A stretch of DNA of 63,317 nucleotides, the filler included, from Pigoraptor vietnamica (taxonomy: Eukaryota): assembly GCA_943704525.1 (NCBI GenBank). It is 9 parts of 9 records of this genome, joined end to end, with 100 filler letters (N's around TTAATTAATTAA, not from the genome) between each part and the next. Parts side by side here need not be neighbours in the genome. Positions count along the whole stretch, not along the records: positions 57,740 to 59,879 come from CALSCQ010003164.1; 8 more parts are not named here. One strand, given 5' to 3'. Positions 1 to 63,317 of this stretch are shown here, piece after piece. Both the position numbers and the translations under genes were made by a program. The notes under the pieces were generated by a model. It saw nothing but the letters and a program-made list of their open reading frames with translations. It did no database searches and was not told where the DNA came from. Within the stretch, counting starts at the first letter, position 1. The number at the start of each line of letters is the position of its first letter.

Positions 1-393
1 GGGGGAGGGAGGTGTTGGTCCAACGTGCAGTGCAAGCCAGTTACTGACAGTCGAGTTATGCTCGGGTGTTGTCCCCTCTCTCCGCCTCTCTTCGCTTGTC
101 GCTTGTAGGGAAGCAGCAGCATGGGGCGCACGACAACCTCAGAGTGTCGGCATTGGTTATTGTTGTCCAACAACATGCACTGACGTTGATTGGTTTCTAT
201 TTTTATCCTTTGTCCAACCGAGAAGAATTAACAGACGCACCGCACGCCGCACACGCCGCACACGCACGCACGCACGCACGAAACGCACCACCCTGCCGCC
301 CTTTTGCCAGCCCGCGCACTTCAGCAACGGGCTTCGTCAAAGCGCGACACGCGCATCTCTCTCGCTCCACCAATTGTCAGCAAGCGCAATCTC

Positions 394-1853
394 CTAGTCT
401 TTCGTCGTCCCCGGTTGTTGCTGTCGTGCGAGCGCTGCCTCCCGCAGAATGCCCTCAATGTCCTTCCTGTGCACGGGCTTGCTCATCACGCGCTGCATCC
501 CTATTCGCTGGTAGTGGGACACCTCGTCCGCGGTCACGTCGCCCGTTACGCCGATAATGGGCGTGTTACGGTTGGGTCCGTCCGACGCGCGTATCCCTAT
601 CGTTGCGTCGATGCCGTCCACAAAAGGCATGCGAATGTCCATCCATATAAAGTCAAACTGCCTCTGGTTCGCGAGCTCGATGGCCTGGCGCCCGTTTTCG
701 GCCTCCACAATGACCATCTTACTCGAGAGGCTCTCGATGTAGCGACGCAGAACGACGCGGTTGATACGCCCGTCGTCACACACCATGTGGCGCGAGGGGT
801 AGTCCTGCAGAGCAAGGAAGGGGATACGTTATTCCCGGTGTTCGTTACTCAATGCTCTCCGTAATGCACGAGATGACACGCAGTGTTGCTCAAGCATGCG
901 CACGAGTTCTCGTGGAACAGGCACACACACGTGCACGCGCAGCGGAAAAACGATGGCTATCGCCGTCTCAACCATCGCTACTAACATCACACCGCACTTG
1001 ATTCAGTTACATCACTCACAATGGGTTCCTTCTCGGCGTCGTCCGCAGCCTGCGTCTTCTTCGCAGAAGCCGCCGGTTTCGACGTCGAGGGGGCGGCCTG
1101 CGCTTCAGCTGTCGGTTTTGCGCTCGTCTCTGCACGTGAGGGAGGCTCCTGCGAAATGCACACGCACAGCAGAGTGAGGAAGAGACACAACACGAGCCAC
1201 ATGGACACTGGCCGCCTCAGTCCGCTTGCAACGGCTAAGAAATCAACTGAGAAGGGGACTTTTCCGGGCAGAGACAAGCACCTTAAACAGAGACATAGAC
1301 AACAAGAGCCACACTCACCGTCGTGTGAATTTCAACGAGCTCGATGGCCTCGGGGCCCATCTCAGACACGACACTCTCGCGTCGCTGCAAGTAAACATCC
1401 AGGGTGAGAAGGATTTCGGTGATAAACACACGGATTCCCCACACGCAGAGGACGACGACATGACGCATACGAACGCTGGGTTTCAAGGGGCGCACCTCCA
1501 CGACAACCTCGTTCAGCCCGCTCTCTTCCGGCGCTTCCTCTTCTTCCTCGTTCATCTCGAGCGTCGTCGGCAGCTGCGGCAAGTCCGTGTCCGTCGACGT
1601 GCTTCTACGTAGGCGCGGACTACCGAGCGGATTGTCGCTCACGCTGACGTCGTCCATCGTTTTAGCCACGTACGGCACTTCAAACCAGAACGTGCTCCCC
1701 GTTTCACCGTCGCTCTCGAACCCTATTCGCCCGTGCATGGCGTCCACCAGCATCGAGCAGAGATAGAGGCCGAGCCCTGCGCCTTGGTGTCGTCCCGAGT
1801 TGAGGTGCATGAAGGGGCTGAAAACGAGCGCCTGCTTCTCGAGTGGAATGCCT

Positions 1854-1891
<38 letters not shown>

Positions 1892-3987
1892 GTTACGTCG
1901 GGAAGAACGCGTCAGCACATGTGACCTAAAAACAAACATCACGACGCGTGAGCACATCGCAAATACCCACCGTACCCGGCGTCCTTCACCGTGAACCGCA
2001 GCCACGTGCCGCTCAGAGCCTCCGCGCGCGTGGGTACGGACGACCCCGGCGCAATGTTCGGCCCCGTCGACGCACCCGTCGCGAGCATGGGCTTCACCTG
2101 GATAACACCCGCGTCCGAGTACTTGATTGCGTTCGTGATGAGGTTGAGGAGCACCTGCTTAATGCGCACAGGGTCGCACTCGGCGACGATGGGCAGCGGC
2201 GGCGTTACAATGTCGAGCTTCAGCTGCTGCTTTTCGCTCAGCTTCGGCTGGACAATCGCGAGGACGTCCGACATGAGCTTGTCGATGATGACGTTCTCGG
2301 GGCGAATGATGAGACGGCCCTCTTCGAGCGCGCGAATGTCCTGCGTCGGCCGCACGCGGTTGAGTCGTGGTGTGTGGGTTGTGTGTTTTGTGTGTGTGTG
2401 TGTCCTGTCTGTGTGTGTGTGTGTGTCGTGTCTGTGTGTGTGTGTGTGTGTATAAGAGTGGCGAGGGGGACGCAGGAGACCCTCTAGGTAGACATAACGG
2501 GCATGACGAGGTCAATTCCTCACCAGCACGTCGTTGACAATGTGCTCAAGAAGGCCGCACATTTGCGTCGTGTCGAGAAGGTCCGAAAGCACCACGCGCA
2601 TGTCGTCCTTGCTCGGGCTTGGCGACCGCAGCGCGCCCTTCGTTTTGAGCGTCGCGTGCTCCACGAGGCCGATAACGCCCTGGAGGGGGTTTCTGCAAGA
2701 GAAGAAACGAACTTGAGCCTCTTCGTGTGGATGCACGCTCACACGCATGCATGCACAGCACAACATACACCCGCGCACACGCGCGCACAAAGGAAACAAG
2801 AGCACCCTGCCCGACACTAACCGAATTTCGTGGTTGACGTACGAGATCATCGTGTTCAGCTTCCGCCGGCGCGTTTCCACCAGCTCCGTCTGCTTCCGCG
2901 CGACGACAATTTGGTGGATTCCAAACAGCGCGACCAAAAGGAGGAAGAAGATCCCGAGCGCCGTCACCGCCGCGTAGATGGCAGGGTTGTTCGACGTATT
3001 GAGATCGTTGAGGCGCGAAGTCGGGATCGCCACAAACGTCCACTGGCGGTCGGCAACGGGCACCGTCGCCATGTACCGCTGTCCAAAGGCGGCCGGCACC
3101 GATTCCGAAGAGTTGAAGCGCCCGAACGACGCGGCCCCGTAGAGCATCCGCCCTGTTTCGTCAAAGACAAACACGTACAGCTTGTCATCGTTGCTCCGCA
3201 GCGCGCTCTCGATAATGAGCGTGAGCTTTGCCGAAGCCACGAGAAGACCTAACGCCTGCGATCGACGTTCCGGCACGGTCGACGGCACGGTGCCCCCCCG
3301 GTACACGGGATAGTAGATAAGGATCCCCTGCTGACGCGGGTCTGACGGCATGTTGACGTTACTGAGGACCTTGGGACCACCGATATCAATCGCAAGCGTA
3401 ACGTTCCCGAAGAGCGCCGGAAGCGACGCAATATCGAAGCCGATGGACCCTCGGCTTATGCTCGGCCAGCCGTACAGAATGGGAAAGTAATCGCTGCGGC
3501 CGTGCGCAGGGACGATGGTGACATTTGGCGACGTCGCGCCGAGCTGGGTCACCGTGAAACTCTTGAAGAGTCCGAGCGTGTCGTTCGGCGCATTGACGCG
3601 GCGAATGTGCTGCTCAAACTCGGTCTTGTCCGCGTCGGTCACGTACGGCAGCCAAGCCATCGACACGATCGCATCCACCTTCGCGACCAGGTTCACCGAC
3701 GTCATAAAGTCCGACGACGTCATGTTGTGGCCGAGAAGAACGTTGCCGATGCGGAGATTTTGCACGGCGCGGTCCGTCCTCGAGAGCTGGTCCTGCACGC
3801 TCGAGTACGTGCGCAGGCTCTCCTCGCGAAAGGCCGTCTCGAGATCGTTCTGCTCTCCATGGTCGGCGGCGCGATAGACTATGATGGGGAGGATCACATT
3901 CACCGTCGCAATCCCAACGACGACGAGCACGCTCCACCACGTAATGTAAGGGCGAATATGGGCCCACAGGGACCCCTTCGGGCCCAT
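394..3987 (-). CDS. Membrane-bound hybrid histidine kinase, TM-CHASE-TM-HisKA-HATPase_c-REC (complete, about 7 exons)
   Basis: Exon 1 (3987-2822) has a TM helix, a CHASE domain (AWLPYV...FE, R.DYFPILY..P, GFDIAS, IYYPVY...RR..ALG, VADRQW) and a second TM. Splicing restores the H-box VNHEIR|NPLQG (exon 2692-2524), N-box IKQVLLNLITNAIKYS (exon from 2340), G1 DAGYG|IP, F-box VFSPF and G2 GAGLGLYLC...GSTFWF (exon from 1851). The final exon 804-394 is a receiver (CDDG..., WMDIRMPFVDG, GVTG, SKP). All junctions are GT-AG and in frame. Confidence 0.93.
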
Positions 3988-5706
3988 TTTCTTAGTGTCG
4001 GCGATATGGGACGCCGCGACCCTTTGATTGCGAATCCGGCGTGCGCGATCTCAGTTTGACATCGGTCCTCAGTCGCCCTCGGAGGCACGTCCTCACGGAC
4101 AGCAGCATACAGCGGCACTGACGCTGTTAGGCGCGCTCGTCGCTCTGCTTGTCGCAGTGTGGCGATTTTTTCAGTCGGTCGCAGTGTGTGCGCGGCCACG
4201 CCACGCGTCGACGAGGGGAGGGCGCAAAATTTTCCCATTTTTTTCAAATGGGTGTGGGGAATCGAACCGCATCCAGGGCGCGGAGTTTGCCAAAGTGTGA
4301 TTTTCTCCGATGGTTTCCGTCCAGTTGCCATTCACCAAAACCGCACGCAGGGTGTCGCCCACTGTCCGGACGCCGACGGGGCTAAACCGGAGATTCCCCA
4401 CAATAGCGATCACCCAATTGCGGAAAAAGTGCCCAATGCCGTGAAGTGGGTGTCCGCCACCAATGTTCGTTTCGTGTGGCTCCGCAGTCGTCACAATAGT
4501 AGGGTCCTCCGCGTCTTCTGCGCATCGCGTAGGCAGTGTCTATATTGTCAGGCTGGGGGTTCCCTGCTGGTGTAGGTCGCGCGCTGCCGGTCTCCGACCC
4601 TTTCGCTCCTCGGCACTTCGACGTGCAATCAGCAATCCGGCGACCAAAACCGGACGACCGCCTTTTCGTCTGATTCGAACGTGCCTCCGTATTCCCACCG
4701 CCGTCACTTCAAGAGGAAAACGACGCGGACGCGAGACTGCGTCGCCGGCAGCGGAGAACAGTGGCGCGGGGAGTGGGGACTGGGACGGACGGCGTGTTTG
4801 CGGTGCGACAAGCGGGCCGAATTCCGACCGGCATTCGTCGGCGCGGAGACTAGTTTGCCGGCGACGAGCACGCATACGGCGAGCCCGCGGGCACACATGA
4901 TTTGACCCCTCAGCGCGAGTTTCGCAGCGCTTGCAGCGAGCACGACTTCGACCCGACCGCCCAGCGTAATAGGCTGCGGGGTGCCATGCAGCGGTGGTTC
5001 GCTGCGACCATGTCGGTTGGGTTTGGCCGCCGCTGCGCAGGGACGTGCGTGTGGTGCCGGCAACTGAATGCGCTGAGCCCCATGCCGTGGGAAAGATGAC
5101 CAGAAGGTCGGGAAAGATTCTTGGGACGCTTCGAACGAGGGGAATATACTGCTGAAGGCACGGAAAAGAGAATTCCACGCAGCGGTGTGTGAATGTTGGC
5201 ATATTTTAGTCACGACACACCAGCTGTGTCGGATGGCGTTCACCACGCGTACGTTTCAGTTCGGTTATCTGTGAGTCGCTGACAATCTGCAATCGTCCAT
5301 AGCGGTTGTGTAGTGTGGGCGGGTGCGTGCCGCCCTGTTTCAGTTTCTGCAACACTTACTCACACCAATTATTAGCCGAAGAAGAAGGGCAACGACGAGA
5401 AACTTTGTGTGCGTGTCGGGAGGAGGGAATGGGATTGCGGCCGGGTGTCAGTCTTCAGTGTCAATGTTTGCCGTTTCTCCCGTCGGTAGTGTGTGTCTGT
5501 GTGTGTGTGCGTGCGTGCGCGTGTGTGTATGTGTGTGTGTGTGTGTGTGCGTGTGCGTGTGTGTGTGCGCGTGTGTGTGCGTGTGTGTGTGCGTGTGTGT
5601 ACCTATCTGTCCAACTGCAGCTTACATGTAATGCAGATATGCTCAGTCGAGTGTGTCGTTTAATGCTCCGATCTGGCACTAACGGCGGCAGCACGGCCGG
5701 TCCGTC

Positions 5707-6612
5707 TCACTCTGGCGTGTGCTCCGACAACAGGGGCTCTTCAACGGACGAAGTCACCGCACGCGAAACTGCAGCCCCCTGGCGACGCGTGAAGAAGACG
5801 ACGGCGATCGCAGCGACGAGAAGGGCTCCGCCCACCGACACGCCAATGATAATTGAGAGCCGTCCGTCGTGATCGCCAGAGCCATTACTGACGTACGTGA
5901 CGACGGGCGTGTCGCCGGGCTTTGAGGGGTCCACGACGGCCTTGGAGGCGCAGTTGCACTCGGCGCTCGCCGCCAGTCGCAGCGACGGGGAACAATACTT
6001 GTTGTCCACCACCACGTCACCGCCGACGTCGTAACACGACACGTGCCGCGTGGACGCACACACGCCGTCGCCCATTGCCACGCACGGGCCCCACACTCCT
6101 GCCCGCCATTCCGTGCACGTAGTTTCGTGCGAGTACGTAGTATCGACAGTGAGTTTTGGACCCGCAACATGCACTTGGCTTGTGTAGGCCCCAACCTCGA
6201 GAGTAATGGGCTGCCCCGGGGTCCCCACGAGAGGGGGCGTGATGTAGCACTGGGCCGTAGGATGCGACGTGTAGACAATGCCGCCCGTCACGCGGACGAC
6301 CGACATCACCCCGTTAAAATCTGCCGGCGTCGGCGCGTTTCTGTAGAGGAGCGCCGCTAAGACCGGCGTCTGGTTCGCCGCACACGTCGCCGTCAGAACC
6401 GTCTTGTAAACGGGACTATTATAGGGGAGCCCGTCGTGGAATGCCACCATGTACAGCGGGGACTTCGGACTCACTGCGCCGGGGTCCGTGCAGACAGGGA
6501 GGGGCCAGTCGTCCCCGGGAAATGCAGACGCCGTGTGGAACAGCGCCGCAGTGGCAATGGACAGCACGCAATGGGAGAACGACCGCGCGCGCAACGAAGG
6601 GGATGTCGCCAT
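5707..6612 (-). CDS. Type I single-pass membrane protein with a thrombospondin type-1 (ADAMTS-like) repeat, 301 aa, intronless
   Basis: ATG at 6612 is followed by a signal-peptide-like segment (HCVLSIATAALFHTASA). TSP1-like motif CTEWRAGVWGPC...STRHVSC...YC...ECNC, TM IIIGVSVGGALLVAAIAVVFF followed by RR, short tail ending EEPLLSEHTPE. Confidence 0.72.
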   Translation of the reverse strand: MATSPSLRARSFSHCVLSIATAALFHTASAFPGDDWPLPVCTDPGAVSPKSPLYMVAFHDGLPYNSPVYKTVLTATCAANQTPVLAALLYRNAPTPADFNGVMSVVRVTGGIVYTSHPTAQCYITPPLVGTPGQPITLEVGAYTSQVHVAGPKLTVDTTYSHETTCTEWRAGVWGPCVAMGDGVCASTRHVSCYDVGGDVVVDNKYCSPSLRLAASAECNCASKAVVDPSKPGDTPVVTYVSNGSGDHDGRLSIIIGVSVGGALLVAAIAVVFFTRRQGAAVSRAVTSSVEEPLLSEHTPE

Positions 6613-8296
6613 CTTTGTCTTGGGACTGAAGCGGCCCCAGTACGATGTCGACCAAGCAGCGCTGTCGGTTTGCAGTTTGGGTTTAAGGATACAAAACAGC
6701 ACTCGCCGTGGTAGGTACACAACAAATCGGTGACGCATACGTGACGTCACTGTTACACGTTGACTGGGGCCGGAACAGTTTTCGTGGCCGGACACGCACG
6801 CGACACGGGCGTCCGTTGGAGAGAGGGGCGCTTGTCTGAGAACCGCCAGTCACGTGGCGTCCGATCCGTATTGAGTGCACACCTGCGCACGCACGGGGTC
6901 TGCCGGCTCGCCGGGAGCGCTGCGGATGAAGACGGCCAACGGACCGCCGCCAGTGCAGACGCTGGGACTGGCTCGGCAACCGCCGTCCCACCCGGGCCGA
7001 CGCGGACTCCGTAGCGGTGCGCAACCACTCCGTCGTCGGTTCTCAAAGGTAGTGTTGGTGTCAGTGGGCCTTGCGCTAGTTGTGGCGAACACTGTCGCAG
7101 TGTCTGCAGTTGCTGTGCCCAACTTTTCAGTTCGGTGTCACTTCTCCAACACGTCTGGGCCGAAACGGCGACGCAGTGTTGCTCTCTCTGAGTATTCGTC
7201 AAGTTGTGCAATTTGCCGTGGATGCGTCACTTGCGAGCGTCGCACTCGACGTCCACCATGCGACATCCTGCCCGGTTTCCCTCCCGACATGAGGAAGAAA
7301 GCACGGCCAACGCCGCAGATGACACATTCGTGCTGTGTCGGCCAGTGTACAGCCATGGCGATCTTAACGACAGAGAACTGTGTGGAGATCGTGCACGAAG
7401 TGAGTGCCGGGCTGAGGAAAGATGGCAAGTCGGACCGGACGAGCGCCCATTTGGCCGCCGTCGGCTTTGTGCGTTACTGTGACGCGGCAGCCCATCAATG
7501 TTACTGTGATGCCACACCCGATCGAGCTCCCTTTGTTCCCCTTGGGCCTCGCAGACCACAGCCGCGCAAGAAACGTCGCTGTAAGTGAGTGGGGGTGGCG
7601 CATTATACGCCATCGACAACAAAAAATGAACACGTGAAACTGACTTTTCTTGCCGTTTGGTCAGTTTGACTTGCACCGCCCATTGCGACACGTCTGCTTT
7701 TAAGAAATGCGCTGCAATGCAGAATAGGCATGTTTGTGCGTTTACACCGGCGCGGGTTCTATCGGTCGCCGGCCGCGGGCCTCACTGTCGACCTGCCGCG
7801 GGCTGACAATTCGTGGTCCGGCTGAGTGAGTGTGGGGCCGTGACTGTCGCCAAATGCCGGCTCACTTTGCACTGACATACAGCCCCATCTGCCACGCGAC
7901 AAGCCGGCGCCACATGGCTCGCTAAACCACGAGGGAGGGATGTGGCTGAGTGGCCGGCTGACTCTTCCAGTGGACGTCGTCCCTAACAACGGCCCTTGGT
8001 TACCGGCTCCACTATGGCTTATCTATTAGATGATACTCAGAAATTTATTATAAAACTTTACTACTTATCAGTTCAATATTACATCATTGAATGATGGTAT
8101 TAAGTCGTATTGGTGCGTTTCCATGGACCTGCACCAATTCAATATATAATTCTTCTGTATTACAAAAACTACTTCTTCAGAACACTGATATTCTCACTTT
8201 TTTTAGAAATATAGCGCATTCCACACACCCGTTTTTCAAAGTGTTCCTCCAACACTCAACGACCGCCAAACCGCGCATCTCCGCACACACTGCGCA

Positions 8297-8328
<32 letters not shown>

Positions 8329-8410
8329 GCACACACACCGCATGCACGCACACGTGCTCGCTCTGCAGCCTCCTCCACACAACGATAATTCTTCTGTCGA
8401 CTGAGAATCA

Positions 8411-8490
8411 GCGGCCCAAGGCAACCGGTCATTGCTCACCGCGCAGTCCGAGCTGATCGTATTAGCAGCCCCCTGCGGCATCGTTGCCAT
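8411..8490. promoter_or_regulatory. Candidate RFX/X-box-like motifs upstream of the axonemal dynein
   Basis: GCGGCCCAAGGCAAC (8411-8425, one mismatch to GTNRCC-N0-3-RGYAAC) and GTTGCCAT (8483-8490) lie within about 220 bp of the dynein ATG. These are short motifs and could be chance. Confidence 0.35.
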
Positions 8491-8631
8491 TCGGTCTCAA
8501 TCGCGCCGTCTCTCTATTTCGTGTGGGAGGACGGGCGTTGTAGTAGGAGGCATGGAAGTGAGGATATAAGCGCCCCTGTGTCTCGATTTGCGCCGCGTTC
8601 GTCGCGTGGACGGGGGGACGCATAGTGGAAA

Positions 8632-11600
8632 ATGGCGTACCGCTACGACGAGTCCGAGGATGTGATTGAGCGCCCTCCGATTGACGTGCATGAGATTGCG
8701 GCGGTGCGCGCACGCAGTGCTCGAACCCGCAGCGCGCGGATGAATGGGGGCGAGCGCAGCGCACTCGGCCGCCGCAGCGAGAGCGCGTTCGACGGTTCCA
8801 TCACGGACGTGAGCCAGCTCACGACGCGCCTCTACGCAAATGCCGAGCAGCAATCGAGCCTTATTCTGCGCACCATGTGCACGCGCGTCGATGACAACGA
8901 ACCGCCGCTCATTTCGACGGCAGCGACGCCCGCCATGGCGCTCTACACGGGCGACCTCCACACGCTTGGGTCCCCGTCGACGTCGTCAGTGGTGCCGCAT
9001 CCGCCCGACTACCCGCAGGACACGAGCAAGAGCTTCTATCGCACGACAATCTTTCGGAACGATCGCGCGACGCGAAAGGAGCGCGCCAAATCGGCGCCGG
9101 CGCAACCGCAGCACCCGCTGTTTGTGTTTGCTCACCCGCCCGCTGCGAACGGCACCGCAGCGGCCACACAGTCGACGTCGTCACGACCAAAGCGCACGCC
9201 GCACGAGGGGTATCCTGCCGCTGACGCCGAGCCTTCGTCTCCGCCGCAGACGCGCGCCGCCCCGCGTAATGCGTGGGGATCCGGAAGCACGGCGGTGCCG
9301 GTACCGCCGTCCACGCAGGCGCCGCAGCACTCGTGGGCGGACCCGCGCGCCACGAAGGCGCTGTCTAGCCCAGAAGCCGAGGAGCCCGAGTCTCCCCGTG
9401 CGCGGGCCAAGACGACCGATCGGCAGCGATCGCCCGACCACGTGGAGTTTGCGCCTGTGCCGCCGTCACCGTCCAAGGACCTGTCGCGGTCCGTGCAGCG
9501 CGGCGTGCCCCGCCCTGCGACAGCGGCCACAATGATGGGGTTGGACGAGTCGAAGCGCGCCGCAACGTCCGCGAGCATGCGCCCTCCGACGTCGATGTCC
9601 GTCGCGACGACTGCGCGCACGGCCACGGCCATGTCGCGGCGAGGGAAGAGCGCCGTCGAGCGCACGCCGTCGATGGAGCCGAGCGACATTTTGGCGGTGG
9701 TGGAGCAGCTGCGGGAGAGCGGGGCGAACACGCACGAGTTTGTGTACCTCACGCGGATACAGAACCCCCGGAACCCCGCCGACTACAACCCGTACAAGCT
9801 ACGCGTGGTGCCGCACAACGAGGTCGATCGCAACGACTTTTACACGCTGAGCATCTCGGGCGTGACGCACGTGCTGAACGGGAACGCCGAGTTCACGTCG
9901 CTGCCGCAGTGGCTCAAGGAGAGGGAGAGCTTTAACTGCCTCAAGCAGATCCCGCTCATCGCCAAGTACCGGCTGTGGAAGGCGTACAAGACGTGGAGGA
10001 CGAACGTGCGCGGCGCGAAGATCCGCCACTGTAAAGAGCTGCTCGACAAGCGGCTCTTCATTCTCAACCCGACGCTCCGCGAGGCCCTCCTCGGCATCCG
10101 CAACATGTGCCAGGAACTCAGCGTCCTGCGCCTGCACCACGTCGACACGAAGACGACGTACCCCCTCAGCCAGTTCTGCCAGACGCAGCAGGAGCAAATG
10201 GAGTACGTGCGCGCGAACCTGGCGCAGTTCGAGGAGACGGTTTCGGACGTCGTGTGCGAGGCGTGCGAGATCTCGCTCGAGAACGCCGGCTTCATCGACG
10301 ATCCGAACGCCCGCGACGAGAACGGGGAGCCCATCCGCCCGACGTACACGGAGCTCGCGCGGAAGCGGTCCGAGTGCCGCAAGCTCACGTCCTTCATCAA
10401 GCTCGCCGACTACCTCATCATCGACACGTTGCACGACCTCACGTTCACGAGCGTCTCGGACCTCCTCGGGCACATGCGCCCGCTTGAGGACCGCCGCGTG
10501 AGCGTCATGCCGCCAGCGGTTGGCATCGACGGGGAGGACATTAGCACGTTCCGCGACCCCGTGCTGTACGGTGACGCGCCCGTCGACCCGAACCGGCGCG
10601 CGTCGGTGGTCGGGAAGATAGCGAAGGAGGCGGCGGACGCGCGGCGGCAGCCCCTCCTGCGCCTCGAGCTGATCATGGAGGCCGACATGCTGACGTTCAC
10701 GCCGAGCATCGACGAAGTGCAGGCGAAGACGACGAGCATCGTGGACGGCTTTCTCGACGTCGTGCAGAGCGTCGGGCGGCTCGTCGCGAGCGAGCGCTTC
10801 AGCCCGTACACGTCGCCCGGCGGCATCAACGACGCGATCGAGGCGGGTGAGATGGACGAAGGGCCTGACCTGACGGAAATCTTTGAGGACGACGAGGCCT
10901 ACCAGGGACTCATCGCGCAGATTCGCACGGCGATTGCGAGCGCCTTCCGTGTCGCAGAGAACTTCTCCGAGGTGTTCCTCCCCCTTCGCGACATGGTCGT
11001 CGAGAACCGCAAGATGCGCATCGAGCAAGTGCGCGCGTCGAACCCCGAGGTGGCCTTCTTCAGCAACGCCATGGCCAAGTACCACGCGCAGATCAAGGAC
11101 ATTGAGTCGATGCCGGTCAACTCGGAGGTCGCCATCATCCTCGTCGACACGCGCGTGCTGAAGGCGTCCTTCTTGCCGTCGCCGAAGCGGTGCCTGCAGG
11201 ACCTCGAGCGCCTTCTCCCGGAGCTCGCGCACGCGCGCAACGAGACGCTCCTCTCTGTCATCAAGGACGCGGTCGGACGGCTTGAGACGGTGCCGCGCAG
11301 CGTGGAGGAGTTTGTCGAGTACCTCAACCACCTCCAGCAGGTCAACGACAGCATGGTCTCGATCCAGGACACGTACTCGTATGTCGCGAAGATGCACGAG
11401 CTGATGGAGGCGTACAACGTCAGCCCGCCGCCCGAGGAGTATGCGCTGTACCAGGTGCGCGGCTGCGGGACGTGCGTGCGTGTGTCTCTGCATCTGTGTT
11501 TGCTCGTGCGTCTGCGTCTGTGTGTGCGTGTGCGTGCGTGTGTGCGTATGCGTGTCGTGCGAGTGCAAAGCGTGCATTCTTTCTGACACACTTCCCTCTC

Positions 11601-14600
11601 CTTCCCTCTAGACGCTCGTGCCGAGCCTCTCCCAGCTCAAGGCTGCGCTTGCGTACTCGGAGGCGACGAAGGACGACCTCATTGCGAAGTTCAGCGTGGA
11701 GCTCGAGCGCAACACGGCGCAGCTCAAGGGCCGCATTCTCGAGCTGAAGAACGCCGTCCTCGAACCCAGGATGCTCAACTCGGATTGCGACCACGACGAG
11801 GTCATGAACATGATCGCCGAACTCACCGAGAAGATGGAGGGGCTGCGCAGGACGGCGTCGGACTACGACAGCTACCAGCAGACGTTCAACATTCCCCTCA
11901 CGCAGTACGAGGAGTTGGACGAGGCGCGCGAGGAGCTCGAACTCCGCCGCCTCCTGTGGACGTCGTTGCGCGAGTGGGACGAGCTCCGAGAGTGGGTGTC
12001 TGTCGTCGAGAGGCCGCATTTTCACCTCATTTGTTGCCGCTCTGTATGCGATTGTTGGAGCGAGTGCAGAAGACGTGCCGACTTGACGCACTGACGCGCG
12101 TGTTTTCTCCATCGCCTGTAGGGAGTGGGACAGCTCGGCCTTCGAGAGCGTCGATGCCGAAATGATTGCCACGCACGTCGCGCGATTCACCAAGACGGTG
12201 CACCAGCTCGAGCGCAAGCTGCCGCCGAACTCGACGGTGCCCAAGCTGCGCGCGCTCGTCGACGGATTCCGCGTGGGCCTGCCTGCGATCCAGGACCTGC
12301 GCAATCCCGCTCTCAAGAGCCGCCACTGGGAGCTGATTCAGGACGTTATCGGCCAGCGCATCGTTCGTAACGAGACGTTCACGCTCGGCCAGCTGCTCGA
12401 GTTTAAGGTGTTTGACTTCAAGGAGCCGATTTCCGAGATCTCGGCGCAGGCGACGAACGAGGCGACCCTCGAGAACATGCTCAAGAAGGTCGAGCAGTCG
12501 TGGCAGACGACCGAGTTTGTGATTATCCCGCACAGGGACTCGAAGGTGCGCGGCCGCAATGACATGCGCACTGTGCATGCATGTGCTTTTGCGTGTCGCT
12601 GTTTGTGCTTGCGTGCGTGCGCCCACCCACATACACGCTCGCCTTTGACTGTGTGTTTGTGTGTAAGCGCCCGATGAGCGTGCGTCTGTCACACGAGCAC
12701 TGACGTTTTTTCTTTGTTCGTCGCAGGACGTGTGCATCGTGGGCGGCGTGGACGACATTCTCACGCTCCTCGAGGACAGCCAGGTCACCGTGAGCACCAT
12801 CCGGGGCAGCCGTTACGTCGCCCCGATCAAGAGCTCGGTCGAAGAGTGGGACCGCCAGCTCGTCCTCTTCGCCGAGACGCTCGAGGAGTGGACGCGGTGT
12901 CAGCGCAGCTGGCTCTACCTCGAGAACATCTTCACGGCACCGGACATCCAGCGACAGCTGCCGAACGAGGCGCGCCTGTTTGCGCTCGTTGACAAGAGCT
13001 GGAAGGACATCATGCGCAAGACGCGCGACAACCCGAACGCGCTCAAGGCGGGGACGGCACCGGGCGTGCTCGAGGCGCTCCGCACGAATAACGCGCACCT
13101 CGAGGACATTCAAAAGTGCCTCGAAGACTACCTCGAGACGAAGCGGCTCGTGTTCCCGCGCTTCTACTTCCTCTCCAACGACGAGCTTCTCGAAATCCTC
13201 GCGCAGACGCGCAACCCGCACGCCGTGCAGGCGCACCTGCGCAAGTGCTTCGATAACATCGCGCGTCTTGAGTTTGCGCCGGAGGCCCGCAGCATCGACA
13301 TCCTCGGGATGGTCTCTGGCGAGGGCGAGCGCGTGTCGCTGGGCAAGAACCTCAAGGCGCGCGGCAACGTCGAGGTGTGGCTTGGGAACGTGGAGACTGC
13401 GATGGTGCAGTCCCTTCGGCGGCTGCTCAAGGGCGCGCTTGTCGAGTACGGGCGGCGGTCACGTGAGGACTGGCTGTTGGACCAGCCCGGGCAGGTCGCT
13501 CTCACCGCGGCGCAGGTGATATGGTGCCGGGAGACGACGCGTTGCCTCTCGGATTCGAACCCGGTCGAGGCGCTGCGGGCGCTGCGGGACGAGTGGATCG
13601 AGGTGAGGGGGAGAGCGCCTCTGCCTTGTTTGATCGTGGTTGTTGTTGCTGTTGTTGTTGTTGTGAGTGTGTGTGTGTGAGTGCGTTAGACTGTTTCTGT
13701 CAACCGCTCTTCTCTTCCATGTCGTGAGCATTGCCTCATCACCTCTTCATCTCCCCCTCGCAGAATCTTGCCGGACTCGCGGGGCTCGTGCGCGGCGAGC
13801 TCACGCCCGTGCAGCGCGCATCGATCGGCGCCATCATCACGATCGACGTGCACGCACGTGACATTCTCTCGGAACTCCACGCGGCCGGTGTGCAGTCCCT
13901 CTACGATTTCGAGTGGACGAAGCAGCTGCGCTATTACTGGGACAACGACGAGGACAACTGCCTCGTCACGCAGACAAACTCGTCGTTCACGTACGGTCAC
14001 GAGTACCTCGGCTGCACGCCGCGCCTCGTCATCACGCCTCTCACCGACCGCTGCTACCTGACGCTGACGGGCGCGCTTCACCTGCACCTCGGCGGCGCGC
14101 CGGCGGGTCCCGCGGGCACGGGCAAGACGGAGACGGTGAAGGACCTGTCGAAGGCGCTCGCGAAGCAGTGCCTCGTGTTCAACTGCAGCGAGGGCCTGGA
14201 CTATAAGATGATGGGCAAGTTCTGGTCGGGTCTGTCGCAGAGCGGCGCGTGGTGCTGCTTTGACGAGTTCAACCGCATCGATCTCGAGGTGCTCTCGGTG
14301 ATCGCCGAGCAGATCCGCACGATCAAGAGCGCCAAGGACGTGGGCGCGCAGCGGTTCGTGTTCGAAGGGCGCGAGATTCGCCTCAACCCGACGTGCGGCT
14401 TCTTCATCACGATGAACCCCGGGTACGCGGGCCGCGTGGAACTGCCGGACAACCTCAAGGCGCTTTTCCGCCCGGTCGCCATGATGATCCCCGATTACGG
14501 GCTCATCGCGGAGATTATCCTCTACTCGGAAGGGTTCGAGCGCGCCAAGGAGCTGTCGCAGAAGCTCGTCTCGCTGTACAAGCTCGCGAACGAGCAGCTG

Positions 14601-17600
14601 TCGCGGCAGGACCACTACGATTTTGGCATGCGCGCCGTCAAGTCGGTGCTGACGATGGCCGGGCAGCTCAAGCGCGCGAACCAGTCGTCGGCGGAGGACA
14701 TTCTCCTCATTCGTTCGCTGCGCGACAGCAACCTGCCAAAGTTCCTCGCGGAGGACGTTCCCCTGTTCGAGGGCATTCTCGCGGACCTCTTCCCCGGCGT
14801 GCAGATGCCGGTCGACGACTACGGCCTCGTGCAGGAGGCAATCGGCAACGCGCTCCTCGAGGCGAAGAAGCAGGTCGTCCCCGTGCAGGTGGCCAAGACG
14901 ATTCAGCTGTACCAGACGATGAACGTGCGCCACGGCGTCATGCTCGTCGGTCCCACGGGCGGCGGCAAGACCACGTGCCACGTGACGCTGGCGCGGGCGC
15001 TCAACATGCTCAAGGAGCGCAGCGGACGTCACGAGGGCGTCAAGACGTACGTTCTCAACCCCAAGTCGATCACGCTTGGGGAGCTGTACGGTCGGTTTGA
15101 CCCGAACACGCTCGAGTGGACGGACGGCCTCCTGTCGAGCATTGTGCGGTCGTCGGTCGCGGACACGACGCCCGTGCAGAAGTGGGTCGTGTGCGATGGC
15201 CCCGTCGACTCGCTCTGGATTGAGAACATGAACTCTGCGCTCGACGACAGCAAGCTGCTCTGCCTCGCGAACGGCGAGCGCATCCAGCTCACCCCGACGG
15301 TCCGCATGATGTTCGAGGTCGAGGACCTCTCCGTGGCGTCCCCTGCGACCGTCTCTCGCTGCGGCATGGTCTTCATCGACGGGTCTGAGCTCGGGTGGCG
15401 TCCGTACGTGCGCTCGTGGGTACACCGCCTCCCCGTGCAGCTGTCGGAAGACTGCCGCGAGCACGTGATGGCGCTTTTCGAGCAGTTTGTCGACAACGGC
15501 CTGCGGCACGTGCGCTCCCTTCAGGGTGGCGAGTACATCCCCTCGATCGATCTCAACCTCGTCACGAGCCTCTGCGCACTGGTCGAGGCGCTCGTGCGGC
15601 CGGGCCGTGGCCTCAGCTACGACCTCGACACGCTGTCGATGAACGGCATTCTCACGTCGGTGTTTGTGTTCTCGTACGTGTGGTCGATCGGCGGCAACCT
15701 CGCGGACGGGCGCCAGGACGAGTTTGACACGCTTGCGCGCGAGATGTTCGAGGGACTTCCCGGCATTCGCATCCCCTCGCAGAAGACGCTGTACCACTAC
15801 TGCGTCGACATGCGCACGGGCGACTTTGTGTCGTGGGACAACTCGCTCACGAGCTTCAAGTACTCGAAGGACATGCCCTTCCTCTCGATCCTCGTCCCGA
15901 CCATCGACACGGTGCGCTTCTCGTACCTCCTCCGCGCCCTCGTCGACGCGGGACGGCCCGTCCTGTTTGGCGGCACCACGGGTGTGGGCAAGTCGTCGGT
16001 CGTGAAGGACTTTATCGCGGCGGGGACGTCCGAGAGCGCCGGCGACTCGCGCTTCGAGGCGATCGAGATGCAGTTCAGTGCGCAGACGGACAGCAGCCGC
16101 GTGCAGGAGATTGTCGTGTCGAAGCTCGACCGCAAGCGAAAGAATGTGCTCGGCGGCCACAACGGCCACCGCGTGCTGCTCTTCGTCGACGACCTCAACA
16201 TGCCCCAAAAGGAGAAGTTTGGCGCGCAGCCCCCGATCGAGCTCCTCCGCCAGTACCTCGACTGCGGCGGCTTCTACGACCGGCACCGTCTCCAGTGGCT
16301 CGAAGTGCAGGACGTCACGCTCATCGGTGCGTGCTCCCCGCCCGGCGGCGGCCGCTCGGCCGTGAGCCCGCGCCTCTTCCGCCACTTCAGCATGCTGTCG
16401 CTCCCGCGGCCGTCCGAAGACACGCTTCGCCACATCTTCGGCGGCATCCTTGAGGGCTTCGTGGACGTGCACCAGTTTGCGGACGAGGTGCGCGGCACGG
16501 CACGCGGCGTCGTGGCGTCGAGCATTGAGCTGTACACGCGCATGTGCGCCGACCTCCTGCCGACGCCGGCCAAGTCGCACTACACGTTCAACCTGCGCGA
16601 CCTGTCGAAGGTCATCCAGGGAATGTTGCAGGCGGACCATGCGACGCTGCGCACTCGCGACGCCTTTTTGCGGCTGTTTGTGCACGAGGCCTCTCGCGTG
16701 TACCACGACCGCCTCATCGACCGCACGGACAAGCTGTACTTTTTCACGCAGGTGTCGCAGCTGCTCGCGCGCCAGTTTTCGCTGTCGTGGGCGCCGGAGA
16801 AGTTTGTCGAGAAGCCCATTCTCTTTGGCGATTTCGTGGATGGCGTCGGTTCGACCGTGCACACGTACCGCGAGATTGAGGACATCCCCCGCCTCACGCG
16901 CACGCTCGAGGAGTACCTGGAGGACCTCAACAGCGTCACGAACAAGAGCATGCGCTTGGTGTTCTTCATGGACGCCATCGAGCACGTGTCGCGCATCTCG
17001 CGCATGATCCGACAGCCCGGCGGCAACGCGCTGCTCGTCGGCGTCGGCGGCACGGGCAAGCAGTCGCTGACGAAGCTCGCGTGCCACATGGCCGGGTACA
17101 AGTGCTTCCAGCTCGAGCTGACGCGCGGCTACGGCTACCCCGACTTTCGCGAGGACCTGCGTCGCCTGTACCGCATGACGGGCGTTCAGGGTTCGTCGGC
17201 GGTGTTCATGCTGACGGACTCGCAGATTATCCGCGAGTCATTCCTCGAGGACATCAACGCGATGCTGAACACGGGCGAGGTCCCCAATCTCTTTGAGGCC
17301 GACGAGTACGAGCAGATCATCACGGACATTCGCCCGATCGCGCGGGCGTCGGGTCTGCCGGAGGGCCGCGACGCCCTCTACCGCCTCTTCATCCAGCGCG
17401 TGCGAGAGCGCCTTCACATTGTGCTCTGCATGAGCCCTGTCGGAGAGGCCTTCCGCCGGCGGTGCCGCATGAACCCGTCGCTCATCAACTGCTGCACGAT
17501 CGACTGGTTCTCGGCGTGGCCGCGAGAGGCCCTCCTCTCGGTTGCGCAGCGCTTCCTTGACGCGGTCGACCTCGGCGCGTCGACGCACGCGGAGAACCAG

Positions 17601-20600
17601 GCCCTGCGCAACAAGGTCAGCGAGATGTGCGTGGAAGTGCACGTGAGCGTGACGGAGGCGAGCCAGCGCTACTTCCAGGAGCTCCGCCGCCACTACTACA
17701 CGACGCCGACGAGCTACCTCGAGCTCATCAACCTCTACACGTCCATTCTCGACGAGAAGAGGCTCGAGCTGCGCACGAACCGCGACCGCCTCCGCAACGG
17801 CCTCGGCAAGCTGGAGGAGACGAACACGGTCGTGTTCCGGATGCAGGAAGAGCTGAGCGCGCTGCGGCCGGAGCTTGAGGCGAAGGCCAAGGACACGGAG
17901 GCGCTGCTGGTGCGGCTTGCGAGCGACCAGGAGAGTGCGGACGCCGTCAAGCGCGTCGTCGAGGAGGAGGAGGCCGTCGTGCGCGACCAGGCCAACGAGT
18001 GCGAGGTGCGCCTAACTCTGTGATGGTGACTCTGTGTATCATTTCATGCTGTTGCGACTGCATGGTTGTCTCTTTTGCTCACAAACACCCACCCTTCCCC
18101 ACACACAGGTGATTGCCGCCGAGGCCCAGCGGGACCTTGACGAGGCCCTCCCTGCGCTCGAGGCTGCAATCGCCGCGCTCGACTCGCTCGACAAGTCGGA
18201 CATTGCGGAAATTCGCGTGTACACGAAGCCGCCCGAGATGGTCATGACGGTGATGGAGGCCGTGTGCGTGCTGCTGCAGGAGAAGCCGGACTGGGCGACG
18301 GCCAAGACGGTGCTCGGCGACAACGGCTTCCTCAAGCGCCTCATGGGGTTCGACAAGAGCCGCATCCCCACGGCGGTGCTCGGCAAGCTGAAGAAGTACG
18401 TCGACAATCCGCAGTTCACGCCGGACGTCGTCGGGAAGATTTCGGTCGCATGCCGCTCGATGTGCATGTGGGTGCTCGCGCTCGACAAGTACGCCAAGGT
18501 CTTCAAAGTCGTCGAGCCCAAGCGCCAGCGTCTCGAGCAGGCGCAGGTGTTCCTCGAAAAGGCGCGCGAGACGCTGAGGGAGAAGCAGGAGGCGCTCGCC
18601 GTCGTGCGCAGTCGCCTCGAGGAGCTTCGCTCGCAGTACGAGCAGAGCCTCGCCGCGAAGGAACAGCTGGCCGACCGCATCGACGAGACGAGCAAGAAGC
18701 ACGAGCGCGCTTCGAAGCTCACGACCGCGCTTGCGGACGAGCGCACGCGCTGGGCGGAGACGGTGGCGCAGCTGGACCGCGGCATTGCGAACCTCGTCGG
18801 CAACGTCTTTGTCTCGTCTGCGTGCGTCGCCTACTACGGTGCCTTCACGTCGACGTACCGCCGCGACCTCGTCACGACGTGGACGCAGAAGTGCCGCGCG
18901 CTCGGCCTGCCCGTCTCGGACAACTACAGCCTCGTGGGCGTGCTCGCGGACCCCGTGCGCGTGCGCGACTGGAACATCTGGGGGCTTCCGAACGACACGC
19001 ACTCGACGGAGAACGGCCTGCTCGTGTCGCGTGGGCGCCGGTGGCCGCTGATGATCGATCCGCAGGGCCAAGCGAATCGTTGGGTGCGCAACATGGAGGG
19101 CAAGAACGGGCTCCGCATCATCAAGCAGACGGACGGCAACTACCTCCGCACGCTCGAGAACGCCATCCGCATCGGCAGCCCCGTGCTTCTGGAGGAGTTG
19201 GGAGAGGAGCTCGATCCCGCGCTGGAGCCCGTGCTGCTCAAGCAGGTGTACCGGCAGGGTCCTCGCACGCTCATCCGCCTCGGGGACTCGGACATTGACT
19301 ACGACCGCAACTTCCGCCTCTACCTCACGACGAAGCTCGCGAACCCGCACTACATGCCGGAGACGTGCATCAAGGTGCGTGGCCCTCTCTGTGCGATCCT
19401 GCGTGAAGTGTTGAGTGTGTGTGTGCGCGCGCCCCCGTGAATGTCATGGGTCGCCCCATGCGTGTGTGCCCGATTGAAACTCACGCGTGTGTGCGTTGTG
19501 TGCTCCGCAGGTGACGATCATCAACTTCACCGTGACGCAAGAGGGCCTGGAGGATCAGCTTCTCGGCGACGTCGTCCGCGCGGAGCGTCCCGAGCTCGAG
19601 GAACAGCGCAGCTCGCTCATTCTGCGGATGGCGGAGGACAAGAAGCAGCTGCGGGCGATCGAAGACCGCATCCTCCACCTCCTCTTCACGTCGCAGGGAT
19701 CCATTCTCGACGACGAGGTGCTCATCAACACGCTCAACGACTCGAAGGCGACGTCGGCCGTTATCCAGGACCGCGTGCGCGAGGCGGAACAGACGGAGGC
19801 GGAGATCAACTCTGCGCGCTTTGCCTACTCGCCCGTCGCCGTGCGCGGGACCGTCCTCTACTTTGTCATCGCCGACCTCGCGGAGATGGACCCGATGTAC
19901 CAGTATTCGCTCAAGTACTTCACGGCGCTCTTCAACCACTGCATCGTCTCGTCCGAGCCCTCGCCGGACCTCGCGCGGCGCCTCGAGACGCTCCTCGCGA
20001 ACATTACGTCGGTCATCTACGCCAACGTGTCGCGCGGTCTTTTCGAGCGGCACAAGCTCATCTTCTCGTTCCTCATCGCCGTCCAGATCCAGCGCAAGGC
20101 GGGCATCATCTCGGACGCAGAGTGGAGCTTCTTCCTCCGCGGTCCCAGCTTTTTGTCGGACGCGCGCGGGTCGCAACCAGAGTACCGCTGGCTCACGAAG
20201 AACATGTGGCGCGTTTTCTGCTTCCTCGACCAGAACGTTCCGACGTTTGCGGGCATCGTCGCCGACCTCCAGGCCAACGGGCCCGTCTGGGAGGCGTTCG
20301 TCAGCGCCGAGGCGCCCTTCCGCGGTCGCCTCAGCGGCCAATGGGAGCACATCACTCCCTTCCGGCGCCTGGTGCTGGTGCGCGGACTGGCCGAGGACAA
20401 GCTTATCCGGTCCATCTCGGAGTATGTCGTGCAGGCGCTGGGCCGGACGTTCGTCGAGTCGCCGCCGTTCGACCTCTCGCGGGCGTTCAACGACAGCTCG
20501 CCGGCGACGCCACTCATCTTTGTGCTGTCGGAGGGTTCGGACCCGGCGGGTTCCCTTCTCCGCTTTGCGTCGGATCGCAACTACACGAACCGGCTTCACA

Positions 20601-22523
20601 TGATCTCGCTCGGCCAGGGCCAAGGGGCGGTCGCAGAGGAACTCATCGCGCGCGCCATCCGCAGCGGCGACTGGGTGTTCCTGCAGAACTGCCACCTCGC
20701 GTCGTCGTGGATGCCATCGATGGAGTCGCTCGTCTCTGAGTTTTCGAGCCCGGAGGCCGAGCTGCACCCGGACTTCCGCCTGTGGCTCAGCTCGATGCCC
20801 GCGCGGTCGTTCCCCGTGGCGGTGCTCCAGAACGGCGTGAAGATGACGATTGAGCCCCCGCGTGGGCTGCGCGCGAACCTGAAGCGGTCGTTTGGCGAGA
20901 TAACGGACGCCGAATTTGAGGACACGAAGGCGGGGCGGCACTGGAAGCGGGTGCTGTTCGGGCTGTGCTTCTTCAACGCGATCATCCACGAGCGCAAGAA
21001 GTTTGGGCCCCTCGGGTTCAACATCAAGTACGACTTCACCGTCAGCGACCTCGAGGTGTCCATGTCCTTCCTGCGCATGTACCTGGCGGACAAGAGCGAG
21101 GTGCCCTGGCAAGCGCTGCGCTACCTCACGGGCGAAATCGTCTACGGCGGGCGCGTGACGGACGACTGGGACCGCCGCTGCCTGCGCGCGATCATCGGAC
21201 GTTACTACACGCCCTCGATTCTCGAGGACAAGCACCCGCTCGCGGAAGGCAACGACTACTATGTGCCTCCGCCGGGCCTCCTCGACACTTTCCGCCGCTA
21301 CATTGACGCCCTGCCGCTCACGGACGCGCCGCACGTGTTCGGGATGCACGAGAACGCGAACATTGCGCACAACGTCTCTGAGGCGCGCAGCCTCATCCAG
21401 TGCATTCTCGACGTGCAGCCGCGCCTCTCGGGTGCCGGCGGCGCGTCGTCCGGCGGGGACAGCGTCGACGACAGCGTCCTCGCGATGGTCAACGACATTG
21501 TCGAATCCCTGCCGGCGCTTTTGGACTTTTCGCAGGCGCACCCGTCGCTCCTCGTCGCGAACGAGCGCGGCCGCATGAACTCGCTCACGACGGTGCTTCG
21601 CCAGGAGACGGTGCGCTTCAACCGCCTTCTCGTGATCATGCGCCAGTCGCTCGAGTCACTGGCGAAGGCCATCAAGGGTCTTGTTGTCATGTCGGCGGAT
21701 CTCGAGGCGATGTACGTGTCGTTCACCAACAACCAAGTGCCCGCGCTGTGGGCGACGGCGGCGTACGCGAGCCTCAAGCCGCTCGGGTCGTGGTTCAAGG
21801 ACCTCTCCCTCCGCTGCGACTTTATGCGCGACTGGCTCACTCTCGGCCAGCCCAAGACGTTCTGGATCTCCGGCTTCTTCTTCCCCCAGGGCTTTGTGAC
21901 GGGCACGTTGCAGAACCACGCGCGCCTGCACAACGTCCCCGTCAACACGCTCCGATTCGACTACGCGGTGCTCAAGTACGACGCCGAGTACGTGCAGGAG
22001 GCGCCGGCGGAGGGCGTCCTCATCCACGGAGTGTACCTCGATGGCGGCCGCTGGGACCGCGGGAACGAGCGCCTGGCCGAGCCCATTCGCAACGAGATGT
22101 TCGCGGTGAGTGCGTGTGTGCGTGTGTGCGTGTGTGCGTGCATGTGTGGGCGGGGTGTGCTCCCTCCGCTGTCTTCACACTGCTGTGTCTCACCCGGTGT
22201 TGCTTCTCTCCACGCAGAAAATGCCGGTCATTCACCTCCTCCCGACACAAGCGCCCGCGAACGACGAGAAGAAGTACATATGTCCTCTGTACAAGACGTC
22301 GGCGCGTGCGGGTGTGCTGTCTTCCACTGGTGAGTCTCACGACGCCGAGTCTCGATGCGCCCTTGCCAACGTATAGACACGAGTGCAATTTCTTATGCAT
22401 TCTTCCTTTATTTTCGCAGGTCTCTCGACCAACTTCGTCATGTCGATCGCGCTGAACACGGCCGAGCCGAGCGAAGTGTGGACTTTGATGGGCTGCGCGC
22501 TCGTGTGCCAGCTCAACGACTAA
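8632..22523 (+). CDS. Axonemal inner-arm dynein heavy chain, DNAH6/DNAH14-like, complete (9 exons, 4273 aa)
   Basis: Exons 8632-11454, 11612-11991, 12122-12545, 12727-13602, 13764-18005, 18109-19374, 19511-22105, 22218-22329, 22420-22523 total 12822 nt in frame. Motifs: FPRFYFLSNDELLEIL, AAA1 GPAGTGKTET / CFDEFNRI / FITMNPGYAGR, P-loops GPTGGGKT, GTTGVGKS, GVGGTGKQS, stalk/MTBD, RRWPLMIDPQGQA, C-terminal CPLYKT..R.G.LS.TGLSTNFV. N-terminal YNPYKLRVV and FNCSEGLDYKMMG fit the DNAH6/14 clade. Confidence 0.96.
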
Positions 22524-23689
22524 GCAAACTGAAGGTCGCTTCTGGCGCCTCTCAGTTATGTCTGCCTCTGCGTGTGTGTGCGTGTGTGTGAGTGTGTGTA
22601 CGAGCGTTTTTTGCCTGATATTAATCGGTTTCTGTTTTTCTGCGGCTGAGTTTGCGTGCGCGTGCGCGAGCGTGGCGTTAAGGGCGTGATCGCAACAAAA
22701 CGATTTGAAACAAATCGCCTTTTTTTGAAAACTGTTGCAAGGCAGTATTTTATGTGCTTGTGCGAGGGCATACGACTGCAAGAACACACGACCCGCCGGC
22801 TCAACTGAACACACAGGCGAGATCGAGCAGCTAGACAACAACCTCCGTGTCGCAACGCGCTCTCGGCGAGAAATCGTCGCCCGAATTCACCCGACGGTAA
22901 CGGCCCATTAGGCGCACGTGCACAGGCCTTTCGTTTTCGTCAGAGTGACAGCAACAATTACTCGGCGTCACCAGCGGCAATTAGGAACGGAGAGAGAGAG
23001 GGAGGGGTGTGGTCGTCCTTGAGCGGGGTTTAATGAGGAGTGGGGCTTAGATGGATCGGGGTGAGTGGACGATGAGAGCGCGCGATGGAAGGGTGTAGGA
23101 GGAGGTGAGGGTTAAACCGACTTGCGCAATGTCACCTTCAAAGTGGAGCGATAAAGTACTGACGGGTTGACTGGAAAGTACTAAAAGCGCAACATTCGAT
23201 TGTCGAAAAATTCCAAAAAGGCGGTGTAAAGTGATAGTGATTGGAAATTTGTGTTAAGTTGATACCTCGTGTGGCAATTAGCGAGAAATTCTCCAAACAT
23301 TTATTATGACCCCTTGTTACTATCAAAAATGTATGAAATTGAAAATTATTAAATAGGCCCGAACCCAAATCGGCGAATTCACCACGACGTGGCAATTTGG
23401 GGTAAATTGCGCAAAAATCCCTCAAAATCCGAATCCCGTTTCAATTTGCGGTCACCCGCACCAGCACGCAAACGATGTAAGCGCTTGGATTGGTCGCTTT
23501 GCACGTGTGTTCTTTGGAGCGACTCCACTCACGACGAGCCCGACATCTCCACAGCACCCAAGCCACTCGAGCACTCACGGCTGGGCTCTGCGTGAAACAC
23601 GTGGAGAAGCGCGCCCGCAAATTGTTACCCACACGCCCTCCGCACACAGCTGTGCTCTCCCTCGTGGCGCGTTCCCGCCTTGCCTCTCC

Positions 23690-23696
23690 TATATAA
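23690..23696 (+). promoter_or_regulatory. Candidate TATA box of eEF3
   Basis: TATATAA in a GC-rich context about 170 bp upstream of the ATG, followed about 27 nt later by a pyrimidine-rich CTCTTC. Confidence 0.35.
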
Positions 23697-23861
23697 CACG
23701 CCCAGATCTCGCAAGCGGCAGCGCTCTTCGGACTCGATCCGCTGCGCTCTTGCCGTTCTCGCCTTCAACCATCTCAAAAACCCTTTCGCGATAACGCACC
23801 TGTGACAGCGGATCGCCTCCCACCCCTCAACTTTTTACCCCGTTTTTTTTTCATCTTCAAG

Positions 23862-26800
23862 ATGCCGCCCCAGGAGACCGCCACGGCCGCGCTGCTCGTG
23901 CAGCTCGAGGGATCGGGCCGCAAGGAGGCCGGCACGACCATGGCCGAGCACGTCAAGACGACGGGCCTCGCCAAGGCTGAGAAGGCGCTGCTCTTTGCCA
24001 CGCTCGCCGAGAACATGAACAAGCAGGGCAAGACGGGCGCCGACTCGCGCGAGGGCGCGTGCATCTGCATCACGGCGCTGTGCAAGGAGCTCGGCGCCCC
24101 CGTCGTCCCCTACGTCGTCCCGCTGCTCCCGGCGGTGATCGAGCTCATGGGCGACAAGTTCCGCCCCGTCCAGGTGGCCGCGCAGGAGGCCGGCGATGCC
24201 ATCGTCGCCGCGCTCAACCCGAACGCGATCCGCGTCATCCTTCCCCACCTCCTCGGCAAGAGCGCCCGCTGGCAGTCGAACTACTTCCGGATGGAGGCCC
24301 TCGCGCGCCTCGTCGCGACGGCGCCGCTCCAGATGGCCCGCTTCATGGGCGATCTCGTCCCCTTCCTCTCGGAGGCCATGTGGGACCTCAAGCCCGAGGT
24401 CAAGTCGTCCGCCAAGGCCGCGATGCAGTCTGCATGCAACGCCGTCGACAACCGCGACATCAAGCCCTTCATCCCCGATCTCCTCCACGCGATCGAGAAC
24501 CCCAAGGAGGTGCCCGAGACGGTCCACAAGCTCGCCGCGACGACGTTCGTCCAGACGGTCAACTTTGCCGCGCTCTCGGTCATGGCGCCCCTTCTCATCC
24601 GCGGCCTCCAGGAGCGCTCGACGGCGACGAAGCGCCAGTGCGCCCGTATCATCGAGAACATGACCAAGCTCGTCGACCACGCGTACGACGTCGCGCCCTT
24701 CCTCCCCAAGCTGCTGCCCCTCCTCGAGGCCGCCAAGAACGAGGTCTCGGACCCCGAGTGCCGCGACGTCTGCCAGAAGGCGCACGAGATTCTCGTCAAG
24801 AAGGGCAACCTCAAGGAGCACGTGAACAAGCTCGTCGACGCCGCCGCCGTCCTCCCGATCGTCAAGGCCGCCCTCGGCTCGAGCGTCGCGCTCGTCCCCG
24901 AGCACGTCCAGCTCTTCGTCAGCGAGCTCTCGTACTCGCTCGCCGACCTCAAGGTCTTTGAGCACGAGGCGTGGACGAACACGGTCGTTCCCTACCTCCA
25001 CCCGTTCGTCGACGGGCACGTCGCGACGGTCGTCGTCGACAAGGTCCTCCGCGAGGCCGTCGACGGCGAGAAGGGCGTTGAGGAAGTGCAGGAGGCTGAC
25101 GACGCCGAGGAGCTCTGCAACACGACGTTCTCGCTCGCGTACGGCTCGAAGATTCTCCTCAACAACACGCAGCTCAAGCTCATGCGTGGCTACCGCTACG
25201 GCCTCGTCGGCCAGAACGACTCCGGCAAGACGTCGCTCCTCCGCGCAATCGCCAACCACAAGGTCGACGGCTTCCCCCCTGCGGACGAGGTGCGCACGGT
25301 CTTCGTCGAGACGGACATTCAGGGCGAGCTCTCGGACCTCAGCGTGCTCGACTACATCTACGCCGACGCGCTCCTCAAGGACTGCGGCGTCCCGCGCGAG
25401 GAGATGGCCAAGGTGCTCCAGTCGGTCGGCTTCACGGACGAGTCGCCCGCGAACATCACCACGCCCGTCGGCGCCCTATCTGGCGGTTGGAAGATGAAGC
25501 TCGCCCTCGCGCGCGCCATGCTTCTCCGCGCCGACATTCTGCTCCTCGACGAGCCGACGAACCATCTCGACGTCCACAACGTCAAGTGGGTCGAGGGCTA
25601 CCTCAGCAGCCTCAAGGGCGTCACGAGCATCATCGTCTCGCACGACTCTGGCCTCCTCGACCGCGTGTGCACGCACATCATCCAGATCGACTCACTCAAG
25701 CTTCACGTGCACAAGGGCAACCTCTCCGAGTTCGTCAAGATCGTCCCCGAGGCGCGCTCGTACTTTGAGCTCAAGGCTTCCAAGGCCGTCTTCCGCTTCC
25801 CTCCCCCTGGCCCCCTCGACGGCATCAACTCGAAGGGCAAGCCGATCATGAAGATGACGGACATCACGTTCACGTACCCCGGCGCCTCGAAGCCCCAGCT
25901 GCGCAACGTCACGGTCCGCTGCTCGCTCTCGTCGCGCGTCGCCTGCCTCGGTGTCAACGGCGCGGGCAAGTCGACGATGATCAAGCTGCTCACGGGCGAG
26001 CTCAAGCCGGACGAGGGCTCTGGCGAGGTGTGGAAGCACCCGAACGCGCGCGTGGCGTACGTCGCCCAGCACGCCTTCCACCACATCGAGAGCCACCTCG
26101 ACAAGACGCCGAACGAGTACATTCGCTGGCGCTACGAGAACGGCCGCGACAAGGAGGCGCTCGAGAAGGTCACGCTCATCCTCACGCCCGAGGAGGAGGC
26201 CAAGATGAAGCAGCCCTTCATGGTCGAGATTGAGGAGGCCGACGGCACGATCAAGCGCGAGAAGCGGACGGTCGAGTCGTTCACGGAGAGCCGCCGCGAG
26301 ATTTCGAAGCGCGTGCAGTACGAGGTCCGGTTCGTCAACTACCAGAACCCCGTCTGGGTCAACCAGCAGGTGCTCCTCGACAACGGCTTTGCCAAGGTCC
26401 TCAAGGGCATCGACGAGGCGATTGCGCTCGCTGCATCGACGTTTGGCCGTGCGCTCACGACGGCGAACGTCGAGAAGCACCTCGGCGACTGCGGCCTCGA
26501 GGCCGAGTTTGCGACGCACATGCGCATCCGCGCGCTCTCGGGCGGCCAGAAGGTCAAGGTCGTCCTCGCTGCCGCCATGTGGAATTGCCGTGGGTATCTG
26601 TTCGTCGCTGTTGATGCTACGTGTGCTGCTGCGCGTGTCACTTTCATAGTTTGCTGGTTCGTAGCTCCTTGCTGACCTTTCCTTTCCCTTTGTGTCTGCG
26701 CAGCGCACATTCTCATTCTTGACGAGCCCACCAACTACCTCGACCGCGAGTCGCTCGGCGCGCTCTCTGGCGCCATCCGCGAGTTTGACGGCGGCGTCGT

Positions 26801-27196
26801 CATGATCACCCACAACACCGAGTTCTGCACGGCGCTCTGCCCCGAGGTTTGGGTGAGTGTCACTTGCTCTCTTGGCTGCTCTGTCTCGTACTCTTCTGTG
26901 CGGATTGCGACGAGCGCCTGTGATCTGACTTCACTTCCCTCTCTTTCTGCGCGCAGCACCTCGAGAACAACACGCTGAACCTCAAGGGCGACGCCGAGTG
27001 GATGAAGGCGGCGATGGCGGAGAAGGTTGTCGTCAAGGACATTGCCGAGACGATGATTGACAAGTACGGCAACGAGGTGAAGGTCAAGGGACCCGCGAAG
27101 AAGCTCAGCCGCCAGGAGCGCCTCAAGAAGGAGAAGAGCCGCAAGATGCGCCTCGCGCAGGGCCTCCCCGTCTCGGACGACGAGGACTTTGAGTAG
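23862..27196 (+). CDS. eEF3: Translation elongation factor 3 (eEF3): HEAT repeats, two ABC domains, chromodomain insert
   Basis: Exons 23862-26589, 26704-26852, 26957-27196. Motifs: [124 protein letters not shown], basic then acidic C-tail. Very strong C/G-ending codon bias. Confidence 0.95.
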
Positions 27197-27732
27197 AGCG
27201 CCCTCTCACTATTCGACTTGTGCGCTGTTTGCCGTTCGCTGTCTTCTGAATTTCTTTCTCTTTTTTAACGCGGCTGCTTTTGCGTGCGTGTGCGTGCGCG
27301 TCGCTCTCAAGTTTCTTTTCTGCCTTTGCGATGGCATTGGACCTCGTGCCCGTGCAACTTGCGCGACTGTCTCAGGAAGACGTCGCCGCGGTGTGCCGGG
27401 GCGAGCCGTGACGTTAATAAGATGGAGGATTGGTGAAAGAAATGTCTCCTGCCGTGCGGTGAAAGACACTTGCTGTGCTTGTCAACAGTGTAGCACCTCG
27501 CGTGGAGAAGTGTACTCGTACTCGTATCAGGACCCTGACATCGCTCAGAACAGCGAAAACGGCACGTCAGACTCCGCGTGGAACGATGTCATCCACCACC
27601 TAGAGAGATGGCGGTGTTCTAGTCCTCGGCATAGTGAACAGTGAAAAGACGGCCGGCCACCGGTCGGTCGGAACGGGTACGGACCGCCTTGAGTTCTTTT
27701 CCGGAACCCTCAATAACCCCCCCACCCCCCCC

Positions 27733-27832
27733 NNNNNNNNNNNNNNNNNNNNNNNNNNNNNNNNNNNNNNNNNNNNTTAATTAATTAANNNNNNNNNNNN
27801 NNNNNNNNNNNNNNNNNNNNNNNNNNNNNNNN
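27733..27832. other. Artificial contig linker (N-TTAATTAATTAA-N)
   Basis: Identical 100-nt linkers with six-frame stops also occur at 38322-38421, 43910-44009, 47111-47210, 52385-52484, 57640-57739, 59880-59979 and 62185-62284. Most contigs end in microsatellites or homopolymers. A plain N gap lies at 30443-30541. Confidence 0.98.
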
Positions 27833-27947
<115 letters not shown>

Positions 27948-28535
27948 CCGAGTCCCGGCGAAATTATTCTTGCCGCGGCGTAAAACTGGTCACCGTGACT
28001 GGGGCATTGCATGAGAAGCGAAACAAACGGCACCTATCACGAGGTCGGAACATAGGGCGCGGTGTAACATGGCGAAAGAAGTGCGTGAGGTTTAGAAGGT
28101 ACTTAGAGGTACCTTGCTGGGAAGCGAAGGAAAACGCCCCCACGAGGCCAGCTCAGCGGAAACTCCAACTCGCCTGCGTAACATGAAGTGGCTCGTGATT
28201 GGCTGGCACCGTCAGGAACAAATTCCCAAAACGGATACCTTCGCTCGAAGGATCAACAGCGTGACGGGGCTCACGGGACTATTCTCCGCTCGGCCTTCCT
28301 CGTATAAATGGCCCTACACACACGCATTCTTGAAGATGCGCGCCCTCCCGTGCGACCGAGACGATGGGCACAACAGCCACACAAGAACGGCCCGTGCCGC
28401 AGGCCTTCAACACGGTGCGGCGACGTCGCGCGGCAGCAGCGGAGGCGCTCTGCGTCGTCCTTCTGTTCCTCTCGCAAGCGCTGCTGTCGCATGCCGGTGG
28501 GCCCTATTGTGTCTTTAGCCGCGCGTTCAAGCAAT

Positions 28536-29772
28536 ATGAACTCGACCCACGATTCCCTCCGGATGATCAGTTCCACTACGACACCGGCTTCGTTGAGCAA
28601 CTTCGTGCGGGCCCTTCGCCTTCGACGGTTGCGTTCACTCCAAGGACTGCGAACGCGGCGACTGGAGTGACGGAGGCACGCGGGCCTGGCCAACCCGTGA
28701 AATTTCCAGCGGAATTGGGAGAGTGAGTTTGCGCCCTGCACTGTCCGGTGACTATGTCGCTCTTCAGTCTTGCTGACGGCGCTAACCGAGAGACAATTGG
28801 CCGTCAGTATCGCCGAACGTGCGCTCATGGCGTTTCGAGATGGCGATCTTAGTGACACGAACGTCATAATCTACATGGAAAAGTTGGAGGGTGAGTGCGT
28901 TTTGTGAGCCGTATTGCCGGGGTGACTCCACACTAACTCGTTGCGTCGGTAGCCGAGAGTATGCTCAGTTGCTGACGCGGCTCCTTCTTTCCCTCTTTCA
29001 TGGACACATTCAGAGTATTTCCTCTTTCTCGCGGGTTGTGACCCTGACGCCACCTTTCGCCATGCGGAGAAACTTCTCAACGACGCGAAAACTGCCGAAA
29101 AAGCCCAGAGTAAGTTGGGATGCCTCTGCGTCAGTCTGGTTGACTCTTCGGTCGTATATAAGTAGCAGCTGGACGCACTATTGAGAACCGTACACTGTCT
29201 CACGCCAGATATGTTTCCCCGCAGACAAACTTTTGAAGATCCTGGGCGAGCTGCTGCAGGCCATCGAGTGGCAATTGCGAACGCCCTTTGGTGAGCAGTA
29301 GTGTGTGCGCTGCGAGCGAACACAACTGACGGCATGAACACAAAGACGAAAACGAACTCCGCTGCCGTGTCACTGACTCGTCATGTGACTCGGTAAACCA
29401 ATGCATTTTTTGCGCCCCGGCGTCGCAGAGCTCGAATTCGAGGCGCTCAAACAGCTCGTGGTCGCGTATCGGCTCAATACGTTCCGGCGGCAGCTTTTTA
29501 ACTACGGCTTCCGCAAAGTGCCCGATCTTGAGGACGTTTACACGAACGCCGCGCTATCCAAGCGGAGTGCCATGTGCCTCGCCGATCAGGTGCTCGCCCT
29601 CAAGCGCACTGCGACGCAGTCGACGACTCGACAGCCGCGTTCTGCCGAAGGCGTGGAGGGGCTGTCGATCGGTCTGGAGCAGCTCGCGGAGCTCGTTTGG
29701 GCCGCGTGCGGGCGCATTCTGCGCGACGCCGTCAACGAGGAAGTCTTCGATGACGCGGCTGACGACGTCTGA
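28536..29772 (+). CDS. Divergent HSF-type DNA-binding-domain protein (multi-exon; 5' structure tentative)
   Basis: The last exon encodes YRLNTFRRQLFNYGFRKV (HSF recognition-helix signature). The preceding exon KLLKILGELLQAIEWQ fits HSF helix 1. Upstream GT-AG exons can be joined in frame back to an ATG at 28536 only via a 13-nt micro-exon. Confidence 0.62.
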
Positions 29773-30030
29773 ATTCTCTGCGGTGTGGTCTGGACCCATT
29801 TTGGTCGCGCCGCTAGAGCGGGCGGATGTGTGCATGGACACGCCGGGCAATTCCAGTGTTGTGAGCATGGACACGCTGCCGAGCAAACTCGGGTGACGGG
29901 TGGGAGAGCCGAACCCGGGGATTCAGTTTGCCTTGTAGGCAACTTCATCGCGAAGACCGAGCATGTTTCCGCGACGCAACTGAGGGCTTTGCCGGCCCGT
30001 TTCGCTCGCTCTAATGCTCTGCAGATGCGA

Positions 30031-30133
30031 TGGCGTGCGGCGTGGCGTGTGGCGTGTGGCGTGGCGTGTGGCGTGTGGCGTGTGGCTTGTGGCTTGTGGC
30101 TTGTGGCGTGTGGCGTGTGTGGCGTGTGGCGTG
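30031..30133. repeat. Degenerate (TGGCGTG/TGGCTTG)n heptamer microsatellite
   Basis: Visible tandem array between the convergent HSF-like and SPFH genes. Confidence 0.85.
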
Positions 30134-30548
30134 AGCATACTGTAAATACACATCTCTAGAAGGAACTATTTGGTGCGTCAATAATGAGCACCAATAATAA
30201 GTATCGGCGCACCGGGTTTGTAACTCCTGCCGAGAATCTCGAGAGTGTGAGTGCGTTTGCAAAGCTCCCAGACGTCCTTTCCTTCAGTTTACAGTATGGG
30301 ACGGAAAGCTGTACAGTTGCGCAACGTCCTTGGCTAAACGGAGAGTGTGGGCACGGCGGCGGTGTCGCCCGTGGTGATCGTGAGTATGTTCGTGACGAGG
30401 CGCCCCTTCTCTTGATCCGTGAGCGCAATACCGCGCGACTCCNNNNNNNNNNNNNNNNNNNNNNNNNNNNNNNNNNNNNNNNNNNNNNNNNNNNNNNNNN
30501 NNNNNNNNNNNNNNNNNNNNNNNNNNNNNNNNNNNNNNNNNTCCTTGG

Positions 30549-32496
30549 CTAAACGGAGAGTGTGGGCACGGCGGCGGTGTCGCCCGTGGTGATCGTGAGT
30601 ATGTTCGTGACGAGGCGCCCCTTCTCTTGATCCGTGAGCGCAATACCGCGCGACTCCAGCTGCGACACGGCGTCGACGGCGATGGTCACAGCGCCCTTCA
30701 CGACGAGTGCGCGTGCGTCCACGAGGGCCTTCGCCTGCTGCCGCTTGAGCATTGCGGCCGCGATCTCCGGGGCGTAGTTCAGCTGCATGATATCAGCGTT
30801 AGCGAGCGCATTGATCCCGCGAACACAGCCAATATGTATGTGTGTGCGCGCGCGCGTACCTGTATGTGTGAGTGAGTGTGTGTGTGTGTGTGCGTGTGCG
30901 TGTGCGTGCGCGCGTGCGTGCGGGCGCGATATGGTACTCAGTTCGCTACACAGTCATGGGTTTCTATATAGATGCACTCACCGTGTCCAGCTGCACCGAG
31001 TGCACGGCGATTCCAGCCTGCGACACCTTCTCCTGAAGAACGTCGCGGAGGCGCGCGTACACTTGCGCGGGCTCCGTTTTCAGCTGCGAAGAGAGGCGCA
31101 TTCAGCACGAGCGTGTGAGTGCGCGCCACTATCTGATAACAATTAAGGACGCTGTTGTATGGCGAACATGGACAGGCTCCCATCATACAGCACCCATCAG
31201 CGCGGAATCAGCGTCTATACGGAAGAGAGAGAAGGGGGCGCAGGTTCGATGTAGTCCACCTTTGGAAAGTAGCACGCATAAACACACCGAAAGCTGCAAC
31301 TTACGCATGCGGACGGCGTGATGTCGTGTTCCGTCGTCTCGTACGGAAACATGGCGACGACCTGCTTGAGGGTGACGGCCGCTTGGTCCGCCACAAACTG
31401 CCTGAAGTCAACGACCTCCAGTGCGGCCTTGCGCGAGTCGACGACAGCGAACACGACCACGCACGACACGATAATCTGCGCAGAGCAGCGGTGCGTGTAC
31501 ATCGAACAGTTAGATACGCCATGTTCGCTGCAGGCTGCTTTGCGCGCACAAACACACACGCACGGACACACGACAGATACACGGCGCACACACGCACACA
31601 CAACTCTATACACGCGCGCAACACACTCACGCACACGCACGCACGCACAAGCGCGCGGATACACATCCGATGCACGCGTGCGCACAGGCACGCAGACAAA
31701 CGCACGCACACGGCGCACACTCACCGGATTTCCGTGCAGGTCGAGCACTCGGATGTCCTTCAGATTGATTGTGCTCTTTCGCACACTCACGTAGCGGATC
31801 TCGCGACCAAAGATGGGCGTGCACGAGCACCCGGCCTGGCGGTTTGTACCGGAGTACTTGCCTGTGCGCGTAGATGTCGAAGTCAGCACACAGTTTGTCC
31901 GCGGTGCGTAAGGTAAATTTGCAACTCGTTTGTGTGAGTGACACGCGCGTTGTGTGAGTCGCGTATGCAAGGTGAAAGTGGGAGCGTTGTGTGAGTCGCG
32001 TGCGCATGATGTGAAGGACGGAGAGGCAGCGGCTCATCACGCGCTGAAGGCCATTGGTCGTGCTCACCGTAATGAAGGACCACAGCCTCGGTACCCTGCG
32101 TCACCGTGTAGCAGCAGACTGCGCACGGTAGAGAATAGCAAAGTGAGCGATCGAAGCCGGAAAGAAGCGGACATTTCGCACACGGGAACACGTGGGGTGG
32201 AGGACGCACACGAAGGAGCACACTGGCCGACCACTCTATGCATGAAAGCACACACATGGGCCGATCCATGTTGCACGACACTTTGAAACCGAACTTCAAT
32301 GCTACTACAAACGCAGCACAAGCGAGAGACATGCCACACAGTCCATCTCCCTCAGACTTCATGACTCACACGGCGCGATGCAGGGGAAGACAAAGTTGAG
32401 GATGCCGGGCAGCGCCGAAGGAAAGCAGCACGCGGGCTCCTCGTCCTCCAGCGTGTGCGCGACTGGCTTGAGCCGAGTGTCGTGGTCGTCCGCCAT
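30549..32496 (-). CDS. SPFH/Band-7 domain protein, copy A (6 exons)
   Basis: Spliced product: ...PACCFPSALPGILNFVFPC | CCYTVTQGTEAVVLHYG | KYSGT...VLDLHGNP | IIVSCVVVFAVVDSRKAALEV...FPYE | LKTEPAQV...QEKV..AGI.V | LNYAPEIAAAMLKRQQAKALVDAR...GAV. An alternative in-frame ATG is at 32511. Confidence 0.88.
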
Positions 32497-33044
32497 GGCG
32501 CCCACTTGCATTCAACTCAACTAAGACTCGGTCGCTCACGTCAGTGTACGCACGTGCACGGCAGGCAGATCTCTGAGTCACAGTCCGCACAATCGCGCCC
32601 TCCAACGCATTATATATGCTTTAATCCTGTGCCGTTTTGTGTGGAGGGCCTGCAGCGTCTCAGGCGCACACAGGAGGGAGCACCCCCATGACTCAGACAC
32701 CATGCGACAGGGCAAAAACCGGTTGTCCGTTATGGTCATCGCCGCTAATTTCGCCTGTGCGCACCATAAAAGGCAAGCGGACATTGCGATCGCGTGTCCA
32801 GACATTCCAAGATTTCCAAAAATGCACTTCAACTGAACTCGCCCAGCGGCCGCAAAGAGCCACTTGCTACAAAAAGACTGAAAGTGCGTCTGTGGATGTG
32901 TTTCACAAGACGGACGAAGAGTCGCCCACTACCGCGTAGAAGAAAATGGGCAGGTTTTGGCTGTGTAATCGAACAAAAGTAAGCTGAGCGACTGACGCAC
33001 CTACACGCCTGACAGTGTGGGCACGGCGGCGGTGTCGCCCTTGG

Positions 33045-33609
33045 CTAAACGGAGAGTGTGGGCACGGCGGCGGTGTCGCCCGTGGTGATCGTGAGTATGT
33101 TCGTGACGAGGCGCCCCTTCTCTTGATCCGTGAGCGCAATACCGCGCGACTCCAGCTGCGACACGGCGTCGACGGCGATGGACACCGCGCCATTCACGAC
33201 GAGCGCGCGTGCGTCCACGAGGGCCTTCGCCTGCTGCCGCTTGAGCATCGCGCTCGCGATCTCCGGGGCGTAGTTGAGCTGCATTTGGAATGACGAGAGG
33301 CTATGTTAGTTTAAATGCGATGCGATTGTTGTCTGTGTTTTTGCATGCGATGTACACCCCGTACACAGTGAGGGTAGCGTGTGTGTGCGTGCGTGTTGCT
33401 GATTCGTGTGTACTCACCGTGTCCAGCTGTACCGACTGCACGGCGATCCCCGCTTGCGACACCTTCTCCTGAAGAACGTCGCGGAGGCGCGCGTACACTT
33501 GCGCGGGCTCCGTTTTCAGCTGCAAAAGGGAAGAGAGGTTCGCGTGCAGGGCGGTATATGTAACTCAGCTCTTACCTCTTGGAAGCACGCACGCCCACGC
33601 GCGCGCGCA

Positions 33610-33649
<40 letters not shown>

Positions 33650-34089
33650 TCACACACATACACACACACACACACGCACGCACACACACACCGGACACAC
33701 ATACGCATCAGTGAACACCCTGTGCGTCAGAGAATTCAACCTACACAGGCAGAAGGCTTGATGTCGTGTTCCGTCGTCTCGTACGGGAACATGGCGACGA
33801 CTTGTTTGAGGGTGACGGCCGCTTGGTCCGCCACAAACTGCCTGAAGTCAATGACCTCCAATGCGGCCTTGCGCGAGTCGACGACAGCGAACACGACCAC
33901 GCACGACACGATTATCTGTGAGGCGATGGCGTGGGTATGTGCGGCTGAGCGCAGTGCTGTTTTTGGCGACATATGTGGCGATGTCACCGCCGCTCACATA
34001 GTCACACGCGCTCACGCACACGCACACGGATCCTCGTGCAGACAGGTGCATACACACACGCACGCGCGCGCACACACACACACACACAG

Positions 34090-34121
<32 letters not shown>

Positions 34122-34650
34122 CTTCATCAGGCTCTCTGTCGCCATTCACTCACCGGATTTCCGTGCAGGTCGAGCACTCGGATGTCCTTCAGATTGATTG
34201 TACTCTTTCGCACACTCACGTAGCGGATTTCGCGACCAAAGATGGGCGTGCACGCGCAACCTGCCTCGCGGTTTGTGCCGGAGTACTTTCCTGCGAGTAA
34301 CGCGGCGGTGAGCCCATGTGTGCGTGCAGTGACAGTGTGTGCGCCTGGTCAGGTCAGTGGCCGGGTGCGCTTACCGTAGTGGAGGACGACAGCCTGAGTG
34401 CCTTGTGTTACTGTGTAACAGCAGACTGCATTGGATATGACCCCATTGAGCGACGCTGACATTGGCTGTCTAGATATGAATGACATCGCTTTGACACGTT
34501 AGCGCGAGGCCACTCACACGGCGACACGCATGGGAAGACAAAGTTGAGGAGTCCGGGGAGTAGCGACGGCCAGAAGCACGCGGGCTCGTCGCTCGCCTCG
34601 GGTGCCGGCGGCCATGCGGTCGTCTTGTGGTTGTTGTTGTTCCCGGCCAT
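33045..34650 (-). CDS. SPFH/Band-7 domain protein, copy B (tandem paralogue, same intron positions)
   Basis: Starts MAGNNNNHK at 34650. Exons 2-6 are nearly identical to copy A in protein, while introns and the N-terminus are diverged. Ends GDTAAVPTLSV*. Confidence 0.88.
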
Positions 34651-35119
34651 GACGCACTTGCACAGGCCGGTACTCACTGGGTTGGTACGTCAGTTGGTCT
34701 GCTGCGCCGCCGGTGATTCGCCGATGCAGTGTGCGTAACTCTGCCGACTTGGCTCGCTACGGTTATGCGGCGACTGGGTGTCGGCTGGGAATGAAGCGAA
34801 GGCAGATTCAGTAGTAACCGACGCTGTGTCGACGCGGTCCTTTACGAGCCTGATGCCGGTGTGGCAACTTTATGGGGGATCACCCAGTGAATTTCCCACT
34901 GCCGGGTGATCCCCTGCCCAAAATGGCAATCCAGACTCACGTCCAGACTCGCTTCAATGTCACACCCCCGGATGAGATCCGCAAAATCGTCCGGACGCGT
35001 TTTGTCCGCCAAACAAAAAAGCCGTTCCTCTCAGTTCAAAGGCGCTGAGACATTTCCCTTTTCCCAAGCCGTCGACGCATTGCCCCGCGGGACTTGCGGC
35101 GCATCCATCCCAGTTGCGG

Positions 35120-36527
35120 ATGGCGGCGTCAGGGGGACGTCGAAGGGCCGTTGTGGTCCGAATCGCGGTGTTGGTGGCACTGGCGCTCTGCGGTGCGCGG
35201 ACGGTGCGCGGCGACTCTTTCGTCAACATGGCAGATGCCGGTGAGCGCCCACTCTTACAATTCACAGTTTATGAAAGAAGTGGACGTTTGTTGTGAGGCT
35301 GTTAATGGAACTGAACGCTCTGACTTCTGCGCCCGCGGGGCGAGGTCACCTGTCGTGGATATTTGGATGAGATATACTTGTACATGTTGTGTGTGCACGC
35401 CGTGTTCTACTGACACACACACTTCACTGACAATGTGTTGCGGAGAATTTGTGCTCGACTTCGCCTCGCCGAAGCCTCGTGAGTGCCTATGTCCCTCCCA
35501 GGTGCCTCACGCAGTATTTGCCATGTGCGGCTCCTCCGCGCAGGGTTCACAATTGACGACGAGCCCGGCTGGCCAAACGTGTACACGCCCTTCACCACCT
35601 CCCTCTCAGTTATGCCTGTCCTCGCCACGTCCCCCAACGCAGCCTACACTGTCTCAGTGCACATCGCCACGACGGGCAACCCAGGGTCGCAAAACTACTT
35701 TGCGCGCCTTTCTCTCCTGCCGCGTGCGCTTGGCTACGCTGCGCGCGTTGCTTATTACCGCCTTTCCGGCCCCGACGGTTCGTTTGCGTGGTACGATGCA
35801 GCCGTTTACGACAGCGGCGACGTGCTACTGGTGTGGCAGACTGACGCTGCACCGTACATGGCCCTCGTCACGCGGCAGTACATCGAGGAATACGATCCGG
35901 CGTACGCGGTTGGGTCCTCGTACTCAAACATGTCGGACCTGTCCTATAAGGCGATGCGATCGTTTGGGCGCGTTGCGTTGCTGTCGCCAACTGCGTCGTC
36001 GGCGTCGTTTGCGCTTGCGATGTGCGGCGGAGACGTTGACGTGGGCACGTACGTGTTTGAAGCGTACCACATTGCCGCGGACGATAGTAACAATGTGAAG
36101 GCGACGCTCGGTTTCAAAGTGAACGCCGCTAGTGTCGAGGACGCCTGTTCTTTCGTGCCGGCGATCGCATGCGACGGGTTGAGCTGCGCTACGGTACACC
36201 ACACAAAGTCGCAGACGGCGTTTGGGGTGGTCACCTTCAAGGTCTCACAGGCGGGGGATGTCTCCGCGCCCTTTACGGGGTTTTGCAATGCAGACGTCGG
36301 GGGTTCGACGTCTTCCGCAGTCCTTCGCGTCGTCGACTCTGGTAGTATTGCGCCCGTGTTTGCTGTGATCTCCAAAAAGGAGATAATGAGCGTTGCTTTG
36401 GGTGCTTCGGATTTCAAAGTGCCTGCCGTCACGTGCAACCTAGCGGAGGCCTGGACTGACATGGTACGATTCCACTGCATGCTTATCGCTGCGTTACTGC
36501 GGTGGTCGTCTTGTGTGCATGTAAGAG

Positions 36528-36569
<42 letters not shown>

Positions 36570-37181
36570 CCTGTGCGCGTGTGTGCGTGTGTGCGTGTGT
36601 GTTTGTGTGTGCGTGCCTGTTGTGTGCGTGTGTGCGTGTGTGTTTGTGTGTGCGTGCCTGTTGTGTGTGGTGTGTTTGTGTGTGTTCGTGCGAGCCTGTG
36701 TGTTCCTCTTCTCTATATTAATGATTCCACGTCGTGCCACCAGGTAAACGTCGCTGTCGTCCGCACAACCGTCGGCACGTTCGCTGCGGCCATCGACTTG
36801 GACGGGTTCGCCTACACTCTCGACGGGCCGGTCTTGGACCCGACCAAGTGGACCTGGAACAAGCTAGGCTTCACGTGCGCCGTGCTGGAGGGCAGTCAGA
36901 CGGCATCGATTGCAATTGCCCCTCCGCTGATTGGTGCCTCACCGGGCGAGTCACTGCTTCAGTGCGGGGACAGTTCGCCGCCCGTTCTCAGTCTTCCCGG
37001 TGGGTGTGTGGACACACGCATGGAATGCGCAAGACTCCACGCGGCAGCGACGTGCGCACACACGACGCACAGACTTCTTGCTCACATGCACGCACTCTCC
37101 CACTCATTCTATTCTTACATTTACTCTATTTCTTACATTTACTAACACACACACACGCACATACACACACGCACGCACGCG

Positions 37182-37212
<31 letters not shown>

Positions 37213-38101
37213 ATACACACACGCACAACAGGCGCGTGCCAGGTCAGCACGGGCGTCGTCGCGCCCCCGTCGTCCTGCAAGGTCGTCGTGGGCGATGTCG
37301 TGTTCGGCACTTCCCTACCGTACGACGCTTCCTTCAAGCCTGTTGCCGTATGGGGCACACTGGCGTTCGTGAAAACGGCCGTGACTTCGCTCGTCCTCGA
37401 CATGCTCTCCGTGCGCGCGCTTCGTCTGGTCGACAACGGCGATCTCACCAGTCTCACGCTCGGCAACCTAGCCGAGATCCGAAGGGGCGGAATAATCTCG
37501 CCGCGCACAATGGACACGACGCAGCTCTTTGCCAAGCTGAGGGCGGTCGTCCCGGCGTCCAAGACGTTCTACATTGAGGGCGCCGCGGGTGTGTGCGTGT
37601 GGCTATGTCTGAGTGGCCCGTCTCTTATCAGTATGTTGGTCGTTGGCTCGACTACTTCCATGCACACACACACGCACGCACAAACATGCGTTACCGCGCG
37701 TGCGTGTGGCTGTGTCTGAGTGGCCCGTCTCTTATGTGGGGTCGATGTCTCGACTATTCTCATGCACACACACGCACGCACACAGAAATACGTTGCCGCG
37801 GGTGCGTGTGTGTGTCGCTGTGTCTGAATGGCTCGTCTCTAATTAGTATGTTGGGTCGCGGCTCGGTGACTTTGTGCGTGTTTTTGTTTGGATTTCTTTC
37901 TTTGCTGCCTTGTTCCTTGTTCTGTCACACATGCACGCACGTACGCAAACATACGTTCATGCTCACACACGCACGCACGCACGCACGCACACACTCCTGA
38001 CTCACTCACTCACGCACTGCAGCCGCAACCGACCTTGCTACGATGGCCCAACTGTCGAGCAGAATCGGCTACGTGGACGGCATCACGACTGACACCCCCG
38101 T
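35120..38101 (+). CDS. Secreted or cell-surface protein with a beta-rich N-terminal region and a receptor-L-domain-like segment (3' truncated)
   Basis: Signal peptide MAASGGRRRAVVVRIAVLVALALCGARTVRG. In-frame GT-AG exons at about 35120-35240, 35502-36463, 36744-36999, 37232-37588, 38023-38101. Exon 4 reads CKVVVGDVVF...VWGTLAFVKT...ALRLVDNGDLTSLTLGNLAEIRRGGI. Confidence 0.62.
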
Positions 38102-38271
38102 GTGAGTATCGCGTGATGGTGGCCCTGTGCGTGATGCATTAATACCCTTCCCCTCCCCCTTCGCATCTTGCGCACACTCGGCTCTTTCTTTGGACTCCAA
38201 CCTCACACTCACCGTACACAGACGTCGCTTTTCACCTGCCAGTGTTTTTATATTTTGATGTCGCTGTTTTT

Positions 38272-38315
<44 letters not shown>

Positions 38316-38471
38316 TTTTTTNNNNNNNNNNNNNNNNNNNNNNNNNNNNNNNNNNNNNNNNNNNNTTAATTAATTAANNNNNNNNNNNNNNNNNNNNNNN
38401 NNNNNNNNNNNNNNNNNNNNNCCCCAACGCCTGCACACACACAACGCATGCGTTCCAAAAGCAGTGCCCAC

Positions 38472-39241
38472 CGAGCACGACCTGCACCGACGGCGTGTCC
38501 ACGACGGAGTTCTTGCTCACGCGGATGATAACATCGGGGTTGTGATATTTGATGGGCGGTACCTTTGTCACGAGGAATAGCCTATAACACAGCAGGGACA
38601 TCAAGGGACAATAAGCACACATGCACTGGCACAGGGGATAGTGAGCACCGTAGCAAGAGAGTAAACAGATAAGCACATGCACTGGCACAGGGGACAGTGA
38701 GCACCGTAGCAAGAGAGTAAACAGATAAGCACACGCACTGGCACAGGGGACAGTGAGCACCGTAGTGGCACAGGGGACAGTGAGCACCGTAGCAAGAGAG
38801 TAAACAGATAAGCACATGCACTGGCACAGGGGACAGTGAGCACCGTAGCAAGAGAGTAAACAGATAAGCACATGCACTGGCACAGGGGATAGTGAGCACC
38901 GTAGTGGCACAGGGGATAGTGAGCACCGTAGTGGCACAGGGGATAGTGAGCACCGTAGGAAGGCGAGTAAGCAGACAAGCACACGCACTGGCACGGCAGG
39001 GGAAGTACGCACAAAGGTAGGATAAAACAACGCACACCGCAGCGGGGACAGCAAGCACACGTACTGTCAACAGGGGCAGTAACACACGTACATAGTAATG
39101 CACCCACCGCGTGCCAATGTGCTCTGGCGTTGTTTTGGAGAAGACGACCTGTATGGACTGCACCTTGCCGTGGAGGTTGATGGGGGTCCGTCGCAGGTAC
39201 TCGAGGGTGCGCGCGGTCACCTGCCGCCCGGCGCCGAACAT
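38472..39241 (-). CDS. MRPS25: Mitochondrial ribosomal protein mS25 (L51/S25/CI-B8 fold), first two exons, 3' truncated
   Basis: Exons 39241-39108 and 38581-38472 give MFGAGRQVTARTLEYLRR...KVQSIQVVF...GTR|LFLVTKVPPIKYHNPDV, matching the animal-type GR...RTL.YL and P.I.Y.NP.V motifs. Confidence 0.8.
38627..38994. repeat. Composite intronic minisatellite of a 27-bp unit A and a 29-bp unit B
   Basis: A=TGGCACAGGGGAYAGTGAGCACCGTAG (8 copies), B=CAAGAGAGTAAACAGATAAGCACAYGCAC (4 copies plus 1 diverged). Order ABABAABABAAAB', inside MRPS25 intron 1. Confidence 0.93.
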
Positions 39242-39833
39242 TTCCGTTCCACAGCCCACCGACGAACGAACAACAAAACACGCGAAACGCACCGCGGCAA
39301 GCAAGCGTTGCTTCAATTGTAAGCGCTGAGTCCACTTCGCACGCCCCGGATTACCGAGGCAAATGTGCGGATCGCCACCCCGGATGTTTACGCAAGACCA
39401 CGTGCGAGCACACGACAAATAAGAGCAGAGCTGAAAGTGCAACGTTTCGTGCGCAAGAGCGTTCGCTTGTGTGGCGGGTGAGTGCATTTGTGCGTTGCTG
39501 TCATGCCATGCGCCTGGACGTGATGCCATTTACTAATACATCTAAGGGATTGATTTTCCATGAAACCACCATTGACCTTTCCTGATCCACACTCTCTCGC
39601 AACGCACACGCGCCTTTTTCTGGTGGGCATCAACTGATATTCTCCCGTTGTGGCGCAGGTGTAATCTAAAATCGAAGCGCGGATTGTCGTCTTGTCCTTT
39701 CTGTTTGTCGGGTCGTGCAGAAATGCGTTTGAAGAGTGCAAATGAATGGAAACTAAGAGCAAACGACCAGCGTTTATGAGGTGCATCATGCAAGGCAATT
39801 GACAGAAAGGCGTTAACAGAAGTATTGTGCGTC

Positions 39834-41839
39834 TTAAGTCCACGGGTAGAAGTTTGAGAAGACAAGCGGACCCAGCGCAAAATACAGCGCGAGATAAAAC
39901 GCAACGAAGCGAGGCGCCTTTGAGCCTGCGCCACCCGCCGACAGCCGCGTGAATAGCCGTCCCACAAACCAGTAGACGACGGGAGATGCACTGGCGACGA
40001 AGCGCGTGAGCACCTGCGCCGACAGCGCGTAAGTTCCTGACAGGCAATATAAAAAAAAAAAGGGGGCGACAGCAAACCTGCACGTGCATGAAGAGCGTCC
40101 CGCCGATCACCAGAGCGAGCAGGTGCGCAACGTATGGCACGGCGTGCAAGTCCGCCCAGAAGTGGTCGTGGACCCATCCATCTGCGCGGCAGGACGTATG
40201 GCTCAGCATGCGCCCCGACGTAGCACAGACGAGCGGCACGTACCCATAGAGGGGTGGATAGAGCCTCGCTGGTAAGGTGGTCGCCGGTACTGGCGGTATT
40301 TGACGCAGAGCTCTGCACGCATTATGCAGAGAATAGGGTTACTTGAACTCGCATGGATTGGGCACACAGCCACAGTCGCAGTATGATACATACCAAAGAC
40401 ACATATCTACCATAACAGGCACAATCTACAAACCGAAGAGAGGAAAGTCGACATCCAACGCACCTTTCAGAGACCACGCTGCGCCAGCAACGCACAGTGT
40501 GACCATGGGTGCAGCGAGCAGGAAATTGGGCAATTGCTTCAGCTGAAAGTATCGCAGGAAGCCGTTGTGCCTGCGCAACAGGCGGCCTCAGCAACCGCCA
40601 ATAAAATGCATGGGACAGCAGGCACAGCGCGCATTTGCAACGTGTGGCAGTGCAGCACAAGGCACCAATGTGCAACACGCGAGTAACACACCAATAGTGG
40701 TCCTGCACAAACGCGTAAACCGACGGCACGGTCCAGCCGCACCACGGTCTGCACTCGGCCCCGGTGCCGTGCCCGGCGACGCAAAATCTCATAAACGCCA
40801 TTGCGTTGAACGCCACGAACGGCGCAAGCACAGCGACTGTCGAAAGCGCGCACGAAATGACGTACAGCACAGATTTTAGCGGGCCAGAGTTGGGCCGCGG
40901 TGGCGCGGAAACGGACGCGCGGCGGCCGGAGGAACGCCGTCGTCGGGCGGTGGGTGATGACGCAGCGACGACGTCGACTGACGAAACGACCCGCACACCG
41001 GGCCACAGGAGGCCGTGTTGCAGCACGTGACACAGGCCAATCCACGCGGGAAACAGGCACAGCAGGACGCCATTTGCGCGCGCGCACGTCGCACCGGCGA
41101 ACAACAGCGAGGCGGCCAGCAACCAGCGCAATTGCCGCAGCCGCACGTGACGCTCGAGGCAGAGAAGCCCGCTGAACGACAGCGCGGCAAATAGGCTCTC
41201 CGAGTACGCCGACGACATAAAAATGGACGCCGGGTTGGCGCAGAAGGCGAGCGACGACGCAGCAGCAAGTACGCGGCTGCCGGACACCTCCGCGGTGAGC
41301 GCATAAAGTGCGGCGGCCGCGCACACAAAGGCGACATTCGCCAGGAGGACGCCAGCCAACAGGGCCGCCGCATCGACGCCGAGAGGAGGCGCGCCGTCGT
41401 CAGTGGGCGCCCACAGCCGGAGGGGTGCGAACAGAACGACATCCACAGCGCGCGCGGCCAGCGGAAGGAGCGGAAAAAAGGCGTGAGAGAGCTCGTGCTC
41501 GTAGCCCCGCGCGGCCGCAATGCCAACGAAATGGACGGCATCCCACTTGTGTAAGCCACCGATACCCACATCGACAGCCGCGTCCAGGCCACCACGCGGG
41601 CCGTGCAGTCCCCGGTGCGTCAGTCTGCACAGTAAAATCGTAAGTATAATTAAATATGGACAGTGACCATGTGCTGAGGCCATTCAGACACATACGATGT
41701 GGACGTGTCGTAGTCTTGGATGGCGGCATTAAACCCGCACTGGAGTAGTAATGTGACGACCCTGCACCACATCCACGCGCGTCAGCTGTCAACACATACA
41801 CGCACGGACACACGCACGCACGCACACACACACACATGC

Positions 41840-41877
<38 letters not shown>

Positions 41878-41956
41878 CACAAATCAAGTCAACCCACCTT
41901 GAAATCACTGCCCACCGCACGACGCGGCGAACGCCGCCGTCCCACGACGACGGCAT
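39834..41956 (-). CDS. PIGV: GPI mannosyltransferase II (PIG-V/Gpi18), complete, 7 exons
   Basis: Spliced: MPSSWDGGVRRVVRWAVISR|VVTLLLQ...QDYDTS|...GLHKWDAVHFVGIA..GYEHE..HAFFPLLP...NPASIFMSSAYSESLFA...RANG...YAFVQDHYW|HNGFLRYFQLKQLPNFLLAAP...MHVQ|VLTRFVASASPVVYWF...FSNFYPWT*. Confidence 0.94.
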
Positions 41957-42279
41957 CCGCTGTTCGTACGAACAAGAGGCCTCTTGCGCTCAAGGCCAGT
42001 TGAACGGCTGCTGGCTGCCTTTTTTCCGATCGGAATTGGCGGAAGGGGGCACGATCGGAGAGCCAATCGGCGTCAACGGAAAGTTAGCCTCCGTCCCAAA
42101 AAGAAGGTCACACACACACACACAGCTGAAACGACCGTGGCACAGGCAGACCCACCACACCCAGTCACACAGTGCCCTTCGTTCTGCGTATATTTCTTGT
42201 GAGAGTGCGCTGGGTTGGCGAAGAGCAGGCTTGATATCGTTGACAATCTTGTGCGGCCTTCGACGGACGCCTTTCGAAA

Positions 42280-43764
42280 ATGTCGTTCCTCGAGTCCATT
42301 TTCGGGTCGAAAAAGACACCGCAACAGATCTTGCGGCAACATCAGCGCGCGCTGACAAGGGCGATGCGCGATCTTGACCGCGAGAAGTCGAAGCTGGAGC
42401 AGCAAGAAAAGAAGCTGCTTGTGGACATTAAGAAGATGGCGCAGGGTGGCCAAATGGTGTGTGGTCGTTGTCTGTGCCCTGGGCGCTTATTTGCGTATGT
42501 ACGGGTGTGTGTATGCCACTGACTTTTGCGACTGTAATGTTACTCAAGGTAGCCCTATTGTTGCTGTGTGCTGTGGCTCGTCGTGCTCGAGTGGCACGTG
42601 CAATTGCCCTTGGCCAACCTGCTGCTCTCCCTGCAGGACGCCGCCAAGATCATGGCCAAGGACCTCGTGCGCACGCGGCGGTATATCAAGAAGTTCATCA
42701 TGATGAAGGCGCAGATTCAGGCGGTGTCTTTGAAGATCCAGGTGCGTGTCCAACAGAGCTGACAATTGTTGGACCGAGTGGAATTGGTTGTAACGGCGTG
42801 TGGACGGTGCTCGCAGACTCTCCGGTCGACACAAGCGATGGCGGAGGCGATGAAGGGCGTCACGAAGGTGCGTCGGCATGGGAAGCAGTGCGAGGCTCTA
42901 CTGTGCAATGCGGCATGATGTATTGATGCCTAATGTTTTGGAGTTAGTGTCCGTTTCCAATTGGCTGCGTGCCTGTGCTTGCGTGCCTGTGCTTGCGAGC
43001 GTGTGCTTGTGCTTGTGCGTGTGCGTGTGCGTGTGCGTGTGTGTGTGTGTGTGTGCATGTGTGTGTGTGTGCGTGTGTGTGTGTGTGTGTGTTGTGTGTG
43101 TGCGTGTGTTTGTGTGTGTTTGTGTGTATGTGTGTGTGTGTGTGTGTTTGTGTGTTTGTGTGTGTGTTTGTGTATGTGTGTCGTGTGTGTGTGTGTGTGC
43201 GTGTGTGTGTTTGTGTGTGTCTTGTGTGTGTGTGTGTGTGTGTGTGCTTGTGTGAGTGTGTGTGTGCTTGTGTTTGTGTGTTGTTTGTGTGATTGTGTGT
43301 TGCAGTCGTCGTTTACCTCGCAATGATGTGTGTTGTCCCATTATTGACCGCTTCTCTTTGCGGCGGCGCTACATCATTCCCCTTCCGTGGTCGCCTGTTG
43401 TCGCGTGTTGTCGTTTTTTTTAGTATCTTGCGCTTCTCGAATGTCCGGGCCGTGGTGGACTCGTGGCCTTCCGTGCGTCGTCAGTTGCACAGGCAGACTG
43501 TGAGAGCCTCGTCGTCTCGGCAGCTCAACTTGACGGCCCCTGCCCGTTACGCAGGCGATGAAGTCGATGAACAAGCAGATGAACCTTCCCGAGATACAAA
43601 AGATCATGATGGAGTTTGAGCGCGAGAGTGAGATTATGGACATGAAGGAGGAGATGATGAACGACACGATCGACGACGTCATGGGGGACGCAGAGGACGA
43701 CGAGGAGAGCGAGCTCATCGTCAACAAGGTCCTCGACGAAATCGGCATCAGCCTCGGCCAAACG
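42280..43764 (+). CDS. CHMP2A: ESCRT-III subunit Vps2/CHMP2A (3' truncated)
   Basis: Spliced: MSFLESIFGSKKTPQQILRQHQRAL.RAMRDLDRE...IKKMA..GQM|DAAKIMAKDLVRTRRYIKKFIMMKAQIQAVSLKIQ|TLRSTQAMAEAMKGVTK|AMKSMNKQMNLPEIQKIMMEFERESEIMDMKEEMMNDTIDDVMG...VLDEIGI. Confidence 0.95.
42966..43300. repeat. Long degenerate (TG)n tract in a CHMP2A intron
   Basis: About 330 bp of TG/CG/TTTG repeats. Similar tracts fill many other introns and contig ends in the window. Confidence 0.9.
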
Positions 43765-43805
43765 GTGCGTCTGGTGTGGCAGCGTCGTAAGACCCCTCTG
43801 TTCAA

Positions 43806-43909
<104 letters not shown>

Positions 43910-44009
43910 NNNNNNNNNNNNNNNNNNNNNNNNNNNNNNNNNNNNNNNNNNNNTTAATTAATTAANNNNNNNNNNNNNNNNNNNNNNNNNNNNNNNNNNN
44001 NNNNNNNNN

Positions 44010-44120
<111 letters not shown>

Positions 44121-44881
44121 CACATCCATGGAACACACACACACACACACGTGCACACACTCACGTCGCTTCTTTATGCTCTCCGAAACTGTGAAGGAGT
44201 CTGTCGCCACGTGGGGTGCGATGCGGCTGCGAGTGTGCCGACAAAACAGCGTCAGGGTCTCTTCTCCCCGCAATTCGCTTCGAAGTGCTTCTCACTCTAC
44301 AAAACAGTACCTTGTGAGGAGGCGCGAACACAGCTCATATGCGCGATCGACGTGACCTGCAGTAGAGGCGCGTGAAAGCGATTGCGTGTGCGGAAATTGT
44401 CAGTCGCCATCCGTCTCAGACTCAGAACAGCACCGACTGCCATTCTCTTGAATCTCACCCCCTTGGCCCAGCAACCGCACGCAGAGGGCACGCAGGAGAT
44501 GCGCCGGTGTCGACTGCGTCTCGGTCGACGGCATGGTTCGTGAATTCCCGTGCACCTCGTTGGGCACACACACACACACACACACACACACAGGCGCTCT
44601 TCTAGTTCCGCACTCAGTCGTCGCCCATACTCGCTGCGACCGTGTCCAACAGCTCTAGTGCCAACTCTGAACAAAGTAAAGGCAGATGCGCAGACTAACG
44701 CACTTTTGCCGATGTTTCAATTACGGAAGCGCGCCAAAAAATGATCGGCGTCGGACGCAATATTTTCCGACCATGTTCCCGATCGTAAAACCGTTAGGTT
44801 GTGTGTGACTCGCACCCGACGACAATTGCACAGCTAACATGAAGTGCCACGTGCCGCACTTTCACCGCTCTCCACGTCGAC

Positions 44882-44925
<44 letters not shown>

Positions 44926-45252
44926 CTCTCTCTCTCGGGATCTTCAAGCCATTCTTTGCTGCGTTCGCGCTGTACTGATTAATCGATTGGCACCTGCTCG
45001 TTTATTGGGGAACGGTGAAGGCGCACGGCAACTTCGCCGCTCGATTACACGATACAAGCAATGTTCTTGCAAGTGTGTGTCGCCGCACACGTCCGTCGTC
45101 AGGGAGAGGCACAAGAGGAGCGGCGTCGCGCGGAGCGTGATCGGAAGGAGCGCGCGGCCGTCCTCAGGCGTCGCGCTCTCTCCCTCTCCGAGTCGCGCCG
45201 TGTGAGCGATCTCGCCAGACATCGGCGGACCTCACTCTCTGCCATCGAAGGG

Positions 45253-45990
45253 ATGGCCGACAAGGGCCGCGAGGCACACTCGCCGTACGACGGCGAACCG
45301 TGGGATCAAGCGCCCCCATCGAGCGACTGCCCGCCGCCCTACGACTCGCTCGATGCTCCCTCCGCGACTCCATGGACTGCCCGTGTCGCCGACGAAACGC
45401 CGGCGTTTGCGTCCCCTGCCGCGCCAATAATGCCGACGGCACCGCGTCAGAGTGCGGTGAGCGGACTCGCCGACTTTGCGTTCGGGGTTTACGGCCCGTC
45501 CCCGTCTGCGCCGCGCGAAAGCGTGGTTTCCCGCGAGATGGCGCGCCAGCCGCCGCGCGAGTCGACAGCCCTCTTTGATGCCAAGCCGTCGCTTTCTTTC
45601 GACGCCAACAACGACGCGAGCGCACGGGGACGCAACTGCGCCGCGTGCTTCGACAGCATCGAGTGCCGCGACGGCAAGTCCGGGATCGCCTGCGTGCAGG
45701 GGCGCAACGCGTTCCACTACGAGTGCTTTCAGCTGCGCATGGCGCCCAAGTGCTCGTACTGCGCGGACCCCCTCGCGCCGATGCCGTCGAAGGGGTACTC
45801 TGGCGTGTGGGGCACGTACCAGGGGAAGGCACTGCACAAAGAGTGCTACGAGAACTACGCGGGGCCGCGGTGCGCGACGTGCTTTGACGTGATTGCGCCG
45901 AGCAAGGAGCGCGGGTTCTCCGGGCAGTGGACGTCGGAGGGCGCGCGCCTGTACCACTACGAGTGCTATCTGCGACGACCGGCGAGCTGA
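45253..45990 (+). CDS. Protein with a Pro-rich N-terminus (PPPY) and three LIM-related C2HC zinc fingers, intronless
   Basis: CAAC-x22-HYEC, CSYC-x24-HKEC, CATC-x24-HYEC joined by 8-residue LIM-like linkers (FQLRMAPK, YENYAGPR). Start may be 45253 or the upstream in-frame ATG at 45061. Confidence 0.78.
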   Translation: MADKGREAHSPYDGEPWDQAPPSSDCPPPYDSLDAPSATPWTARVADETPAFASPAAPIMPTAPRQSAVSGLADFAFGVYGPSPSAPRESVVSREMARQPPRESTALFDAKPSLSFDANNDASARGRNCAACFDSIECRDGKSGIACVQGRNAFHYECFQLRMAPKCSYCADPLAPMPSKGYSGVWGTYQGKALHKECYENYAGPRCATCFDVIAPSKERGFSGQWTSEGARLYHYECYLRRPAS

Positions 45991-46352
45991 GGGCCGACGT
46001 TGCGAGCGACACTGAGCAACGCGTGTTTTCGGGAGCGTGGGACAGCGGCGATACTCTTGTCCTGTCACGACGAATGACGAGCAAGCTTGCAAGCAAGTGG
46101 AGGCGCCTGTCTATCGCCTGCGTCACACGTCAAAGCGAGAGTGAATGGTGCGGTGAGCGTACAGCAGGGTCGCGTGTTTTGTGGCGACGCGGTCGCGCAC
46201 ACATACGCGCACTACGCACACATACGCTGTGCAGTAATTCCGCGTACGACTAAACAACTTTCAATGAGAATGACGTTTGGTACGGCACACGCTTGCAAAT
46301 CGCGCCACGCGGCACAAGACTGCGTGTGCATGCGTGCGTGTGCACACAAACG

Positions 46353-46912
46353 CTACACATCGAACTCTCCCGGCCTGTCCTCGACGAACGACTCGTCGGG
46401 CTGCGTGACGCGCAGCTGACCGCGGATGTTGTTCTCGGCATGGTCCGACTCAAACCGCATCGTCGCCACATCGCTGTCAGCCTGAACCAACGTCAGAGAG
46501 GACGATGTCAAGCACCGCAATGCATGCAGGCACGCACATGTACACGCACATGCACGCAATACACACACAGACACAAGCACGACGCGCGCGCATGCACACA
46601 CAGATGCCAAGCACAAGCCACCCCACCAACACACCCAGCTCACAGCTCACAACATCACGAAAAATTCAACGCACCAGCGCGACATTGTCGTCAAACTCGT
46701 CGTCGAACACGTTATCGCGGCTGAGCGAGTCCGACGTCCGCAGTTCCGTCGTGTATATGCGGCCGCCACTCTGCTTGGGCTTCTTGCGCGCGCGGGGGAA
46801 GAGCGTCGACCACTTCGTGTATGTCGGGTCGCCCGGCCGCACCGGCGGTGGCGTGGGGTCGTTGTAGTCCGTGAGAAACGGCTTGAGAAACGTGCGCACC
46901 GAGTTAGGGATG
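46353..46912 (-). CDS. Last two exons of an unidentified protein (5' truncated)
   Basis: Exons 46912-46675 and 46481-46353 have GT-AG junctions and host-like codon usage: ...FLTDYNDPTPPPVRPGDPTYTKW...FDDEFDDNVAL|ADSDV...GEFDV*. Confidence 0.55.
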
Positions 46913-47001
46913 CTTTACGTACGAAGAGAGACCGGCATGCGGCACGACAAGAGGCGTTAATGTGTGCGTGCGTGTCGCTGCGTGCTTGCGTGCAGAAAAC
47001 T

Positions 47002-47102
<101 letters not shown>

Positions 47103-47217
47103 TTTTTTTTNNNNNNNNNNNNNNNNNNNNNNNNNNNNNNNNNNNNNNNNNNNNTTAATTAATTAANNNNNNNNNNNNNNNNNNNNNNNNNNNNNNNNNN
47201 NNNNNNNNNNCCGATCT

Positions 47218-47721
47218 GATCTGAATTCGTTGTTCGGGTCAATCCAGTTCACCTCAACGGCATTATGGCGGTCCTTCAGGGCGCTGAAGCTGTAGCGGAA
47301 CGGCGCGCCATCATCCGGCATCACCACATTACTGCGGTTATAGGTCCACGTCTTATCCGACGGTCGGTCCTGCACGAACGTCAGCGTCTGCCCGTTCCAT
47401 ACCGGCATACAGCGCATCGCCGAGCAGAAATCGCTGAGCACATCCCACGCCTTACGCTGTGTGGTCAGGTACGCATTACAGGTGATGCGCGGCTCCGTGC
47501 CGCCAAAGCCGTCCGGCACTGACTGGTCGCAGTACTGGCCGATGACATACAGCGCCCATTTATCCACATCCGCCGCACCAAGACGTTTCCCCATGCCGTA
47601 GCGCGGATGGGTCAGCATATCCCACAGACACCAGGCCATGTTGTTGCTGTATGCCGGTTTAAACGTTCCGTCCCAGATACCGCTGTATTGCCGCGTCTGC
47701 GGGTTATAGTTCGACGAGATC
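47218..47721 (-). other. J: Phage lambda gene J (tail tip/host specificity) fragment with engineered ends; likely DNA-ladder contaminant
   Basis: Translation SNYNPQTRQYSGIWDGTFKPAYSNNMAWCLWDMLTHPRYGMG...HNAVEVNWIDPNN is recognisably lambda gpJ. It is bounded by GATCT-GAATTC (47218-47228) and AGATC (47717-47721), with the GATC sites exactly 500 bp apart, and preceded by CCGATCT (Illumina adapter end). Confidence 0.92.
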
Positions 47722-47745
47722 ACTTGTCCCTCCGGCCGCGTGCAG

Positions 47746-50700
47746 TAATTTGAGCTTCTGTAAGCTGAATTTTCTTCCTCTCGGGTTGTTCGACACGTTA
47801 ACCTTCGTCACCTCACTGTGAGTGAAGAATTCAAATTGGCACGCGCCGCCTGGCATGCAATTCAACTGCTGCGCGCGGGTGCATATTATTCATGCGCGAT
47901 GGTGCTGTGCGTGGCCTGTGTGTGTGAGATAGTGAGGCGAATGTTCGTGCATTAATGCGGGTTAGTAACTTTCTCGTGAGCGGGCATGTACGTGGAATAT
48001 GATATCTGAGTTTCTTATTTTTCTTTTCTTCTTTTATGTTGTTTTTATTTTATCACTTCCAGTCCGCACACTTACTGACTTGACGCTTCCCTCAGGTCAC
48101 TTAACGATAACCAGCTGTCGTCCCTTCCCGCAAACCTTCTTGTTCCTGTCGCAAGAACTGTGGGCGACGGAATGTGAGCTCATGCCGTGTGCTCCGATGT
48201 CTTGCGTTGTTCAGCTCACAGCATTGTGTATGAGTGAGCCGCTTAGATCGCACTGTCTATTTTGCTACATGCTGCGTGCTGATCCGCAATCGGTCCCAGT
48301 TGACTTTTTGCTTTGGCTCACGTTCAACACTTTCCCATTCCCAATACCCTCCGGCCTCCTTGACTTACAGAGCCCTCGGCAACAATCCCGGCGGCAATGG
48401 GAATCAGTGCTCCAACTCGAACGCATACTGTATCGTTGGCACGTGCCAGAATTGCTTCTGCAGCCCCGGTTACGCTGGTCCACGCTTTCCTACCGAAAAC
48501 AACCCCTGCCAAAGGCGGTGCACTTCCCTCGATGACTGTCGTCGACCGTGCGATGTGCCCTGCGCCAACGGGGGGGTCTGTGACACGAGCGTATCTGTCT
48601 GCAACTGCGCGGCGGGCTGGTGAGTGCTTGTTCTGATCGCATTGTGTCCAGGGCCGGGCCATTTCAATCTCGTGACTGTGCTTACTTGTTGCCTGTGCGC
48701 TATTAATGTAGGACTGGCACGGCATGCACGCAAGCATGCAACGCGGGATGGTACGGAGTGAACTGCGCACAGCGGTGTGCATGTGCCAATGGCGGTACCT
48801 GCGATCGCTTCAACGGCGCATGCACGTGTACCGCGGGGTGGACGGGCAGCCGTTGTGAAGACCCTTGCCGTGCCGACAACTATGGCCCAGGGTGCTCTCG
48901 TGCCTGCGACTGCGCTGCTGGCGCAACGTGCAACCGATTCACGGGCGCATGTAGTGGGGGTTGCAGCGCACCGGGGAGCACGCCCGCGGCCACCTGCGCT
49001 GTACAGTGCGCGAATGGCGGCTCGTGCAACATGAACACGATGACATGCAACTGCGCGCCTGGATGGTGAGGGTGTGCCCGCATCGTGTGTATGGTAGTGT
49101 ACTTGTGCCGTGCGTATGTATTTGCGGGTTCTGTGGCTCTCATACAGTGTGTACATCGGTGTTGCAGGACCGGCATTGCCTGCACGCAGGCGTGCGATTC
49201 TGGATTCTATGGTGCGAACTGCGCGCTGCAGTGCACTTGCGCGAACGGTGGAGCGTGCGATCGCTTCACGGGAATGTGCTCGTGCACAGCGGGGTGGATG
49301 GGCAGCCGGTGCGAAGACCCCTGCCGCATGGACAACTACGGACCAGGTTGTGCCAGCTCTTGTAATTGCACTGCGGGTGTTGTGTGCGACCGGTTCACGG
49401 GCTCGTGCAGTGGTGCGGCGCCAACGCCCGCGTTCGCGTGCGCAATTCCGTGCTCGAACGGAGGCTCGTGTGACGCGAAGACGGGCACTTGCATTTGCGC
49501 CGCAGGATGGTGAGGCTGACCCAATGTGAAGTGTATTAGAGTACGGTGCCCTGTTCGATCTTGCTTGGCACTCACACGTCTTTATCATGGCGCAGGAGTG
49601 GTGTGGGCTGCACGCAATCGTGCAACGTCGGATGGTACGGACCGAACTGCGCACAGCGGTGCGCGTGTGCAAACGGCGCTGTGTGCGATCGCTTCACAGG
49701 AATATGCACCTGCACGGCGGGGTGGATGGGTAGTCGCTGCGAAGACCCCTGCCGCATCGACAACTATGGGCCTGGCTGCTCCGGCACATGTATTTGTGGC
49801 GCTGGTGTCGCGTGCAACCGATTCACTGGAGCGTGCGGCGTGACTGCCACCTGCCCTGTGCCGTGCATGAATGGCGGCTCTTGCGACGCGAAGCTGCAAA
49901 CGTGCACTTGCTCGGCGGGATGGTGAGTGATGGGATTCAACGCTGTAGGGCATGCGAGTGCCTTGTTCCCGACATGGCGCTGATTTATCTGAACCGCCCG
50001 CCGCGGTTGCCGTAGGACTGGTGTGGGCTGCATGCAGGCATGCGATGCGGGCTGGTATGGACCTAATTGCATGCTGCGGTGTGCGTGCGCGAACGGCGGT
50101 GCGTGCGATCGCTTCACGGGAATGTGCACGTGCACGGCGGGGTGGACAGGCAGTCGATGCGAAGACCCTTGCCGCATCGATAACTACGGGCCCGGCTGCT
50201 CCAAGACTTGCAACTGCACGGCAGGCGTCGTGTGTGACCGGTTCACGGGTGCGTGCATCTGGGCTTACAGCACTGCGGCAACGGCGCCCACGACCTCCTG
50301 CGATGCAAAGACAGGGGCGTGCAATTGCGCTGCAGGATGGTGAGTGTACGTTGTGCACCATGCGGCACAAATCTGTTGCATTTATTGAGACTTTTTCTCG
50401 CTGCCGTTTTACTCTCCCACCTGACGTGTGATGCATTGTAGGACTGGCGCGAACTGTGCGCAGGCGTGCGACGCGGGCTGGTACGGCAGCAACTGTACGC
50501 TGCGGTGTGCGTGCGCGAACGGCGGAGCATGCGATCGCTTCACGGGAATGTGCACGTGCACGGCGGGGTGGACGGGCAGCCGCTGCGAAGACCCTTGCCG
50601 CGTCGACAACTACGGGCCTGGCTGCTCCAACAACTGCAATTGCATCGCCGGTGCCACATGCGACCGGTTCACGGGCGCGTGCCGAGGGGTTGCCGTGTGT

Positions 50701-51774
50701 ACACTTCCGTGCGCGAACGGCGGTTCCTGCGACTGGAAGTCGGGTTCTTGCAGTTGTACCGTGGGATGGTGAGATTTTCTTCCCAATCTTTGTTCCCGTC
50801 GCTTTCACAGTCTGTAAGGCTCATGCCCTTATTTGTCCTAGGACTGGCGCGAACTGTGCGCAGGCGTGCGACGTTGGCTGGTACGGCAGCAACTGCACGC
50901 TGAGATGTGCATGCGCGAACGGCGGAGCGTGCGATCGCTTCACGGGAATGTGCTCGTGCACAGCGGGGTGGACGGGCAGTCGATGCGAAGACCCTTGCCG
51001 TGTTGACAATTACGGACCCGGCTGCTCCAAGAGTTGTAATTGCGTCGCTGGCGCCACGTGCGACCGGTTCACGGGCGCGTGCCGAGGGGTTGCCGCATGT
51101 GCTGTTCCGTGCGCGAACGGCGGTTCCTGCGACTCATCGGGTTCTTGCGTTTGCGCTACGGGATGGTGGGCTTTTCAGACAATGCCATGGATGAGATTGA
51201 TCGTGCGTTCCTTTTTCACATTTCGCGATGCTGACCGTCACATTCGCGCAGGACTGGCACGGACTGTGCCCAGGCGTGCGATGAAGGCTGGTACGGCAGC
51301 AACTGCACGCTGAGGTGTGCGTGCGCGAACGGCGGAGCGTGTGATCGCTTCACGGGAATGTGCAGGTGCACGGCGGGGTGGACGGGCAGCCGATGCGAAG
51401 ACCCTTGCCGCGTCGACAACTACGGACCCGGCTGCTCCCAGAGTTGTAATTGCGTCGTCGGCACCACGTGCGACCGGTTCACGGGCGCGTGCATAAGTAA
51501 CGGGGCCTGCGGAGGGGCAGAAACTCTCGCTGGTCAGCGATCTAATCCGACTGCGCTTTCATCGTCGGGAGACAGCTCTTCCAATTCTGCCGCCATCGTT
51601 GCCGCCGTTTTTGCCGCCGTTGGAGTTGCTCTTGGGGCAGCAGCGCTGGCACTTCAATTGAGCGCCAGGAAGAATTCACCGACGCATGCGCTAAAGGAGG
51701 CGCCGGAGTCACGCGCAGGCAGCATGGAGATGATCCGCGGTGCTGCCGAGAACACTAGCGCGACGGACGCATAG
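47746..51774 (+). CDS. LRR plus multiple EGF-like (MEGF10/SREC-type) single-pass membrane receptor (5' truncated)
   Basis: LRR exons 47746-47817 (NLSFCKLNFLPLGLFDTL) and 48096-48173 (SLNDNQLSSLPANLL), cap/EGF exon 48371-48619, six duplicated exons (48712-49065, 49168-49509, 49596-49922, 50016-50339, 50442-50768, 50842-51165) with C.C.NGG.CDRFTG.C.CTAGW.GSRCEDPCR.DNYGPGC, and a terminal exon 51252-51774 with TM AAIVAAVFAAVGVALGAAALAL. Confidence 0.88.
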
Positions 51775-52334
51775 GGCACTTGCTGTACGTCGCAGTTCGC
51801 GTTTCTCTCTTCGTACGCTTTCTATTGCATTAATTGTGTAGTCCCTGTAATTGACAATATAAAACCCATGTGTGGCAGACGCAATCTTCTGTGTGTGCGC
51901 TCGAGGTGATGCAATTATACATAAAATGCACGTTACGCGCCTAGGTCTGATTTGTGGGGTCCGAGGGTTACGGACGGTCGACGGGCGTTCCGGAAGAGGC
52001 AGGCTGGCGCACGTCGCGCCAGAAGTCCGCGAGGCCTTGCTGAGCGCGTACATCGTGCAGTACGGCGGCCTGCTCGTGCTCGGCGAGCACTGTACCTGCG
52101 AAGGCAGCGCGAGTGCCGGCGCCGATGGAGGCGGGCCGAGCGCATCCGCGAGCGGCTGTCGGCACCGCTCGTCCGGCTGGCCCCGGCACGTTGCGGGGCC
52201 GGCCGTCTGGACATCTGCGCTCCGTCCGCCCGTTACCGATTTTAATACTAGTCTGAAGGGAAAAAAAAAAAAAAAAGAAAGAAAACCAACCACACACACA
52301 AACACACACACACATACACACACACACACACACA

Positions 52335-52384
<50 letters not shown>

Positions 52385-52484
52385 NNNNNNNNNNNNNNNN
52401 NNNNNNNNNNNNNNNNNNNNNNNNNNNNTTAATTAATTAANNNNNNNNNNNNNNNNNNNNNNNNNNNNNNNNNNNNNNNNNNNN

Positions 52485-52596
<112 letters not shown>

Positions 52597-52723
52597 TTTA
52601 CTGCCGGGCATTGTTTTTTGCAACAACATGTCTTTTCTTTCTGATGGTTATTTCCTTTTTTCTTTGGTGGCTTTTTTTTGGGGGTCGTGCGCTGATCTTC
52701 GCGCCCGCGTTCAACTCGAACAG

Positions 52724-55700
52724 GACGTGGACTATGAGACGCTTGTGTGGTCCAAGGTGTATCCCGCGTGGCGTTCACTCCCGGAGCAGCGCCGCTACAG
52801 CGACGGCCACACGCTCGTCACCGTGAACGAATTCGTCACCGTGCACTCCATGTACGCCGGCGTCTTCCACTTTGCCACCGCCGCAATCGACCGCCGCCTC
52901 AAGGCGAAGGCGAACGCCACCGTCGAGCGCCCCACGTACCACTGGCAGGATCACGTCCCCCCTCTCCTCCACCCGCTCGTTTCCGTGACTGGCCTCGACG
53001 TGTGTCCCGCTCCCATCAACATCTACACGCCGCCCGGGCTGCTCTTCAACGGACGTCCCGGTGCCACGTGGGACCCGGCGTGCGTCGACTACGGCAGCGT
53101 CGTTGACGCGACCCTTGCGGCCTCGCTCGGAGAACCGCCGATGACGCAGCTCATTCGCCTGGAGCCCGACAAGTACCACTCGCCATCGGTGAGGATTTAC
53201 TGCGGCGGCAAGGACAGGGTTGATCTGAGCGGGTACGCGACGATGGAAGTGCGCATTCGTCTGGCAGACAAGGGCGCGCCTCCCGTGAGCAATTACGGCG
53301 TGTTTGTGGCGGGTTACACGGGACGCACGCCATTGATCAACATGGTGGATTATCTCGTCGACGACAGCGGCCAACCTTTGCCAGCGGACAAGAAGGCAAG
53401 TTGCTTCGTGGACTCCGATTGTCCCTCTGGGCCTGCTTTGTGTGCGAGTATTTGCGTGGCGCAGTTGCATGTGACGGATGTCGCGCGTGCGATGCCTGAC
53501 GAATTGTGTGCCGGGCGCAGGCCATCGGCGGCGAGTGGGTGCGCGCGCGCATTCCCATGTCGGACATGCGCACCCCGTCATACGACGTGTGCTCCGTCGA
53601 CTACGTCCTCTTCGGCACGATGGACCCTCCGCAAGAGTTCTACGTGTCGGAAATCGTCTTCTCTGGTGTGTTTTCGGCTGTACATTTGTGCGCGTGACAC
53701 ACGAGTAGTGTCGTTGTGTGCGCCGTTGCTCGCGATCATCTAACATGGCATTGTGCAAGCATTCACGTTCACGAGCTCGTTCGTTCGCAGGCGACGGCAC
53801 CCCTCCCGCGAAGCTCGTGGAGGTCCTCACGGCGGCGGACAACGCGATTGCTCTCGTATACGATGCCCCCGCACAGGGAGTGCCACCGTCCCAGGATCCC
53901 CTCGACTACACCATCGACGGCGCGCACCCGTCCGCCGTCGGTCGCTACTCTGTTGTGCGCGGCGAAGACCTCCGCGATTGCAACAAGCTGTACGTGCGAC
54001 ACCACATCTACCTCGTCCTGCCGAACGGCGCCGTACTCCAGAACGGACGGACGTACACGCTATCGTCCGCGACGCGCCACGGCCCGGCGTCCCGCACATT
54101 TCGCTTTGACGAAACGTTCGTGCGTTGCGAGGCGATCAAGGTGAACCAGGCCGGCTATGGTTCCGTCACGGGCGAGCGGCGATATGCCACTCTCGGCGTG
54201 TGGCTCGGGCAACTCGGCACGAAGCGCCTCCCCTCGCCGCCGCACTACAGCGTCATCCGCGTGTCCGACGGCGTGCCTGTCTTTACGGGCGTCGCCAACG
54301 CACCCATTGACGACCACCTCCTCCCCTTTGCCAGCGGCGAGTACGTCTATCGTCTCAACCTCGCGGGCGTGCCGAACGGCGGGCCGTACAAGGTCTCCGT
54401 GGCCGGCTTCGGGACGTCGTACGCCTTTGGGATCGGCCCCGACTACGTGCGCCACGTCGCTTACGTCGAAATGCGCGGCCTGTTCCACCAGCGCTGCGGC
54501 ATTGAATTGCCGCCTAAGAACACCGAGTGGCCGCGGGAAGTGTGCCACGCCGTCGTGAACGTGACGGAGGGGGATCCCGGCGGCTTCATCACTCAAACCA
54601 GCGACGTGCAGCGGCCCGCAAAGGGCGGATGGCACGACGCGGGCGACTTTGACCGCAACTACGGCCACCTGTTTGCCGTTGAGTCGTTCCTCGTCATGTA
54701 CGAGGCTTACGCGCACGTGCTTCGCGATTCGACTCTCGATCTACCGGAGAGCGGAAACGGTATTCCCGACGTGCTTGACGAGGCGATGTTTGGGGTGCTC
54801 TTCTGGGAGACGATGCAGGAAGACGACGGCGGCGTGCGCGCGGGCATCGAGGCTCAGGAACACCCGGTGTGTGTGTGCGGACAGTTTGTTGCCCTCTTTG
54901 CTGTACCATGGTGCCTGAGAAATGTGTGTGTGTGTGTGTGTGTCTGCGTTTCTATCTTCGTGTTTGTGTGCGTTTTTTTTTTCCCCTCGTGAGGGTGTGT
55001 TAATAACACAGCTGTGTTCTCACGTACCTGTCTTTTTCTGTGCAGGGGTACGGCATTGTCTACGCCGCCAACGACACGCTCGCCTACCGCACGTTCCGGC
55101 GAATGTGGCTGACCACGGCCGCCGGCGCAGGCATCTTTGCGCACGCGTCGCGCCTCGTCCGTCCCTTTGACGCTGCAAGGGCCGATGTGCTTCACGCGCG
55201 CGCTCTCAAGGCATGGCGGTGGGCAGAGAATTACCCCGACGGGCCGGAGAAGCGCGCCGCACCGCGCATGTATGCGTGCCTGCAACTGTACATCTCAACC
55301 GGCGACGAGGCCTTCCACGATTGCTTCAAGTTCGAGAGCCAACGCCTCGGGAACGGCGCACTTGGGTATCCGCAGGTGTGCATTTCGCGCTTCTTGTTGC
55401 AATTACTTTGTGTTTGTCACCTGTATTCGCGCCATGTTGTTCTGTCGGCGAGCACTCGGCTCTCGGCTGTTGTGGGCTCTCGTGTTTGTTTATTCTCGTG
55501 TTTGTTTATTCTCGTGTTTGTTTACCTCCTTCCTCCTCACATGGGTGTGTCCGTCGTCTCTCACTCACTTGCGTCACCGTCTCTCTCACGCCCTCCCTCC
55601 TAACATCCACCCTGTGCCGCAGGCCTATCGCCCGGATTACTGGAGCGGCCCGACGATGCGCGAGGGCCAGATATTCGCCGATTACTTTTACGATTATCTC

Positions 55701-57187
55701 CTGCTCAACAGCACCGGCGTGAACAGGTTCAACGTCAGCGCGACGCCGAACGACCCCACGTGGCGCCCGTTCCCCGTCGACCCTGCCGTCGCGGCTCTCG
55801 TGCGCGGTTGGCTTGGCTATAAGACGACCGAGTATCTCCGCTCCCTCAACGGCTACGCCTATCCCCTCGGCTCGCCGCCGAATGTCGGGTGGGGCTCGTT
55901 CACGACGCAGGGCGCGTACGCGGAGCCTCTCCTCCTCACGCACCGTCTCACGGGGGAACGGGACCTGCTGTCGTGGGTGGAGGTCATGTCCGACTATTCA
56001 CTTGGGCTCAATCCGCTTGGGAAAAGCTACGTCACGGGCCTTGGCGCCGACCGGCCCGTTACGCCGCTCAACCTGGACAGTTACTTCTGGGAGCAGCGCG
56101 GGAAGGAGCCCGTGCCCGGGATAACGCTCTACGGTCCCACTGGGTCGCCATCGGGGCTCGAGTACGAGTGGCGGGTGTGGCACAAGTCGTACCCGAACTG
56201 GTTCCTGCTGCCGGACCAGCGCCGATTTGCGTGGGTGTTGTCGCGCGCCCTTTCGTGTGTCATGTTTGAGTTTGCGTGGCTATATTTTGGTGATTTCAAA
56301 TCGCGTTGTGCGTGTTGAGGCTTTCGAACCGTGTTGCACGTGTGTCCGTGCGCATTTCTCACGTGCGTCGCCTTTCGTACCCTGCAGCGAGGGGTGGAGC
56401 TTTGTCGGCGCCAATGAGTACACGATCACGTGGCCCATGTCCAGCAATGCAGTCATGTATGCGGTGCTCTCGGGGCTGCAGGACGCCGCTGCGGCCGCTA
56501 CGGACGGTGCGGGTGGGTTTGTAGGTGCATGATTGCGTGCGTTGCGTGTTTTTGGCGTGATGCCTGAGTCTCACAGCGAATGTTACGGTGTTGCGCAGGC
56601 GCCAGCCGCACATTCGTGTACGATCCCGTTCACAACATCGGGTTCGCGTGTACATTGGGCCATTGCTTCCTCGCCGTTGCTTCGAAGAGTCGCTTGGAAT
56701 CTTGGACGCGTGAGTGAGCGTGCCTGTGTGTCTGTGTGTATGTTTCACATTGCTGCCGTTCTGCTATGTACTTGTTTTTTCATCTATCTCACGTGCCCTC
56801 TCTTGCGCAGCGCTCGACAAGGCCGGCATTGCGTCGGTGGAGGGCATCCGAATTTCCGACGGCGCCGCCTTCGGTCACACATCGAGCGGTGCCGGCGTCA
56901 TGAGCACCGACGGCGGCAGGTCGTGGTCGCCCATCTCGGCGGACGACATGAGCCGTGCTCTCGCACAGGCGGGGATCAAGCGCGCGCGCACGGTGTCGGC
57001 AACTTCGGACGGCACGGACACGCGCATTGGGTCGCTGAACGGCATGCCGGAAGGTAGCCTCGACGGGCCTTTCATCGTCACTGCGCGGGGCGTGCACGTG
57101 TACGACGACGCACTCGGCCGCCCTCGCGTCATTGCATTGTGGCAGTGCAACGTGGGCACGTGCCAAGCGCCAACCCCCGTCCCGTAA
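52724..57187 (+). CDS. Glycoside hydrolase family 9 with CBM-like and CelD-type Ig-like domains and a C-terminal Asp-box region (5' truncated, 8 visible exons)
   Basis: Exons 52724-53395, 53521-53665, 53791-54866, 55046-55375, 55623-56230, 56388-56512, 56599-56709, 56811-57187. Motifs: IKVNQAGY, GLFHQRCG, GGWHDAGDFDR, LPESGNGIPDVLDEA, LGLNPLGKSYVTGLG, NEYTI (catalytic Glu), STDGGRSW. Confidence 0.9.
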
Positions 57188-57327
57188 GCAGCGTGCGTTG
57201 CGTCGCAGTGTGCCGAGAGACACGAGTGGAAATCGAACACGCCCAGACGCATTGAATGGACATTAAATGGCCCACAAAACACGACAAGGCGTAGCGTCCA
57301 AATTTACGAGTTCTCGTATATTCGGTG

Positions 57328-57496
57328 CTATTCCTCGCGCTCTTTGGGTGGCGCGTTCGCGTCGGACTGTTCCTTGCCCGACGCCTTCGCCCTTTCGCTC
57401 CTCCGACGCTTGACGCGCTGCTGCAGAATGCGCACGGCGTCCTTCGAGAACATGTAGCTGAAGCCAGACGCGAGGGTCGTGCCGGCCACGGCATAC
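57328..57496 (-). CDS. CRLS1: Last exon of cardiolipin synthase (CDP-alcohol phosphatidyltransferase, CRD1/CRLS1-like)
   Basis: After a CTGTTCAG acceptor: YAVAGTTLASGFSYMFSKDAVRIL...*, matching the fungal Crd1-type C-terminal motif Y.VA.TT..SG.SY..SKDAV.IL. Absent from the ORF track. Confidence 0.68.
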
Positions 57497-57778
57497 CTGA
57501 ACAGGTTAGGACGGGTTGAACATGAATTCGATCGTCATAGTGAGACGAGGGAAGCCTTGTTTTCGTCTAGTACAGAAATGCGAGGCTCGATGGCTAAAAG
57601 GAGCAGAGGATGAGGAGGAGGGGGGGGGGGGGGGGGGGGNNNNNNNNNNNNNNNNNNNNNNNNNNNNNNNNNNNNNNNNNNNNTTAATTAATTAANNNNN
57701 NNNNNNNNNNNNNNNNNNNNNNNNNNNNNNNNNNNNNNNCCCCCCCCCCCCCCCCCCCCTTCATACGCACGCACGTAC

Positions 57779-59726
57779 CATTCTCAAAGTAGACGCAAGG
57801 AATGCCGTCTGTTGCCGTGCAGTGGTCGTCCTCGGTGCCGCCCTTCTCGAAAATGAGCGACTGCGCAATGGGGCACCCGCTGTACACCACAAGATTCGTC
57901 GTCGTGGCAGCCTAAACATGGACAACACGCACTCGGGTTTCAGCGACTGAGGAGGCGTGGGCGTCTGAGAACAGCGCCTTTGGACACTTGGTGGAATTCC
58001 TCGATGAACCCCAATGACTCTCACACGAAAACGGCCAGACAAAGAGAAGCTCGCCCCTCGACACAAGCATGCAAACGGCCGATGGAGAGGACACGGTCGC
58101 CCACCTTCGTGTCGGACAGCTTCGAGTTGTCCTGACAGGCGAACGACGCCCCGTTGACGAGCAATCGCACGTTCGTCGGCCGCACATTCACTCCGGGGAA
58201 ATTCTGGTCACGTGGGACGCCGTTATCCTTGATGCTGAACTGCAAAAAGGAACAAGACGACGGATTAGCTACTGAAAGACGGGTTTTCCATCACTCCGGC
58301 CACCCTGCGACGGAGTGACACGGGAGAGATGCACACGCAGCGCACTTAATGTTGCTGTTAAAAACAAAAACAGACGCACACACGCGGCATACGACTGCAG
58401 CAGCGCACAGCCGCGAGTGTGCACTCACGGTGAAATTGACCGAGTTGGACACTGCCGAGACGCTCTTATAAAAATCGACCGTCACGAAATTCTCCTCGGC
58501 AACGACCGTCGCCGCGAGGTCGTCGATTGCGACGCCGTCCGCGGGCGTGATGGACATGACGACGCTGTAGTCGGCGCCCTTGTCGAGGAAGATGCGGTCG
58601 GGCAGGTCCGTCGACTGCGTGTTCTGACGCCGGGTCACGTCCGGGTTCTTCTCGGCCGTCAGCACAAGCTCCTTGTACGGACACTTGGCCTGGAGAGGAG
58701 AACGAAAAATGAGTCAGACGGAAGAAGGGAGAAGAGGAGGGGGGCGAGAGTGGCAAGACGTGAGCGTGCCAACGACAACACCGAGCTAAACGACGTGTTC
58801 GCATGTCACCAAAGGCTGCCTGACCAAGATGGCGTCACCCACGTCGTTTGCGAAGGCCGACTGCTCGAGCTCCAATTCGACGTCGATGGTGCGCACGACA
58901 AAGTCGCTTGCGTTCGTGTTTGAAATCGAGACAAACTGCACCCGCAGAGGGAACGGAAAGGATTGGCCACCACCAACAGGGACAGCGAGGCGACAGGTGA
59001 GGTGCCAGTATGTGAAGGACGAATATGCGATGTGTGCGTGCGATGTGTGAACTTTTGTACGTTGTGTGTGTGGGTGTTTGGGAGGGAAGAAGAGCCGAAA
59101 CACGCAAAGAAAAGCGACAACGCAGAAGAGGACGCGCAGGAGAATGGCGAAAAAATCTGGACCTCACACACCGAACTGCACAGACTACAAAACCCCGCAA
59201 AACAACAGTGCAATTGAGGGATAGGCCCTTAGAGGGACAATCCGATCCCATTCGCACCTTGAGATTGTTTGGGAAGTCATAGAAGATGGTGAACTTGCGC
59301 GGCGAGGGGTCCGCGGGCGACACGAGGACCATCACCGAGTAGTCCCCTTGGCCGTACCACACCTGCCACGCGCACACGGCAAACAGCGAAGACGCCGTCA
59401 GTTCGCACGCATGCGACGGATGACAGTGCAGCAGTTCGACGTAGGGGCCACAACAAGCAGCGCACGGACGATCCTTTTCAAAGTCACGTCCACACAGACA
59501 GACAACGCACATGCGTGCACGGCATCACACGCTTCATGCATACGGCATCACACGCTGCATGCACACGGCATCACACGCTGCATGCACACGGCATCACACG
59601 CTGCATGCACACACCTCCCCGCTCTGTGTGAGGCACGCGTACGACGAATCAAACGACGACGCAAACGCCGTGATGGGCGAGTCCACAAAGTCCCGCATGA
59701 CGTAAAAGCTGTGGCCGGCGTCCGGA
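57779..59726 (-). CDS. CATSPERG: CatSper channel auxiliary subunit gamma homologue (internal fragment, 6 exons)
   Basis: In-frame GT-AG exons from 59726, 59362, 58935, 58689, 58239 and about 57911 give PDAGHSFYVMRDF...SFDSSYACLTQSGE|VWYGQG...TIFYD|...VVRTIDVE...|AKCPYKELVL...TDLPDRIFLDKGADYSVVMSI...NSVNFT|FSIKD...DQNFPG...VNGASFAC|...LVVYSGCP.AQSLIF...C....GIPCVYF. This is collinear with mammalian CATSPERG motifs as I recall them (LPERIFLDKGTEYSF, NSVLF.ITLKD, DQG.SG, V.IGCP.GK.L.F, MPCFLF). Confidence 0.85.
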
Positions 59727-62047
59727 CTGCAACGGGCGGGGTAAAATAAGCATCGCCCACTCACGGATGGTTGCGCGGGTGACAGATACTTGCTTCGGGC
59801 CAGCAATTGAACGCGCGAACGAAAAAAAACAAATGGGGCAGATGCAGCAAGCACCGAGAGTACAGGGTGGGGGATGGGGNNNNNNNNNNNNNNNNNNNNN
59901 NNNNNNNNNNNNNNNNNNNNNNNTTAATTAATTAANNNNNNNNNNNNNNNNNNNNNNNNNNNNNNNNNNNNNNNNNNNNACATCAAATAGGCTATAATAG
60001 GGATCGGAACACCACTGTAGGCGCCACAAAATACGCACACGCGCACGCCGCGATGACGGCTACGAGTCCGCTGCGAGAATAAGGCAGCCGGCCACCAGCA
60101 GAGCCACAAAGCACACACTGCTCAGCAATGGAAGACACGACAGGCAGCTACTACTGCACGTGAACATACCACCGAAATATAACTGAAACACTCAGATGAT
60201 CATGACTGGACGCATGCAAGCAACAGCCGACAGTGGGTACACATAGAAGTACATGCAGCAGCACACAAGCACATACAGTAAGTGATAAACTATTCACGGA
60301 AACGTACGACACCGACATTACACACAGCAACTTTGACGGACCGTCTGCCAGTGACAGAATGATCACATGTACATCACGCACCACTGACCTGATGTGCTGA
60401 CAGACTGCAGTGTCCCTCTTGTCACAAGGTCAAACGAGCTAAAACGAGACGAAAACATGCTCACTCACTCACATGCGCCTTGATAGATCGGCTGTTCTGC
60501 GCGGAGAACAAACGGCAGGCCCGAGTCAGAGTCAGGCAGCACATCACTGATTGTGAGCTGAGTGAGCTGATGAAAACGTCGTATTATAGGCATGCAGACG
60601 TCACAGCGACACTGCATGCACAAGTATACCAACTTCCTCAGTCACGTCATGGAACGGAAAGGCTGTAGGAAGTTCAAACGCCGCGAAGATGTGAGAGAGT
60701 TAGTGAAGCACGGTACATCCGGACAGATTGCACATTAAAAGGCGTTGCACGGCAAAAACGAAAACATATTCTGAGACACATTCACGAGCACACCACGCAA
60801 ATGACACTTCGCAGTCTCACGAAGATAATGGAAACTTTAGGAGCGTAAAAGGAGTCAGCGAAATCAGAGATGAGAGTGCCGGGGTTGAACAACTTTGAGG
60901 GGAAAAAGGGCGCCAAGAATTTGTGTGACAAATCAGAATTTATTAATTTATTAATGTATGAAATTTGTATGGAGATTTCACACAAAATTTTATTCGGAAA
61001 ATTTGATGTGTTACGCGGTCACGTGGTATGTAACACGCACTTAGCGCACGTCGCACAAGCTCTCTTTCCACGGCAAGTGGGGTGAGTTTAACACGGCACT
61101 GGTTTGCAAGAGCGCAGGTATGTTTTATCGTTTGTAGGGAGACTGGGCAGTGGAGTTCTAGTTTCATCCTGGGTACTCCATCGGCTGCCCAGCCGGCCGG
61201 CCACTGTGTGACGTGACGCGTACGCATCACACGGGCGCCGATGCATCGGCGTCTCGTTGAACTGAACGATGTGATCTTCATGACTGGAAAGTACTCAGTA
61301 GTGGGGTTTGAAGTTGCGAGCTCAAACATGGTGTGCTTCCCTTCTTTCAGGCCAACCTTCAGCTTCCCTTCTTTTGTGCTTCAGTCTTCTCCACGGCAGG
61401 ATGCGTCGTGAGATTTAGTCGGCCGCCGCCAGCCCAGCACGGCGTATCAGTTTCGGCCGGCGACGTCGACAGGTACGTCACTAAGACTCTGCTGCGGTAC
61501 GTATATCTGTTATGTATGGTTTTTGTTAAAGTTCGGTACAGTAACGTGTCTATCGATCGGGATTCTGATGCCGTGTTTATGCGCCTGCGTCGTGCACGTG
61601 TGCTGTATACGTTTGTAGTGTGCAGTGCCGGTACCGGTACATGCATTTGTGCGCAGTTCAGTCAGTGTGCATGTCCGTCGGCTCAGTTGTCAAGGCGGTG
61701 TTGGAGAGATCACGATCAATGGTGAAAATCGGGATGCGCGTGCGTATGCATGTGTGTGTGTGTGTGTGTGTGTGCCGTGTGTGTGTGCCGTGTGTGTGTG
61801 TGTGTGTGTGTATGTGCCGGTGTGCGTGTGTGCGTGCGTGTGTGCGTACGTGTGTGTGCGTGTGCGTATGCATGTGTGTAGTGTGCGTGTGCGTGTGCGT
61901 GTGCGTATGCATGTGTGTAGTGTGCGTGTGTGTGTGCACGGCGCGTGGATAGTGTCGCAGTGTGTGCCACTGACAACGCACGTCCGTGCTTCAGTTGTGT
62001 GCTGTGCGCATATGTGTGACGGGGTGGGGTGTGCAGTGCATGAGTGA

Positions 62048-62184
<137 letters not shown>

Positions 62185-62406
62185 NNNNNNNNNNNNNNNN
62201 NNNNNNNNNNNNNNNNNNNNNNNNNNNNTTAATTAATTAANNNNNNNNNNNNNNNNNNNNNNNNNNNNNNNNNNNNNNNNNNNNCTCAATCTTTTTTTTT
62301 CTTTTTTTTTTCCCTTCAATTTCTTCTTCACTAGCTTTCATTGCAATAATGCCCCTGTGTGCGGAGGTACCCATCCAATGCATCTCCCTGACACCCCCGC
62401 TCGCAG

Positions 62407-63102
62407 TCTTCTCGCGAGCAATGCAATACAGCCCGACCTCGCTGTCGACACCTTTGGCTACCTCCCGAGTCTCTCAGTACTGTGGGTTGGGCTGAGGCGT
62501 GTCATTGCTTCTATCTGATGACTGATGTGCCTAGAAATACCTCTTTCGCAGTCCTTTGCCCGTGGTAATGTAACACACGCACACACACAACTCGGCATGC
62601 ACGCTCACACACACACCTGCCATATGCATGCATATTCTTAATGCAACACGCACACACACAACTCGGCATGCACGCTCACACACACCTGCCATATGCACAC
62701 ATGCCCTTTTGGCAGCAAGGCTGACCGCCCGTCGTCTGCAGGACTCTTGGGGTGAACAGGCTCAGCTCGCTTCCCCTTGGCATCTTCGACGGACTGCCTT
62801 CGCTCTATTATCTGTGGGTGCTTAGCGGTCCGTTGTGGATCAAACCCCGTCCTTATTTGCTTTCCAGTCGCGCGAACATTGCGTGTGCCATGACTCGCTC
62901 ACTATGGGCACTCTTGCGTGCCCTAACTTTACGCGAGCTTGAAGCCATTACATGCCGACCCACAGGCGTTGATTTCTGCATCCGAATAGCTCGAAAGGTG
63001 TTGCACATTATGACCTGCTACTGCATGCAGCGACCTCTCGCACAACTTGCTCACTACGCTGCCTCTGGGTCTACTTGACAAGACGACGAAGCTGCGATAT
63101 AT
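62407..63102 (+). CDS. Leucine-rich-repeat protein fragment, one repeat per exon
   Basis: Phase-2 exons 62407-62481 (75 nt, LLASNAIQPDL..DTF..LPSLSVL), 62742-62813 (72 nt, TLGVNRLSSLPLGIFDGLPSLYYL) and 63031-63102 (72 nt, DLSHNLLTTLPLGLLDKTTKLRY). Confidence 0.88.
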
Positions 63103-63158
63103 GTGAGTTTTGGCAATTGTTTGATGTTGCTCTATTTTCGTCAATTGTGTGTGTGTGT

Positions 63159-63301
<143 letters not shown>

Positions 63302-63317
63302 TGTGTGTGTGTGTGTG

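What the first reader, a model, noticed from the sequence alone, without database searches (positions are those of the whole stretch)
57779..59726. CatSper-gamma, a sperm Ca2+ channel auxiliary subunit, hidden in six short exons of an apparently non-animal flagellate genome
Seen: six exons splice in frame into about 290 aa carrying CATSPERG motifs in the right order, including CP-Y, LPDRIFLDKG.DYS, GCP and PCVYF. Known: CatSper drives sperm flagellar hyperactivation and has been reported in only a few scattered non-animal flagellated lineages. Inference: the assembly also has eEF3 and a hybrid histidine kinase (both absent from animals) plus an axonemal dynein, so this looks like a unicellular flagellate with a CatSper complex controlling its flagellum. 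The CPY-to-LPDRIF spacer is only about 22 aa, much shorter than the long segment I recall in mammals, suggesting a compact ancestral ectodomain.
Basis: partly seen in the sequence, partly recalled or inferred. Interest (0 to 1): 0.8.

Follow-up and report, generated by a model that had tools for sequence, protein, structure and literature searches.

The report
CatSper gamma fragment, unicellular animal relative
A 2.1-kb contig carries six spliced exons of CatSper-gamma, an accessory subunit of the sperm calcium channel, and the organism is a flagellated single-celled relative of animals, which extends a known scattered distribution rather than revealing a new kind of gene.

Summary
This peptide aligns end to end with residues 465-744 of a 963-aa Pigoraptor chileana protein (58% identity, E 5e-116). 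That protein passes Pfam's cut-offs for CATSPERG_Ig-like and CATSPERG_C. In the PDB it hits only mouse CatSper gamma-2 chains (E 2e-25).

Two window exons also hit CATSPERG_Ig-like directly, collinearly, but each below the cut-off. A 208-nt contig from a public run joins exons B and C exactly as predicted and moves the exon C donor to 58843.

The rest of the window has eEF3 (88% identical to P. chileana), a CHASE hybrid histidine kinase and a DNAH6-like axonemal dynein. The host is therefore a non-animal holozoan flagellate.

Three things were not testable. The gene is cut at both contig ends. No genome is held, so the pore subunits could not be sought. The "compact spacer" claim could not be checked. 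Verdict: a real new member of a known kind, of moderate interest.

The parts
57740..59879 (.). The contig that carries the finding (2,140 bases). It begins in poly-C and both ends lie inside introns, so the gene is cut on both sides.
   Evidence: N-run map; contig heads and tails; no further match to the relative upstream of exon A or on other contigs.
59615..59726 (-). Exon A: ..S/PDAGHSFYVMRDF...LTQSGE. Acceptor ttgcAG|T (phase 2), donor GAG|GTGTGT. 74% identical to P0001.
   Evidence: tblastn E 3e-13.
59363..59614 (-). Intron 1 (252 nt, GT..AG). It holds a 23-bp tandem repeat at 59518-59612.
59258..59362 (-). Exon B: VWYGQGDYSV...FPNNLK. Phase 0 at both ends.
   Evidence: Public-run contig covers 59258-59359 with 0 differences.
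58936..59257 (-). Intron 2 (322 nt, GT..AG). It is removed in a public-run contig.
   Evidence: Joint 58935->59258, skips 322, ends CT..AC on the + strand.
58843..58935 (-). Exon C: FVSISNTNASDF...SAFAND. Donor GAC|GTGGGT at 58843. An in-frame alternative donor at 58825 would add 6 aa.
   Evidence: Gapless alignment to P0001 only with the 58843 donor. The 12-letter loose end before 58842 equals the + strand end of exon D.
58690..58842 (-). Intron 3 (153 nt with the 58843 donor, GT..AG).
58429..58689 (-). Exon D (87 aa): AKCPYKELV...LPDRIFLDKGADYS...SVNFT. It carries the CPY motif, a 23-aa spacer and the first half of the Ig-like domain.
   Evidence: Pfam PF22851, E 6.3e-4, 20.1 bits, profile 2-23. 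P0001 E 5.8e-25, 59% identity.
58240..58428 (-). Intron 4 (189 nt, GTGAGT..CAG).
58105..58239 (-). Exon E (45 aa): FSIKDNG...NGASFACQDNSKLSDTK. Second half of the Ig-like domain.
   Evidence: Pfam PF22851, E 0.016, 15.6 bits, profile 75-113. 62% identical to P0001.
57912..58104 (-). Intron 5 (193 nt, GTGGGC..TAG).
57779..57911 (-). Exon F: AATTTNLVVYSGCP...DHC...IPCVYFEN+G. Donor G|GTACGT (phase 1). Its last ~9 residues begin the CATSPERG C-terminal (stem) domain.
   Evidence: 68% identical to P0001. GCP, C and PC..F align with mouse gamma-2. P0001 CATSPERG_C starts at residue 736.
58120..58605 (-). Extent of the CATSPERG Ig-like domain on the contig (exon D residue 29 to exon E residue 40, interrupted by intron 4).
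   Evidence: Collinear Pfam hits of two exons. Mouse IPDLFFLDKG aligns with the profile's lPdsifldk.

Best explanation
The contig holds the middle third of a gene for CatSper-gamma (CATSPERG). In mammals this is one of four single-pass membrane proteins whose large extracellular domains form the canopy over the CatSper1-4 calcium channel of the sperm flagellum.

The fragment covers about residues 465-744 of a protein of roughly 960 aa. By weak similarity, exons A-C are the last part of the propeller region. Exons D-E are the complete Ig-like domain, which in mouse contacts the other three canopy subunits above the pore. Exon F begins the stem domain. The N-terminal ~460 aa and the C-terminal stem and membrane helix lie off the contig.

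Shown here: the gene is intact over its six exons, and the owner is a flagellated unicellular holozoan whose nearest sequenced relative is Pigoraptor chileana. The exon B-C junction stands in spliced form in a public-run contig; if that run is RNA, the gene is transcribed.

Inferred (about 0.6): the full protein sits in the flagellar membrane with a CatSper1-4-type pore and beta and epsilon/delta-type partners. It would help assemble or stabilise a Ca2+ entry channel that changes the flagellar beat, as in sperm.
For: - Exon model: six exons with canonical borders and no stops.
- Closest relative: the spliced peptide against P0001 (P. chileana) shows 58% identity and 77% positives over 286 aa, E 5e-116. 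Against P0004 (Gonapodya prolifera, a chytrid) it shows 30% identity, E 1e-36.
- Family of the relative: P0001 passes Pfam gathering scores for CATSPERG_C (70.1 against 27.6 bits) and CATSPERG_Ig-like (36.5 against 27). P0001 hits mouse CATSPERG2 at E 2.1e-25, and 2 of 2 PDB hits at E<=1 are gamma-2 chains.
- Profile including window exons: hits the same 2 chains at about E 1.6e-22 and aligns LPD-IFLDK, the Cys of FAC, GCP, a further Cys and PC--F with mouse.
- Direct window hits: exons D and E hit PF22851 at profile positions 2-23 and 75-113.
- Splicing: a 208-nt public-run contig with 0 differences joins 58935 to 59258, and its loose end matches exon D.
- Same organism as the rest of the window: eEF3 is 88% identical to P. 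chileana, and GC3 and RSCU fit.
- Flagellum: a DNAH6-like axonemal dynein is present.
- Mechanism in mammals (Ig-like domains meet at the canopy roof; each membrane helix pairs with S2 of a pore subunit): passages of bioRxiv 10.1101/2024.11.18.624146.
Against: - Each window exon is below Pfam's cut-off on its own (20.1 and 15.6 against 27 bits).
- Exons A, B, C and F give no Pfam hit at E<=10.
- Single exons D, E and F do not hit mouse CATSPERG in the PDB at E<=10. The link to the animal protein therefore runs through the relative.
- Only about 29% of the gene is on the contig, so its integrity, signal peptide and membrane helix are unknown.
- No pore or other CatSper subunit was found in the window, and the genome could not be searched.
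- The kind of run X1 is not on record, and only one low-depth contig shows the joint.
- The propeller family PF15064 is not detected even in the full-length relative at E<=10.
Confidence: 0.85

Rival explanations
1. It is a gamma-like ectodomain protein that survives without a CatSper channel. The pore subunits would have been lost, and the protein would do another job at the cell surface, such as adhesion or prey contact.
For: No pore subunit is seen in the window. [quoted passage not shown] Extensive lineage-specific loss is described (PMC5362262, passages).
Against: [quoted passage not shown] The residues conserved with mouse lie in the Ig-like and stem parts that contact other subunits. 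63 kb is far too little sequence to show absence.
Confidence: 0.12
2. It is a decaying pseudogene or gene remnant.
For: Only a fragment is seen, and the contig ends in low-complexity sequence.
Against: About 280 codons over six exons are open, all ten borders are canonical, and identity to a relative is 58% with the cysteines kept. A spliced copy is present in a public run. Other contigs of the window also end in homopolymers or microsatellites, which points to assembly breaks.
Confidence: 0.03
3. The contig is a contaminant from an animal or another organism, not from the flagellate that owns the eEF3, kinase and dynein contigs.
For: It is a separate 2.1-kb contig with denser introns than the dynein and eEF3 genes.
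Against: The best relative of both this gene and the eEF3 gene is the same species, P. chileana. Mouse is only distantly similar. GC3 is 0.83 and RSCU r is 0.89 against dynein plus eEF3.
Confidence: 0.03
4. It is another canopy subunit (beta, delta or epsilon) rather than gamma.
For: The language-model search with the relative's residues 465-910 lists epsilon, delta, beta and gamma clusters with nearly equal scores of 0.89-0.92. There is a weak CATSPERB_2nd hit on P0001 453-516 (E 0.11).
Against: The only Pfam families above cut-off are the two gamma-specific ones. PDB searches hit only gamma-2 chains (2 of 2), and no beta, delta or epsilon chain was returned.
Confidence: 0.03

Closest known systems
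Mouse CATSPERG2 (PDB 7EEB chain F; 9UBW chain F)
   Same: The Ig-like and C-terminal (stem) domains are homologous. Conserved features are the IPD-FFLDKG start of the Ig-like domain, the Cys after the FA/GN position, GCP, a further Cys and PC--F. Pfam families PF22851 and PF22846 are shared via the relative.
   Different: The similarity is distant and not detectable from single window exons. The relative is 963 aa against 1145 aa for the chain. The propeller part is not recognisably alike. The host is a protist, not a sperm cell.
Pigoraptor chileana EukProt protein EP01137_P032690 (P0001)
   Same: Probable orthologue: 58% identity over the whole fragment, collinear with all six exons, and the same 23-aa CPY-to-LPD spacer.
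   Different: It comes from a different species: eEF3 is only 88% identical. It is known only as an unnamed predicted protein.
Gonapodya prolifera KXS18988.1 (P0004), hypothetical protein of a chytrid fungus
   Same: It has the same two gamma Pfam domains above cut-off. It keeps CPYK, the FAC cysteine, YSGC and PC.
   Different: Identity is 30%. The record ends before the membrane helix.
CatSper complex of non-animal eukaryotes as surveyed by Cai, Wang and Clapham 2014 (known here only through citing papers)
   Same: [quoted passage not shown] Thecamonas, Allomyces and Aurantiochytrium were among the genomes that paper screened. Two citing papers place CatSper in the Apusozoa, animal and fungal lineage (PMC7935092; PMC12714865).
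   Different: No paper in the searched library pairs CatSper with Pigoraptor or with 'holozoa' (0 papers each). Choanoflagellates were reported to lack CatSper (PMC2572835, passages). The 2014 paper itself is not held.

Membership tests
CATSPERG (CatSper auxiliary subunit gamma) | Match to Pfam CATSPERG_Ig-like (PF22851) at or above the gathering score of 27 bits | tested here: inconclusive
   Exon D scores 20.1 bits (profile 2-23) and exon E 15.6 bits (profile 75-113). They are collinear and each is below 27. The joined peptide could not be handed to the tool. The 58%-identical relative scores 36.5 bits.
CATSPERG (CatSper auxiliary subunit gamma) | CATSPERG C-terminal domain (PF22846) | not testable with these tools
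   Only about 9 residues of this domain lie on the contig (exon F end). The relative scores 70.1 bits against 27.6.
CATSPERG (CatSper auxiliary subunit gamma) | Closer to gamma than to the paralogous beta, delta and epsilon subunits | tested here: met
   P0001 and the profile A2 (which contains four window exons) each hit 2 of 2 PDB sequences, both gamma-2. No beta, delta or epsilon chain was returned. No beta, delta or epsilon Pfam family scores better than E 0.11. No tree was built.
CATSPERG (CatSper auxiliary subunit gamma) | Conserved cysteines and motifs of the Ig-like/stem region shared with the solved mouse protein | tested here: met
   Mouse IPDLFFLDKG, the Cys in ...GNC, GCP, the Cys in ...fdC and PCFLF align with the window/relative LPDRIFLDKG, FAC, GCP, HC and PCVYF. 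The CPY motif is shared with P. chileana and Gonapodya but was not aligned to mouse.
CATSPERG (CatSper auxiliary subunit gamma) | N-terminal beta-propeller (PF15064) | tested here: inconclusive
   Most of it would lie off the contig. Exons A-C give no Pfam hit at E<=10. The full-length relative gives no PF15064 hit at E<=10, only CATSPERB_2nd at E 0.11. The structure model was unusable (pLDDT 31).
CATSPERG (CatSper auxiliary subunit gamma) | Single C-terminal membrane helix | not testable with these tools
   It lies off the contig. In the relative a hydrophobic stretch aligns with the mouse helix.
CatSper channel complex | Co-occurrence with CatSper1-4 pore subunits and other canopy subunits in the same genome | not testable with these tools
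   No genome is held. Within the window, 0 ORFs scanned (14, 116 and 52 ORFs) hit Ion_trans or any CatSper family, but 63 kb cannot show absence.

The most novel reading that the evidence does not exclude
A predatory, single-flagellum protist on the animal stem keeps a working CatSper channel with its canopy. Choanoflagellates are reported to lack it. If so, the 'sperm-specific' channel was inherited directly from a flagellar steering channel of unicellular ancestors, and a compact protist version (about 960 aa for gamma, against 1145 aa for the mouse chain) could be a simpler system for reconstituting this so far non-expressible channel.
Probability: 0.5. Interest if true: 0.6.

Novelty: new member of a known kind. 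Interest (0 to 1): 0.4.

Why it matters
CatSper is essential for sperm hyperactivation and has been described as ancient but patchily kept. It is reported present in apusozoans, some flagellated fungi and many animals, and reported absent from choanoflagellates.

A gamma subunit in a unicellular holozoan flagellate, intact over the part seen, fills the gap on the animal stem. It suggests continuity of the channel from protist flagellum to sperm tail.

It also names an organism group in which the function of the extracellular canopy could be studied outside sperm. That function is still called unknown in mammals.

The gain is incremental. The orthologue in P. chileana already sits in a public protein set with the gamma Pfam domains precomputed, and the result is what phylogenetic bracketing predicts.

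Tried and rejected
- Whole-genome search for CatSper families: no genome is held for this window.
- Word-index search with exon D against longer proteins: 150 candidates, none at E<=0.01. The same index with P0001 residues 460-963 returned only P0001 itself.
- Single exons D, E and F against the PDB: no CatSper hit at E<=10.
- AlphaFold2 of P0001 with the 6-row alignment A2: mean pLDDT 31.2, pTM 0.24. The model was unusable, so no fold search was run.
- Atlas search with exon D alone: only unnamed bacterial clusters at 0.88-0.90, with recognition below the stated level, so uninformative.
- Atlas search with P0001 465-910: all listed hits are CatSper canopy subunits but do not separate gamma from the others.
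- Sequencing runs: no RNA holder was listed. One run of unrecorded kind holds 0.07 of the words, and it covers only 58842-58935 and 59258-59359.
- Plus-strand and off-frame ORFs on the contig (58276-58923+, 59225-59749+, 57761-58207-, 58835-59524-): 0 Pfam families at E<=0.01. They were rejected as genes.
- Bacterial FG-GAP repeat proteins P0002 and P0003 matched exon D residues 31-65 through 8 and 6 repeated stretches. Exon D itself gives no FG-GAP Pfam hit at E<=10. I treated this as repeat-amplified resemblance.
- Cai et al. 2014 (PMC4169769) is not held. Its content is known here only from citing papers.
- One literature search for the mouse structure's domain names led nowhere.
- The alignment of the short exons B and C as separate rows was partly misplaced by MAFFT. 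I relied on the pairwise alignment instead.

Full report
**What the window is.** The 63,317 bases are nine contigs joined by N44-TTAATTAATTAA-N44 linkers. The finding lies on the seventh contig, 57740-59879. Contigs end in homopolymers or GT/CT microsatellites, as short-read assemblies do. This contig starts in poly-C only 40 bases beyond the last exon.

**The observation.** Reading the minus strand in three frames and locating borders gives six open exons. Each is preceded by AG and followed by GT:
- A: 59615-59726
- B: 59258-59362
- C: 58843-58935, or 58825-58935 with the alternative donor
- D: 58429-58689
- E: 58105-58239
- F: 57779-57911

Introns are 135-322 nt. Four junctions are phase 0. 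The acceptor of A (phase 2) and the donor of F (phase 1) lead off the contig. The joined peptide has no stop, whether 286 aa or 280 aa.

**What it is.** Exon D alone, searched against 1.84 billion representative proteins, found four proteins at E<=0.001:
- P0001: 963 aa, E 5.8e-25, 59% identity.
- P0004: 902 aa, E 9.8e-4.
- Two bacterial FG-GAP repeat proteins that match through many repeated stretches.

P0001 is a Pigoraptor chileana protein from EukProt. P0004 is a hypothetical protein of the chytrid Gonapodya prolifera. Both pass Pfam's gathering scores for CATSPERG_Ig-like and CATSPERG_C.

P0001 hits mouse CATSPERG2 in the CatSper complex structure 7EEB, and in 9UBW, at E 2e-25. These were the only 2 sequences at E<=1.

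tblastn of P0001 on the window gives five collinear minus-strand matches covering all six exons. Nothing better than E 1.5 appears elsewhere.

The spliced peptide aligns with P0001 465-744 at 58% identity (E 5e-116) and with P0004 at 30% (E 1e-36).

Two exons hit the Pfam Ig-like family directly at profile positions 2-23 and 75-113. Each is below the cut-off (20.1 and 15.6 against 27 bits).

A profile of P0001, P0004 and four window exons hits the same two gamma chains at about E 1.6e-22. It aligns LPD-IFLDK with mouse IPDLFFLDKG, and it aligns the FAC cysteine, GCP, a further Cys and PC--F.

No beta, delta or epsilon chain or Pfam family competes. A language-model search cannot separate the four canopy families.

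**Splicing evidence.** One public run (X1, kind not on record) holds a 208-nt contig identical to the window. It joins 58935 to 59258, skipping exactly the predicted 322-nt intron. Its 12-letter loose end before 58842 equals the + strand end of exon D. This supports the upstream donor GAC|GTGGGT for exon C. That donor also removes the only gap against P0001. If X1 is RNA, the gene is transcribed and spliced. It is only one low-depth contig.

**The organism.**
- The eEF3 ORF (23697-26675) is 88% identical to P. chileana eEF3. The next hits are ichthyosporeans at 60-63%.
- CHASE, HATPase_c and Response_reg lie in order on the minus strand of 397-4050.
- The dynein heavy chain (12087-22330) is closest to axonemal DNAH6.
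- The CatSper exons share the codon bias of these genes (GC3 0.83; RSCU r 0.89).

The host is therefore a flagellated unicellular holozoan related to, but not the same as, P. chileana.

**How it most likely works.** In mammals the four canopy subunits each have N-terminal, propeller, Ig-like, stem and membrane parts. The Ig-like domains meet at the roof above the pore. Each membrane helix pairs with S2 of one pore subunit. Gamma also mediates contacts between channel dimers (passages of bioRxiv 10.1101/2024.11.18.624146).

The window fragment holds the whole Ig-like domain and the residues conserved with mouse. I therefore infer the same role, assembly and stabilisation of a flagellar Ca2+ channel, with a probability of about 0.6. 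Homology and the spliced form of one exon junction are shown. Partnership with a pore and a flagellar location are inferred.

**What could not be tested.**
- No genome is held, so the pore subunits could not be sought.
- Pfam scans of window ORFs found no Ion_trans or other CatSper family. Of the 242 ORFs of >=110 aa, 116 of the 125 outside contig 1 were scanned. The 9 left out lie on the finding's own contig.
- 52 of the 117 ORFs in contig 1 were scanned. Those left out were scanned or overlap those genes in other frames. One search scanned 14 long ORFs.
- The "compact spacer" claim stays open. The spacer is 23 aa here and in P. chileana and 25 aa in Gonapodya, but the mouse alignment begins only at the LPD motif.
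- The fold of the relative failed (pLDDT 31).

**Literature.**
- CatSper1-4, beta, gamma and epsilon are described as ancient with extensive lineage-specific loss (PMC5362262, passages).
- Two citing papers place the complex in the Apusozoa, animal and fungal lineage (PMC7935092 and PMC12714865, passages).
- It is reported as not universally kept in flagellated fungi (PMC13358043, passages).
- Choanoflagellates were reported to lack CatSper (PMC2572835, passages).
- Searches for CatSper with Pigoraptor and with holozoa each returned 0 papers.
- Cai et al. 2014 is not held.

**Verdict.** This is a real, well-read finding: a new member of a known family in an expected but undocumented lineage. 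Interest is moderate.

Noticed in passing
window 1-63317: The window is nine separate contigs joined by N44-TTAATTAATTAA-N44 linkers. Most contigs end in homopolymers or GT/CT/GA microsatellites, so neighbourhood across linkers means nothing.
   Followed up: yes
window 397-4050, minus strand: A hybrid histidine kinase with an extracellular CHASE domain (2515-4050), HATPase_c (1286-2158) and a receiver domain (397-828), split by introns. CHASE kinases are cytokinin-receptor-like sensors and are unusual so close to animals.
   Followed up: partly
window 12087-22330, plus strand (possibly from 8626): An axonemal dynein heavy chain closest to DNAH6 (inner arm) in solved axoneme structures. It has very long exons. 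The 986-aa ORF upstream (8626-11583) has no Pfam hit.
   Followed up: partly
window 23697-26675, plus strand: An almost intron-free eEF3 gene, 88% identical to the P. chileana protein and 60-63% to ichthyosporean ones. eEF3 is therefore kept in several unicellular holozoans.
   Followed up: partly
window 53709-56315, plus strand: A GH9 cellulase-like gene with a CelD_N Ig-like domain, in at least two exons. The scores are weak (about 26-30 bits).
   Followed up: no
window 40325-41683, minus strand: PIG-V type GPI mannosyltransferase (Mannosyl_trans2, E 1e-40). Its codon usage differs from the other genes (GC3 0.65, RSCU r 0.43), perhaps because the ORF as taken includes non-coding parts.
   Followed up: no
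window 59518-59612: A 23-bp tandem repeat (4.1 copies, 95% matches) inside intron 1 of the CatSper-gamma gene.
   Followed up: no
window 58495-58599 (exon D residues 31-65): This stretch matches bacterial FG-GAP_2 repeat proteins through 6-8 repeated stretches (E 3.7e-10 and 2e-4), although exon D itself has no FG-GAP Pfam hit. This is either a shared strand-turn motif or chance amplified by repeats.
   Followed up: partly
window 49070-49510, plus strand: An ORF with an EGF_2 match (E 3.9e-6) on a contig otherwise without Pfam hits.
   Followed up: no
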